Below the pieces are notes generated by a model, which worked only from the letters and a program-made list of their open reading frames with translations, did not search any database and was not told the origin of the DNA. This document shows, in pieces, positions 1-64,000 of a stretch of 64,000 nt of DNA (within the stretch, counting starts at the first letter, position 1; each line of letters starts with the position of its first letter). The translations under genes and the position numbers were made by a program. The stretch spans positions 6,459-70,458 of the forward strand of contig JAKMXF010000355.1 in NCBI GenBank assembly GCA_024704765.1, written 5' to 3'. This stretch comes from Oopsacas minuta (lineage: Eukaryota > Animalia > Porifera).

Positions 1-235
1 TTGGGGTACAAATATACCCCACTCAGTATATATTCGCACTTTGTAATTGGGGTACAAATATACCCCACTCAGTATATATTCGCACTTTGTAATTGGGGTA
101 CAAATATACCCCACTCAGTATATATTCGCACTTTGTAATTGGGGTACAAATATACCCCACTCAGTATATATTCGCTCTTTGTATTTGGGGTACAAATATA
201 CCCCATTCAGTATATATTTGCACTTTGTATTTGGT
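1..235 (+). repeat. 46-bp tandem satellite (runs off window start)
   Basis: About 5 units of TTGGGGTACAAATATACCCCACTCAGTATATATTCGCACTTTGTAA, degenerating at about 235. Confidence 0.95.
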
Positions 236-1559
236 GTACAAATATTCACCACTTGGTATGTTCCCATACTCAAACAGGTGTGGGTATACTTGTTCTTCAA
301 CTCACTACGAATGCATACCGAGTAGGTTATATTTCTACCAGTTCCAAAGATATATCAATTACATGTTGTGGTTGTAGTACTATCTACTTCTAACCTGTTT
401 GAATCACACATTTTCAGTTGCATTATTTGGTTATTTGGAATTTGGATGGCCCATGGATAATACACTATGTAATTCCTGCTAAAATTACCTGAGTCCATAT
501 TATCGACTATATCTCCTCACGTTGCGACCAAAAGCACTAACAAATATCGCTGTTTCACTATTATACTAGGGTCAAAGCTCCAGGATACTTCGGTTCTTCA
601 CACAGCGACCTAGCAAGCGAAACGCCCTGCTATGTGAAAACCGTGTTGCATTTGCTTCTGGGATCCTTTGTTTGTTTTATTTCGACACATTGCTTTTCTT
701 AGCCATTTTTTGGAATGTATGAGGTATTCTTCCTTCTCCAATGTCTTCAGGAGATTATTTGGATCTGAAGCTAGAAAGTCTTTATTGAAAGATGAATCTT
801 AACCATTTTAGAACTGAGCCACTATACTATATAATAGTATTAGTCCGCACAGTAAAATATATTTAGCGACCCATAATTATGGAAATACAGTGAAAGCCGC
901 TTAATCGGAACTCGGATAATTGGGGTATCCGCTTAAACGAAACAATGTTTTGGAACAGATTTGTACATACAAAATTCGTCGGATAATTGGGACATCGAAT
1001 CGGTTAATTGGAACATCTTATCCCGATGAACGGAATATGAAATTTTTCATTATTTACTTTGCTCACTAGCCTCAGGTCCCATTGCCTGTTCCACCATGTA
1101 TGCATTAACTCAATAATGACCAGACTGTTGGATATCCAAACGTTTTGCATGGTCCTATGAAGTACGGATATTTGAGGTTGCAGTAATAAGTATGTGCATT
1201 ATTGTCTAAGAAGTATGAGATGCCCGTGAAGAATATCATTTATAACTACGAAAATTCCAGATTCGAAAATTCCAGATACGAAATTTCCTGAGACGAAGGT
1301 TCCACCATTCTTGTATTGTACGGTACATGTATTTGTTTTGTACACTCCAAATATGCTAGTTACATTTAATCTTGCAAAGTGAGACTTTGTCATTTTGTGG
1401 ATAAATCCTCAATGGAAGCTGAATCATGGAAGCTTGCCACTATTTCTTTGTTAGCATGAATTGAAATTATCATCCAAAAGAGAAATCAAATCTACCACAG
1501 TATTGAAATTTGTTTACTTTATGTACCTAAAAGTACACAAAAATTCACAATATGTTGTT

Positions 1560-1910
1560 TACAATATTATATTCGGACTCAGCATACTCGATTACCCTAG
1601 TATAGTCGTTGAAAGCATGTTTCTACCTCAACTTTGAAATTTGTTTACTTTATATTCATAAAAACAACAATAAATTTACACATGAATAATCGAAAAGTGT
1701 GAAAATCGGATTCAGCATGTTCGATATATTTAGTGAACTTTTGTTGAATTCTTATTACTACCTTGATAAACACGATAAATACATTGTTTTGCGACAATTT
1801 CAAAATTGCATACCGTAAATCCTTTCCCTTGACAACGGACAGACAAACTGCCAAACAAAATTTAGATTTAATAAAATAGATTACCGAATATCGAATACTT
1901 ACATTCGGGA
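1560..1910 (+). repeat. Dispersed non-autonomous repeat; related sequence at 11660-11710 and 11950-12200
   Basis: Shared blocks GACTCAGCATACTCGATTACCC and AAAGTGTGAAAATCGGATTCAGCATGTTCGATATATTTAGTGAA...TGCATACCGTAAATCCTTTCC recur at both loci. Confidence 0.75.
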
Positions 1911-2722
1911 GAGCCAAATAGTGAACTATTTGGGGAATTTATTGGACTCACGGAAAATTTAACTATTCTGTTTAAGCCATGTTAATTGATTTACAACCTG
2001 GATTATTCAAATTCATTCTCACTGGTCAATATCAATATCGCTCTAAAATCTACCTTCCTGATTATCGAGGTCGTTTATACATAGGTAAATAGGAACTTGA
2101 GCCAGGGGGGATGTTCGGATAATCGAAGATTCACCATATAGACAAAGTTCAAACGGAACCCCATCGCCGATAATCTTCTTCCTACCCTTCTGTTATGATT
2201 GTTTAGATATTGCAGATATTCGTCGGTGCGTTTCTCCTCTTAGCTAACCGATTGGACACCAAGAGCTAGCCACTATTTAATCCTAAAAGATTGGATTAAA
2301 GAACTAAATGAGGGATAATTCAATACGCTAATCCCGAATTTCATCTCTTGAATGCGTACGATTCAAATTTCCTCCAATATTCCTTCTATTAATAATTTAG
2401 TTAACTGATAATTACTGTAAACAAATTGAAATTTATATTGACTGGATGATCATATTAAATTGTAATAACATTGTTTTATGAATATTAGAGGGGAACATGA
2501 TAAAATATTTATTTACAACCTGAGCTGATATGTGTATATATATATATACAAATATTTGCTAGCTAATTCATTGTAGAAATATTTATCGCCTGAGGCTAGA
2601 TAAAAATCTCTCGAAACTTGATGCCTTTCCCATTTTTGCTAACCCAACTCTTTTAAAACAGGCTAAAGTTTGAAAGCCCCTTATGTAATGGTTTTTACCT
2701 AGCAAAGTAATTGATAATTGAT

Positions 2723-5700
2723 ATGGCTTCTCCGTTCGTTGAACCACCTCCAGCAAAGAAGAAGAAAAGTAATGTAACATTTGATTTGACAATAGAAGAT
2801 TATCATTACGATTCAGATGAAGACATCGATTTCGATGAATTGGATGAAGCTGTCGATAGTGATGACTCTTATGACTCGCATATTTCTACTGATGGGAGTG
2901 AAAATTGTTTGGACACTTCGGACTCTGAGTCACAATCGATTCTTTCTGAGATGGACGTATCCATTCCAGATTTATCTGGTGAAGAACACAATTTAGCCTA
3001 TACTGCTCGTGATCAAACTGGTTGGTATAATGATAATATCATAAATTTACATGATCATGGTACTCCCAAAGAACACTTTGCCACTCTTACAGATTTAAGT
3101 AAGGAATCAACGACGCCAGGAGGTAATCAGGTTTATTTTTATGTATTTCAAGCGTTTGCACTCGACAATTTCATTTTATATCTCCCCTACCAAAGGTGTT
3201 TATACACCTAAACATATCCATAGAAAATAGTACTGTATGACATATTCCTTTCGGATTGCCTCTATGTTATGTTGAAATTTCTATCATTATGAATCTTTAC
3301 TATTTCAAAGCAAAATCCAACTTCAAAACAACGACAATTAATACAAAATTTTGTGAATTCATCTACGTATATTTTAATATTTTAACAATTTACTTACAAA
3401 TATTCATAAAAACAGCATTAAATATGAATATGAGAAACTTGAAAATGGGAAATTCGGATTTCAGGCTATTCAAATACCCATGTATCCTCTGGAAATTAGG
3501 TATCCCAAAGCCGAGAAGCTTTTAATGCGAGAGTATTAATCCGTGTTATTGGCTTAAACTGTCTTAATTTCCAAGCAACTGTAACTTTGAAATTTACAAT
3601 CGGGGAAGCGTGAGACCAATTCTTAGGGGCCCGAGCTCCCGCTTCGGCATGGTTTACACTGTGTATTGTATATCTAAAATATGGGTAGATAGTACATAGA
3701 TTATTCAATATGATCATAAATCATCAATGAATCCCGTGATGAATATATTTTGTACGAAATTTGTGACGTCATTGTATGGGTTACATTGAGTGGTACCGGG
3801 ACTTCAAATTTCAGCATCTAATGTATTATGGTAACGAACATATATATCTCTTTATACCAAATTTCTTTGATAACTAGCCCCAAATAGTATCTAACATTAA
3901 TGACTGCATCTCTGGAATCATTCTCCTTTTATATTGATTTATACAATTTTGTGTATAGTCAGGTGAAAGTCACATTGCAAATACCCATATGTAGTCCCGT
4001 GGGACTACCCTACATTAGGGACACACTTTACAGTGCCATTATACTATACTATAGTGGAACAGTTTTAAAATGGTTGACTTCTCAGTCGGTATATTTATAT
4101 GATCATATATATGTTCGCTCTCCTTTTCACACCTTTTGAGATTAAGACTCGAAATTTCTTTACTCGTAGTGAGATCTAGTTGCGCAACGGATATCAAAAA
4201 AATTTATAATGTGTAGATCTTCACACCTTTTTTGCGACTAATCATTGTCGATCCCAGATTTTTCTGATGAGTAATCTAAAGTGGTTTTCATACAAATATC
4301 AAATTTTGCCATGATAAGCTTGCAAGTTCCTTAGCTTTTGCAGTGACCATGAATGGCACATTATGACCTTCGAGTTCCTATTGTTTGAATGCATGATCTG
4401 CAATTTCTTTGATGCAGGAATCAGAGGCGTATCCAGGATGTGGCATATGCTGCAACTGGCACATCTGAAATTGCATGTGCCCACCAATTTTTATACAGAA
4501 ATGTATTACATTTGCGGTCCTAATTACTCCCCTGCCTAGAATCAATATTTTAACCTCGAAATCAGAGAATATTTTGAGGTTAATAATGAATGGGCATGAG
4601 CCAGTGGTACTGAATATGAGAATTCACTTATTCTGAACCTAGTCAGCACTCCCAATAAAATAATTTCCATAAGATTTGTATTTATTCAAATTCGCCAATA
4701 TCAAGTTTCTTTTTTATGTACCAGATTTTGGGCCATTGAGAACTGGAAAGAAGTGACCCTGACGTTCGATAGCATACTGAAATATATGGTAATTAGATGA
4801 AATTATAGACCCAGTTCAGTGAGTTTCCGATTGTGGATCTGAATGTAATGTTTTCAGCTACACTTTCTGATTCAGTGGTTTGAAAATTTTTAACGTGTTT
4901 TTATTTAGAATTCATGAAACTGTTCTTTAACCACGAGGTCTGTAATCACATATTGGAGATGACTAATAAAAAATTACAATTTCATTTGGACGAACATCCT
5001 GATATTTCTCGTCCCTATTTTTCTTTGTTTGTTATTGATGAACTATATGCCTTCATTGGCATGATGATTCTATTTGGTGTATTTCGATCTTCTCGAGAAC
5101 CACTCTCCGAATTATATTCAGATGATCCTAACAAGGGAAGGCCAATATTTCCTGCCGCTATGCCTAGAGATAGGATGAAACACCTCCTGCGATTTCTTAG
5201 ATTTGATGATATTTATTCTAGAATTGAACGGGTAAAATCTGACAAACTTGCGCCAATCCGTTTTGTGTTCGATAATATAAATTCAACGTTGAATTCCGCC
5301 TACTCTTCAAATACAAATGTAACAATTGATGAACACCTCTGTCGCTACAGAGGCAAGTGCCCTTTCAGGCAATATATTCCGTCAAAACCGGACAAGTATG
5401 GTATAAAAGTTTTTATTTTAGCAGATGCGAAAACATTCTATCCTATGAACCTTGAAATATATACAGGTAAATGTGCTGGAAGCAGAACAACCGAGAGCCT
5501 AAGCATGAGATTGACTTCTATCTTGAAACCTGGTCAAGTTGTTACAGGAGATAATTATTTTACGTCAGTGTCCTTGGTTCGCAAGCTCTTAATTGAAAAA
5601 GGAATTTATTATAATGGTACTATTAGGAAATCCCGTAAAGAGATACCCAAAGAAGTAAATGAGATCAAAGGTTTAATGCCCTTTACCTCAAGATTTTTGT

Positions 5701-6366
5701 TTGGAAACGGATTCGCCCTAATACAGTATGTTCCGAGAAAGAATAAAAGTGTGTTAATGCTTTCAAGTGTTCATTTTACTAAAGAAACAGCCAAAGATGA
5801 TAGACAAAAACCTCTCTCTATTACTGATTATAATAAGAATAAATGTGGTGTGGATAAATTAGATCAAAATATAAAGGAATTTCGACCCTATAGAGCAATT
5901 AGGAGATGGCCGTGTGTGGTGTTTTTTTGACTTAATTGGGATGACATCTCAGGCGTCATTTGCAATGTATTGTTTGAAGTTGAATACCAATACTAAACTA
6001 TCTCATAATGCCATAAAGAGGAAAGATTTTCTGTATGATCTTGGAAAAGAGCTAATAAAACCTTTAATGATTAACCGAAAAAAATAGTCCTAGTTATCGA
6101 TATTTGCCGCTTCGTATCAAATCTGTTATCGAAACAATAACGGATGAGAGTTATGACGATCCTGGTGGAGAACCTGATGAGATATCAACCGATCCTTTAA
6201 GTTCTAGCAAAACAACAAATTCAAAAATCTTCGTTGTGAATTTTGTGTAAGAGGAGCAGATAAAAAATCGAAGAACAAATGCTATTCATGCAATAGGATT
6301 GTTTGTGGTACACACTCCAAACGTTTTTACTCTTGTTATCACTGTCTCGAAAATATACCAACTTAA
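2723..6366 (+). pseudogene. piggyBac transposase, two predicted exons (2723-3122, 4909-6366), frameshifted near the 3' end
   Basis: Acidic N-terminus; triad motifs TIDEHL, TGDNYFTS, GVDKLDQ; PDKYGIK motif; C-terminal Cys-rich domain (CEFC...CYSC...VCGTH...CYHC) ending TAA at 6364-6366. Frameshift in the T-run near 5923. TIRs and TTAA TSD not located. Confidence 0.9.
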
Positions 6367-7252
6367 ATATTTTGTATACTAAACTATTTTCTATATTCTC
6401 AAAACATTGTTTAGATACTTGAATACATCTACAAGTTCAATTGCTGATTTTCTTTTTATTCACTCACATTTTTATTTCACATAATTCTGCTCACTAAATT
6501 AACCTATTATATAGGGAATTTATCCAGGACCCTAAAGTTCTAGTGTAGATTTTCACTACAGGACCTTATAATTTCAATTTTACTTAATACTTCTAGTTTT
6601 CTGTTTTTTTAGGAAATCGAATTTGGAGTTTATTCATTAAAATGTACTTGTGGGATTTCAATTTTACAATTTCAAATCTAAATCCATATGCTTTATCATA
6701 TGATTAATCATAATTCATACCTTTTGGCATATTATCGAAAAAGATGCTAGAGATTACATTTTTACTGCTAGCCATGGGCAATCGAGTATATAGATTCCAA
6801 TTTTCAAAATTACTAGCCCGCTTCGCTTGCTAGGTCGCTGCTCCACAGCTTAGTACTCCAAGTTAGCGTAAGTATTACACAGCACAATTTACAGTGTTAT
6901 TGGTCGCTACGCAACAGAATATACTCGGCACAACGTGCCTAGAATTCACAATATAGTTAAATTTTAAGATTTTACTAGCCATGGTACATCCAAATTACAT
7001 TCAATGGCCTTCTGTGGTGATACTGGAGATGCTATGTAGCTTTTATTTTGTGATCTCTGCACTTCGTGCCTCTGGAATAAAGAAATTCTAAATTTTTCCA
7101 GTCATGATGACGTAATAATCCCATGATGAGTCCGTTTTTGGTCGGAATCATGAGGTCATTTATCATATTGAGGGGTGCCTGTAATTCAAATTTCAAACTT
7201 CTATCATGTATATTGGCTAAGCAGTGGGTAATTATGTTTTTCGAAAATCCAA

Positions 7253-8362
7253 CTAAGGTGAGAGGTAGATTTTAAGCTTGGGGAATAGCCAAAAATCACA
7301 AGGAGCTAGGTCTGGAGAGTATGGTGGATAGGGAAGTAATTCTAACCCTTCTTCATCCAAGAAATATTTGGTTAGCTTAGCTGTAACTGTATGGGAACTG
7401 GCGTTATCAATTAAAATCTTCATTCCTCTAGTTCCGGTTTTCGGGCGGTACCTTTCTATATTTTTTATCAAGTTTGGAAGCACTTGCTCTGTAAAGAAAG
7501 TAGCAGTAACAGCTTTGCCACTCTCACAAGGTAATTGCTAGACAATTCCATGACTACTGAAGAAGATACTATACATAATCTTAGGTTTCTGAAGTCGGGC
7601 CTAGGAATTTTCGCCGGTTGTTCGTCGCCCCTCACCCATGGTTGCTTCTTATACTTGCTATATGGTGTTGAATAGTATACCCACATCTCGTCACCAGTAA
7701 TAATCTCTGATAGGCGTCTAGAATCGCAGTTCTCATGGGTTTCCAAGAGTTTCTTGACAATATTCAGTCGTGCCAACCTTTGATTCTCTCTGAGCTTATG
7801 CGGGACCCATTTCCCACAAATCGATCAGTAGCCAAGCTCAGTAGTCAGAATTGTATGAATAACTCCTGATGAATCTCCATACTTTGTTCTAACTGATTGA
7901 CAGTAATGCACTTGTCTTCCATGACCGTACTTTCAATCAGATTCTCTGAAGTGGTGGCGGATACCGGTCTTCCAGATCGAGGCAAATCTGTGACATCAGC
8001 ATCACCAGATCTATAGCTGGTAGCCCATCGCTCTACAGTAGATCTGGAATGACAATTCATGCACAATATCTCCTGTAACTCGGTGAAGATCTGTACGGGC
8101 TGGATCTTGAGTATTGTGCGAAACTCTATGTCAGCTCGCCATTTGAGGTTGAAATTATCATCTTTTGAAGCCATAAATAGAGGAGTAGGTATGAATTGAC
8201 TACGCCTAATTATCTCAGAGAATCATTATTTGTATTGAATAAGCTTGAAACTTTCAGTATATGGAGTTTAACTATATGGGCTTATAATATATGAAAGTTA
8301 GATATATTACTTGACTAGTTCTTGAGATATATCATGACCCGCAAGACTTATTGAACACCCTG
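7253..8362 (-). mobile_element. mariner (DD34D-type) element, 3'-truncated and frameshifted
   Basis: WVP(H)KL, TGDEMWVYY, DNASSH and YSPDLAPCDFWLFPKLK motifs; TIR CAGGGTGTTCAATAAGTCTTGC at 8362. Same family as the copy at 62832. Confidence 0.9.
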
Positions 8363-8469
8363 ATATATAGTATTAAAATGCAATTAATAAATATGCATAT
8401 TTTTGTATGTCCAGAATTGGTTGAAAAGACTTTCAGGTCTGAATTTTCAAAATTATTCCAATGCGCAAG

Positions 8470-8620
8470 ACAAGCCAGTTGATGACATTTCCTGCTACCG
8501 ACTCATATCAATCCTTCCTACACTTTCAAAAATTATTGAGAAACACATTTATCTCATTTTATGAATATTTAGACAGATATGCTCTCATATCAGAAACCAA
8601 TCAGGGTTTAGAACTAATTT
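8470..8620 (+). pseudogene. Short LINE (CR1/Jockey-like) reverse transcriptase fragment
   Basis: Translates as YRLISILPTLSKIIEKH...YEYL...QG, a typical LINE RT N-terminal motif. Confidence 0.6.
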
Positions 8621-8769
8621 TTTTAATATGTCTTTCAATGAAGACGTATTACGTTTATACGTAGTATACGTTCAATCTAGAATTGTTGGTGATCGTAATT
8701 TCTATCGGGCTGAATTCTGCAATAAATATTTTGCTTTTTATTACAAAAATATCCAAATCACAGGAATAG

Positions 8770-9600
8770 TTTCGTAGAAGAACAACGCATTCAAGATAAA
8801 CAAATGCTGGAGTCTGCCCTAAGTCTCTCGACTCGAAGAAAAGACGTACCATTAAGCGAACGACGAGTGGAAACCATTCGTGCTGTTTAACAGTTATACT
8901 TGCTGCCCATGATCATTTTGATCTCTCCCCTATAGAGTTTTGTGATGCTCTGGTTATCCGTTACACTCGTGCTATACTGAAAATCCCTGCTTTCTCGATG
9001 GATGTGGTGCGAATTTTAATGCCCTTGACTGTAAATAGGAAGATTGGTAACACAGACACAATGAAGTGAGAGATGCCTTTGGTGATATTGCTTCAATGGC
9101 TTATAAAGACGTAGTTCGAGAACCGATAGTAAGTGAAGTAGATGACTTTTTAGGAGTGGCAGCGCTAATTCCAGGTTTGGGAGTTAGGGGAGTATGGCGC
9201 CCCACAAACTAAGGGGTTGTTTGATATCCGTGTCGTTGACACTAATGCTCAGTCTTAGACTGGTCGTATTGTAAAAACTGTACTCTTCTCAGCTGAGCAG
9301 GCCAAAAATACGAAATATACATAGGCTGCGGAATTGACACGTGTTTTCTTCACACCTTATGTAATTTAAGTTGATGGCCTAATGGGGCGCGAGGCTCAAT
9401 CATTTACTAAAAGATGGCCGAAAATTATACTATAGATGGAACAAGAGGAATAGTGAAGTCACTGTTTGGTAAGTACTGGGTTATCTTTTGCAATAATACG
9501 GGCAACCAACATATGTCTAAGGGGATCCAGGGTAAATGGATGAGGGTGCCAGTCTTCCTTGGATATTTGATTGATTTGTTTGGAGCAGTTTGTTTAGTTT
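8770..9600 (+). pseudogene. 3' fragment of a non-LTR retrotransposon with restriction-like endonuclease (CRE-like)
   Basis: Across frames: DLSPIEF.DALVIRY, DGCG, HNEVRDAFGD, VREPIV, DIRVVDT, VDGLMGREA, LSFAIIRAT..CLRGSR. Confidence 0.75.
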
Positions 9601-10349
9601 GAGGATTGTTTATTGAATTATATATTTTGGTAATTTAGATTGTTTGGTTTACTTTGATTCCTCTAGTACCTGTCTAATACATACTACTGGATAAAATGTA
9701 GAATTATTTTTAACAAAAAAATTTATGATGGGAAGCAGAAAAATTCGAATGTTTTTAGGGGGAAATTATTATGATAAATAAATTTACTAACCTAAACATG
9801 ATCATCTTTCGCTTGATCTTGATTTTCGTCAAAAATCGTAATTGGAGAGCATTTTATTGCGTATGCTATTATCCATTTAAGCAAATTTACGAGAAAACGA
9901 AGTTGACAGTCACAGTTTAGACCAATACATTGCCTAGCTCATCCAATATCAACTTCCCATCCAACAATATAGGCGATATTTTGTAAACGATTATCGAATT
10001 GTACCATATTTCATGAATGCATGTAACTTGCCATACAACTAGATGGATGGTGTTATCTAAGGATTTTTAGATGTAAGACCATAACTAATATGACATCTGA
10101 CGGTGGCTGTCATTTTAATGTGTCCTTCTGTGATACAATTTGAAATCATACAATACCTATTTTATACAAATCGAAATTCTTGATATTTGGACTCAGCGGA
10201 GAATCTACCGATGTTTAAGTAGTCAAATGACAATATTTGAAAGATTAACAAATTTATTAAGACCTAAATATCAAAGCATCAATTCACCCTCTTTGCCAAT
10301 AAAATTTTACCAAATAATTTCAGTAGATTATTATCACTCTATTATTCGG

Positions 10350-10800
10350 GTTCGCGTCGTTAGTCCAAATATCAAAATCGGCATTAGTCCAGATATCAAA
10401 ATCAGTATTAGTACAATCTTTGGGTGATGTTTGCGTGAGTTGGATCTGGAGCAGGCTGTGAGTTGCTGAGAGTATTTAGAACTCACGTTTGAAGGTGCTA
10501 GAATTGGCAATTTTTATCGATTATCTAGCTAGATTGGCTTGAGCTGAGAAGATAAGCATTTCAGTAGACTATTTGGATAACTGGCGTGGTGTTTGATTGG
10601 ATTCGAGTTGGATCTGGAGCAGGCTGTGAGTTTCTGAGCGTATTTGGAGTATTCAAAACAACAAAAGTAAATGACTATATTGCCTCGCGGCGAAATTCCC
10701 CGTGAATACATGCATTCATTCACCAACAATTTGTAATATTGCCGATTTGGAGATTTGGACTTACGCAAGCATCACCAAATATTTGGACTAATGCATCCGC
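10350..10800. mobile_element. MITE-like element with inverted termini and an internal duplication
   Basis: GCATTAGTCCARATAT...GGTGATGYTTGCGT at the left is inverted at 10755-10795; GAGTTGGATCTGGAGCAGGCTGTGAGTT occurs twice internally. Confidence 0.55.
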
Positions 10801-11319
10801 CCCTATTATTCTACTAAATATCAATTTTTAGAAAGAAATATCATATTACGTGTAAATAATCATTTTATACAGTTGAGAGTGCTGGAATCGAATTCTACGC
10901 AACAGTTTACCCCTAAATCTAATATCAAGGATAATTTCGAAATATTGATAAAGAGGTGTGAAAATATGATTAATCATATGCTAAGTAGTATATTTACACT
11001 AGTATGATTTTATTAACCTATAGAATTACACTCCACAATAAATTCAAATACATTACAGTGCTAATACAATAACATACACATCACCAGAACCGATTTTGTA
11101 TTTATATACCTAATTGCAAACCCCCACAATCTCATTGGGCTAAAATATAAGTTTCCGAAAGGTGTGAAAATATACACATTAGAACTTTCTAATGTAAGCT
11201 GCATTTCTCGAGGTCACTACGAGTACATATGCCAAATTTATGTATTAGCCTCTAAAGGTGTGAACACTCATAAATACACTTCCCGAGCATGAGTACTACA
11301 ACATCACTAAATATATAAT

Positions 11320-11990
11320 TGTATACGAGCTTTTGGCTCGTCGCTTCGCGATGAACTCGCCGCATTGCGCCTCGAGGTATCCATTATTCTCCAAATTGAT
11401 GGCTCCTTTGAGTATTACAATATAGATATATTTAATACGATGTAATTCACAAATATACGTATATGGCACATATATTATTGAAATACTTTGTAAGACAAAC
11501 CCCCTTTGTAGCAGTTGAGAGCAAGTGTCAGCGTAAATTTGAGATATTGCTAATTATTTCCTGTATATTCATAAAACAACAATATATTTACATATCAACG
11601 GACAAATATACAAATAACAATTGAGAGTTAATAATATTGATGTTGTTACAATACCATATTCAGACTCAGCATACTCGATTACCCCTGTATAGTCGTTGAA
11701 AGTATGATTGTACCACAATTTCTCATATCACCCATAACAAATATACATACCTCCGAGCCTTTGGCTCGTCGCATTGCGTCTCGAGGTATCCATTATTCTC
11801 CACCAAATTGATGGCCACTTTGAGTATTATAATATAGATATATGTATTTAGAACAATATTATTCACAAATATACGTATATATTATTGACTTATTTAGTAA
11901 TATCAACTCCCTTTGTAGCCGTTGAGAGCAGGTATCTAGGTAAATTTTTGCTAATTTTGTTTCCTGTTTATTCATAAAAACAACAATAAA
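11320..11990 (+). repeat. Direct duplication of a ~280-bp unit inside a non-autonomous repeat
   Basis: TTTTGGCTCGTCGC...CTCGAGGTATCCATTATTCTCC...GTTGAGAGCA at ~11325-11600 and ~11750-11990. Confidence 0.7.
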
Positions 11991-13299
11991 TTTAAATATG
12001 ATTATTCCAAAAGTGTGAAAATCGGATTCAGCATGTTCGATATATTTAGTGAAGATTTATTGAATTCTATTTACTTCCTTGATAAACACGGTAAAAATAG
12101 TTATGCGATAATTTCAAAATTGCATACCGTAAATCCTTTCCTTGACAACGGACGAACAAACAAACAACAATTGAGATTTAATAATATAGACTACGGCTAT
12201 ACGCGAATTTTTGTGAAAGCATACGAAAAAATTACTGATATTACTATATAACTCTGTAGTATACATCATCCTAACCTAATTTCTGAATGCCTTTGAAATT
12301 TACTTATATTCTAGTAACACTCTGCTCATTAAAAAGATAATGTGCTACTTCCATATCCAATTAGTAATTGCACAAGATACAAATGAGGTGGAACATTTCT
12401 GATAGTATATTCGAATCTATGGGTCTGTATTAGCTTAGGATTATAATTTCGAATTTCGTTGATTTATTTGCATATTAATTTTTGTGCAACTGTGGCAGAC
12501 GTGACACATCACTAGAATCAGAACGGGAAGCTGAATTAAACCATTTGAGATTCTCAAACCTAATTAGGAAATATTTGTATAGTTGGGAATATGACGAGTT
12601 TTTAAACATATTTATCAATCTTTGAAGTGGCTCAAACATTATTTGGGTTGTGCCATGTGGCACAAATGTAAAATGCTAATATGTCAAAAGGATTTACAGA
12701 AAATTTCAAAATATACATACAGTGGTGATAGAGACCCGTAGATTTCAATTATTTCCAGGATATATAATTGTATACCGAGCTTTGTTGAAATATTTAAGCT
12801 GGTTAGTGCATATGTTGCAGGCGAAATAGATTTGCATGCGAAACGGGTTATGCCTGAAACGCGTTCCGCCAGGCGAAGTGCTTTCTTACTGTCTCATGGT
12901 TGGTTTTAATGTTCGATTACGATATCCTTACAATGATACAATTGTCTAAAGCGGAGGATCGCTTACAAATGTGATGACTGAAACTGTGACGAAAATATTA
13001 CACTTGTCAACTGTCAACTAAGTGTCTACTTGTTTAGCGTCAACAGTTATTAACGCCGAAACCTTTGGATGAATAAACTCACAATTCGTGAAGGAACCAA
13101 AATAGTATTAAATATGTAAATACATTGTGGGTAGTGATTTCTGCATTTGTTTTACATACATGAGGCCCAACAAGAAAGTTAATGTATTACATTGTTACAT
13201 ATCAACGAAATTTGAGTGAAGATGTGCCATCGGGAAGATGAATTTTATCAGTGTATTTAAGAAGTTTCAACTCCATTTTTAACTGTAGTACAACTGACG

Positions 13300-13760
13300 A
13301 AATTGTTGAAATTCGAATATTCTTTCTCTTACTTTTCCAAGTACAAAGGAGCAGAACGACAGAGATACTATAGCAACAAAAAGAAGTTCATGTTCAGAGT
13401 TACTGAACACCAATTTTTTGCTTGAATTACACTCACCTAATCCGCTGAGAACCATCGCTAAAGAGGAGTTGTTTGATCTCTGTAAAATAGTTCATTCGAA
13501 AGGAGGAAGACATCTGGGAAGAGATCGACTCTTTGCTCAACTAATGCAGGCTTTTTCGGGGAACATTGTTATGGCATTTGCCTGAATCTGTCAGGAAGGC
13601 CAGCTTCAGAAATGCCAAAATCGCTGAAAAATAAAGGTACTCATCCAATACTGACAAACAAAGTTGGATCTCGAGGACAAGTCGATCTGATTGACTTTCA
13701 GGGCCAAGCAGTTAAGTTGTTCGTCAGACAGTATATTATGCGTCTTTCTCTGTATGTTTT
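13300..13760 (+). pseudogene. Ginger/TDD-type (KRBA2/SCAND3-like) integrase remnant
   Basis: KEELFDLCKIVHSKGGRHLGRDRLF (H...H zinc-finger-like segment) followed by KGTHPILTNKVGSRGQVDLIDFQ, the RGQVDLID motif of this integrase family. Confidence 0.7.
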
Positions 13761-13899
13761 AGGACAAGTTCTTCTGCATGGACATCATACTTGCAAATGA
13801 AGGGTTGTGAAACAAGTTGTATGCAAGTTGTGGATGCAAGGGCTACAACCAAACGAATCAAGAATTTAAGCTCTGCTTACGTCGGGTTCACTAAAGCTT

Positions 13900-15775
13900 A
13901 ATAGAAAGTGCGAATATATACTGAGTGGACTATATTTGTCCCCGCAAAGAGCAAATATATACTGAGTGGGGTATATTTGTACCCCAATTACAAAGTGCGA
14001 ATATATACTGAGTGGGGTATATTTGTACCCCAAATACAAAGTGCGAATATATACTGAGTGGGGTATATTTGTACCCCAATTACAAAGTGCGAATATATAC
14101 TGAGTGGGGTATATTTGTACCCCAAATACAAAGTGCGAATATATACTGAGTGGGGTATATTCGTACCCAAATACAAAGTGCGAATATATACTGAGTGGGA
14201 TATATTTGTACCCCAATTACAAAGTGCGAATATATACTGAGTGGGGTATATTTGTACCCCAATTACAAAGTGCGAATATATACTGAGTGGGGTATATTTG
14301 TACCCCAATTACAAAGTGCGAATATATACTGAGTTGGGTATATTTGTACCCCAATTACAAAGTGCGAATATATACTGAGTTGGGTATATTTGTACCCCAA
14401 TTACAAAGTGCGAATATATACTGAGTGGGGTATATTTGTACCCCAATTACAAAGTGCGAATATATACTGAGTTGGGTATATTTGTACCCCAAATACAAAG
14501 TGCGAATATATACTGAGTTGGGTATATTTGTACCCCAATTACAAAGTGCGAATATATACTGAGTGGGGTATATTTGTACCCCAATTACAAAGTGCGAATA
14601 TATACTGAGTTGGGTATATTTGTACCCCAATTACAAAGTGCGAATATATACTGAGTGGGGTATATTTGTACCCCAAATACAAAGTGCGAATATATACTGA
14701 GTTGGGTATATTTGTACCCCAATTACAAAGTGCGAATATATACTGAGTGGGGTATATTTGTACCCCAAATACAAAGTGCGAATATATACTGAGTGGGGTA
14801 TATTCGTACCCAAATACAAAGTGCGAATATATACTGAGTGGGGTATATTCGTACCCAAATATAAAGTGCGAATATATACTGAGTTGGGTATATTTGTACC
14901 CCAAATACAAAGTGCGAATATATACTGAGTTGGGTATATTTGTACCCCAATTACAAAGTGCGAATATATACTGAGTGGGGTATATTTGTACCCCAATTAC
15001 AAAGTGCGAATATATACTGAGTTGGGTATATTTGTACCCCAATTACAAAGTGCGAATATATACTGAGTGGGGTATATTCGTACCCAAATACAAAGTGCGA
15101 ATATATACTGAGTGGGGTATATTTGTACCCCAATTACAAAGTGCGAATATATACTGAGTGGGGTATATTTGTACCCCAATTACAAAGTGCGAATATATAC
15201 TGAGTGGGATATATTTGTACCCCAATTACAAAGTGCGAATATATACTGAGTGGGGTATATTTGTACCCCAAATACAAAGAGCGAATATATACTGAGTGGG
15301 GTATATTTGTACCCCAATTACAAAGTGCGAATATATACTGAGTGGGGTATATTTGTACCCCAATTACAAAGTGCGAATATATACTGAGTGGGGTATATTT
15401 GTACCCCAATTACAAAGTGCGAATATATACTGAGTTGGGTATATTTGTACCCCAATTACAAAGTGCGAATATATACTGAGTGGGGTATATTTGTACCCCA
15501 ATTACAAAGTGCGAATATATACTGAGTGGGGTATATTCGTACCCAAATACAAAGTGCGAATATATACTGAGTGGGGTATATTTGTACCCAAATACAAAGT
15601 GCGAATATATACTGAGTGGGGTATATTCGTACCCAAATACAAAGTGCGAATATATACTGAGTGGGGTATATTTGTACCCCAAATACAAAGTGCGAATATA
15701 TACTGAGTGGGGTCTATTCGTAGCCCAAATACAAAGTGCGAATATATACTGAGTGGGATATGTTCGTACCCCAAG
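13900..15775 (-). repeat. 46-bp tandem satellite, about 40 units, opposite orientation to the array at 1-235
   Basis: Unit GGGGTATATTTGTACCCCAATTACAAAGTGCGAATATATACTGAGT with recurring 45-bp and point variants. Confidence 0.97.
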
Positions 15776-16037
15776 ATTTTTTACTCCACCTAGTCCATTT
15801 ACGTGGTCTTTTTTCACATAGTCTTAGTTGGGTTAAGATATATCCGTTTTATATATCACTGTTTTGCATTTTTATCATACATCTGGTCTCAAGTACCAAA
15901 ATTTTCTTATAAATATTTTTTGGGACCCTTTTGCTATAATGACGTCATACTTTTAAATGTTTTGGTTCTATCACTTTTTCTTGCTACTGTTCTTAGAAAC
16001 GATGTTAAATACATCATAGCTCGGAAAACGAGATACC

Positions 16038-17086
16038 GTGCACCACTTGTTAGCACTTTCTAAACTCACATATATCGAAATATCGAAGATGGCAGTTGTT
16101 TGTTTGGCTACAGTATACAATATCCGTAAGAGAATTTCGAGTGGTTCTTCCCTCCGGCATAAAGCAGGTGCTGGTAGACCTCGTACCCTTCGCAATTCAA
16201 TTAAAAAGAGTTTGGCTGCGCATATTCAACATAACCCACATATGTCTTTGAGATCTCTTGCCTCAAACCTTGATCCAAACGTCTCACACGAAACAGTTCG
16301 TAGAGGTTTGAAAGATATGTCCTACTCTAAACCCTACCCTACTCTAGCCCCAATGTTGAATGAAATGCACTATGTTTATCGTGTCAAGTGGGCTAGAAAG
16401 TACAAATACCCTGTTAAAGATTGGGCCAAGACCATCTTTGTAGATGAAATGTCGATATGGCTGGCTAGAGGAAGGATAAGAATGTGGACTAAGGGAGGAA
16501 AAAAAGATTATGTCGAACAACAAAACATTCCCCCAAAATCAACGTTTGGGCGGCTTTTTCATCTATGGGAGTTTTTCCACTCTGTATATTTAAGGAAAAC
16601 ATGAATAGCCAGTTATTTATTTCGATAATGGAAGGTCACTTAGTAAGGCAGGCAGAGGTTTTTCATGGTAATGACTGGAGATTGGTAATGGATAACGATC
16701 CAAAACATACTTCAAAATTAACCAGACAGTGGATCGAGAAAAATGTACCAAATAAGATGCCATGGCCATCACAAAGCCCGGATATGAATCCGATAGAAAA
16801 CCTATTTGGATGGTTGAAGCAAACAATTGTGAAAAAGGGGCCCAAGACAATAGCAGAATTAAAATGCACGTTGGAAGAGATTTGGGGCAACATAGAGCCA
16901 GAATTCCTTATTCCATATTGGAAGTCAATGACGTCTCGCTGTAATCGGATCATAGAGGGGAGTGGAGAAAGTATTAATTATTAAATTTTATGATATTTTT
17001 ATGTATTTCTTTGATTATAAGACCTCCTCCTAATATCATAGTAGAAATATATACCCAGAAATTCTAAATAATTAGCTGACAGACTG
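16038..17086 (+). mobile_element. Tc1 (DD34E) element, frameshifted, 5' TIR not found
   Basis: HTH with AGRPR; IFVDEM, MDNDPKH and SPDMNPIEN with 34 residues between D and E; right TIR ...ATTAGCTGACAGACTG followed by TA. Confidence 0.88.
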
Positions 17087-17149
17087 TATCTTGTCCTTAT
17101 GAACATGTATCAGCATTCACCAATTTATCCTCGATTGGGCTGTTGTAGT

Positions 17150-18421
17150 TCATAGCCACGTCTTCAACCTCCGGAGTATACTGAAGCTCGGGTGATGGAG
17201 GTGTCATATCACCCACAAGTTGCAGTTAGCAGGAGAGTGAAACTGCTGACCTGGACAAGACTGAAGAACCTGTAAATCACGCAGCTAAACTACGGAAGCA
17301 GATCCTGCTTGCTTGATTTCAGAGAGCCCCTGACAACCACTCCGGTCATTCTTCAGCGTCCATTTGGTAACCAACAGAGAGCATTCTGTTCATCTTGGTG
17401 AAATTTTTGGGATAGGGTATGCAGAAGACTAAGAACAGAAGGATGTTACAAATTGTTTTCACTATAATATGGTATCTTGGTAGCAAGGTATTGCTTTGCG
17501 TGGACAGTATATAAATGGAGATGACATAGGTGAGAGAGGGGAGACATTTTCAAACTTTTATTCAACCTCTCGACACACGTGATGAAGATAATTTTAACTG
17601 ATCATGGTAGATGAAACGCCAGATCTGTCTAATACAGAACAGATGGTCCTATGCATACGTTATGAATATAATGATCCGTAAGTACATGAAGATGTGATAG
17701 GGCTCCACAGCTTAGAGTCCACTTCTACAAACATGTTAGTTTCATAAATTACAGACATTCTGCTTCGCTTAAATCTCAAAATTAATCACTGTAGTGGCCA
17801 ATGCTATGATGTAGCCTGCAATATGTCAAGAGTACGGTCAGGTGTCGCAAAAACCCACTTTTACTTTTATCCTGTGTCAAACACGCTGGACTGTGAGTAT
17901 TGAAGTATTAGCATCAATAACTTTGAATTTTGAAGCGCTACGGTTAATATGGTGTTGCAAAGGATGCCACAAAAGACACTGAAATGAGGACACCAATAGG
18001 AAGGAGGGGTTCCCTATCAAATGGAGAAGTTTGAAAATGCTATTACACTTGGACGAAAGCTGCTCAATATATTAGACAACACATCCCGTTCTCTGCAAGT
18101 AAGAGACATTTCAGCATATATGTACGAAAGCTAGTTAAAATGACGTTCAAATATCTGTCCAACAGCCCCATCTATCAGAAGCAATAAAGGAAGTTGTTGA
18201 ATTTGATGATGCTGACTTTAGCCATCCAGACTGTCTCCCAAACACAACTGAAAGTCCTTCATATCACTGATAGAATACGAGTCAATAGTTACACACTGTA
18301 AATGTTCAGTAATTGCAGAGAAGGTATTCTCCTCTGAAATAAATCAAGCAGTCAATATTATTCTTGTAATGCCAGTAGCTAACTTTGTAAACGTGCAATT
18401 GCATCGTCTCTACGCCCCTGC
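17150..18421 (+). pseudogene. Decayed hAT (ZMYM1-like) transposase with right TIR
   Basis: QGIALRG, MVDETPDLSNTEQMVLCIRY and GQCYDVACNMS fragments; ends CTACGCCCCTG (reverse complement of hAT terminus CAGGGGCGTAG). Confidence 0.75.
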
Positions 18422-18732
18422 TAACTCGATTGAGACTTCGCCTGTGGCAGAAATAGGCCGCCCAGGGACGTCACAACGGGGGGGCATAGGGGCAATACCA
18501 CCCTCCTTGCAAAATCTCGTGCCCGTGGCAATGCCACCTTGGTAAATTCTACTTCAGTTTCTATGAACTTCCACACCCCGAGCATGCTTCGTTGGCTCAA
18601 ATTGCAAACTGTCAAATTTCGGCTTATTTTGCTATCATCTTACCATGAAAATTATGTAATCCAAATATCAGGTATGGACCTAAGTATTATTTTTGAGTTT
18701 TCCTATGATCATATGTATCCATCATATATATA

Positions 18733-20982
18733 CAGGGTGTAACGAAAGTTTTGACACCCTAGATAATTCATTAAAACTTATAATATATTTGAGTGATTCA
18801 AAATATTATCGGTTTATATATGAACCATTTCATTCTAATACTATTCTTTTACGTTCCGGCATGCTAGCCACTAAATTCTCTAAAATACTTGGGCTAATGT
18901 CTCTCCATGCTGATTTGACTGTTTCTATTAGCTGTTCACACCTTGTGATTTGGCCCTCTTCATTAACCTTCGCTTTCACTATTCCACGAAGGTTTTCAAT
19001 GGTTGAAGTCAGGAGTTTTCCCAGGCCATTTAATCTTACGCCAGAAAGCATTTAAATGATCTTGACACCACTTCTGCGTTGCATTGGCCGTGTGCTGGTG
19101 CAACATCTTGCATGAAGATGAATTCGGACATATTTTCCAACATTGGCAGTTCCAAAACCAATCCATTATTTCGACAACGGTGAACTGCCTCCATACAATT
19201 CTTGGCCAAAAAATTTGATCAATGTAGTATGCACTATTTATTGTTTGCCCTTGAGAGATTATATGCAGTACTGAAAGTGCCTGATATGACATCATGCCCC
19301 ACACATGAATCTTTGCTGAAAATTAACTGAAAATACCGAAGGAACATCTTGCTTATTCTTTGCCCAAACCCGATTATTTGTTTGTTTGGGGTTGCAAAGA
19401 GCTGGAAAGGAGAATCATCTGACCAGAGAACTTTTTTCCAGTCGTTAACTGTCCAATTTTGATGCTTCCGAGCAAAGCTTAGACGATCTTGGATGTTCTT
19501 TTGAGATAATCGAGGTATTTCTTGCCTTTTGAAAGACCTAACGCCCACAGATTCGGTCAAATGACGATACACACACATATGAGATACAGGATTGCCTCTA
19601 TTCTTCAATCTCTGTGCAATTTTTCTTGTGGATTGCCTGCATTTACTGAGTGACTTGGAAATAACAATTTTATCCGCCCGTTTCAAAATAGGAGGCCTCC
19701 CTGAACGAGGTTTAGTCACTAATGAACTACCTTTTTATACAAACTAGACCATTGTTTCACCGAAGAGATTGAAATATTCAAGTCTTGGGCCACTTCTTCT
19801 GTGTGAGCCCTGCATCTAGCATGCCTATAGCTCGAGAACGAAGCAAGATTCCATGATCACAGACATCCATCAATACGAATTGATGTAACAATGTTAAAAT
19901 TGGAAAAATTCAAATATTTGAATACTACAAGTAATTAATGTAGTCAGAAATAATCTAAAGTACTATAACTACAGTCAGGGGACAAAAGTATTCGAACACG
20001 CAAATATATTGTCATAAATTGTATACTCTTTCCCGCTCCTATATATTGTGTAGTCTATATTCGTAGCTGCTATCTAGTAATTTGCATAGAATAACACATG
20101 TTTTCACGAATTTCAAAAAAATATTTTCGATTCACACTTTTTGAAGGTGTTGATTATGAATAATTATTAGATAATTATTGATATTCAAAATATGTGGTAA
20201 TTCAGAGCCTATTAAGAGTCTGTAATTTCTGACTTGATATTTGAATTCTACGTAGGCGAGTTACCCCAATTTGACATTTGCAATCGGATTGAACAATTTA
20301 TACCAAAGGTATAGGAGAATTTCAATTTGTCCCACTTGTGCCACTTTTTTCAAAAAGCACAGGTGGCAGGAAAAAGCGCCACTACAGGGAAATCAACTAG
20401 GGTTAGGAGGAATAAGTCGAAGTGATATTTTCGAATGATATGACTATGCTAACCCTTGAATTCCAAAATAACCTCTTGGCAGCGGCCACTTGTGCCACCT
20501 TTGGCAAAAGGTGGTATGAATGGCACAAATTGAAATTCATCTATAACTCTGGTAAAGATTGTTCAATCCGATTGGAATTTTCAATCTGGGGTAACTCGCC
20601 CACATAGAATTAAATATCAAGTCAGAAATTATAGATTCTTAATAGGCTTTGAATTACCACATATTTTGATTATCAATAATTATTTAATAATTATTAATAA
20701 TTAACACCTTCAAAAAGTGTAAATCGAGAATATTTTTTTGAAATTCCTGAAAAACATAAGTTATTCTATGCAAATTACTAGATAGCACCTACGAATATAG
20801 ACTACACACTATATAGGAGCGGGAAAGAGTATATAATCTATGAAAATATATTTGCGTGTTCGAATACTTTTGTCTCCTGACTGTATATTTAAGAAAAGTA
20901 GAAGAAACAAACTATGTATGTTTCATTAGTATTCAAGATTTTCATAGGAAATAAAAGGTATCAACACTTTCGTTAGACCCTG
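18733..20982 (-). mobile_element. Tc1-like DD37E element, decayed, with nested MITE
   Basis: TIRs CAGGGTGTAACGAAAGTTTTGACACC / CAGGGTCTAACGAAAGTGTTGATACC, both TA-flanked; SGRPP, WSDDSPF and QDVAPAH...WPG spacing matches the 56294 element. Confidence 0.88.
19972..20883. mobile_element. Foldback-like MITE with ~370-bp TIRs
   Basis: TA|CAGTCAGGGGACAAAAGTATTCGAACACGC ... GCGTGTTCGAATACTTTTGTCTCCTGACTG|TA; inverted similarity extends to ~20340 and ~20520. Confidence 0.9.
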
Positions 20983-21177
20983 TATATGCGCAATAGACAC
21001 TCATCTTGATCTTGTTACCAACTATATCGAATTTGTGCTACTCCCAGATTGCATAGCCACACACGCCACTACCCAGCTGTATAGTTATACCCAACTAGAA
21101 ACATATAGCTCATCCACTAGGCATGCAACCTGCTAAACCCGTGAAAATTCCTTGCTACTCGTCCTACCCTCTGGAAA

Positions 21178-21400
21178 CTACATTAGAGGCACATCTTCAA
21201 TGGTTTCTCTCCCCTCTCTAAATAGTTGGGCCCACCTTCTGGCGGTGGAATAGGTAAGGGCTTGGTCGCCACTAATCTCCAAGAGATCGTTGTGAATGTT
21301 TGTATTAAGGTCTTTCAATGAGGAACGAAAAATGTTATACGCTCTTAGATTTTGCTCATTCATTGACCATTTTGAAGCCATAATTGTATAAGTAGCTAAA
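21178..21400 (-). pseudogene. mariner transposase N-terminal fragment
   Basis: IHNDLLEISGDQALTYSTARRWAQLFREGRETIED is a mariner HTH signature. Confidence 0.75.
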
Positions 21401-21540
21401 CCGACAAGATTGAAAGATAAGAACTTTGAAATGAGTTCATGATAACTTCTATTTTGGAGTTGTGGTTAATAGAGAATTGATGAAACTGTATGGAATAAGA
21501 TTAATGTGTGTAGTTATATAAATATTAGAATCAATAATGA

Positions 21541-22164
21541 CACTGTACAACAAATTTTCATTTTGAAAATAAAACAAGAACCTGATTAGGTCTCTATAGT
21601 CAATTAGGATCTGATTCCGAATATAAATAAAGTTATGCTCAATCACGCATGAATTTTATAGAATTCAACTCACAAATTGAGAAAATGGGATATATTACCA
21701 AAATATGTTTACATAAATATCAACTAGTCATGTAAAACTTGAGAGGATTTTAAATTCGCAGTTATGTTGAACTCATTTATTAGAAGAAATAGCTCAGTAT
21801 TGGCTAAACCTTTTATTTATATTTTATTTTACGATATTTTGTGATTTTTCTCATTTTTTGTATGTAGATTTAGATTTCGTTAATAAAATGACCAATTTTT
21901 TGCCTATACTAGCTCGTTCTGGTAGTTATTTGCTCTAAATACTATGTAGTTAATAATTTTCATAGGTTTTACATGACTAGATGATATTTCGATGTATAAT
22001 TTTGCAAATAGTTATAATTTCCCATTTTGCATGTTGAATTCTATATAATGGTACCTGATTAAGCAAAACTGTATTCATGTTCGAAATTAGGAGATCCTAA
22101 TTGGCAATAGAAACCTAATCAGGTTCTCGGTTTTTTTTCCAAAATGATAATTTCTTGAACTGTG
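21541..22164. mobile_element. MITE with ~90-bp TIRs starting CACWGT (Transib-like termini)
   Basis: Left CACTGTACAACAAATTTTCATTTTG...AGAACCTGATTAGG; right (reverse complement) CACAGTTCAAGAAATTATCATTTTG...AGAACCTGATTAGG. No clean TSD. Confidence 0.7.
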
Positions 22165-23440
22165 TAATTCGTGATCAGTAAGTTAAAGGACCGAAGTAGA
22201 TCGCACTCCCTCAATTCAGTATTTACCAGAATCCATCAAGATTGTAAAATTGGGATCTTGATGACGCATTTAGTCAAGTTCGTGGAAATGATACTGAAGT
22301 TCTACTCATTTAAAGTAATACTGGTGACCACGCTCCAATACGTTCATAGAATATGGGATCACTGGTGATTGAGTTTATCAGCAGCGCTGTCACCAGTGGT
22401 TCTCTAGTTTCCACAAATTTTAAGAATTAGGAACACCAGTGAACTACATTTCGACGAACTCGGCTCGAGATATCAATAATGATAGCAATATTAAATAGAT
22501 TGTGTTAATGGTGTCACCAGCGGTAGCGGGTAGTTTCTCCATATGCTATGGAAGCACTAGTGAGCCTAATAATCACGTACTTACGGAAGTGTAGTTACCT
22601 TGGAAGTTTGAAACACGGGTTACCAAACTTCGTCAATTATATGAAAATTGAGGCTGCCACATGAACAATTACAGAGTTTCACTGAACTATGTATAATGAC
22701 AACCAAAAATATTCAAGTAAATTTATCAATACAAAAAGGAATATCATATTTGTTGTTCCAAGTTATTGATAAATATACATCGGAAATAAGACAAACTTAC
22801 TTGTCTGTTTCTTTTTGCATACTGACATTAAATGTTCGCTGAAAGAGAAAATTAGGTTCTAATTTAATTCAATAAATGATGGAATAAATTAAATATGTTA
22901 ATAAAGCCTAATGAATATACGACTAAATATTGAGTATATAATACCAGACTTCATAGTGCATAAACTGATTACAAAATACATGTACGTTGGCATGGGTGGA
23001 AGCATAAGATTTGTAAAATTTCAGAATAACCAAATCTGCAATCAACATGTGGGAATTTAGTCATACAGCTGCAATCAGGTTTTTTACCCCTTGAATGGAC
23101 GAAAAAAAGAAATACCCGATAGGCAAAGAAACCATGAGGAAAATATATTAGATTTAAACCTTTATGGTTAGTAAGTTGGACGAATAAAACGATTTCGACT
23201 GTAATGCCTCTGAAGATATATCGTCAAAAAATTCGAAATTCCGATAAATTAACTAGAAATAATCATAATATTTCAGTTCTTTCTAGCTCAATATACATAA
23301 TAGTCTCATAGCGCTGTACAGACAACATATACAAGTTCATAAGCATAGTACAAGTAGAAGATAAAATGAGAAGTAGAGTATATCTTGCAAAAAATTAAGA
23401 AATATCATTTATCAATTGTCGCTTTGTGTATACATCTCAA

Positions 23441-23610
23441 CTAAAACCATAATAGATTCTCATCATTAGTGAATAAATACGTTTTAACCTTTTTCTTGAA
23501 TATATTCACTGATGGAGATTGTCGAATACAGATCGGTACAGAGTTCCACAATTTAGGAGCAATTATGGAAAACGCTCTTCCACCATAAAATTCTTTATTA
23601 TGTTTCTGTA
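23441..23610 (-). pseudogene. 3' tip of a CR1/L2-like LINE ORF2
   Basis: YGGRAFSIIAPKLWNSVPICIRQSPSVNIFKKKVKTYLF. Confidence 0.75.
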
Positions 23611-23717
23611 TGTACAAGTCATTCACAGTTCCGCTGGTACCAAAGGCTTCTTACAAGGCCTTCTGGCCCAAAATCCCATTTCATGTAGTTCCCTACTGAT
23701 AGTTTTTGATGAAACCT

Positions 23718-24030
23718 TTATTTTCTTACTACTATATATCCTTCAGCGATGCGTCGTAAAGTGCTCCTTCGATTTTGCTTAACAATTTTCTTTAAATATC
23801 TCGCTCCTCTAGGGCTAACTTTCTTAGGACGCCCGGACCTCAGTAATTTACCAGTAGATCCTGTCTTCTTCCACCTTCTGACAATGAAAGAGACTGTAGA
23901 TGGTGGAAGAGATAATTTTCTTCCTATTCCTCGGATAGTGTGCCCAACGATATGCAAACTAATACATTGATTTTTGAGTGCTTCTTGTATTTGCTTTGTT
24001 TTGGCATAGTAACTTCGCAGATAAATACGT
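23718..24030 (-). pseudogene. Tc1 transposase N-terminal (HTH) fragment
   Basis: IGRKLSLPPSTVSFIVRRWKKTGSTGKLLRSGRPKKVSPRGARYLKKIVKQNRRST. Confidence 0.8.
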
Positions 24031-24238
24031 ACTAAAAAATTATAATAAGTATTCAATAGAAGCAAATGGAGATATAACTATAGATAGGACTATAGTAAAC
24101 AAAGAGTTGCAATAATGTAAATATACAATGTAACCTAGATATTAGGGATAATTATTTCAAAGGTTTTCCCATGTGCAAGCACTTTTGTCTACTTAGTGTA
24201 TTGTGAATTCTTCCAAAAAAGAACACTTAACATATGTA

Positions 24239-25548
24239 CAGGGTGGCCAATAAGTTCTGGCACATAACTTTATATCGTACCAAAATCTTTCATGATTTAG
24301 ATTGATTGACTTTACTGGTTTGTATTTATTCTGTTATCTCTCGCAATACAATATTCATTGAAAAATACACTATTTGAAAACCGGAAACAAATTATCAGCT
24401 ATGGAGAAAGAACGGTCGGCGATTGTTGAATTATTTCAAAAAGGGAAAAAACAAAAAGAAATAATGAAACTTTTAAAAATTCCACAGACACGTCGGAATT
24501 TCGTAATCCGTACGATAAAACGCTTCAATGAGACTGGTGGCATGATGGACAGAGCCAGAACTGGTCGCCCGGTCTCCATCACGACCGTAAAGATGCGAAA
24601 GGTAGTGCGGAGTCGAGTGTAGCGAAATCCTCAGCGATCGATCAGAAAAATGGCTAAAGAACTGAAAATATCCCGTGGATCTCTTCAAACGATTGTCAAG
24701 AGAGACTTAGGGCTATCTTCGTTTAAGAAAAGGAAAGTCCATTTCCTTTCAGACAAAATAAAGACAAAGAGGCTCTCAAGAAGCAAGTCCTCCATACACG
24801 ATTCGCAGCGCAGGGACTGGATCAAGTCCTTTTCTCCGATGAAAAACCTTTCACCGTTGAACAAGCATTCAATCGTCAAAACGATAGAATATTATCTAAA
24901 AGCACTTCTACTATCCCTGATGAGTACAGGTACGTAAAAAGGGTCCAGAAACCACTCTCGTTGATGGTTTGTGCCGGAGTATCTTCTGTTGGCCGGACAC
25001 CACTGGTTTTCGTCCCTGCAGGGGTCAAAATAATGTTGCAACGTATAAGGAGCTCATTTTACAGACCATTGTGAAAGATCTTGGTCAGATGATGTTTGAA
25101 AACCAGCCGTTCATATTCCAACAAGACGGTGCTCCTGCCCATACAGCAAACAGTACTCAGGAATGGCTTCGGACAAATATTCCTGACTTTATCTCAAAGG
25201 TAGAATGGCCGTCGTCTAGCCCAGACCTTAACCCTCTAGATTTCTCAATGTGGTCCATTTTAGAGTCAAGTGCTTGCTCGAAGTCCCATAACAGTATTGA
25301 GTCTCTAAAGCAATCTCTGACGAGAGAATGGGAAAAAATCCCACAGGAGATGCTGCGTACCGTAGTGTGGGCAGTCCCCGGGCGTCTGAAGGCTGTTATC
25401 AAAAAGAAAGGCGGATACATAGAATAGAGATTGTGCACAATAAAACTCATAATGCCAAACTACTTATGCTAAAATATCAACTCAATATAATGAATATTGG
25501 TTAAATTATAGTAGTTTTTCTATGTGCCAGAACTTATTGGCCACCTTG
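24239..25548 (+). mobile_element. maT-type (DD37D) element, full length, frameshifted
   Basis: TIRs CAGGGTGGCCAATAAGTTCTGGCACATA / CAAGGTGGCCAATAAGTTCTGGCACATA with TA flanks; FSDEK; QQDGAPAH...SPDLNPLD with 37-residue spacing. Confidence 0.93.
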
Positions 25549-27282
25549 TAGTGCAGTTTCTGCACGTATTGTTGATTGTGGTCTCAATAAAGCAGAAAGG
25601 GAAACTATATATCCAACTGAAATCATGGCTTCATCTAGGGTTAGGCAACCCGCGCACCCTATGTGTGCATTGATTAAATTTCGTGCAAAAAATGAATTAA
25701 GAACATGGGGACAGGACCAGTTGAATGCTAGATTTCGCGTATCGTCATCACTATAACCAAAAATCGCACACCCAGATAAATGCCTGACTGAATTTTTAAC
25801 CAACTAGCTTGCCTCCGAACAGAATATACCTTGACTTTTCCTTGTTAAATAATTTCAACAAAGTCCAGAGCAAAAGTAAACACTTTATATAGTACTAAAT
25901 TTGAGAAAAGATGATGCACAAAGCAGACCATAAAGGTTTGTATTTAAGTATGTAAGAGCTGTTTGGACCATCATAACTACTAGTATCAGTCTCGTATTAT
26001 AAGGAGAAAATACTAGTAGAATTATTATAGACTCAGCTAAATATGCTATAAATCTAAAAGTGAACTCTAGAGTATTTATATGCTGTAACAATCTGAAAAA
26101 AGTATGCATCACTTCACCTTAAAATTACACATACATAAGCACGTCCTATATTCACGAGATTTATGTTGTTCAATCTAACAAAACACCATTTAAGTATAGT
26201 ATGCAATAAGTTTGCTATTCTGTCAAAGCTTTTCTTAACGCTGTTGTATGTATCAACTATCAACATTTTCTCTAAATAGAATATGGTAAATTAGGTCGCT
26301 TATCCGTTAGAAACTACCTCAAAGGAGAGAAAGACCTTATATAATAACAAACGTCAGATAACCATTTGTGAAGTGATTGAATTAAAACAGTATTAAATGT
26401 AAAACAGGTTATTGTTTTGTGAAGGCATATGCAATTCTGTGTATACCGGGCGTTTAACAATGAATTACACTTTTTTTATGATTGCTGTTTATTGTATAGA
26501 AGGAATTAGGTTCAAAATTAAGGAAATAGGGCGTTCTGAATGAATATATAGCGTCACCTTATCAGTCCCAGGGATATTAGTGTGGAAAATTTATACCTGC
26601 AACAATCCATCTATACTTTTATATTGTGTAGCCTGGGAGTAGGCCACCTTTAATAATCGAACCCTCGACTTATATTATGAAACCCCAGAGTCTTCTAAAA
26701 ATTAATAAGTGCTTACAGGAATTCAGCATATCACAAATATTTAATTTTATCTACTGTTTATAGGATAAAGACATCGTGTGAGCACATATGTATGAATATA
26801 TAGAAATTAACGTATTTACAGAAATCGCAACTTCCCTCACAAGCTGGGCTTGGATTTATTATCGCGCGGCAAATATTCGAGGCAATATGGTATTTATTGC
26901 TATATTAAACTTTATGGTATTCTGGACCGTGGCCACTGGTCAGTAGGTTAGGTTAACCAGATCACTCAGGTTGGTTGAGTCAACCTGAGCACTCAGTCAG
27001 GTTGGTCAGGTTGTAGTTTGGTTTCATCTGATTGTTAACGGTATTTAACCAGTCCTGAGCATAGGAATGTAGTAAGCTTTTAGTTAACAAGCATTTATTT
27101 GCTAAATACGCCTGATTATATTCCGACCTACTATTGACCCCATCTCAACACAAAACTACTATTTCAGATCGATTTAGATCCTTCTGGCGTTCTGATTATA
27201 CTTTTAAGCCACCTCTGGGAGAATCATTTAAAATATAATTGACTTAGAATTATAGCCCTAACTAGAGTCACACTTTTATATA

Positions 27283-27720
27283 CCGGGTAGTTAAAAAACA
27301 CGGGACCCGTGCACATTTCTGGCCACCTTGGAACCATTAGTTGAACAAACGGAGCAATACTATCTTATTTATTCTATTTAAATATATATTAGATAATCCA
27401 AAGACGAAGTAACAGAGTATTCAGTAGAACTCCTTGTGATTTCAGAAATTTTTTAATCGTGGCTTCAAGGAAATTACACAAAAATTTTGCATATATTCGA
27501 TGTCAAAAATGGGGCCCTGGAAATCGAGAATTCAGGGTTGGGTTAAAAGATTTCAGACAAAGAGAACTATTACAAACCTAAATACTAAGTCCGAAGGCCA
27601 TGCCAGTCATTCCGGGAGAATTCTTTCTGAAGAATGTAATGAGAATTTTGCTCTAAAAATCCTAAAAAGGAATGATTTCTATGGTGTTCACCTAGTACTT
27701 AAGCTCTAATCCTCGCAGAC
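27283..27720 (+). pseudogene. 5' remnant of a DD41D-related Tc1/mariner element
   Basis: Starts TA|CCGGGTAGTTAAAAAAC; IQGWVKRFQTKRTITNLNTKSEGHASHSGR resembles IYRWVEKFRKYGTVLKLNSKCDDRLTHSGR of the 44633/51445 copies. Confidence 0.6.
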
Positions 27721-27866
27721 TCTCAACCTACGATAAGAATAGTTTGTATTCGTCTTGTACGCCATTCAGCTCTATAACTATAAGGTTTTGGTAATCTTTC
27801 CTAATATTATGCACATTCGAGACTAATTGTTTGGGTTCGGTTATTTTGGCCCACCATGTAATATGT

Positions 27867-28034
27867 CAGGGGCGTAGCCATCTGTCCGGTTGGTCAGGTT
27901 TCAACCTGGCCAATTTTACTACCAAATTTCCAATAATTCACTAACTGGTCTAGTTGTACAAGTTAACCTAACCACTTTGTCTTGTTTGTGCCGTATTGAA
28001 CCGGACCTCTTGGATTTTCATGCCTACGGCCCTG
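27867..28034. mobile_element. Short hAT-type MITE
   Basis: Ends CAGGGGCGTAGCC ... GCCTACGGCCCTG; no TSD match. Confidence 0.5.
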
Positions 28035-28183
28035 GGTATCCAATAATCAAGTTGAGGACTGGAAAAGAATTGGACTTACTATTATAATTAAAGGTATGTT
28101 TTGCTTTCGTTCAAAATGCCTTAGAGTATAAAAGTTATAAAATACAGGTCAATACTCGATATAACACCAATGAGTGCAGACAT

Positions 28184-30784
28184 CAGTGGCGTAGCCACGG
28201 GGGGGCAAGGGGGGCACTTGCCCCCCCTTCTTATTGTGGACTAACGTTTTTGTCCGGCCTTTAGTAGTGTTCCTATTTCAACCAAGTACTGGGAACTGGA
28301 ATAAATTATGATTTACCATTAAATTACTTATCTATTATATTATGCATTGGTATTCCAAAATTGTTTTATTAGATTAAATTTATTTGTTTATCAAATGGAG
28401 AGATTAAGAAGATGCAACTGCATCGAATTTGAGTCTAGAGATCCATGTGAAGATCCCCTAAAGATTACATAATATTTAAGCATTATGTAAGTCATGGTCC
28501 TTTACAACCTCTTTCAGGACAATCAAAATATGAAGGAAGATGTTTCCGAATTGAATGGTATTCTAGATTCAAATGGTTAGAATATAGCTTACGCAAGCAA
28601 AGAGCATTCTGTTTCTTTTGCAGATTGTTCACTAATTCGTCTGCTTCACTATTTGGTGGGCATGCAGACAAGGCATTTTCAGAAACCGGTTTCGACAATT
28701 GGAAAAAAGCTTTGGAAAAAGATCGTGGATTTCATTCACATGAACAAAGTAAAACTCACTCTGATTCTGAAAGATCGTATTTAACTTTCATGTGCTCTAA
28801 GCCGATTGATACACTGATATCAAATGAAGTTGCTCAACAACAAACAATTCGATCACACGCTATAATTCGAGACAGAAAAATGATCGGAAAGTTATTCAGT
28901 ATTGTGAAGCTTTTAGGGAAGCTATCGTTACCTTTCCGTGGTCACGATGAAAGTATTATCTCAAATAATAGAGGTGTATATATTGAATTTGTACATTTTT
29001 TGGCAAACAATGGAGATGATGTCTTGAATGAGCACTTAACAAACTCAAATAAGAATCAAATGTACCTTAGTCCACAAATTCAGAATGATATGATTTCGAT
29101 TATTGGGAATGAAATCAGAAGTAAAATTGTTGGTTACATTAAAGAGGCAGGTATTTTTGCAGTATTGATGGATGAAACAACTGATGTATCTCATAAAGAA
29201 CAGCTTACTGTCATTGTCAGATATGTGAACCCTTTAAATGGCAAAATTTCAGAGAGTTTTGTTGCTTTATTAGAAAATCCTATTACTACTGGAGAAGAAA
29301 TTACAAATATTCTAATTAAAAAACTAAACAGTCTTGGATTACAAGTTGAAGACATAGTTGGCCAAGGTTATGACGGAGGAAGCAACATGTCCGGGATTCG
29401 CAAAGGTGTACAAGCAAGAATTCGCGAGTTAAATCTACTAGCACTATTCACTCATTGTTATTCCCATAGTCTGAATCGAGTGTTAGTGAATTCTGTTTGT
29501 AATTATAGAAACATTGAAGTAAGTAAATTCTTTGGAATAGTGGAATTAGTATACACATTTATTGAAGGTAGTGCGCAGCGACATGGTTATTTTATTGAGA
29601 GACAGAGAGAGATACAATCTGATCAACGTCCTTTACACTTAGTTGGTCTATCCGACACAAGGTGGAATTGCAGGGCGTCTTCTTGTCAACGATTACTAAA
29701 TGAAGTTGTATTCAAATCAGTTTTGGATACAATTGAACATGTTTGTGCTACTACTACAGATGGTAATTCTAGAGGTACAGCTACTGGCCTTTTAGCGAGT
29801 ATATCTACTTTCAACTTTGTAATTTCTCTTGTCACAGTTACTCCTATCCTTTTAGCTATCAATATAATAAGTGAAACATTGCAGAGTTGTCAAATAGACC
29901 TATTAACGGCAAACAAACAGATCCATGTATTAAAAATTGAACTACAGAGATTACGTACTGAAAACGTCTGGTTGGATGCGTTTAGTAAAGCAGAGAATTT
30001 CGCGATAAAGTTAGGCCTCAATACTGAATTTAGCACTCAACGTTCAAGAAGAGTTTCTTGCAGAGTTGATAATAATCCTTCTACAGGAATAATATTTTCA
30101 CCAAAAGATAATTTGAGAGTAAACTTTTACGAAGCATTGGTCGATAGTATGATTTCTGAGATTAATTCTCGCTTCCCCAATCAATTAATTAATTTTGCAT
30201 TTTTGGATCCAAGGAATTTTGAAGCCATTGACGCAGAGGAAAATCTTCTAAAACTTGTTCATCAATACAAAAAAATATCTCCAGACCGTTTTATAGCTGA
30301 ATGGAACCTAACAAGGCATTTTATAAAACAAGACACTCCTTTACTTGATGTTTATAACGAATTACCTCATTCATACACAGAACTCCGCTACATGTATCGA
30401 ATATTATACACACTCCCAGTGACTACAGCCCATGCAGAAAGAAGTTTTTCTAAATTGTCTTTGATTAAAACTAAGTTACGGTCTATAATGTGCGAAGATC
30501 GTCTAGAATCATTGATGTTTTGCTCAATAGAGAAAGAAATTCTGCTTTCTCTAGATAATGAAGAACTCATTTCTAAGTTTGTATCCATGGCAGATAGGAG
30601 ATTACAATTATCTTAGTATGTGCTGTGTTGATTAGATTTCGATAGACATCATTCATAGTATATTCATTAAAAATAAATTGATACGCGTAATATAATATAT
30701 TGGTAATTAGGTTATTTGTTATGTTTAGAGTAATAAATAATTTTAATTGCCCCCCCCTTCCAACTATTCCTGGCTACGACACTG
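28184..30784 (+). mobile_element. Full-length hAT element with 8-bp TSD
   Basis: TIRs CAGTGGCGTAGCCA / CAGTGTCGTAGCCA; TSD GCAGACAT at 28176-28183 and 30785-30792. Confidence 0.97.
28395..30616 (+). CDS. hAT transposase (TTF zinc finger, DUF4371/ZMYM1-like core, hATC dimerisation domain); one apparent 1-nt deletion near 28455
   Basis: 663-aa ORF from 28625 is open upstream to 28451 and there encodes RCFRIEWYSRFKWLEYS...AFCFFCRLF; motifs LMDETTDVSHKEQ, GQGYDGG, HCYSHSLN, SDTRWNCR, AERSFSKL. Confidence 0.9.
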
Positions 30785-31541
30785 GCAGACATGATGGGAT
30801 TTCAACAGCACCTGACTTTGAGAACACCTTCTTTAACTTCAATAACTTGAAGGTATATGATACAATATTATTAAATGGCTAATTTTGAAAGTAAGGACAT
30901 TTTAAAGCAAAATACCAGTAAAATTTAAGTAAGTTTCAAAGGAGATTGTAAGAGTGTTAGAGATTAATTGAACTATGTATGCATGAATGTAACTAGGTAT
31001 GAATATATCTTTATATACTAGCGAACTTCGCTTGCTAGGTCGCTGTGCCACAGATTAGGGCCTCGGTTAGCGTGGGTATCATACAGCTAAATTATATAGT
31101 GATATTTGGTTGCTACGCAACAGAATATACTCGGGACTACGTGCCTCGAATTCACAGATCAGATAAAATGTTATGATGATATTATCCATGGCACAGTGGA
31201 TGATTCCCTTACATAAGGGGAAACTTTCATATTGAACTCTTGTCAATGTATCCAAATCTACAATTGCTTTTTATCTGAATCAACTTACATAAGTGTTGTA
31301 CTTGCTCAAAGTCTCACCAAATTATGTTAATTGTCAGGTCTTTTGAAATCATAAATTTGTTCACCCAACATAAATTCCTATAAATAGAATTTCAACCTTC
31401 AAAATACTATCAAAATTATACTGGGTGTAGTTCAAATGTCAATTTACAGCTCAAACCCAATAAATATTAATTTTCATTAATTTTCTATTCTTAAACTTTG
31501 TGATGATACAGCATAATTATAGGTTATGTAATATAAATAAT

Positions 31542-33600
31542 CAGGGATGCCAACCTCTCAAAACAAAAAGCGGGAGGTCTTCACCATTTTGGCGGGAGTT
31601 TGTCAAAAAAGCGGGAGACTTAAAATATGCGCTATTTAAGCTTAATATCGTAATAAAATATCATTATAAGGGCCTCTCTAATTGTCCAAGTCTCTATTGT
31701 CTACATTGTTAGCGCAATTTTATCATAGTAATACACAACTTCTCCAGTTAACTAGTCGGGGTTCTCTAATTGTCCACTTCGGACCCGACTGCCCACTGGT
31801 GGACAATTAGAGAGGGCCCACTGGATTTAATATTCCTATTTGTATTGTTTTACCTATTAAATTTTCCCTCATCCCCTCGTATGGACACAATACAGCAAAA
31901 ACAAAATACAAAGATAGATAATTAAGTGATTAGCTTCGATACTAGTGTTTCACATGGAATGTTCTATTAGGAATGTTTTTTGTTGTAGATAGATGTCGCT
32001 GACTTTGAAATCCTCAAAAGTTGTCTACTGGGTTCATAATCAAAGCATGGCTCAATGTTATTCAGCTTTACCGTCAGTAAACTCGAAAGGGTGCCATCAT
32101 AATTTAGCTTGTTCCTTTGAGGTGTTTTATTATGCTTAACAAAGCTAAAAATTCTTTCTTCAGTCGCATTTGAATGGGGCATCACCAAAACTACCTCAGC
32201 TACCTTAGAAAGAAGTTTAAACCTTTGCAAGCCATCAGGGGTCAACAACTTAAACAAATAGCCCATACAACATCCATACGATGACAAACGAAATGTTCAT
32301 CATTGTGGGGGAGTTCTTCTGCGATATCTACTCTGACTGATGCTTCGTCCCATATCGTTTCAAGTATATCCATTATTTGCATCAGTTGATAATCTACAAA
32401 CTCTTCAAACAAACTAGTCATTTCATTTTGAGAAAACTTAAAAAAATTCCTATAACGGATTGCAAAGAATTCAACATCGGAGAAATGAGCACTAGAATCA
32501 CGCTTTAGAAAATCAATGAATTGAGCATGTTTTATAAAAGAATCTCTGAGAGGTAGTCTATCAATTAAATAAAAAGTAGCACTTTCAAAAAACTTTCTTA
32601 CCACTTTCAATAACTGAATATACTCTTGATAAGAAATGCTTCCATCCTCAAGGTATCGATTTATGAGCTGACGAGTTGTAATTCCAATGAACAGTTCATG
32701 GTCGTTTAGTTGATTTTCAATATTGGTATATTCGACCAAAAATATATCAGTATATTGTTTCAACACTGCAACTCGAATGAACCTTGAAAGGAATTTCTTA
32801 AGGAAAGAAATTATGTGATCGTATAACAAGTGAATGAGGGGCTCATCTGTTTGTAGAAATAAATTTAAACGGTTGAAAACTGAAAGAGTGGATTGAAAAA
32901 ATAAAAGATACACTTCAGTGATTGGCGAATTAAACAGGCTGTGTAATCTTGTAAATCGAATGTTATTTTCTGATTCAGATGAATAATAGGATCGAAGACC
33001 TACATATACTTCTAGAGTTCTTTCAATAGTGATATGTAATGTGAGCCATCTGGTGGAAACATGTCTAATAATCTCCTTAAAAGTTGAATCGCAAAATTCT
33101 AAATACTCGGCCAAGATGTTTCGCCGTTTACAACTGAAGTCAAACCATAGAAGATATCTATCATCATTTCTTGAACATCGAACCCTGTGATAGAACAAAA
33201 TGAGGCTGCAGCAAAACTTGCAGCATTGTGAACTATATGGCAAGGACAGCCTAAAAAATATACAGATGGGTTGAGTTTTTTCACACTTGTCATAATTGAG
33301 TGATGTTTACCAAGATTAACACTGGCGTTGTCACAAGAAATAGCGACACAATTAATCAGAGGAATTTGAGAAGATAGAAAAATATCCAATAGCTTAGACA
33401 TTATAGTGTCTGAGCTATGAAGATTGCGACCAGTTGTAGTGTACATATCATAAAATCTAAATTCTACTTTATGTGTTTTGATGTCAAATATTCTCACAGT
33501 AACTGGATTCATTTTTATTAATCCAGAATCATTACCACCATCGATAGCCATGGAAAATGGATGATCAAGCATTATAGAAACTAACTGCTCTGAATAATTC
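31542..33600 (-). pseudogene. Second hAT family: decayed transposase with 3' TIR
   Basis: FSMAIDG, GCPCHIVHNAA, HVSTRWL, PHSNATEERIFS; terminus CAGGGATGCCAACC at 31542; other end not found. Confidence 0.85.
31670..31819. mobile_element. ~150-bp MITE nested in the hAT 3' region
   Basis: GGGCC(C)TCTCTAATTGTCCA inverted at both ends. Confidence 0.7.
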
Positions 33601-33844
33601 TTCCAGAATCCTAAATATTCATCTCGCTTGTCTTATTAGTAAAAGAAGAGGAATTGCAGAATAAAACCATAAAGATTAGTTTGATTTTTGAGACAGAGGA
33701 ACACATATGTACATGATCAATAATCTACATGATTAAAATGATAAGTTGGACCTTGTATCTATAACGTATAATTAGTTAGCATGGTACAGCGATTCATCAA
33801 TCAATTTCAACTGTACGTGAAATTTAATGGTGATTTTATACTAA

Positions 33845-34480
33845 AACAAGTGTGTTCATTGTATTTCAACAGGTTGCACTTATTCACTGTTCGGATCTGT
33901 AAAAGTTAAATATTTCAATTTCAACTGTCTGCACATATTCACGGCGATTCCAACATGTGACAAGTATATTCATTCAATTTCAACAGTCTCAACTTATTCA
34001 CATTGAATCTTACCTATAGCAGGTATAATAATTAAATTTTGACTGTCTGCACTTATTCACGGTGATTCTAAAATGTGATAAGTTTCATCATTCAATTTCA
34101 ACTGTCTGAACTTATCCACGGAGATTCTAACCTGGGGCAAGTTGATTTATTCTATTACAACTGTCTGCAAGTATTTACGGTGATTCTTACCTGAAACAAG
34201 TTTAATCATTCTATATCAACAGTCTGCGCATATTCAGTCTGATTCTGACCTATAACAAGTATAGTTATATAATCTCAACTTTGTGCACATATATACGTTA
34301 ATTCAGAACTGTAACATGATTTATCATTCAATTTTAACTGTCTGCACTTAGTCACGGTGATCCTAACTGAAACAAGTATATTCATTGTATTACCACTATC
34401 TGCACCTCTTCACATTGATTCAAACTAGAAACAAGTTGACTCAATCCATTTCAACAGTCTATACTTGCCACATTTATTCT
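33845..34480 (+). repeat. Degenerate ~59-bp minisatellite, about 11 units
   Basis: Recurring TTCAATTTCAACTGTCTGCACTTATTCACGGTGATTCTAACCTG..ACAAGT with ~59-nt periodicity. Confidence 0.85.
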
Positions 34481-34649
34481 CACCAGTCTGATAGAGCGGA
34501 ATATATCAGTAGATGTATATCTTGAAATAAATTGTTTTTATCCGCAAATCATTTTGAGAGCGGACAAAACATTTCTATTATTGCCAATTCAATAACTGAT
34601 ATCCGACACATTGATTCAATTTTTTGCGTAATATTTTCGAAATATACAT

Positions 34650-35700
34650 CCATATCGAATAACAATGGTCATGAATATCACATAAATCGAGCCAAAGAAC
34701 ACATCTTTTGACAAACAGAGAATAAATTCCCTACTATGGACTTTGTTCATATATTTAGGAGTATTCACAACAATTGACTTAATCAAAAAGATTTTGAGAA
34801 AACATTCCGTTATCTAAATATCGAAAATTTTGCGGTTGCTTATTGCGAAAATACAAGTACATACCGCTTGTTTCCAAGATGTACGTCTGGTTTATAACTC
34901 AGAAGGTCAAAGTTCAGCTAAACTAGCTCATCATCTGATATTGAAAGCCTATTTTCCTTCTGTTAGAGAAGGACAAAATGTATTATTGATTCTGAAGGTC
35001 CTTAACGAACTAACACTAGCTGCTCTAAGAATTCTAGAAGATTGTCGGCTACCCCAATATCGTGAAAATTCTTATGACTTCATATGTATGCTTCTTTCAT
35101 TATGGAAAACTATTCAGCATCAATACACTGTTTAAGGGCATCCGTTTAAACGATAGCCTCTCGAATCCTTTGACTCTATATAATGAAATATTTCCTTATT
35201 AACTTGTGTTGCATTTTGGTTAGATGCTTGGGAAGCGATACCTGGTAAATTAGGGAAGTTGAGTAAGCATGCATTATATAGTCTTAAACAAGCACGTATT
35301 GCACACAAAAATCACAAACATTTAGTTCAAAATTGTGGGTTTTCATACGTTCTATCATCTAATTGCAAACAAAGCCGCTTGAGCATCAGTTGGGCTATAT
35401 CGAATAAAATCGGGGTCGAATTACCAAATAAATCATTGAATCAGAACGGCGTCTCAAACTATCCAGTGTCTTAAAATCTTTTTCTCAAAAATCCGAATCT
35501 TCGTCCATATACCAGATACCCCTCAATATGATGAATGTCATGACACCATGATTTTCACCAAGTCAATCCTTTCCATGGAATAATTAAGCCATCATGACTG
35601 TATAAACACGAAAACTTTCCTAATGGCGAAAATTATGAGATTTTCTAAATACTTTATTCATGAAGTGCTGAGATTTACAACTAAAACCTACGTAGCAGTT
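34650..35700 (+). pseudogene. P-element/THAP9-like transposase remnant
   Basis: DFVHIFRSIHNN.LNQKD; KLAHHLILKAYFP...GQNVLLILKVLNE; YVLS...LEHQLG...SGSNY. Confidence 0.7.
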
Positions 35701-37277
35701 CCTGTGGGAATTACAACAGAAAGCCAAAACGAAATTTGGATGGACCATAGATAAAATTCTAGTTAAATTCCTGCTAATTATTCACTTGGATGCACATAGT
35801 GCAGAATACTAAATCCCTTCGAGTTGCCAGCAAAACACAAAAATATGCTAATTTTCCAGGTAAAATCCACCAATGCAAAAAATCGCCTCTTAATAACCCT
35901 TAGAGAAACTAAAATAGAAGTTAAAACGAAAAGCATTAGCAAATCAAGACACAATACTACCAAGGGACTTTAAGAGCCTTGGAGCTTACTAACTATTGTT
36001 TTACTTTGTGTATGAAGATAATAACAATTAAATTCATTGATTGGATAAAAATTTCAAAGCAAAATGAAAAATTGGGGAAGGCATCAGCTTTCCCGGGGTG
36101 CACAAATCTACGTCGGCATCAGATATAGCAGATTAAATAATTAATCTGCAAAAATGCATCTGTCCTGCTTTGGAATCGAGAGCAGAACGATAAGCCTGTA
36201 TTTGATTGCAACCTAAAGTCAGACTTATCTCTAGAGGCAATCAAAGGAAGAAATGGCACCTATGAAATGGTAATTATAAGAGTATGTAGGAAATCTCGTA
36301 TGTACAAGGGTAAAATTTGGTACTGACTATCTAGATACTCACCGAACGTCACCTAAGAAGAATGAGCGGAATTAGATTAAGCTCCAATTTTCGAGAGTGG
36401 ATGAACTGCCCACTCTCATTGGTAATTAGGAGCGGATAGGTGGAGCAAGCTTCGCACAAGCGGAAAAAGGGTCTCGAATTAGGGTGAGCAATGATAACGT
36501 CAGGCCCACAACCCGATAATTTTTGTATTATGGTGGCGGAATATCTGGGTGAGCACCCGAAATCCAGGGTCGACAGTTGACAACTCAAAATGGCTCAGTT
36601 ACGATTATGACGCGCGGAGCAGAAAAAAGTAAAAAAATTTAAAGGCATAATAAGTTGTAATGCAGATACATAAAGGTTGCAATCGAAAAGATCAATATTC
36701 GGCTACACCAGTTCAGACATTCATCTAGCGTTTCGAGTATAACATAAATTAAATTTCCCTCAGACAAATGGACTAAGAACATGGGGATAGCACCTGATAA
36801 GGGCATACACTAAATTGCATTTTCATAATTAACGCTGGTTGGCTCCAGGAGATGAGTTTCCGGTGTTCGGTTGGTTTACAAAAACATTCGGCTAACTAAA
36901 TATATTTTCGGGATGGCGAAAATTAGTACAGTGCTACCTACACCAAGGACAGTAAAAATGTGGTCGCCTCATCCGGAATTAACCTGAGTAGTAACAATAG
37001 AATAACCATTTTAGGGGAAAGATTTTTCGAATTTGTTTTGTTCTTATCCAGAAATTCGTATTAGCGAGAGTCTACTGTATTCGGGCGACAAGATATTTCG
37101 GCAATCCAACATGTGTGATCGATTAACTGGTTACGAAATGTTCGGTTTGAGCGTTTTCAACTTTAATATAAACTTATGTACAAGTAGATAACCAGTGGTT
37201 CATATCGAAACATGGGTAAGACATCAAGCGAAAGCGATAATAGTAATATAGATAATAGATAAATCTCCAAAGTATTA

Positions 37278-37616
37278 CTATGTAGGTGATTGCAAATCAA
37301 TTCTTTCTTTCGCCCTAAAGACTTTGGACTGAATATAAAACGATCCACCATTACGTTTATCATTGGCATTAAATAAATATTGATAATTCCTCTCAACTTC
37401 CTTTGGGTCAAATGATTTGAGGTTCAAAATTTGTTTGGATTCTTCAAGTGTCATTCCAGATAGAATATCAGAGGATACTTTGTTTGATATTCCTCCTCCT
37501 CCAACATGATTGTTTCCATTATCAAAAGCGGAAGGTTGGTTTCTTATAGCTTGAGAGAGAGCCCTAGAAAAGATAGATACACCATACAAAATTAGACGAC
37601 CAAGATTCTTAGCCAT
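37278..37616 (-). CDS. PAM16: Mitochondrial import motor subunit PAM16/TIM16 (Magmas), single exon, 112 aa
   Basis: [20 protein letters not shown]-terminus and J-like domain [12 protein letters not shown]...[31 protein letters not shown]. Confidence 0.95.
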
Positions 37617-38893
37617 CGAAATAGATTCAAAAATGTTGCTCTAACTCATTTAAGATTAAGGAAAAAAGAGAATAAAGCCTACATACATACATACATACAA
37701 TCGTTCTACACTCATGGGTATGACTACATGAAGTATACAGTGGCGGCGGAATCATTTCGAAGTAGGTATGAGCAATTCTCATTTAGGCCAAAATATTACT
37801 TTCAACTACAGTGTAATTTACATGATTTCTTGAACATACATAATTAACGGAAGGGAACAGTACTGTTCTGTAATTTGTTGATAGCTAAATTACGAAAGGA
37901 ACGGAACGATTGGTAGTTGAATTACACTCTAGGACCCTAGGGTCCTAGATATAATTTTCCTACATAGTATACCCCAAATCTAGGTTTAGTACTATTGTCC
38001 ACTTGGTAGAAAACAAGAGGAGTTCCAAAGAGACATCAAATGATTCGAATCAATTTAAAAGATTATAAATTAAGTCAATAACCTGAATTTACAGGTAGAA
38101 TCCAATGTTAATACAATATGAGGTCAAATAGTATAGCTGTAAAATTGATTAAACTAAAGCCAAAGGTGATCTTTGATTTGTGGCCAGTGGAGCGGAGCCT
38201 AATTTTTAAAGTGACCGTAGATTTAAAAGTTTGAGCACCCCTGTACTAAGACAACCAATTTAAAACGGAGCCACTATACTATAAAATTGGAGTAATCAGC
38301 ACAGTAAAACAATTATTAGACAGTCAGATAAGCGTTATACAGATTATATATAAATCTGCCACTCCACCAGAAGAGTTGTGCCTCAAAATGGGTAATCGGA
38401 CACTTCGTCTGCGGACATTTCGTCCACGGATATTTCGTATAGGACAATTCGTATAGCGACATTTCATATAATAGACATATCGTATAGTGGACAATTAGTC
38501 CAAATATTGTATATTACATGCTTACTAAAAAATTGGGTAAACGGACAATTCGTCGCATGGACAATTCGTCACTTTTATGACTTCGCTATTTAGTCTTTGT
38601 TTCATAAGAAGTGTTGATTGAGGTTGTGAGAAGTAAATTGTTTATATCCCACTCTTGAAGTTTGGAATTTGCAGCTGATTGGTATGTTGTCTATTGTAAC
38701 ATGATCAAAATAGTATAAAAATCAGTCAAAAATGGGGATTTAAAAAGTCTTAATACTACCAAGAAACTATGGCTACTTTCCTAACTTCTTCGTTTTCGAT
38801 TGAGAGGATTCCGAGTGAAAGAAATAAGGATAAACCAAGCATTCAAGGTTTTATTCATACTTTGAATAGAAAATCTCACGATAGCGAATACTG

Positions 38894-41867
38894 CACAGTG
38901 GGCTTTTTGCTGGAAATAGCATGAAATTTTTACCCCCTCAGAATTGTATTTCCTTATTATCATTGAATTCACAATCCTTTCAAACCTAGAAATTAGTAAT
39001 TTCATTCTGATTCAACAAGTAAATTGGTTGTTATGGTGATGAATATTTGCGGCTTCTTGTAATTGGAATTTCTGTGTGGTATATCAAAATCGATCAAGTT
39101 TCATAGTTATATTTTTAGCACTTGTAACTAAGAAGAAAGAATTCCTTTACAATAATGAAACATTTATATTTCAATTATCTAATTTACATCTTGAAATGTC
39201 GTTTGGTTTCTAACTTTCTATTCTAAAACTAGATAAAACGCGATGACTATTTAGGACATTTTTTTTCGGCGTCCACAGGATATTTTATGCTGAAACTTGT
39301 TGTGGCGTTTCGTTGCGTGAACTCTCACTGGTCTTAAAATGTAGGTTGTAATAATAAATTCAAAAAATATAATAGTTTAGACCCGCCGGAGGGCGCCCAA
39401 AGTATCAAGCATTCATTTGAATGGGTGTAACTTTAATGTAAAATTTCCCTATGAAATATTAGCATTATGAATAACAAGGAAGCTTTTGACTTTCTATCCT
39501 CACGTAAATCTGTCAGAGATGCAACAATCGTATTTATGGATAGTCAGCAACTTGATGATAAATATTATAGTTGTATCCGATACAAATTCGTTGAGTTGAA
39601 GGGTGATAGAGAGATATTTCGTAAAAGAAACGACCTAAATACATGGGATGATATGATATTCTTTGACAATTCAACATTGGCAGAGAAGAGGCGGTTATCG
39701 TCTGAAGGTGATATTTGTACTCCTAATCATGTTCATGCAAAGGCTATCAGGAAACCACTCCTAGAATTAACGATTAAAGGACAAAGGGTACGTCTGGAAC
39801 CTCTTTTAGCCCTGATTAAAAGCTTAGCAGCTAGTGAGAACGTGGATAGCAAAACGATGGCAGCCATGGCTCTGCAATTTGTCTCATCTTCTTCAGGAGA
39901 TTACTCCACCAGTTCCTTCTGTCTGGAAATAGTCAGCAAAGGCACATTTCAAGGCAATATAAAGACACACATCTCAATTGCTAAGTCTACGTTCCTCCTA
40001 GGGCAACTGGAAATAGGTAAGCAAAAGTACATTGAATTGAGGAGACTTTGTAAGTCAGACAATGTACTATTCCCTAAGTATGAGCTAATTTCCCAGTATC
40101 GAGCAGATATTACTCTGGAGAAGGAATTCATTTTTATCCGCAATGTGTCTGATGCGCCTATGGGAGTAGGGATATCTTACATCTCTATCATCAAACAGAC
40201 AATTTCCCGCCTACTCGAATCACTTCCCACAGATTCTGAATTTGAATTCCCGTTGACATTTTCTGCAACAGATGGCTTGGATGGATCTGGATCCCATCAA
40301 GTTTATAATCAGATTCAAGAGTCACCAGATATTGGTTCCAAAAATTTCATTCTCTTTGCTTTCAAACATCTCGCTATCCACGACAGCGCAAACAAACTTA
40401 TTTGGGAAAACGAAAGGCCCAACTCACAATTTCAGATTCGCCCAGTCACTTTACTAGCTGCCAAAGAAAATAGCGAAAATGTACGTCATCTAATGGATAC
40501 TTATATCAATCCTTACGTAGCAGACATGGAAGAAAATGGGATACCACTCTCGCAAGGACTTGTGAGGATAAAACTGCTCAGGACCATGTTCGATGGAAAA
40601 ATGGCAGGAATTCTATCTGGAGCCGGTGGTGCTCACTGCCAACTCTGTACTGCGACTTTCAAACAACTGCATGATGTCGAACTTATACGAGATGGTTTTC
40701 CTATTAATCGTTCAATAACATCGGCTAAAGAACTGTTTCAAAGCGTGAATGAAGTAGAATTTCTATCTCTAAGTTCCAATGACCGTCTTGGATTGACTCA
40801 CCAACCTATTTCCGACATCGATATAATTTGCTCTTCTCCATTACATTCATATTTGTGCATCTTCAGATGATTTATGACCCTCGTTTATCATCTGCAATCA
40901 GGTGCAAGGAAGTGGTCACCATCATCCTTAGGGATAAAAAACTTAATGAAGTTTGTTTCAGGCTTATTGATGGAAAAGACTGGTATGAAGATTGATCAAC
41001 CCAGCAGTGATGGTGGCACTACATCAACTGGCAATGTTGCTCGAAATTGTTTCTTGGACAAAAACCAATTTCTTTACTGGGTTTGTTCCTTGATACCAAC
41101 AGAATACCATGAAAATATAAAGGTCATCCACACTAACCTTTCAGTATGTTTGCGTATTTACAACAGCGACCGAGAGATAACACTGAAAGACTGGATATTC
41201 TTTGCAAGGACACATACGAATACATTGTAATCAGGTTCCCTTGGGCAAACATCAGTCCAACCTTGCATAAATTACTAGCCCATTCTTCAGAACTCATTAG
41301 AACTTGTAACAATAGCCATGGACTTAAAGTCTTCTCTGAAGAAGCAGTTGAAGTTTCAAACAAACTCGTCCGAAGGTATCGCGAACACCTTGCCAGAAAA
41401 ATGTCGTTTTCTCTGAATACTCGAGATATCTTTATACGACTGATGTGTAATAGTGATCCTGTCCTCAATATGTATAGAAAATTTACAAAAGCAAGCAAGA
41501 AAACCCACTCTTCTGAACCTCGAGACCAAGAAATTCTTTTCTCACAATTAACTTGCTAATAAATAATGATTGAAATAGATGGAAGCACAAGATACAATTT
41601 AAATGTGGGTATGTTAAATGTGTGTCTATGATCCAAAATAAGCTTTCTATCGCCTCTAGCAACTGAATTTTAAGCTCAAAAACTATAATTTATGATAATA
41701 TGAAAGGTGTCAATGACGTCATAACTTTTTAATGAGATGACCTAGATTTTTTTTATGCAGAAATCGTTTTCTCAGGGGTAATTTCCTATTGGCTAATAAT
41801 GCATTATATATCTCTATCTTGCATGGTTTTCCTATTTCCATTTCACCCCCCAAAAATGCCCACTGTG
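38894..41867 (+). mobile_element. RAG1-like/Transib transposon A, complete ends, 5-bp TSD
   Basis: CACAGTG at 38894-38900 and CACTGTG at 41861-41867; TSD TACTG at 38889-38893 and 41868-41872; removing the element restores the host MULE reading frame. Confidence 0.96.
39467..41559 (+). pseudogene. RAG1-like/Transib transposase A (~695 aa); one nonsense codon (40868-40870) and one frameshift (~41175)
   Basis: GLDGSG (catalytic D), MFDGK (second D), CQLC and HKLLAH (Zn ligands), SEEAVEVSNKLVRR (catalytic E), GNVAR, IFIRL...SDP; NBD-like segment at aa ~94-136. Confidence 0.93.
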
Positions 41868-44632
41868 TACTGGGTGTGTGAAAAGCGCGGAATCTGCAAG
41901 CGAGGCTACACACAAGTAATAATCAAGTAATCAAACCTACAGATCCTTCAATAATACCAAGTGAGCATTCGCATAGTTCTGATATAACTCGGGGTGAGAT
42001 GCTAAGAGGGCATACGAACCTCAAGGAATCGCTCGAAATTCTGGATCAAGTACCCGAAATCTCCTTGCAACTTCAGTAGAAGGAATGACAGCAGAATCCA
42101 TTAACAAATTACCAACGCTTGACTCTGTTAAGAGAAATATTAGGAAGTGTAAGAGAAGAGAAGAAGAATTTTATGGAAATCCAAGTTCTTGCGCTGAAAT
42201 AATAATTCCAGAAGATTTAAATTTACACTTAATGGTGAGAGCTTCCCATTATTTGATTCAGGAGAAGGTGATGATCACAGAATGATTCTCTTTGGAACTT
42301 CAAAGTTTTTATCTATACTTAAAGAAAGTACCAACTGGTACAGTGATGGCACATTTAAAGTTGTTCCAGAACATTTCTTCCAACTTTACACTATCCATGC
42401 ACAAAGAGATGGATATATATTCCCTTGCGTTTATGCTTTATTTCAGACTAACACTGAAGAGACCTATAAAAGAATGCTCTCTTAACTGCTCCAACTAGAG
42501 TCCGAATTAAATCCTACATCCATAATGGTGGATTTCGAAAAGGCCGCGATAAATGCATTGGAAAATACTTTCCTTGCATGTGTCTATGGATGTTTCTTCC
42601 ATTTAAAATACAGCATTTATCGGAGAATTCAAGCTAATGGATTAGCTACGTTGTATCAACAAGATAGGGATTTAGCTTTGGAGCTGATGATGTTGCCCTG
42701 CCTGGCTTTCGTGCATGAGATAGATGTTATAGATTGTTTTAACATCTTGATGCATGAATATCCTCAATCTGGGAAGACAGTTGCAAAATATTTTGAAGAC
42801 AACTATATTGGAAAACAGCTACCAAATTGTTCTCGTAGGAACCACCTTTTCCTATCAGAGTGTGGAACATGCATCAAAGAGTGATGGATCGAATCCCTCG
42901 AACAAATGATAGCGTTGAAGGTTGACATAATGCTTTTAGTCATGGTATTGGTCATCCACACCCAGATTTCGTAAAACTCTTAAGATTTTGCAAAAAGAGC
43001 AATCACTTCAAGAGGCAATTTATGCAAAGTGGGAAGGACGAAATCTGAAGCAGCGGTCAAAATCGAATATGGAACGTGAAGAAAGGATATATACCATAGT
43101 TATCAAATATGATAATCGCGAAATCATCGAATATCTTCAAGGGATAGCATATAATTTTGAATTTAGTTATTTAAATCAAATACTAAGTATCATTTCCATT
43201 TATTGCTTACTATCTTAATTTCTTTCCTTTTCCACGCGACGAGTCCACGAGACGAGTTGTCCGCGACGAATTATCCGTCGACGAATTGTCCATGCAACGA
43301 ATTGTCCGCAATTCAAAAAATTGATGTATTATCGTAGTTTAATAATTGAAAGTAGGATAATAGAATATGTAATTTAGAATGAATACAATGGAATAGTTTA
43401 GAAGTTAAAATTATATGCGATCCCTTTTAGGAAGGTTTTTGGTTCTCCATTTCCAAAATCTGAAACGATTGTTATGAGACGCTTAGCATAATGGATTTCT
43501 ATTTGGTCTTAGTTGTGCACATCCCAGTTTCACAAAATTAATTCGTCATTTACAGGTGGAACAATCTCTACAAGAAGCGGTGGTAACGAAATGGGAATCT
43601 GTGGAGGCTATCATTTAATCTAAACAAAGTATTTCCAGAAACGCATCAATAAGTCAAAATAACGAATAACTTGGGATTCGGGAATAAAGACCAAGATCGG
43701 TAACATTTTCATATGGAGAGAAAAATCAGCGTTTTCAATGTACAGACTTGCAAAGCCTGCTGACTGTATCTTCCGATAGATGTTTTGCGACAAGTGAAAA
43801 ACATCCTATTAAACACTTAAGAATTTTGATTCTAATGCATTGATAGCCGTTCTCAAAATCAGCCATGACAAAGAATGGATTCAACTCAGGACGTTATCAA
43901 GAAACTGAGTGAAAAGTGTCGTATATATTGACTCACTCTTGTTAGTCAACAGTGCGTAGACATATGGAATTATCATACCGCCCTTCTGCGCGTGAATTGT
44001 GTACAGTTGAATAATTGTTCTGGGACAACTTTGAAAGTACCGTCCACATACCAACTCTGAGATTCTCACAGTAATGATAACATTTTGGGAGCACAAAATA
44101 TAAGAATTCAATTCGAATCTTCGATCCCAGAGTCATGTATTAGAAACCTTTCTACCATTAATTAAAATCTGTATCTCTCAGGTATTCGTAATTCAATGGC
44201 AGAATCATGGTTGATGACATTCTCTTCTACTAAACTCTTATGGCGGCGTACTGTACGTTTTACTGAACTTAGAGTAGTCAATGCAACTATACTTGACTCG
44301 TTTAATCCAACAAGGCCTTGTGTCAAAATAGTATTAGTTTTCTCCCCAGCTAAAGCACGGTCTTTCATCAATTGATAACCCCGTAACATTTCAGAGCGAG
44401 CTGGATTAGGTCCATGGGTGTGACTACTGAATATTTCAGTAAATAACGTAGGTATTGATATTGCTCCATCTGGAGATGTAGGCAATCAAGCCTTACAATT
44501 CCACGCTGCTCGCACAGTCAATATTGATTACCTGCTAAACTTACACCATTGAGAATATACAAAAATCCTTTTATATGAGCTTTATTTCTTTCTTTGGTTG
44601 ACTTGATAAGTTCAATAGTAAGTGTAGTTGTC

Positions 44633-46006
44633 CCGGGTGATTCAAAAAAAATGTAACCCAAAAGTAAATGCTTGCAGTGAAGACAATTCTTAATCAAACT
44701 CAATCAAACTCAGGACATACGTAGAATATCTATATTTATAGTACATATTAAAAATTCAGCGTACTACAGTCAATATTATATGAATTAGAGCAAATGTTCC
44801 AAATGACCTCCTTTGAGTTCTGTACATTTCTTGAGTCGTACCACCAAGTTGTTCATGACATTTTTGCATACAGTGGTCGGAATCTTTCTAATTTCTTTGA
44901 TGTTTTCCTTCAACTCGCTGATGGTTCTAGGCTTAGTAGAATAAACTCGGTCTTTAAGATAGCCCCACAAGTAGAAGTCAGGAGGGTTTAAGTCGGGGCT
45001 ATAGGGGGCACACTCAAAATTCGTCTTGAGACTGATGACTCTTGCTCCAAAGTGTTCTTTGAGCCAGTCCCTGGAGAAATTTGAGGTGTGCGAGCTCGCT
45101 CCATCTTGTTGGAACCAAAAGTGATTCAGAAGTGATGGGTAGAGGACTCTGAGCTGCTCCCAGAAGAGCTCAAGGACCTGGATATAACCTTCTTTCGTAA
45201 CTGTAACAGCCCTGTCATTTTCTTCAAAAAAGAATGGTCCTATGGTCCCTTTCGCCGAAATGGCTGCCCATACTGTGCATTTTTCTGAGTGTAGTGGTTT
45301 CATTGCAACTTCCATTGGTCTCTGGATTCCCCAGAACACGTTTGTCTTGGAGTTGATTTTTCCATTTAGATGTAAGTGAGCTTCATCGGACATCCAAAGT
45401 AGTGAAAGAAATCGACCCTGACATTCAATTTTTTCCACCAAATTCTTGGACATTTTAAGCCTTTTGGACTTATCACCAGCTGTTAACATCTGTTTTGTTT
45501 GTATACGATATGGAAACCTCTTAGGATCATCAATTAGGATCCTCCTGATAGTGCTTGCAGATATTTTTCTATCCAATGACAATGATTGACTCCTCCGCCT
45601 GATTGACGTTTTGGACTGAATTCAACAGAATTTCGGACCATCTCAATAACTTTTGCTGTTTGTTTCTTTCTCCGACCAGAATGCGTTAGTCTGTCATCAC
45701 ACTTACTATTGAGCTTTAGAACTGTCCCATACTTCCTAAACTTCTCCACCCAACGATAGATCATCGATTTATCGGGAGCAACTTGGGTCTGGAATGATGT
45801 ACAAATTGCGTCTTTACAGTCTCGTATGAGGAGGTATTAAAATAATGTTCCACGGAGAAAATTCGGTGCTGCAGTATCCAATTTGGCATTTTCTGATCGT
45901 TTAGACTCAAACTAATTATAATCAAAAAGAATAAATAGGATTAGTTAAGAAATAAAGATAGGGTACCCGTAAAACATTTTGAGTTGCATTTTTTTGAATC
46001 ACCCTG
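44633..46006 (-). mobile_element. DD41D (rosa/Visitor-type) Tc1/mariner element, copy 1
   Basis: WMSDEAH; QQDGASSH...SPDLNPPD with 41-residue spacing; TIRs CAGGGTGATTCAAAAAA / CCGGGTGATTCAAAAAA. Confidence 0.93.
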
Positions 46007-46405
46007 TAATTCCACTATCAATTGAAGGTTGCCATTTGAAAATTTGATTATTCCCTTCCCAAGAGAAAATATATAGTTAATTCACTTTACAAGTAGTAAT
46101 CACAAGTGTCAAATAACATTAAGAATCAAGAATGGAATTATAGTCGTCAACCCAAACAAATGTATGCGCTATAATTATAACGTAGACGTGTTTATGCTCA
46201 GTACACAAGTGTTAGTGGATAGCAGGTATTATACAAGATTTAAACCAATTGTCCACTATACGATATGTCCATTATATGAGATGTCCATTATACGAAAGCT
46301 CCGTAGACGAAGTACACGTAGACGAAAAGTCCCTACACGAAATGCCTGCCAATCCTCAAAATGATCTAGAACAATATCTATAGGAACTACGAATTCAGGC
46401 TATAT

Positions 46406-47280
46406 CAGGGATGCCAACCTCTTAAACCCAAAAATTGGGAAATCTATGCCATATTGGCGGGAATTCGATCAAAAAATCAGGAAGTCAATATTAAAAAGCG
46501 GGAGTCTCAAAAAATATGCAAATATATTCATTTATCCTTGAATAGAACTATAAAATACAATTATTTATTGTGTTTGGATATCAACGATTATGAACTCCTA
46601 TTTATGTTATTTTACCTTCAATATTTCATCCTCATATCCTCATATGGTCACAACTAGATTAATAATTAGTTAATTTTCCATACTAACGTATTACAAGGAA
46701 TGATTTTCCGTGGATAGATGTTGCTGACTTGGAAATCTTCAAAAATTCACAACTTGGTTCATAATCAAAGCATGGCTCAATAATTATCACGTAACCTTAC
46801 CTGGAGTAAAATTTTCATCATATTTTAGCTTGTCCCTTTTAGGTGTCGTGTTTTGCTTGACAGAGCTAGAAATCCTTAATTTTAGTCTAAAATCTGAATC
46901 TTTACATGAATGCCATAAAATCTATATGTTGAAATTTTTTAACCAAGTAAAGAACTTTTGAAGATTTCCAAGTCAGCGACATCTATTTACAACAAAATCA
47001 CTCCTTGAAAAGCCTTAGTATAGAAAACTAATTAATTTTCATCCAGCTATTTACTTTTTGTTGTATTGTGACTCTATGGGAGTATGCTGGGAAATTTTAT
47101 ATGTAAAAGCAATACAATTAGGAGTATCATTATCGTACATATCAAAGATAATAATTAATTATTTTTTATCGTTCTATTCAAGGATAAATGAATAAAATAG
47201 TACATATTTTGAGACTCCCGATTTTCTCCAGCTTGTTTTTATTGATTTCCGTTATTTGGTTTGAGAGGTTGGCATCCCTG
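46406..47280. mobile_element. Non-autonomous derivative of the 31542 hAT family
   Basis: Ends CAGGGATGCCAACCTCT / GAGAGGTTGGCATCCCTG; interior 46700-46860 matches the transposase 3' end at 31985-32150. No TSD match. Confidence 0.8.
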
Positions 47281-49959
47281 CTAGAACACATCTAAGCAAT
47301 ATTTTTAGTACGGTCAAATTTCAAATAATATATATTCCACACTCCACAGTTGAATAATATACATATTCGACAATAGATCCACGGTTTTGAATATTTGCTA
47401 GTTCAGTTCTGTAATTATGCTATCAATTGTTTTGTTGTTTGGTTCCGCAATTTAAAGGGAAAAATGGAATTATTTATCGAAACAACAAGCCTCTTGCATT
47501 TACAGATTTTTTCGTCTAGATATTGTAATTGAGTGCCTTAAGTCTAGGTTTGTACATCTATGTCATGAGCTACATCAAAGGAAACTTGAGGTTTGAGGAG
47601 AGTCTTTCAATTTGAAGAGCAGTGCCTATTTCGGTGCAGGTAAGTAGCCAGGATTTTCACCAAGGGGAGGGCAAATAGATTTCTGGGGGGCAGGAAGAGA
47701 GGCAAGTTGTTGTCACGGGTTACCAGGTGGCATGCCCAGTGACTGATCTATCAATTTCTATTTGTGTATAACCATCCAGCTAGTTAGTGGCGTAATGTGG
47801 CTTAGAAATCTGAGGAGATCACACATTCTATCTGGTTGGCAACAGGTTCTAGATGAGGGTCTATGGGCTGTGTAAACGATCAGCATGGTCCTAGACAATA
47901 AGCTATGATTGCTACCACATTAATTTTCTTTATACTGTCACATAGGTTTGAATCTTAAAAAGTTACCTTCTTCATATAAGGCATTACTACTATTCAAAAC
48001 CATGGAATACTTGAAGTCCATTAAATTTGATAGAAAAGTATATTATTCATAATAATGCAAAATTGGTGCATTTTGACCGGAATAAACGTATTACTGTTAG
48101 TTAATACTTAACACAAGCTCTGTCATCCTACGAGTCTCAGGTCGAAATGACATAATCTTATTGGCAAAACAGGAACATGTGTGTGAAATATTAACTAACA
48201 ATATAATACATTCATTCAGGACAAAATGTACTAATTTTGTATTATAGTGATTTATATTTTTATTTATCAAATAAAAAGGAATTGAAATCCATAGTCCATT
48301 AAAATTAGGTTCAGTGGTATGGCCATATATGTAGAATGTCACAATATGATGGATATATTTGATCAGGGAAATAGTAAAAAATAATACTTAGGTCCGTTGA
48401 TAAATACCTACAATTCCTATCCCTGTGTTATGTGATCCAAAGATCACATATCACAGTGGCTTTAACTTAGGATTTAGAGCGAATTTTTCATCATCCCATA
48501 AGCTTTCGAAAATGTTACCATTAAATTCAGCATAGACTGAAACCTGGGAAACATAATTCTCTGAGAAAAATCCTAGTAATTTGTAATCAAATATCATGCT
48601 TAGTGGATGGCATAACTGAATCATTATCACCTCTATTTTATAATTATACATAGGCATACAATTCTCGCTATCTAAAAATACTCATCAGAATGACAGCACA
48701 AAGTTTTAACTTATTATTAGCTCAGAATATAGTCTTCTCAACTATAATAAGAGCTAAGCATTTCACTTTGATCATTTTCTCCATGGTTCAATTAATTTTG
48801 AAGTCATATAATGTGTCGGGACACATTATACCTTGATATAATTACATCTCAAACTAACTGTGGCTAGTCGTGGCAAGGTAATATCAAGTTTGAGGGTGAT
48901 TCGCCATAATAATACCTATAATATATAACCAAATCCAGCCCCCCCCAAATGAACACTAAGCATTTTTAATAGAGCGAGCCAAAAAATTTAAGAATTTCAG
49001 AATTTAAGCAATTCATACTATACTACTGTATTTACTAAATATCTAGCAACTATTTCGAATTTTAAATGAATAACCAGGAAGCACTAGATTTCGGTACAAT
49101 TGCAGAATCTTACACCTCCCAACTTTTTTAATGTGGTCAAAAATCCCTATATGCACCGTTCAAGAACTCGTTAAGAGAAGTTGATAGAGCTAAAGAACTC
49201 CAAAATCGGATTAAAATTGACAAAGTTATGAAAATTTACTCCCTAAGCTAAATCCTATGGGGAAAATTGTATTACTCACTATAATAAAATTATATTGATT
49301 TATACATTACAATTACCATAGGAATGCTCATACTGTTGATATTGCGGTTATACTCGCTTGTTACTCTACTCTTTCATGTTCATTTGTTTGCTATTCAGTG
49401 TATTTACTGCAGGTAATTCTTGTTACTTTAAAGGAAAGCTGGTTATCACATAATTCTGTCTACAACACTAAATATACAATGCAACATTTCATTTAATATT
49501 TTTATACTGTGGCACCTCGATAATTCGATCTACTTAATGGAATTCACGATATAGCGCATATATTTGCATATATACTGTTTCCCAAAATGGTAGTTTAATT
49601 TGTATTACTCCGGCCAAGGCAAACCAATTTTGATCGTTCGTTTGTGTTCGTATCAATGTTAGAAACAATTCATGTACTATTTAATCGCATAGTTATTAAT
49701 CCAGCTTCTCTCCAGGTACGTTAGTAATGTTGGAGCAAAGTTTTCATGGATTTCTACTTATGATAGTGGACAGAATATTATATATATGACACCCCAAGGC
49801 TGGATATACTACTATGGGTAGTAGTTATATTTGGAATAACTAATTAGTATTATTAGGCTCTCTATCTACTACTTTAACTACAAATCTACAATATAACAAG
49901 TACTGCTACAAAAGAATCACCAAAGCAGAAATATTACAATTTGACAACTGGATATTGTT

Positions 49960-50950
49960 TCCTTATTTCCATGATAAGGTTGGAGAAACTAGCTTCTCCA
50001 TATTTTTTCTTTCAACAAACTTCAGATAAGTGAGTATCTAAAAGTTTGGGGTTAGTAGTCATGCAATTCCTCACCCGTTTCTTCGCACCACCCCATGTAT
50101 TCTCAACTGTTTGCGTATGTACACCTGTAGTAGGGTCAACAAAATTGAGGCTATGGTTGACGGTGAGATGCTGAAAACTTGCAGCGGGGATAGAATTATA
50201 CGAAGCCCATTCGTCAGAAAGTATGGTAGTGCCCGGGAAAATATATCTCTGGATGAGAGGGACTAATGTTTCAGCCGACCTGTCTTAAACAGGTATCATA
50301 AAGATATCTTTTGTCTCTCTATCTATTCCTCCAAATACCCATTGACGTGATAGCATACGACCTCTTGAATACCTTCGATGTCCAAACTTTGATTCATCTA
50401 TTTCTACAATATGCCCAGGCCCTCCAGTTTGTTGAGGAATGACTAAAAATTCCTCAACACAGGTCTCTTTGGAAGTTCTTCCAGTCTGTTATAGTATGTT
50501 CTCCCCACCCCAGATTCTTGTGTAAAAAGGCAGTAGTTTGCAGATTATTGGCCCCGAAATAGAGAAATTCTACCAACTCAGTTAACGGTATATGAGCACT
50601 TTCAAAGAATGAGCCAATCCTCATGGAAGTGAATTTTTTGCATGACTTTTCCAGGCACCTCCACCCCTTCCCATCTGCAATACCTGAAAACGTTCCGGAT
50701 CGCATAATTCTACCGCATTTGCACATCATCCCGGTAGCTAAAAGTCCGTTACTTTTGAGCCATGCTATACAAGTATCTTCATCAATAGTGATTTTACGAA
50801 AAAGTTGTTTTAAGGTAATTTCTTCAATAACTGGAAATTTTGTAGGAACCAGCAGAGGTTGAAACGATGGAGCAACTGTAATTAAGGATTCTATTATAGA
50901 AATATCACAACTCGAATATTTAGAATTTGTTACTTATATTTCCCTGATAT
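49960..50950 (-). pseudogene. Merlin/ISXO2-like transposase, decayed
   Basis: CKCG...DGKGWRC..KSC...SMRIGSFFE zinc-ribbon region; VEIDESKFG, WVFGGIDRET, TILSDEWASY, VNHSLNFVDP, HTQTVENTW. Confidence 0.9.
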
Positions 50951-51444
50951 TCCTTTTATACTTGACTTAAGATTAATCGAAATGCATTGTATGAACGTTT
51001 GGAATGTATTCTTTAAAATAGGTAATAATTACATGTGGCTTGCATGCCACTTTCCTAAACCATTTGTTGTTCAAATCAGTAACCAGACAAACGGCATTCC
51101 AATTATACTAAATTTTGTATGTAATAGATACTGGTATAACTATGAACACATCAAAAATCTATACAATAGAAATTAAATCTGAAACCACATATTTTACCAC
51201 ACTTCTCATGTCTAATCTCAAGCATATATACCATATTTTAGGTGATTGTTGCTTGTGAAGAAATTTATGTACATAATCCCATAATCAAATAAATTTCTCA
51301 TTTGGATCAGTATATTGTCTTACAATAACAATATCTATTAAATAGAATTTGATTTGGTCATATTAATCGCAAATTAGGCGATGTACTTAGTACATAGCTT
51401 ATTACAATTTCCTAAATCAAGAGAAAATCGTCTTGAGTGAGTTA

Positions 51445-52815
51445 CAGGGTGATTCAAAAAAATACAACCCAAAATGTTTACGGGTACCCTATCTTTATTT
51501 TTTAACTAATCCTATTTATTCTTTTTGATTATAATTAGTTTGAGTCTAAACGATCAGAAAATGCCAAATTGGATACTGCAGCACCGAATTTTCTCCGTGG
51601 AACATTATTTTAATACCTCCTCATACGAGACTGTAAAGACGCAATTTGTACATCATTCCAGACCCAAGTTGCTCCCGATAAATCGATGATCTATCGTTGG
51701 GTGGAGAAGTTTAGGAAGTATGGGACAGTTCTAAAGCTCAATAGTAAGTGTGATGACAGACTAACGCATTCTGGTCGGAGAAAGAAACAAACAGCAAAAG
51801 TTATTGAGATGGTCCGAAATTCTGTTGAATTCAGTCCAAAACGTCAATCAGGCGGAGGAGTCAATCATTGTCATTGGATAGAAAAATATCTGCAAGCACT
51901 ATCAGGAGGATCCTAATTGATGATCCTAAGAGGTTTCCATATCGTATACAAACAAAACAGATGTTAACAGCTGGTGATAAGTCCAAAAGGCTTAAAATGT
52001 CCAAGAATTTGGTGGAAAAAATTGAATGTCAGGGTCGATTTCTTTCACTACTTTGGATGTCCGATGAAGCTCACTTACATCTAAATGGAAAAATCAACTC
52101 CAAGACAAACGTGTTCTGGGGAATCCAGAGACCAATGGAAGTTGCAATGAAACCACTACACTCAGAAAAATGCACAGTATGGGCAGCCATTTCGGCGAAA
52201 GGGACCATAGGACCATTCTTTTTTGAAGAAAATGACAGGGCTGTTACAGTTACGAAAGAAGGTTATATCCAGGTCCTTGAGCTCTTCTGGGAGCAGCTCA
52301 GAGTCCTCTACCCATCACTTCTGAATCACTTTTGGTTCCAACAAGATGGAGCGAGCTCGCACACCTCAAATTTCTCCAGGGACTGGCTCAAAGAACACTT
52401 TGGAGCAAGAGTCATCAGTCTCAAGACGAATTTTGAGTGTGCCCCCTATAGCCCCGACTTAAACCCTCCTGACTTCTACTTGTGGGGCTATCTTAAAGAC
52501 CGAGTTTATTCTACTAAGCCTAGAACCATCAGCGAGTTGAAGGAAAACATCAAAGAAATTAGAAAGATTCCGACCACTGTATGCAAAAATGTCATGAACA
52601 ACTTGGTGGTACGACTCAAGAAATGTACAGAACTCAAAGGAGGTCATTTGGAACATTTGCTCTAATTCATATAATATTGACTGTAGTACGCTGAATTTTT
52701 AATATGTACTATAAATATAGATATTCTACGTATGTCCTGAGTTTGATTGAGTTTGATTAAGAATTGTCTTCACTGCAAGCATTTACTTTTGGGTTACATT
52801 TTTTGAATCACCCGG
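51445..52815 (+). mobile_element. DD41D element, copy 2 (near-identical to copy 1, same frameshift)
   Basis: Translated ORFs identical to copy 1 in the ORF track; a few substitutions in the TIRs/5' UTR. Confidence 0.93.
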
Positions 52816-53011
52816 AACTAACTTTCACTCGATTATCTGAATTTGTCCTAATTAAGCGGAGTTGACTGTCTAATAACACTGGCATTATCGAGAAGCAGGA
52901 ATCACAAACTTACTGTTGCGGCATTCATCACATCTCGGCATTAATATAAATTGCTAATTATTGGTTCGGAGCGACCGCCAAACCTGTTACACCACCTCAT
53001 AGGGCCCTGTA

Positions 53012-56000
53012 CATAGTGGCACACCCCCTGGGAATTGGTCAAAATTTCAATCCGATATTTAGTTACCATTTAAAGTTCATTGGAAAGAGAAATATCCAAT
53101 TACTTGAAATATCTAAATTTGTTATGATCCATCATTTAGTTTAGCAACAACTGGAATGTATATAAGCATTACAATTTCTTGCTCAGAAATTATTCTTGTA
53201 AACCACAGATATTCATCTATATCAATGAACTTAAACTCCAGTATCTAAGCAACTAATACATTCCAAAGACTTCATTCCATTGCATTTTCGACTACTCCCT
53301 TATTATAGTGATTATATAAGCGGAGTTCAAATAATGAATCCTTAAAATAGCTCAAATATTTTGAGAAATTTTTCTGTTAGATATTTCTGTCGTCACTCAA
53401 CTTCGAAGTCTCATAACTTCATCTGTCGCGTTCTGTCAAGTTGTGTCATGAGTTTTATAAGACAGCATTTTTAATTCTTTATAAAATACAACAATTTCCA
53501 GGTTCCCTAAAATTCGCGCAAATATAGTTTCAATCACATTAACTTTTGAATTTATCTAATATTTTTAAAAATTATCTTTTCAAAATTTATATAAATATTA
53601 TGGTTGCTTAGCGATATAATCAAAACGTGAAGTTATTTACATTTTTATGCTTGTGTTTACAAAATTCAGCTTGTAATTAATATAAATAAATGTTCTCATC
53701 ACGTATTTTTACAAAGATTCCATTAAAAATCAACAGTCTTCTACTGTGAGAAAAAGTTTCGTCAAAAGTTCCTTAATTCTTAGATTTCAGAATGTATTTT
53801 ATAAGCTCATAAAACAAACATGCATATATAATTATAATCTTACTTTTTGCCCTGTATTTACAATATTGTTAATAAATAATATATTAATTATCTAGAAAAT
53901 GAACAACCTTCAAGCTTTTCAGTTTTATTGTGAGCATAAATTACTTAGCACCCGTTCAATCGCAGACCAATTTATTTCAACTCATGGTTTTGATCGAGAT
54001 CAGCAAAATTTCTTTAGTCTGAAGTTCAATGATATTCAAAAAGAGAGAGCCTCTTTTCATAAATATTCGGGCCTTGATACTTGGAATTCCATGTGCTTCT
54101 GTCCTCTGCCAAAGAAGCCTAGGTTAAGTGCCTCTTCTTCATTAACCATTAACTTTGAAGAGACTTTAATCTTTCAAAAAGATATCGCTCGCTGACTTAA
54201 CCACCAAAGGTTTGAGAAATCGGCTCTCTTCTCTTAAGTCTCACCTCGAATCAGTCGCTGAAAACGAGCATGTATCTCCAAAGACTCTTGCAACTTATCT
54301 CTTACTACTTTGTTGCAATGAGGAGCAGGACATGAATAGTGCCAATATTTGTAAAGAGATACTCGAGAAGGGAAACTCATCTTCTATCTATCCACAATTA
54401 TCACTTGATAAATCTGCCTTTCTTTTCGATTCGCTTGAGATCGGTAAAACAAAGTATTTAGAACTTCGGTGTACGTTACTATCTGAAGATCTCAAGTTAC
54501 CAGGCTACAATAGTCTAGCTAGACATCGGGCTCAAATTAATTTGCTGGATGAGGTGCGTATAATTCATAGAGAATTTCCATGTGGAGTAGGTATTTCTTA
54601 CACCAGACTACTCACCCATACAGTTGAACGAATTGTATCTAACTTAAGTCCTGATAACCTTGTCTATCCGCTGAAAGTTCGAGTATCCGATGGCTTAGAT
54701 GGCTCTGGGCGTCATCGAGTTTACCAGCAAGCTATATCTAACCCTGACCTCTCGACTAAAACCTTCATTTTATTTGGTTTCAAGGTTAATGCAATCATAA
54801 ATGCAAATGATCATATCCTATGGAAACCTCATCATCCAGATTCGCCATTTTGCACTCGACCAGTTGCCCTCTTAGCCCTTCCAGAAAATGAAGAGAGTGT
54901 CAAGTTTTTGATGGACTCATTAATAAATAACGAAACTTCAACTATTGAAGAGAGTGGTTTGTGTTTACACATGGAAATACAGAGGTCAAGATCATATGAT
55001 CTCATTTCGATACAAAGATGGCAAAAATGTTAAGCGGTGCTGGTGGTGCTAATTGTCAAATGTGTACTGCTACGTTCCAACAGATACACGATATTAGCAT
55101 AGTTCAAAATGGCTTTCCCATAAATAGAACTATCCGTGATGCACGTGATGTATTTGATGAGGTTGATGAAGAAGAATTTTTGTCTTTGCCAACAAATCAA
55201 AGGTTCAATTTAACACACAAACCGATCTCAGAAAAAGATATCATATCAGCTTCTCCTCTACATGCATATTTGAGAACATTTAGTTGGTTCCTATTATTGA
55301 TTTGCCATTTACAGTGTGGTGCTATTCAAAAATGGTCACCAACTTCGCCAATAATTCTTGGGGCCAAGAAATTTATTACTAGCCTTATTGAAGAAAAACT
55401 TAATATATCAATTGACACACCATCAGTCCAAGGAGGAACCACCACAACCGGAAATGTTGTTCGGAGATGCTTCACACGTAGCGATGATACTGTGCAAGAT
55501 TTTCTCTATTGGGTATTGACGGTTGTTCCTCAAGAGACACATCAAGTTGCCACTACAATCTTTATTAATTGAGTGCTATACTGAGATTGTATAATAGCAA
55601 CAGGAAAGTGGATACTGAAGGCCTTGATAATGTATGCCGAGAGACTTACGAATCTATTTTAACCAATTTTTCATGGGCACATGTAACCCCTACTTTACAT
55701 AAACTTCTAGCCCATGCACCACAAATAATTGCAGATCATAACGATGGGTTTGGCTTAGAAGATTTGTCTGAGGAAGGCCTTGAATCTTGTAATAAATTGG
55801 TCAGGCGATACCCTGAGAGACTCTCAAGAAAATTTAGCTTTGAGGACAACGTTAAAGATGTGTTCGTCAGGCTTATCTCTCAAAGTGATCCAATATTAGC
55901 ATCATTTCGTAATATTACCAAAAACGATTCGGAGCCAGATCTATCTGAGTTAAAGAGCTGTCAAGATATTTTGGTGAATTCTCTAATTATAAATACGTTA

Positions 56001-56288
56001 TAGTTTGTAGTTCAATGTACATTAAATAGTGTTAATAATATCAAAACATAAAACATTCAATTTCTGAACCTATAGCTCACAAATTGGCTTAATTAAAATC
56101 GATAAAAATATCAAAATATTTTTGAATGTGACAATGACATCATTACTTTCACGCCCAAAGACTTAGAAAAATCTAGTTACGTCAATCGATTCCTTGGGTA
56201 CGATTCCCCATATGTCAATAATATAGTTTAATACTTTATCTAGTACCCTAATACCTACTTCCAGGTTTTAGCCATTTCGTGCCACTGT
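53012..56288 (+). mobile_element. RAG1-like/Transib transposon B
   Basis: Ends CATAGTGGCAC / ACAGTGGCAC (terminal base of right heptamer apparently lost); direct repeat CTGTA at 53007-53011 and 56289-56293. Confidence 0.85.
53899..56003 (+). pseudogene. RAG1-like/Transib transposase B (about three frameshifts and one stop)
   Basis: GLDGSG, HFDTK, CQMC, SPLHAY, GNVVRR, HKLLAH, SEEGLESCNKLVRR, DVFVRLISQSDP. Confidence 0.92.
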
Positions 56289-56293
56289 CTGTA

Positions 56294-57636
56294 CAGGGTG
56301 TAACATAATTGATGACTTCCAGAAAAAATATACATAAATTAACGTTCGATGAATTCACTGTCCAATCTATTTTCCTATATATCCGCCTTTATATTTGAGA
56401 CATGTTTTAATCCTTTTGGGCATACCGCTCACCAGATTGTCGAGAATCTCAGGGGAAATCTGAGACCATGCCAGTTTCAGCTGTTTTTCAAGCATATTTA
56501 GATTGGTTGCTACTTCCATTTCATTAACTTTGCTTTGGATGATGGCCCATAAATTCTCTATTGGGTTTAAGTCTGGCGAGTTGCCTGGCCAAATATCTTT
56601 CTCCCAAAGGAATTCAAATTGTCTTTACACCAATCTTGAGTCTTTATGGCATTATGAGCTGGTGCCCCGTCCTGCTGAAAGATGTACCTGGACATGTTTG
56701 GGAGTAATCTTCTGACTAGAATAGATCCCAGTGTTCCTTTTCCTCCTTAGTGCGATCTTCAGAGACTTCTTCAGTATTTCTTCGATATAATATTTTGCAG
56801 TAACTGTACAGGACTTAGGTATAATATGCAGTTCTGATATCGCATTGTATAACATCATTCCCCAAACATGTATCTTAGAAGGAAATTTAATTTTCCCATG
56901 AGGGGCCACTGATTCTTTCTCCCTTGCCCATGCACGATCATTTTGTCTATTAGATGTGTGGAATAATTCATAGGGGATTCATCAGACAATAACACCATAC
57001 GCCAATCTTGAACAGTCCAATTAACTCTCTGTTTACAGAAAGAAATCCGATCTTTAATCTGTTTTTCGGATAATCTTGGCTGAAGCGGTCTTTTATAACT
57101 AGTTGCTCCAATAGAATTCTTGAGATACCTTTGGACAGTCATATGTGATGCTATAATACCCTTAGACTTAGGTTCTCTCGACAATTTTCTTGTAGATTGG
57201 TGTTTCTTTGTTAGTGACTTAGAAATAATGATTTTCCAATTTTGATAAGGAAACCTTCCGTCCTCTACCACGTTTATTTTCCAATGAGATTCCCTTCTGG
57301 TATTGAGTCCACCATAGTCCGACAGTACGCCAGGATGCTCCAAGTAAATTGCAAGCACGTCTTTGCGTCATCCCACCTAATAACATCCCTACAGCCTGGT
57401 TTCTAATATTGATCTTGTGTTCTTTGACCATGATTTTGCTAAGATATTAGGGAGCATAAACTATTAAATATTTTTGGACATAGACATGAACATTAGTATG
57501 AAAATGCATAAATAATGGTACCAGAGGATTGATATAATCGGATAATGGCAAAACTTTTACTATAGTTAAATAAATATGAGTGCGGTTGTATAGTATATAG
57601 GTACAGTGAAGTAGTCATCAATTGTGTTGCACCCTG
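56294..57636 (-). mobile_element. Tc1-like DD37E element, full length, decayed
   Basis: TIRs CAGGGTGTAACATAATTGATGACT / CAGGGTGCAACACAATTGATGACT with TA flanks; QQDGAPAH...SPDLNPIE has 37-residue spacing after restoring one frameshift. Confidence 0.92.
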
Positions 57637-59379
57637 TACTCTAAACTTCCGTTATAAGATAACATTAATTATATGGCTAAACTCACGCTATAACAAACTG
57701 ATTCACAAACCCCCTCCTGCTTGAAAGTATTGATATTCTCCGCATATATCCTAATGCTGCAGATCACGAAGTGTAACCGGGTTCCGTACCGGTCCAGAAC
57801 ATTTCGTTATAATGAGAGTTTGTTGCAGTACAAACTGATTACACTTGCTCAAGTTTATCTATAATAGACATTTAACCCCACACATTTGGTTCAGGCAAGA
57901 AATACCACCCGTAATATATTCGGTATCCAAACTTGATATTTTTGCTCTGCACTGGCTGAACATTATCGGGGTATTACAACGCAAGTGTCAACCCCATACT
58001 TACCAATATGAGTGAAGATAAAAAGCGGGACATCGTCGGATGCAGCATATTTGCATTAGACTGGACTACAAAATAGAGGGGCAATTAAGGGTTTTGTCAA
58101 GTTTTGGCTGGACATTTGCCTCATTGGCAGTCAACACATATTCGGGGCGAGAAACCGTGGTGTCTCGCCAACCAACGGAACAGTTGGCAAGTATGGTGCG
58201 CTTGAACAACTTCACACACAGGATGCAATTTAGTTGAAAGCATAATATTAAATGAAATGTTGCATTATATATTTAGTGTTGTAGACAGAATTATGTAATA
58301 ACCAGCTTTCCTTTAAAGTAACAAGAATTACCTGCAGTGAAATACACTGAATAGCAAACAAATGATCATGAAAGAGTAGGGTAACAAGCGTGTTTAACCG
58401 CAATATCAACAGTATGAGCATTCCTATGGTAATTGTAATGTATAAATCAATACAATTTGATTATAATGAGTAATACAATTTTCCCCATAGGATTTGGCTT
58501 AGGGAGTAAAATTTTCGTAACTTTGTCAAATTTAATCCGATTTTGGAGTTCTTTGCTCTATCAACTTCTCTTAACGAGTTCTTGAACGGTGCATATAGGG
58601 ATTTTTGACCACATTAAAAAAGTTCGGGGTGTAAGATTCTGCAATTGTACCTAGATTTCTCTCTCAACTATAAATTCCCAACGGCCGTCGATTCTTTCAT
58701 CCAGATATTTTGATCTTCGGATGGCGAATTCTCCTCAATTCCGAGAAGGTTTAGCAAATTGAAGTCTGAATGTAATGCTTTCAGTAAGCATAATTATCTA
58801 TCTACATATGGTAATTACTCCTGTTTTATTCTACTCAACCCCCCAGTCCAACAAAGAAATGTATTATTGGAGAAGAGCGCTACCTTCGAAAGATCATTGT
58901 GGTTTAACACACGAACCCATATCTGAGATTGACATACTACCTGCATCTCCACTACATACCTACATTTGTGTCTTTTGTTGGTTCATGCTTCTTATTTACC
59001 ACATGCGTTCAGGTACTTTTAAATAGTTGCCAACCTCTAGAGTGATAAAGGATTCAATGACATTTACCCGGGTGTTCTTATGCAAGAAAAGAGGGCTGAG
59101 AATCGATCAACAATCCAGTGATGGAGGAACAACTTCTACTGGAAATATGGCAAAACAGTGTTTCCTCAATAATAATAACTTTATTTATTGGGTGGCCACT
59201 TTGATCTCAGAAGATATTAGAGAGCCAATTAGTATTTTGCATAAGAACACAGGCCTACACTTTTTAGTTGTATTGATTTTGTCAACTGATATATACTAAT
59301 TCTGGGTTGCTGATTCCGATTATTTAGTCAGTTTCTCCCTATTACGTCAAGTTATCTCACAATCTTATTACTACATTTA

Positions 59380-60763
59380 CAGTCTGTCAACTTGAAATTG
59401 GGAAGATCTTTGTTTTTCTCTAGCTACAAGTACATTTAGTGTATTTTTATTCTAAAAGTGTTATTAGAATCCTTATACAATCAATAATATAGTAGGCCTA
59501 ATATTTTATCTTATTTCCGGTACTTTTCGTAATAATTTGACTCTTTTTGGCATCGATGACCAAAATGGACGTAAAAATTCATGTTCTAAAGAATTCCATA
59601 CTTCATTTAGCTCCCTTTCCAGCTCATTTAAATTTCGTGGTGACTTCAAATCGATTTCTCTCTTGATCCACGACCAGAGGTTCTCGATCGGATTCAAATC
59701 CGGACTACAAGCAGGCCAATCCATCCTATGTATCCCTTTCTCCTCCATGTATCCTTTAGCAAGCTTGCACGTGTGTTTGGGATCGTTGTCTTCCTGGAAA
59801 ACCCATCCATCAGGGTACAAGACACTTGCTTGTTCTACTAAACATTCGTGCAGAATGTCGCAGTAAAGTCGCTCGGTTAGATTTTCTCTGAAAACCTTGA
59901 TAAGAAACGTTCCACGTGCTGAAACGCTCCCCAAACATGCAATTTAGGAGAGTGTTTCGTACTGGGTTTTACTGGTTTCGAATCACCTTTACACCAGACA
60001 CATATATACTCTGCCACCAGCTAGCGAAATAGACATCTCATCGCTAAATATCACTTTCTCCCAATCTCTACATCTGTTAGACTTAGCCCAATCGACACGA
60101 TAAGCCTTATAGGTTTGTGTAAGCATCGGAATCTTTCTAGCAACCTTGCGGGTGAAGCCATGCCGCTTCATCTCAATCCTTACAGCCTCATGTGAGAACG
60201 ATAGACCCCACCCTTTGTTAAATTTGCAAGTCAACTTCCTCAGATAACCTAGGATTGTTGATTGCCAAACTAACAAGTGATCTAGCGTTATTTGCTTTGA
60301 TCTGACGCTGTTTCCCGGAACCAATCTTTCTATCAACGGATTCAGCATTCCTCAATTTGTAAACAGTGCGATAAACTGTACTTTTTGGAACTCCAGTTCT
60401 TCGAGATAATTCCATACAATTCGTGATTCCTGTGTCGAAAAGTATCTTGATATTGTTACGCTGTTCTTGCTCGTTCATTTTAAGGTTTTGAATTGATGAA
60501 AGTAAAGAATTATTAGCGAAGAAATAGAAGTGTCGCGAGAAATTCAAGTGATAAATATTTATATAGAATATTTGATTAGTAACTAAGTATAAATTGAAAT
60601 ATTTTGTAACCGCAGTCAGCTAGAGAAGTTCAGTTGGTTAAGAAATGACTAGAAATAGTTGAAAAACACAAATTATCAATATTATTACGATAACCAATTT
60701 GAAAATGCAATTAGGAACATTCTAAATCGAAAAAGATGTTCCCAATTTCAAGTTGACAGATTG
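59380..60763 (-). mobile_element. Tc1 (DD34E) element, full length, frameshifted
   Basis: TIRs CAGTCTGTCAACTTGAAATTGGGAA / CAATCTGTCAACTTGAAATTGGGAA with TA flanks; IFSDEM, EDNDPKH, SPDLNPIEN. Confidence 0.93.
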
Positions 60764-61699
60764 TATTTATCCGTTTGTTGAGCCAAAGCGATCCAGTTCT
60801 GATAGGTTTTCGCAATGTTCTTAAGTGTAAGGAATGTGGATGAATCGGACACGCCTGCAGGCTGAAATGTACAAATTTGCTTCACCAGACGATCAAGACA
60901 TATTATTTAAATGGTAAATATTTGAGCAGCGTCGTGCCATCATTCTTCAACTTCCATACAAATAGTTTTCGGCAGCGCTCAAAGGCAAGAAATATCTAAC
61001 CTTGTGGGGACCTCTGTTCAAGGCTAATCAGGCAACGCAATCCCAATTATGGCGAGCCCAGATAATGGAAACGGACCCGCACGGCATATCCCAAGTGGCG
61101 AAAAAATTAAGTTACACTGATCCATCTGAAGTGTATTGCAGAAAAAGCGAAGCAACTGAGGATTTCATGCCAGAACGAAACATTTGTATCACAATAAGGC
61201 TACAATAGTTAAATTTCATTTAACGGATAATTAACCGTAAGTTATTTAGAACACGTAAAACGACCAAGTTACCCGACAAATCTTCAATATTTCAATTATT
61301 CGTTTCTTAGATAAAATTGCTATTGCCGTAATAACGCAGCGTAAGGAATGTCAAATTGATAATCCAAACACTTTATCCATTGGTACATAATTTTAATGTG
61401 AACAGTTTATCTAAGTAACTCAAATAACACAAATATTTCCCGAATTCAACTTTTGTAATTTGCTTACGTCATCATAACAAGAAAAATAGAAGCCATATCA
61501 AAAATATTTTGGTGTCAATCAACTGGTTATATGCAATAACCCATAGATACGTAATACATTCTATGCACTTTAAATGTACCCAAGATCCTGAAGCCTACAA
61601 GATTGTCATTTATGCCTCTGTGATAATATTGAGGGTAAGATGCGAGCTAACTTGGCCAAAATCTTACAACTTGGAATTTGAGCCAACGGGACATGCCCC

Positions 61700-61797
61700 G
61701 TGGCACGAGATTTTCCAGCTAGGAATTGCTCGGGGCCCGAGACTTTGCCGGGGGGGGCATTGGCACCTTTGCCCCCTCCCCCCTGGTGACGTCCCTG
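61700..61797. mobile_element. GC-rich hAT-type MITE terminus
   Basis: Ends GGTGACGTCCCTG (reverse complement CAGGGACGTCACC); the same terminus occurs at ~18466. Confidence 0.5.
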
Positions 61798-62831
61798 ATT
61801 GGGTAGGGACAATGGCACCGAAAGTGAGAGAGTCGGGGACGGCTGGACACCCACTCTTTTTGTTAGGGAGGATCTACCCCCTAGGTAATTGAGGATGTAA
61901 CTTGCTGTTCCCTTTGTATACCTATACTAGACAGCGAGTATATACATCAGCTAATCAGTAAAGTTAAACTCCTAGCTGTTAGAGAGGTTTTATCCGTATA
62001 ATCGAAGAAATATGTAAAGCTTGGGGAATAGCTCCTTCGTAACATCCATCCAGAAATGGAGTAGTGTAAATATCAATTAAAATTTATGCTCCAAATACTA
62101 TGAGCTTTTGTGTTGAGCCGAAGTGATTAGGAAGATAATCCTCCCTTACTTCTCCATGCTTACAGAACTTTTATCCATTCGTCCACTGGATTGTCTCCAT
62201 ACCTTTTATATTATGTCGAGAACCTAATGCGTTATCTCCATATAACAATAACTAACAACTACTAATATGTATGCTGATACTCGTACATACAAGAACTAAT
62301 TCGGAAGAAAAAAGCAGAGAAATTCGAAAGAAGCTATGATACTTAGATGATAATATTACCTGAGAAGCCAGGTGCGGGATGAGCTCAGAAGTAGAAAAGG
62401 TTAGAGATTGTTACAGAGTTGATAGGGTATATTAACAAATATAAGGTATTCTATTCTAGAGATTAGAAGGTAAATTGCCAGGGGTTTATCCAGGGATTCC
62501 TCGGTCGGCAATTTACTTGAAGGGACTCCTTGGGATGGCACGTTTTAGGCGGATACATATTGATCCTGTACAAATTCCAGCCTCACGGTCGGAATTTTGT
62601 GGCCTTCATAGATGCTGAACTGCCACTTTTAGGTGCCGGGACAAGTGATGGGGTAGGGGAAGTGGATTGAGGGTAATTGGAGGCAGGCGTAGGAGAAATG
62701 CTGAATCCAGCAAGTGAAAATGAAAGTCTCGAAATATCCGACATAATGAAAGAGAATGAATAGGATACGAAAATAACCTGTAATTATAGTAAACGAAACT
62801 TATACGATTAACAGATATCAGTAATGGATAT

Positions 62832-64000
62832 TAGGGCATTCAAGAAGTCTTGGGGGTAATGTTATATCTCAGGAATTAGTCAAATAACATATCTAAGTTC
62901 CATATAAAATAAGCCCATATAGTTAAACTCCATATACTGAAAGTTTCAAGCTTATTCAATACAAAATATTATTTTTTGAGAGAATTACGCATAGTAAATT
63001 CGTACCTACTGTTCAATTTATGGCTTCAAAGGATGATAATTTCACCTGAAATAGCGAGCTGACATAGAGTTTCGCACAAAACTCAAGTTCCAGCCCGTAC
63101 CAATCTTCAGCGAGTTACAGGAGATATCGTGCGTAGATTGCCTTACAGATCTACTGTAGAGCTATGGGCTGTCGATTTTAGGTCTGGTGATGCTGATGTC
63201 ACAGATTTGCCTCGATCTGGAAGACCGGTATCCGCCACTAAATTCAGAGAATATCGCACTTATTTAAAGTGCGGTCATGGAAGACAAGTGCATCACTCTC
63301 AATCAGTTAGAAAAAAGTATGGAGATTTCATCGGGCTATTCATACAATTCTGATGACTGAGCTTGGCTACCGATCGATTTGTGGGAAATGGGTACCGCAT
63401 AAGCTCAGTGAGAATCAAAGGTTCGCACGACTGAATATTGCCAAGAAAATCATGGAAACGTATGAGAACTGCGATTCTAGACGCCTAACAGAGATTATTA
63501 CTGGTGACGAGACGTGGGTGTACTATTCAACACCATATAGCAGTATAAGAAGCGATCATGGGTGAGGGGTGACGAACAACCGGCGAAAATTCCTAGGCCC
63601 GACTTCAGAAAACCTAAGATTATATATACCATCTCTTCAATAGTCATGGAATTGTCTTGCAATTACCTTGTGAACGTGGCAAAGCTATTACTGCTACTTT
63701 CTTTAGAGAGCAAGTGCTTCCAAACTTGATAAAAAATAGAAAAGCACCGCACGAAAACCAGAAGTAGAGGAATGAAGATTGTAATTAGTAACGCCAGTTC
63801 TCATACAACTAGGCTAACCATAAATTTCTTGGATGTTGAAGGGTTAATATTTCTACCCCATCCACCATACTCACCAGACCTAGCTCCTTGTAATTTTTGG
63901 CTATTCCCCAAGCTTAAAACCTTAAAGGCTAAGATTTTAACACATTACAAGCACTCGGAACGGGCCTGTACCAGTACTACAAATCCATCCCCGAAGAAGA
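62832..64000 (+). mobile_element. mariner element, decayed, running off the window end
   Basis: Closely similar to the 7253-8362 copy; WVPHKL, TGDETWVYY, YSPDLAPCNFWLFPKLK. Confidence 0.9.

Follow-up and report, generated by a model that had tools for sequence, protein, structure and literature searches.

Transibs with unlike ends were described in insects, where Transib5, Transib2_AG and TransibN1-N3_AG have RSS12-like 5' ends and RSS23-like 3' ends (Kapitonov & Jurka 2005, PMC1131882). A later survey found that all Subgroup I Transibs have asymmetric TIRs, that Subgroup II includes both kinds, and that Transibs include an equivalent of the RAG1 nonamer-binding domain (NBD) and a CCGHC-type C-terminal tail (CTT1); its main text makes no mention of sponges (Tao et al. 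2022, PMC9435367). The best solved relative of the element described here is HzTransib from Helicoverpa zea (6pqn/6pqx), which is described as missing most of the NBD and whose TIRs show little or no nonamer similarity (PMC4840297). The genome paper of the sponge Oopsacas minuta counts Transibs only as part of a RepeatMasker class, 'Mirage, P-element, Transib', that makes up 1.22% of the genome (PMC10280926, supplement). Asymmetric TIRs, NBDs and CCGHC tails of Transibs are all already published, and the overall picture is unchanged by the sponge element; the novelty implied in the original prediction was overstated, as RSS12/RSS23-like asymmetric Transib ends were in print (PMC1131882, PMC9435367).

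The window, the whole 64,000-nucleotide stretch of O. minuta DNA that was analysed, contains a complete element of 2974 bp (38894-41867), both of whose termini read CACAGTG (Table 1). It belongs to a young family of RAG1-related cut-and-paste DNA transposons in the Transib superfamily; this copy, though complete, is inactivated. The 9-mer TGGAAATAG lies after a 10-nt spacer on the left and a 20-nt spacer on the right, and a 5-bp TACTG duplication flanks the element. The original prediction had proposed just such a complete one-gene RAG1-related transposon, with an identical 9-mer behind both heptamers, a TACTG target duplication and a further shared box deeper in both ends, and all of these were located. 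The 2974 bp contain a single long reading frame; neither the 573-bp 5' region nor the 308-bp 3' region has another sizeable ORF, and there is no RAG2-like gene.

Table 1. Transib features in the window (positions of the whole stretch; minus-strand end features are written in reading direction)
Feature	Position	Strand	Remarks
Left TSD copy TACTG	38889..38893	.	From sequence; single TACTG in empty-site contig
Left terminal heptamer CACAGTG	38894..38900	+	Position 8 (G) also invariant across families
Left 10-nt spacer GGCTTTTTGC	38901..38910	+	Length kept across families, sequence not
Left 9-mer TGGAAATAG	38911..38919	+	Family consensus nGGnAnTAG
Left subterminal box, T-run then ACCCCCTCAGAA	38926..38943	+	Other families: T-run + (C)GACC at same place
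Deeper shared box, left copy TTACCCCCTCAGAA	38930-38943	+	
Transposase piece 1, 467 aa	39467..40870	+	N-terminal helical domain, NBD-like region, first two catalytic Asp (LDGSG, FDGKM)
NBD-homologue coding region	39737..39946	+	About residues 91-160; AIRKPLLELTIKGQRVRL...; profile match and structural alignment
Transposase piece 2	40871..41178	+	Same frame as piece 1, to private 1-nt deletion after 41178
Transposase piece 3	41179..41559	+	Shifted frame; catalytic Glu in EEAVEVSNKLVRR; weak Pfam RAG1 match; stop 41557-41559
Right subterminal region	41748..41831	-	Conserved across families; AGATAGA, ATGYATTATT box, TTACCCCTGAGAA box
Deeper shared box, right copy TTACCCCTGAGAA	41781-41769	-	
Right 9-mer TGGAAATAG	41840-41832	-	
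Right 20-nt spacer	41860-41841	-	19 or 20 nt in other families
Right terminal heptamer CACAGTG	41867-41861	-	
Right TSD copy TACTG	41868..41872	.	
Second Transib element, older, diverged, same clade	53012..56289	+	Coding region 53899-56003 broken
Second element, left end	53012-53037	+	CATAGTG + 10 nt + TGGGAATTG
Second element, right end	56289-56255	-	GACAGTG + 19 nt + TGGAAGTAG
Third Transib fragment	58775..59300	+	Central and C-terminal transposase part only

Two coding lesions had been predicted, and both are private to the window copy. At 40870 the window has an A that makes a TGA (40868-40870) where 5/5 other copies have G, and all five of those copies carry one extra A after 41178; comparison with public contigs also found both lesions private. 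All three residues of the DDE triad are present in the window copy, and D270, D374 and E627, invariant in 21 sequences, aligned with D600, D708 and E962 of RAG1. Pfam alone matched RAG1 solely on the C-terminal piece, below or near cut-off, so the protein was identified through comparison with PDB sequences and folds. A phmmer search with a single transposase piece found HzTransib 6pqn (E 1.4e-9), and the family profile matched HzTransib at 3.5e-48, BbRAG1L at 1.8e-17 and mouse RAG1 at about 1e-15. The AlphaFold model (pLDDT 81) superposed on the RAG1 and HzTransib cores with Z 31-33 and rmsd about 3 A; for HzTransib the values were 22-24% identity and Z 31.5, with rmsd 3.0 over 457 residues. 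HzTransib shares its core and a 5-bp TSD with the sponge element, going by Hencken 2012 and Liu 2019 as they are cited in PMC10462144. The earlier label of a RAG1-like element held as far as relation to RAG1 goes, and its class is refined to Transib, the RAG2-less sister of the RAG-like transposons.

Five more O. minuta copies are 98-99% identical to the window copy over the full length and have identical ends in different flanks, and therefore the family transposed recently. Duplications of 5 bp, as claimed for the family, were found at other copies (CCCTG, GACTA and TGGTA/TGGTC, besides TACTG) and in other families (GTCAG, CGGAA, CACCA, GGTAT), with a matching TSD absent in 5/13 elements. 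A public contig (run X1) joins 38888 to 41868, the five letters common to both sides forming a single TACTG. Because the flank itself is repeated, the contig most likely represents an empty site at a paralogous position. As an unoccupied site, it independently supports the boundaries and the 5-bp duplication.

Within the window, the exact 9-mer occurs four times against 0.91 expected, and no shuffle attained four. Scanning for a heptamer (<=1 mismatch) followed by 6-27 nt and an nGGnAnTAG-type 9-mer returned four sites against 0.25 expected (maximum two in 200 shuffles), and these coincide exactly with both ends of each of the two transposase-bearing elements. Both of these elements, a sample of only two, join one 10-type with one 19/20-type end; no non-autonomous derivatives and no left-left or right-right pairs were found there. 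The second element is flanked by CTGTA on both sides, provided its right terminus lost one base. The ORF itself contains CTGGAAATAG twice (39923, 40007); the idea that these are internal binding sites was rejected in favour of coding coincidence, since they are missing from other families with the same 9-mer and one encodes a conserved LEIG motif. The right spacer also contains a weak 'AAATGGC' similarity roughly at the position of the left 9-mer, too weak to interpret.

The five same-family copies (L001-L005) are uninformative on constraint at the ends because they are 98-99% identical throughout, and diverged families alone inform. We therefore compared the window family with eight further diverged families, including the second window element; transposase identity among families was 38-71% (median 44%). 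A heptamer followed by 10 nt and the 9-mer on the left, and by 19/20 nt and the 9-mer on the right, recurred in 7/8 further families, the eighth being degenerate. Placed by best shared word, the 9-mer lies at offset 18 on the left and 27/28 on the right in 8/9 families, a difference of about one helical turn between the 5' and 3' ends. Conservation of the 9-mer and the spacer lengths had been named beforehand as a point on which the original prediction would stand or fall, and 10 versus 19/20 nt with nGGnAnTAG was kept in these eight of nine diverged families. Information content is high only in the heptamer plus G and in the 9-mer: the terminus CACAGTGG is invariant and the conserved 9-mer follows at each end, while the spacer sequences drift and their lengths stay at 10 (left) and 19-20 (right). 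CACAGTG stands at both ends of the window element and of 7/8 other families; the decayed second window element has single-base variants (CATAGTG, GACAGTG). Right spacers of 19 nt in some families and 20 in others show that the geometry tolerates +/-1, and family L010/L011 has degenerate 9-mers, its best shared word being offset by 13 nt. Deeper in, the left end carries a T-run/GACC box and GAATTCA, and at the right end 110 nt are conserved between families (AGATAGA, AAATGTATTATT..CATATAGGTTATCGA). When the profile was used to look for relatives beyond sponges, the matches listed were O. minuta and ENA proteins. Copies at 90-99% identity are also present in coded organisms B-D.

Like the asymmetric insect Transibs, the sponge element has one gene, a 5-bp TSD and CAC-type heptamers, and its second block lies about one helical turn deeper at the 3' than at the 5' end. 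It differs from them in its hexactinellid host, in its spacers (10 and 19-20, where theirs are 12 and 23) and in its second block, which reads nGGnAnTAG (TGGAAATAG) where theirs is an A-rich nonamer of the AAAAAAATC type, so that neither the 12+/-1 and 23+/-1 spacers nor the A-rich nonamer of an RSS is found. The sponge clade shares features described for Subgroups I and II: its TIRs are asymmetric, it has an NBD homologue, and many of its families end in a CxxCGxxGHxxxxC tail. The window family has lost the knuckle. By sequence the clade is nearest to HzTransib. In common with the 12/23 RSSs of RAG1-RAG2 and with Ptychodera flava RAGL-A (PMC10462144), it has CACAGTG, a second element at distances about 10 bp apart, and an NBD ahead of the DDE core, and it makes a 5-bp TSD when it transposes. 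Unlike those systems, it has no RAG2/RAG2L partner and no GRPR motif, its spacers are shorter, and its 9-mer is not A/T-rich throughout.

Modelling and profile alignment show that the sponge transposases carry a homologue of the RAG1 NBD just N-terminal of the catalytic core, kept in 21/21 aligned proteins. Residues 89-160 in the model of a relative (P0138) aligned with the RAG1 NBD (3gna, 389-456) at Z 6.9 over 67/68 residues with 22% identity, a modest match for a domain that is small and helical. The family profile matched RAG1 361-732, and its alignment paired RKPLxELTxKxxRxRL with GRPRQHLLSLTRRAQKHRL; conservation does not extend to RAG1's GRPR motif, where the family consensus is xRKP with one Arg aligned. 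HzTransib aligns only from model residue 164 onward and so is without the ~160 N-terminal residues that make up the NBD homologue and an extra helical domain. That N-terminal 62-residue helical domain, folded alone (pLDDT 94), had no PDB match at E <= 0.001.

These features suggest how the two ends may be brought together. In a transposase dimer, the catalytic core of each subunit would engage a heptamer and cleave it by nicking and hairpin formation, as Transib and RAG do, and a dimer of the NBD-like domains would bind both 9-mers. With the 9-mers at unequal distances, a synaptic complex of one short and one long end would be favoured, like the 12/23 pair of RAG, and the further end-specific subterminal boxes would give the element a fixed polarity. 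By analogy with RAG, we infer that the NBD-like domain binds the 9-mer and that unlike ends are preferred; pairing of unlike ends through this homologue is plausible. We put the probability of this reading as a whole, comprising Transib identity, end architecture and unlike-end synapsis, at about 0.8. Within it, the identity and end architecture are close to certain, and the pairing mechanism through the NBD-like domain and the 9-mers could as easily be wrong as right.

The relation to RAG1 could be taken to mean that the element is a RAG-like transposon (RAG1L-RAG2L, ProtoRAG-type) or a domesticated RAG1-like host gene, since its RAG1 homology includes the NBD and the CxxCGxxGHxxxxC knuckle at the end of many related families resembles the CCGHC tail of RAG1L proteins. 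We consider this very unlikely: the 2974 bp hold no second gene, and thus no convergent RAG2-like gene; the profile matches HzTransib far better than it does BbRAG1L or RAG1; and the element is multicopy, with TSDs and decaying copies, and so is not a host gene. A more substantial challenge is that the transposase binds the 9-mers yet recognises each end on its own, no rule obliging a short end to pair with a long one. The 9-mers would serve as accessory sites for affinity or polarity, and the distances would serve end-specific roles such as the 5' promoter and mRNA 3'-end signals. The two ends differ well beyond the spacer, so end-specific functions clearly exist. In many cut-and-paste transposons the ends are unlike and no pairing rule applies. 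Against independent recognition, RAG 12/23, PflRAGL-A (10 bp; PMC10462144) and AanRAGL (4/13; PMC9435367) likewise show a 9-10 bp offset of about one helical turn, which points to a shared geometric constraint, and the RAG NBD is described in PMC10462144 as a dimer bridging both nonamers. We rate independent recognition as less likely than not.

Asymmetry might instead be inherited: an ancestral indel of ~10 bp in one end passed on through the clade, with the heptamer-proximal bases sufficing and the 9-mers and their spacing irrelevant to pairing. The nine families are one clade, represented so far only by sponge-derived data among the matches listed, so shared ancestry could suffice; some slack is visible in the 19/20 variation and in the degenerate 9-mers of L010; and HzTransib functions without most of the NBD while RAG1 alone ignores 12/23 (PMC4840297). 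However, spacer similarity is lost at about 40% protein identity, yet the lengths (10 exactly; 19-20) and the 9-mer are fixed, and neutral sequence would have gained indels and substitutions there too. The inverted 9-mer at both ends, as expected of a transposase-bound site, and the NBD homologue retained in every aligned protein also speak against simple inheritance, which we consider improbable. For unlike-end pairing, the strongest form would be that the RAG2-less transposase of sponges, one of the earliest animal lineages to branch off, by itself enforces short-long pairing by means of its NBD homologue and a 9-mer that is not A-rich. RAG1 alone has no preference for 12/23 pairs, and a role for RAG2 in establishing the rule has been proposed (PMC4840297), so the lack of RAG2 in the sponge elements counts against a self-imposed preference, and we rate this strongest form as less likely than not.

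How the 12/23 rule of V(D)J recombination arose is debated, with proposals that include RAG2-dependent refinement, inheritance from transposon ends and a 'Transib seed'. The sponge clade offers a compact natural system for this question: RAG2-less transposases that keep a RAG1-type NBD, ends held at spacers of 10 and 19-20 across deep divergence, and very young copies. Naturally intact relatives with 712-aa ORFs exist and make direct assays feasible, among them P0138, P0137 and P0143 of the L006 family, which has 10/20 ends with TGGAAATAG, and active-looking Transibs are now documented in Hexactinellida. If the sponge transposase does enforce short-long pairing alone, a 12/23-type rule would be older than both the capture of RAG2 and the bilaterians, and would have been set up without help from RAG2.

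Over window positions 38700-42100, the left end of win1, the Transib element under study, reads TACTG and then CACAGTG GGCTTTTTGC TGGAAATAG, and the right end reads, on the reverse complement, CACAGTG GGCATTTTTGGGGGGTGAAA TGGAAATAG with TACTG beyond, matching base for base the ends described in the original prediction. The exact 9-mer was over-represented in the 64-kb window (4 observed vs 0.91 expected), and a scan for the heptamer, 6-27 nt and a degenerate 9-mer found only four sites, against 0.25 expected.

Features in and around win1 (window coordinates)
Feature	Position	Strand	Remarks
Intact Pam16 gene (mitochondrial import motor subunit)	37278-37616	(-)	1.3 kb upstream of win1
MULE-type repeat flanking win1	38769-38893, 41868-42500		decayed
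win1	38894-41867		2974 bp
Deeper box	38930-43, 41769-81		
win1 coding pieces	39467-40870, 40874-41230, 41146-41559		one reading frame
Equivalent of P0138 residues 1-62	39467-39655		
TGA codon	40868-40870		A at 40870
Missing A	after 41178		1-nt deletion
Right subterminal region	41748-41831		
Weak Pfam MULE match	42282-42482		
win2, second Transib	53012-56289		same orientation as win1; older, same clade
win2 ORF	53899-56003		broken
Third Transib fragment	58775-59300		central and C-terminal transposase only
Tc1/mariner-type (DDE_3) remnants	59506-60348		adjoin third fragment

The proposal of a RAG1-like transposon was borne out by sequence, profile and structural comparison, which identified a RAG1/Transib-type DDE core in one reading frame. 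Pfam gave a weak RAG1 match to the last coding piece only, and the 467-aa piece matched the solved Helicoverpa zea Transib transposase (HzTransib; E 1.4e-9) and, weakly, mouse RAG1. A profile built from an alignment of 21 full-length relatives matched HzTransib (3.5e-48), amphioxus RAG1L (1.8e-17) and mouse RAG1 (~1e-15), and the AlphaFold model of a relative transposase, P0138 (pLDDT 81), superposed on the RAG1 and HzTransib cores with Z 31-33 at ~3 A. Columns aligned with RAG1 D600, D708 and E962 were invariant among relatives, and win1 keeps all three residues. A two-gene, RAG-like transposon is ruled out by the absence of a RAG2-like gene, of which the 2974 bp hold no trace and for which they have no room. 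Thus, win1 is a Transib, and we put the probability that its identity and architecture are jointly as described at about 0.95.

Since copies of the same family were too alike to inform on constraint, diverged families were fetched via their proteins, and win2 was added to give nine families in total (transposase identity 38-71%, median 44%).

End layout in nine families (spacer in nt / 9-mer)
Family	Left end	Right end
win1	10 / TGGAAATAG	20 / TGGAAATAG
L006	10 / TGGAAATAG	20 / TGGAAATAG
L007	10 / TGGAAATAG	20 / TGGAAATAG
L009	10 / TGGAAATAG	19 / TGGAAATAG
L013	10 / TGGAAATAG	19 / AGGGAATAG
win2	10 / TGGGAATTG	19 / TGGAAGTAG
L008	10 / AGGGAGTTG	19 / AGGGAGTAG
L012	10 / GGGTAATAG	19 / AGGTAATAG
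L010/L011	10 / ATGCATTAG (degenerate)	19 / TGGTATTGA (degenerate)

The 10/20 asymmetry with a shared 9-mer recurred in diverged families as 10 vs 19/20. An unbiased search of both ends placed the best shared 9-mer at offsets of 16-20 (left) and 25-30 (right) in 8/9 families; L010/L011 had the most degenerate 9-mers of the set, and their best shared word was GGTGGYAT at a 13-nt offset. Information content peaked in CACAGTGG and nGGnAnTAG(G), with little in the spacers. Thus, the 9-mer and both spacer lengths, whose variation among copies would speak against the original prediction, are conserved across families, and spacer sequence is not.

The ends also differ beyond spacing, carrying different boxes on the left (a T-run/GACC box and GAATTCA) and on the right (AGATAGA; AAATGTATTATT..CATATAGGTTATCGA.CC; AATCGATT). 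The right 110 nt averaged 70% column identity across families with ~40% protein identity, and the spacer is conserved much less well; this subterminal region may hold binding sites or mRNA 3'-end signals. The TTACCCC box claimed to be shared is indeed present in both ends, at different depths, and is the win1-family version of a GACC/ATCGACC box.

Database entries closest to the win1 protein came without exception from the hexactinellid sponge Oopsacas minuta or from ENA assemblies. Five further genomic copies (L001-L005) had identical ends, different flanks and 98-99% identity across the full 2974 bp, except L004, whose alignment stops at element base 2581 with the right end not recovered. 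Perfect 5-bp duplications flank 3/6 copies (TACTG, CCCTG, GACTA); one other matches at 4/5 bases, one has none, and L004 lacks the right end. Lesions differ among all six copies, the longest ORF being 674 aa (L002). Both predicted coding lesions of win1 are real and private, as other copies and public contigs agree: every other copy has G at 40870, and the missing A is confined to win1 among the six.

The predicted TACTG duplication was seen on both sides of win1, and a contig from public run X1 connects 38888 with 41868, the two sides sharing five letters: an unoccupied site with a single TACTG. Because the flank is itself repeated (MULE-type) and shows raised depth in public contigs, this site is probably in a paralogous copy of the repeat; even so, it still fixes the win1 boundaries and the 5-bp duplication. 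Another family has moved recently as well, since L010 and L011 have identical 719-aa ORFs within different perfect duplications (CGGAA, CACCA). Five of 13 elements (L002, L006, L007, L009, L013) have clean heptamer ends without matching 5-bp flanks, even with a long or intact ORF, and recombination between copies, assembly chimeras or flank decay are possible causes. Win2 is flanked by CTGTA if one base was lost from its right terminus. Compared with window 38300-42400, runs X5, X6 and X8, labelled as other organisms, contained win1-family copies of 90-99% identity at high depth and only small parts of the win1 flanks, reflecting either close O. minuta relatives or horizontal spread of the family. 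The region around the third Transib fragment is a graveyard of transposable elements, and the intact Pam16 gene near win1 shows that host genes are interspersed with transposons.

The alignment of the profile with RAG1 starts at RAG1 residue 361 and sets RKPLxELTxKxxRxRL opposite GRPRQHLLSLTRRAQKHRL, and P0138 model residues 89-160 superposed on residues 389-456 of the RAG1 nonamer-binding domain (NBD)-DNA crystal structure 3gna (67/68 aligned, 22% identity, Z 6.9). By alignment and model, sponge transposases thus carry a RAG1-type NBD. The HzTransib alignment begins only at model residue 164, and PMC4840297 describes most of its NBD as missing. P0138 residues 1-62 are modelled with confidence as a four-helix domain (pLDDT 94), which includes an invariant Trp and gave no significant fold match in the PDB; this domain may be what recognizes the subterminal boxes. 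In many sponge families the transposase terminates in a CxxCGxxGHxxxxC zinc knuckle (weak zf-CCHC match), resembling the CCGHC tail of RAG1-like proteins; it is lost or degenerate in the win1 family and its nearest relative.

Win1-type elements combine a RAG1/Transib DDE core, a RAG1-type NBD, 5-bp duplications and bipartite ends whose spacers differ by a fixed ~one helical turn. A transposase dimer would cut at the heptamers by nick-hairpin chemistry while its NBD-like domains hold both 9-mers, and the unequal distances may favor a complex of one left and one right end, by analogy with 12/23 RSSs, for which PMC10462144 describes a pivoting NBD dimer favoring the 12/23 complex. Counting against such pairing are the 19/20 slack of the right spacer, the loss of the RAG1 GRPR motif, and the finding that RAG1 without RAG2 has no 12/23 preference (PMC4840297); we give this mechanism roughly even odds.

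Asymmetric Transib ends are already known. Kapitonov and Jurka 2005 (PMC1131882) described families with 5' termini like RSS12 and 3' termini like RSS23 and held that the 12/23 rule is derivable from Transib ends, and Tao et al. 2022 (PMC9435367) reported asymmetric TIRs in all Subgroup I Transibs, both kinds in Subgroup II, NBD equivalents and CCGHC tails, and pelagophyte RAGL spacers of 4/13. A 10-bp asymmetry in hemichordate RAGL-A was reported by Martin et al. 2023 (PMC10462144). In contrast to insect-type ends, the sponge families have 10/19-20 spacers and a 9-mer that is not A-rich. A literature search found no publications linking Transib with Oopsacas or other sponge genera, and the O. 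minuta genome paper lists such elements only inside a RepeatMasker class (PMC10280926). New here are the host lineage, the 10/19-20 spacing, a 9-mer not rich in A, the strong conservation of the right subterminal region and the 62-aa N-terminal helical domain. The win1 feature is genuine, was described accurately and hints at function; sponge Transibs make a clean natural system in which to test whether RAG2 is dispensable for a rule of the 12/23 type.

Follow-up and report, generated by a model that had tools for sequence, protein, structure and literature searches.

Conserved short/long end spacing in Transib-type transposons of the sponge Oopsacas minuta

Students of RAG evolution still debate whether the asymmetric 12/23 design of antigen-receptor recombination signals is older than RAG2. 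The short/long layout of transposon ends is not a new principle, and it has been published for other Transib and RAG-like transposons. The 12/23 rule was derived from the ends of Transib5, Transib2_AG and TransibN1-3_AG (Kapitonov & Jurka 2005, PMC1131882, Fig. 4C). According to published surveys, insect, ctenophore and bacterial-type Transibs have ends of this unequal kind, and the unequal state is argued to be the ancestral one; asymmetry is present in all Subgroup I Transibs, where it is treated as ancestral (Tao 2022, PMC9435367), and ancestral asymmetry is built into the RAGL model (Martin 2023, PMC10629977). The evolutionary point that an earlier note on the DNA analysed here had raised is therefore already in print in these three papers. 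No account of sponge Transibs came to light in the literature: the paper on the O. minuta genome is silent on the subject, and the Tao 2022 supplement names no sponge.

Among the described systems, the insect Transibs (Transib5 of D. melanogaster; Transib2_AG and TransibN1-3_AG of A. gambiae) resemble the sponge elements described below in their single-gene RAG1-core transposase, 5-bp duplication and CAC heptamer, with the short end 5' of the gene, the long end 3' and a spacer conserved in length, not in sequence. They differ in spacing, 12/23 (difference 11) against 10/19-20 in the sponge (difference 9-10), and in having an A-rich nonamer instead of NGGNAATAG. AanRAGL of the pelagophyte Aureococcus anophagefferens (Tao 2022, PMC9435367) has the same 10/19 spacing from the heptamer as the sponge, since its published 13-bp terminal element, 4/13-bp spacers and 10-bp element, read from the sequences, amount to heptamer +10/+19. 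It also shares the short end on the 5' side and the 5-bp duplications, but carries a RAG2-like gene beside RAG1L and unrelated motifs (CACACCC..., CCTCAAYAYG). MleTransib_2823 of Mnemiopsis leidyi (Tao 2022 supplement) is, like the sponge elements, RAG2-less and non-bilaterian, with ends that start CACAGTGG and a shared subterminal motif at 20 and 9, a difference of 11 bp; its long end lies upstream of the gene, opposite to the sponge elements, so the sponge polarity is not universal in Transib. The earlier note had named prior cataloguing of the architecture as a ground against its reading; the architecture is catalogued in kind (AanRAGL 10/19, MleTransib_2823 20/9), but not for these sponge families.

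The window, a stretch of 64,000 nucleotides from O. minuta (contig JAKMXF010000355.1), contains three such elements, A, B and C, all of which are dead copies. The features of element A are as follows.

38894-41867, plus strand: element A, a complete but dead Transib copy of 2974 bp, recognised by its duplication and a second copy (L001)
38894-38919, plus strand: short end of A, CACAGTG + 10 nt + TGGAAATAG
39467-41556, plus strand: transposase pseudogene of A, with HzTransib and Pfam RAG1 matches
39734-39946, plus strand: part of A that corresponds to the RAG1 nonamer-binding domain (NBD), residues ~90-160, from profile and structural alignment
41796-41807, minus strand: extra conserved 3' subterminal block of A, consensus AAATGTATTAT, element positions ~61-72
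41832-41867, minus strand: long end of A, CACAGTG + 20 nt + TGGAAATAG

Element A is flanked by the perfect 5-bp duplication TACTG (38889-38893 and 41868-41872), and its second O. minuta copy (L001, 2426-5395) is 98% identical and has the duplication CCCTG. The transposase is interrupted by one in-frame stop (40868-40870) and one frameshift (near 41190-41230). An O. minuta protein is 99% identical to P0001. The transposase matched HzTransib 6pqn (E=1.4e-9) as its best solved relative, its last piece matched Pfam RAG1, and the contexts of the catalytic D...D...E residues read DGLDGSG, MFDGK and SEEAVE.

53012-56288, plus strand: element B, a dead Transib copy of 3277 bp, nested in another transposon
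53012-53037, plus strand: short end of B, CATAGTG + 10 nt + TGGGAATTG
54188-56000, plus strand: transposase pseudogene of B, in three frames with at least two frameshifts (tblastn)
56255-56288, minus strand: long end of B, ACAGTG + 19 nt + TGGAAGTAG, with the terminal base lost

Element B lies between copies of CTGTA (53007-53011 and 56289-56293). A 97% identical relative (L003, 1926-5203, duplication GGGCC) carries CACAGTG at both ends with 9-mers TGGAAATTG / TGGAAGTAG, and therefore the copy of B in the window has suffered point damage.

48452-61622, plus strand: element C, one old copy in pieces, collinear by blastn with L004 2733-6343
48452-48477, plus strand: short end of C, CACAGTG + 10 nt + AGGATTTAG
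58844-59248, plus strand: transposase remnant of C, middle of the core (tblastn; 83% identical to O. minuta P0065)
60826-60870, plus strand: stop-interrupted remnant of a zinc-knuckle tail (CX2CX3GHX5C) at the C-terminus
61588-61622, minus strand: long end of C, CACAGAG + 19 nt + AGGCTTCAG, with base-by-base homology to the long end of L004

Element C is split by nested transposons into three pieces (48452-49091, 58662-59243 and 60764-61622), with an internal deletion of about 1 kb and two nested insertions, and its flanks (CATAT and ATAAT) form no clean duplication. Its intact relative elsewhere in the genome, L004 (3611 bp), has 10/19 spacing, AGGCTTTAG at both ends and the perfect duplication CATGA. 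Since both halves of C are collinear with this one intact copy, an origin of the two ends from different elements was rejected, and the right end, which the earlier note had regarded as the least secure, is genuine.

We then counted the end patterns over the whole window, which confirmed the six ends of A, B and C proposed in the earlier note. The heptamer+10+9-mer pattern was observed three times against 0.01 expected, and the long form was found at 41832-41867 and 61588-61622 (0.04 expected) and also at 56255-56288. No further ends, solo ends or miniature derivatives of this type were present in the window, and the CACAGTG copies at 3657 and 31192 have no 9-mer. A chance resemblance of 9-mers and spacings in AT-rich DNA would agree with the bare heptamer, whose five occurrences in the window show no excess over shuffled sequence. 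The combined patterns, however, exceed expectation 75-300-fold and recur with perfect target duplications at further loci in five assemblies, so that coincidence has virtually no claim as an explanation.

For comparison, 12 related loci were retrieved, some from O. minuta and the others from four ENA assemblies (ERZ25072730, ERZ25071281, ERZ20067936 and ERZ25069837), which are likely those of related sponges; the closest named relative of a TRAF gene in the flank is from O. minuta, at an identity of only 40-57%. The 12 loci represent seven transposase lineages at about 40-55% identity. Perfect 5-bp target duplications flank A, B, L001, L002, L003, L004, L010, L011 and L012, while L007, L009 and window C show no clean one; these nine clean duplications, a small sample in which to look for the GC-rich target preference of Transibs, have 53% GC against about 35% GC for the genome. 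Every intact copy has CACAGTG, the exact RSS heptamer, at both ends. When spacer lengths of 5-29 were scanned without bias for the position most similar to each 5' 9-mer, that position lay at 19, 20 or, once, 18 nt in all 13 elements, the 18-nt spacer belonging to the decayed copy L009. In the 11 clean elements, whose seven lineages span the clade tree, the spacing was 10 upstream and 19 downstream (20 in lineage A). In all 13 elements the short end lay on the upstream side of the transposase, and one short and one long end co-occur in every complete element. L005, a relative of B from ERZ25072730, was counted for the long end only (19-nt spacer, truncated heptamer), its 5' end having been lost inside an LTR retrotransposon. 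L006, which is related to C and comes from a 7-kb contig with a low coverage of 3x, was taken to be damaged or misassembled and was not counted as a counter-example: its short end is at 10, but the nearest downstream CAC heptamer has a 14-nt spacer, with no duplication, a terminal 12-mer that is not an inverted repeat and a repeated 9-bp flank.

The subterminal 9-mer, which reads NGGNAATAG-G, follows a terminal block of CACAGTG-G plus 4-5 family-specific bases. It stands 10 and 19-20 nt from the heptamer and differs from the nonamer of the V(D)J signals, which is A-rich (ACAAAAACC) and stands at 12 or 23 bp. The two 9-mers of an element are 78-100% identical, against 66-70% between lineages, and those of C (AGGCTTTAG) and F (AAAGAATAG) have changed together at both ends. 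As the earlier note had proposed, the 9-mer co-varies within a family, spacer lengths are kept across families and the short end is always upstream. Its description of the spacers as unrelated was only partly upheld: across lineages their identity is as low as 26% at positions 13-17, but the first 5-6 nt after the heptamer belong to the inverted repeat within each element, and weak conservation (AAA.GGC) is seen midway along the 3' spacer.

The terminal ~80 bp of the different lineages can be aligned with no gaps, while the distances inside the elements vary freely, with 573-1075 bp between the end and the ATG and 220-548 bp between the stop and the end. Because the spacer length is constant while the untranslated stretches inside the elements differ in length by hundreds of bases, the sequences argue, in agreement with the earlier note, that the spacing is under selection, and that its length, not its sequence, is kept across the seven lineages. 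One could instead suppose that a single ancestral insertion of 9-10 bp in the 3' end has simply been inherited, and that the transposase would pair any two ends. This would be compatible with the sampled lineages all belonging to one clade, and hence not being independent origins, and with the report that RAG1 without RAG2 loses its preference for asymmetric substrates (Carmona 2016, PMC4840297). An unconstrained spacer would, however, gather indels, and the constancy of length therefore counts against such a frozen accident: spacer sequences have turned over to 26-36% identity past the first five bases while their length stays within one base, and this length is kept at about 40% protein identity, when neighbouring untranslated regions shift by hundreds of bp. 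We thus consider passive inheritance quite improbable.

The ends also contain conserved blocks well past the 9-mer, namely AAATGTATTAT on the 3' side, in ungapped register in all eight lineage representatives, and AAAATTT (positions 30-36) and TGAATTCA (near position 70) on the 5' side, indicating that they are more complex than a two-part signal. These end-specific blocks in fixed register would suit a selected spacing without any pairing rule, in which each end is a separate fixed nucleoprotein platform for its own task, such as ordered cleavage or expression, the 5' end overlapping the promoter and the 3' end overlapping the polyadenylation region or extra sites for the transposase or host factors. 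We regard this explanation as unlikely, since the same inverted 9-mer is present at both ends and changes in concert, which points to one reader for both, and since the difference of about one helical turn matches other asymmetric pairs of the RAG family (12/23, 9/20, 10/19 and 6/17).

We next consider the transposase. The profile of the relatives matched HzTransib with E=1.8e-47, and in an AlphaFold model of the intact relative P0006 (pLDDT 85.7) the core (residues 163-670) matches RAG1 459-1004 and HzTransib with Z 32. HzTransib (Helicoverpa zea; PDB 6pqn, 6pqx and others), an active cut-and-paste transposase without RAG2, is the closest solved relative by sequence and fold, but its solved chains begin at sponge residue ~163 and leave the NBD-like segment and an extra N-terminal helical domain uncovered. 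It also lacks the ~35 residues after the zinc-site CxxC, which in the sponge proteins align with BbRAG1L and may correspond to the alpha11-alpha12 region of the zinc-binding domain that Subgroup I retains, and it has no Cys/His tail. ProtoRAG/BbRAGL of amphioxus (PDB 6b40) is similar in its RAG1-like core (Z 28), its asymmetric ends and its CCGHC-type knuckle, and differs in the presence of RAG2L, in its 27/31 spacers and in its reliance on the TR2 region beside the heptamer. In the sponge set the CCGHC C-terminal tail (CTT1-type) was found in P0009, P0010, P0012-15, P0047, P0050, P0060 and P0068 and as the remnant in window C, and it is absent from lineages A, B, D and G. The relatives' profile aligns a segment with the RAG1 NBD inside the significant alignment, and structural alignments reach RAG1 389-413; this NBD-like segment is likely the reader of the 9-mer. 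Since the 9-mer is not A-rich and R/K-rich residues stand in place of the GRPR motif of the RAG1 NBD, the mode of reading may differ from that of RAG1.

Several families encode intact transposases of 700-725 aa, among them the P0013 and P0029 families (712 aa) and the P0068 family (724 aa). The elements are 2.9-3.6 kb long, a single ~700-aa ORF fills about 2.1 kb, and inside A or B there is no other ORF of at least 120 aa apart from one antisense overlap. This leaves no room for a RAG2-like gene, the mark of a RAGL element, and no such gene was found inside the elements, which bears out their earlier description as RAG2-less. With a RAG1-core DDE transposase, a 5-bp duplication, CAC-heptamer inverted repeats and a single gene without RAG2, they agree with the Transib superfamily, and their asymmetric TIR pair, 10/19-20 in all clean elements, with Subgroup I of Tao 2022, the family placement being based solely on PDB profile scores. 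We are thus fairly confident that A, B and C represent three RAG2-less Transib families of O. minuta, whose 10/19-20 geometry is held by selection across the sponge clade.

In such a system, a transposase dimer would synapse one short and one long end. Its core would use the nick-hairpin mechanism of HzTransib and RAG to cut at the heptamers, while a dimeric NBD-like domain would read both 9-mers. As the two distances differ by 9-10 bp, or roughly one turn of the helix, the 9-mers would both lie on one face of the DNA, and the difference would make the ends non-equivalent, as in the 12/23 RSS pair. An obligatory short/long pairing rule, a functional claim drawn from conservation alone, is plausible. 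More tentatively, it is possible, though we would not favour it at present, that the RAG2-less sponge transposase strictly requires 10 + 19 ends, its NBD-like domain reading both 9-mers, and that 10/19, which AanRAGL has as well, is then ancestral to the RAG/Transib superfamily and 12/23 a later stretch. If true, the pairing rule would be older than the capture of RAG2, which would weaken the proposal that RAG2 created it.

These families provide a dense natural series, in which at least seven RAG2-less, non-bilaterian lineages keep 10/19 while the spacer sequence drifts. Several of the families have an NBD-like domain, and a CCGHC tail occurs in some lineages but not in others. They are well suited to testing directly, by biochemical means, whether a pairing rule can operate independently of RAG2.

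The RAG1-like elements A, B and C of the earlier note were borne out in the window (about 35% GC, AT-rich eukaryotic DNA), with their ends found at the following positions, each as heptamer, spacer length in nucleotides and 9-mer, and with end patterns far above chance.

38894-41867, element A, flanked on both sides by the duplication TACTG; left CACAGTG + 10 + TGGAAATAG, right CACAGTG + 20 + TGGAAATAG, inverted
53012-56288, element B, duplication CTGTA; CATAGTG + 10 + TGGGAATTG and ACAGTG + 19 + TGGAAGTAG, the final base of the right heptamer missing
48452-61622, element C; CACAGTG + 10 + AGGATTTAG at 48452, CACAGAG + 19 + AGGCTTCAG ending at 61622

Indeed, within the window the complete heptamer-spacer-9-mer pattern was observed 3 times in its short form (0.01 expected) and twice in its long form (0.04 expected), and the bare heptamer alone was not in excess of chance. 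The 467-aa ORF of A shares 99% identity with a hypothetical protein of Oopsacas minuta, a glass sponge. It matches the Helicoverpa zea transposase HzTransib (6pqn, E=1.4e-9), its match to RAG1 being weaker, and the final coding pieces of A and B match Pfam RAG1. In the A transposase pseudogene a single stop (40868) and a single frameshift (about 41200) interrupt the reading frame, and the coding sequence of B is spread over three frames. Members of the Transib superfamily are recognised by 5-bp duplications, ends with a CAC heptamer and a transposase with a RAG1 core, all of which are present here. Since elements of the A, B and C type are about 3 kb long with one gene of about 700 aa, they have no space for a RAG2-like partner.

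Element C, whose gene survives only as fragments (58844-59248 and 60715-60870) and around which a clean target duplication was not found in the window, was compared with L004, an intact 3611-bp family-C copy elsewhere in the genome (2733-6343 of that locus). The two align collinearly, as follows.

L004 element 1-654, window 48452-49091
L004 element 662-876, window 58662-58879
L004 element 1929-2292, window 58880-59243
L004 element 2590-3611, window 60764-61622

This alignment shows C to be a single old copy bearing three lesions, and its right end, which had been considered the least secure, is a genuine family-C long end. The first lesion is an internal deletion of about 1 kb; the others are insertions.

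59244-60763, minus strand, Tc1/mariner remnant in place of about 300 bp of Transib C, with DDE_3 (59506-59934) and HTH_Tnp_Tc3_2 (59989-60348), both minus strand
49093-58652, 9.56-kb insert with an 8-bp target duplication TAGATTTC
56855-57358, minus strand, Tc3-type HTH ORF within the 9.56-kb insert

The large insert has 408-bp terminal inverted repeats (49093-49500 and 58244-58651, 95.9% identical) and itself contains a Tc1-like copy and element B. Other repeats were also seen in the window. Two 1.39-kb Tc1/mariner-like copies (44626-46012 and 51439-52823), with a weak DDE_3 match and a 265-aa ORF, lie in opposite orientation and are 99.4% identical, which indicates very recent activity. A tandem array of about 1.9 kb (13900-15774; period of about 46 bp, 92-96% between offsets) has an inverted partial copy at 1-259. 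Furthermore, a 1.1-kb inverted repeat pair (7267-8366 and 62828-63922; 88% identical, 55 kb apart) probably represents two copies of another repeat family.

We then fetched 12 related loci, from O. minuta and four ENA assemblies. Their transposases, with those of the window, form lineages A-G, which cover the entire clade tree at protein identities of roughly 40-55%.

Ends of the related loci (5'/3' spacer in nucleotides, 9-mers, target duplication)
Lineage A, L001, second O. minuta copy: 10/20, TGGAAATAG, CCCTG
Lineage A, L002, ERZ25072730, 66% protein identity: 10/20, TGGAAATAG, CAGAC
Lineage B, L003, second O. minuta copy: 10/19, TGGAAATTG / TGGAAGTAG, GGGCC
Lineage C, L004, second O. minuta copy: 10/19, AGGCTTTAG after CACAGTG at both ends, CATGA
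Lineage D, L007 and L008, O. minuta: 10/19, TGGAAATAG; CTATC/CTATT (4/5 matching) in L008, none in L007
Lineage D, L009, decayed O. minuta copy: 10/18, TGGAAATAG, none
Lineage E, L010, ERZ25071281: 10/19, AGGGAGTTG / AGGGAGTAG, GTCAG
Lineage F, L011, ERZ20067936: 10/19, AAAGAATAG, TAAAG
Lineage G, L012, ERZ25069837: 10/19, GGGTAATAG / AGGTAATAG, GGTAT

When 3' spacers of 5-29 were scanned, the best match to an element's own 5' 9-mer always fell at 19, 20 or 18, and the short end lay upstream of the gene in all 13 of 13 elements, as had been claimed. L005 no longer has a 5' end and is uninformative for the pairing, and L006, on a 3x contig, has an apparent 14-nt spacer and no duplication.

The ends were further resolved by alignment between lineages. 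Base 8 from the terminus is G in every end, and the 4-5 bases after it are common to both ends of one element and vary from lineage to lineage, which extends the terminal inverted repeat from 7 to 12-13 bp. Of the earlier statement that spacer lengths are kept and spacer sequences unrelated, the first half stands and the second applies to the rest of the 5' spacer (26% identity between lineages); these shared bases and a weak AAA.GGC at the centre of the 3' spacer depart from it. The 9-mer (consensus NGGNAATAG then G) is 78-100% identical within an element vs 66-70% between lineages, and its proposed co-variation was confirmed in lineages C and F, which are altered at both ends together. Moreover, the terminal 80 bp or so align without gaps between lineages, while the distances from left end to ATG (573-1075 bp) and from stop to right end (220-548 bp) vary; the length constraint is therefore specific to the ends, which supports selection on spacing.

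Beyond the 9-mer, a block AAATGTATTAT lies at a constant 61-72 nt from the 3' terminus (62-72 in the alignment between lineages) in 8/8 lineage representatives (window 41796-41807, 56218-56229 and 61551-61562; also the 3' ends of L001-L012) and is more conserved between lineages than the 9-mer. It reads ATAATACATTT on the sense strand and may thus serve either as a polyadenylation-type signal or as an additional site for the transposase. On the 5' side, AAAATTT at 30-36 nt from the terminus and the palindromic TGAATTCA at about 70 nt (window 38964-38971; also L001, L002, L004, L008 and L010), both kept in most lineages, may be a promoter or accessory binding site. As these end-specific blocks show, the ends are more than a two-part signal.

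The protein was examined through P0006, an intact relative, whose AlphaFold model (26-sequence alignment, mean pLDDT 85.7) superposes over residues 163-670 on RAG1 459-1004 and HzTransib with Z 32, and on amphioxus BbRAG1L with Z 28. Where the RAG1 chains compared also cover the nonamer-binding domain (NBD), the alignment reaches back to model residues 86-106 (RAG1 389-413), and family profile positions of about 85-140 align to the RAG1 NBD inside a significant alignment. The sponge transposases thus have an NBD-equivalent three-helix segment. Ahead of it, residues 1-62 (window 39467-39650) form a confidently predicted helical domain to which nothing corresponds in the solved chains of HzTransib or of the RAG1 core. 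In several lineages the protein ends with a CX2CX3GHX4-5C knuckle, which is the CCGHC tail known from RAG1L and of which window C keeps a remnant (60826-60870); it has been lost from lineages A, B, D and G, and the 10/19 geometry is unchanged whether the tail is present or absent.

Alongside the observed boundaries, duplications, conserved spacing, concerted 9-mer change and domain make-up, the solved RAG and HzTransib complexes suggest how such ends would be used. A transposase dimer would join one short and one long end, its core would nick and then hairpin the DNA at the heptamers, and an NBD-like dimer would contact both 9-mers. A spacer difference of 9-10 bp, roughly one turn of the helix, would place both 9-mers on the same DNA face and render the ends non-equivalent. 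Obligatory short/long pairing, with rejection of symmetric pairs, is putative.

Kapitonov & Jurka 2005 (PMC1131882) described several insect Transib families with RSS12-like 5' and RSS23-like 3' ends and stated that the 12/23 rule itself is derivable from Transib, and the hypothesis of Yakovenko 2021 is founded on these ends. Tao 2022 (PMC9435367) reported asymmetric ends in all Subgroup I Transibs and both kinds in Subgroup II, with asymmetry inherited from a bacterial ancestor, and Martin 2023 (PMC10629977), citing Transib, gave the first RAGL transposon asymmetric ends, a CCGHC tail and an NBD. Of the earlier interpretation, spacing under selection in a RAG2-less lineage holds, but its evolutionary implication was thus already in print. 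In the Tao 2022 supplement, the Aureococcus anophagefferens element AanRAGL (13-bp element, 4/13 spacers, 10-bp element) has exactly 10 and 19 from the heptamer, the geometry of the sponge lineages other than A, and the Mnemiopsis Transib has 20 and 9 with the long end, rather than the short one, upstream of the gene. Sponge Transibs are mentioned neither in that supplement nor in the O. minuta genome paper. New here are the host group, the specific 9-mer and how deep the natural series goes; the sponge Transibs are moderately interesting experimental material.
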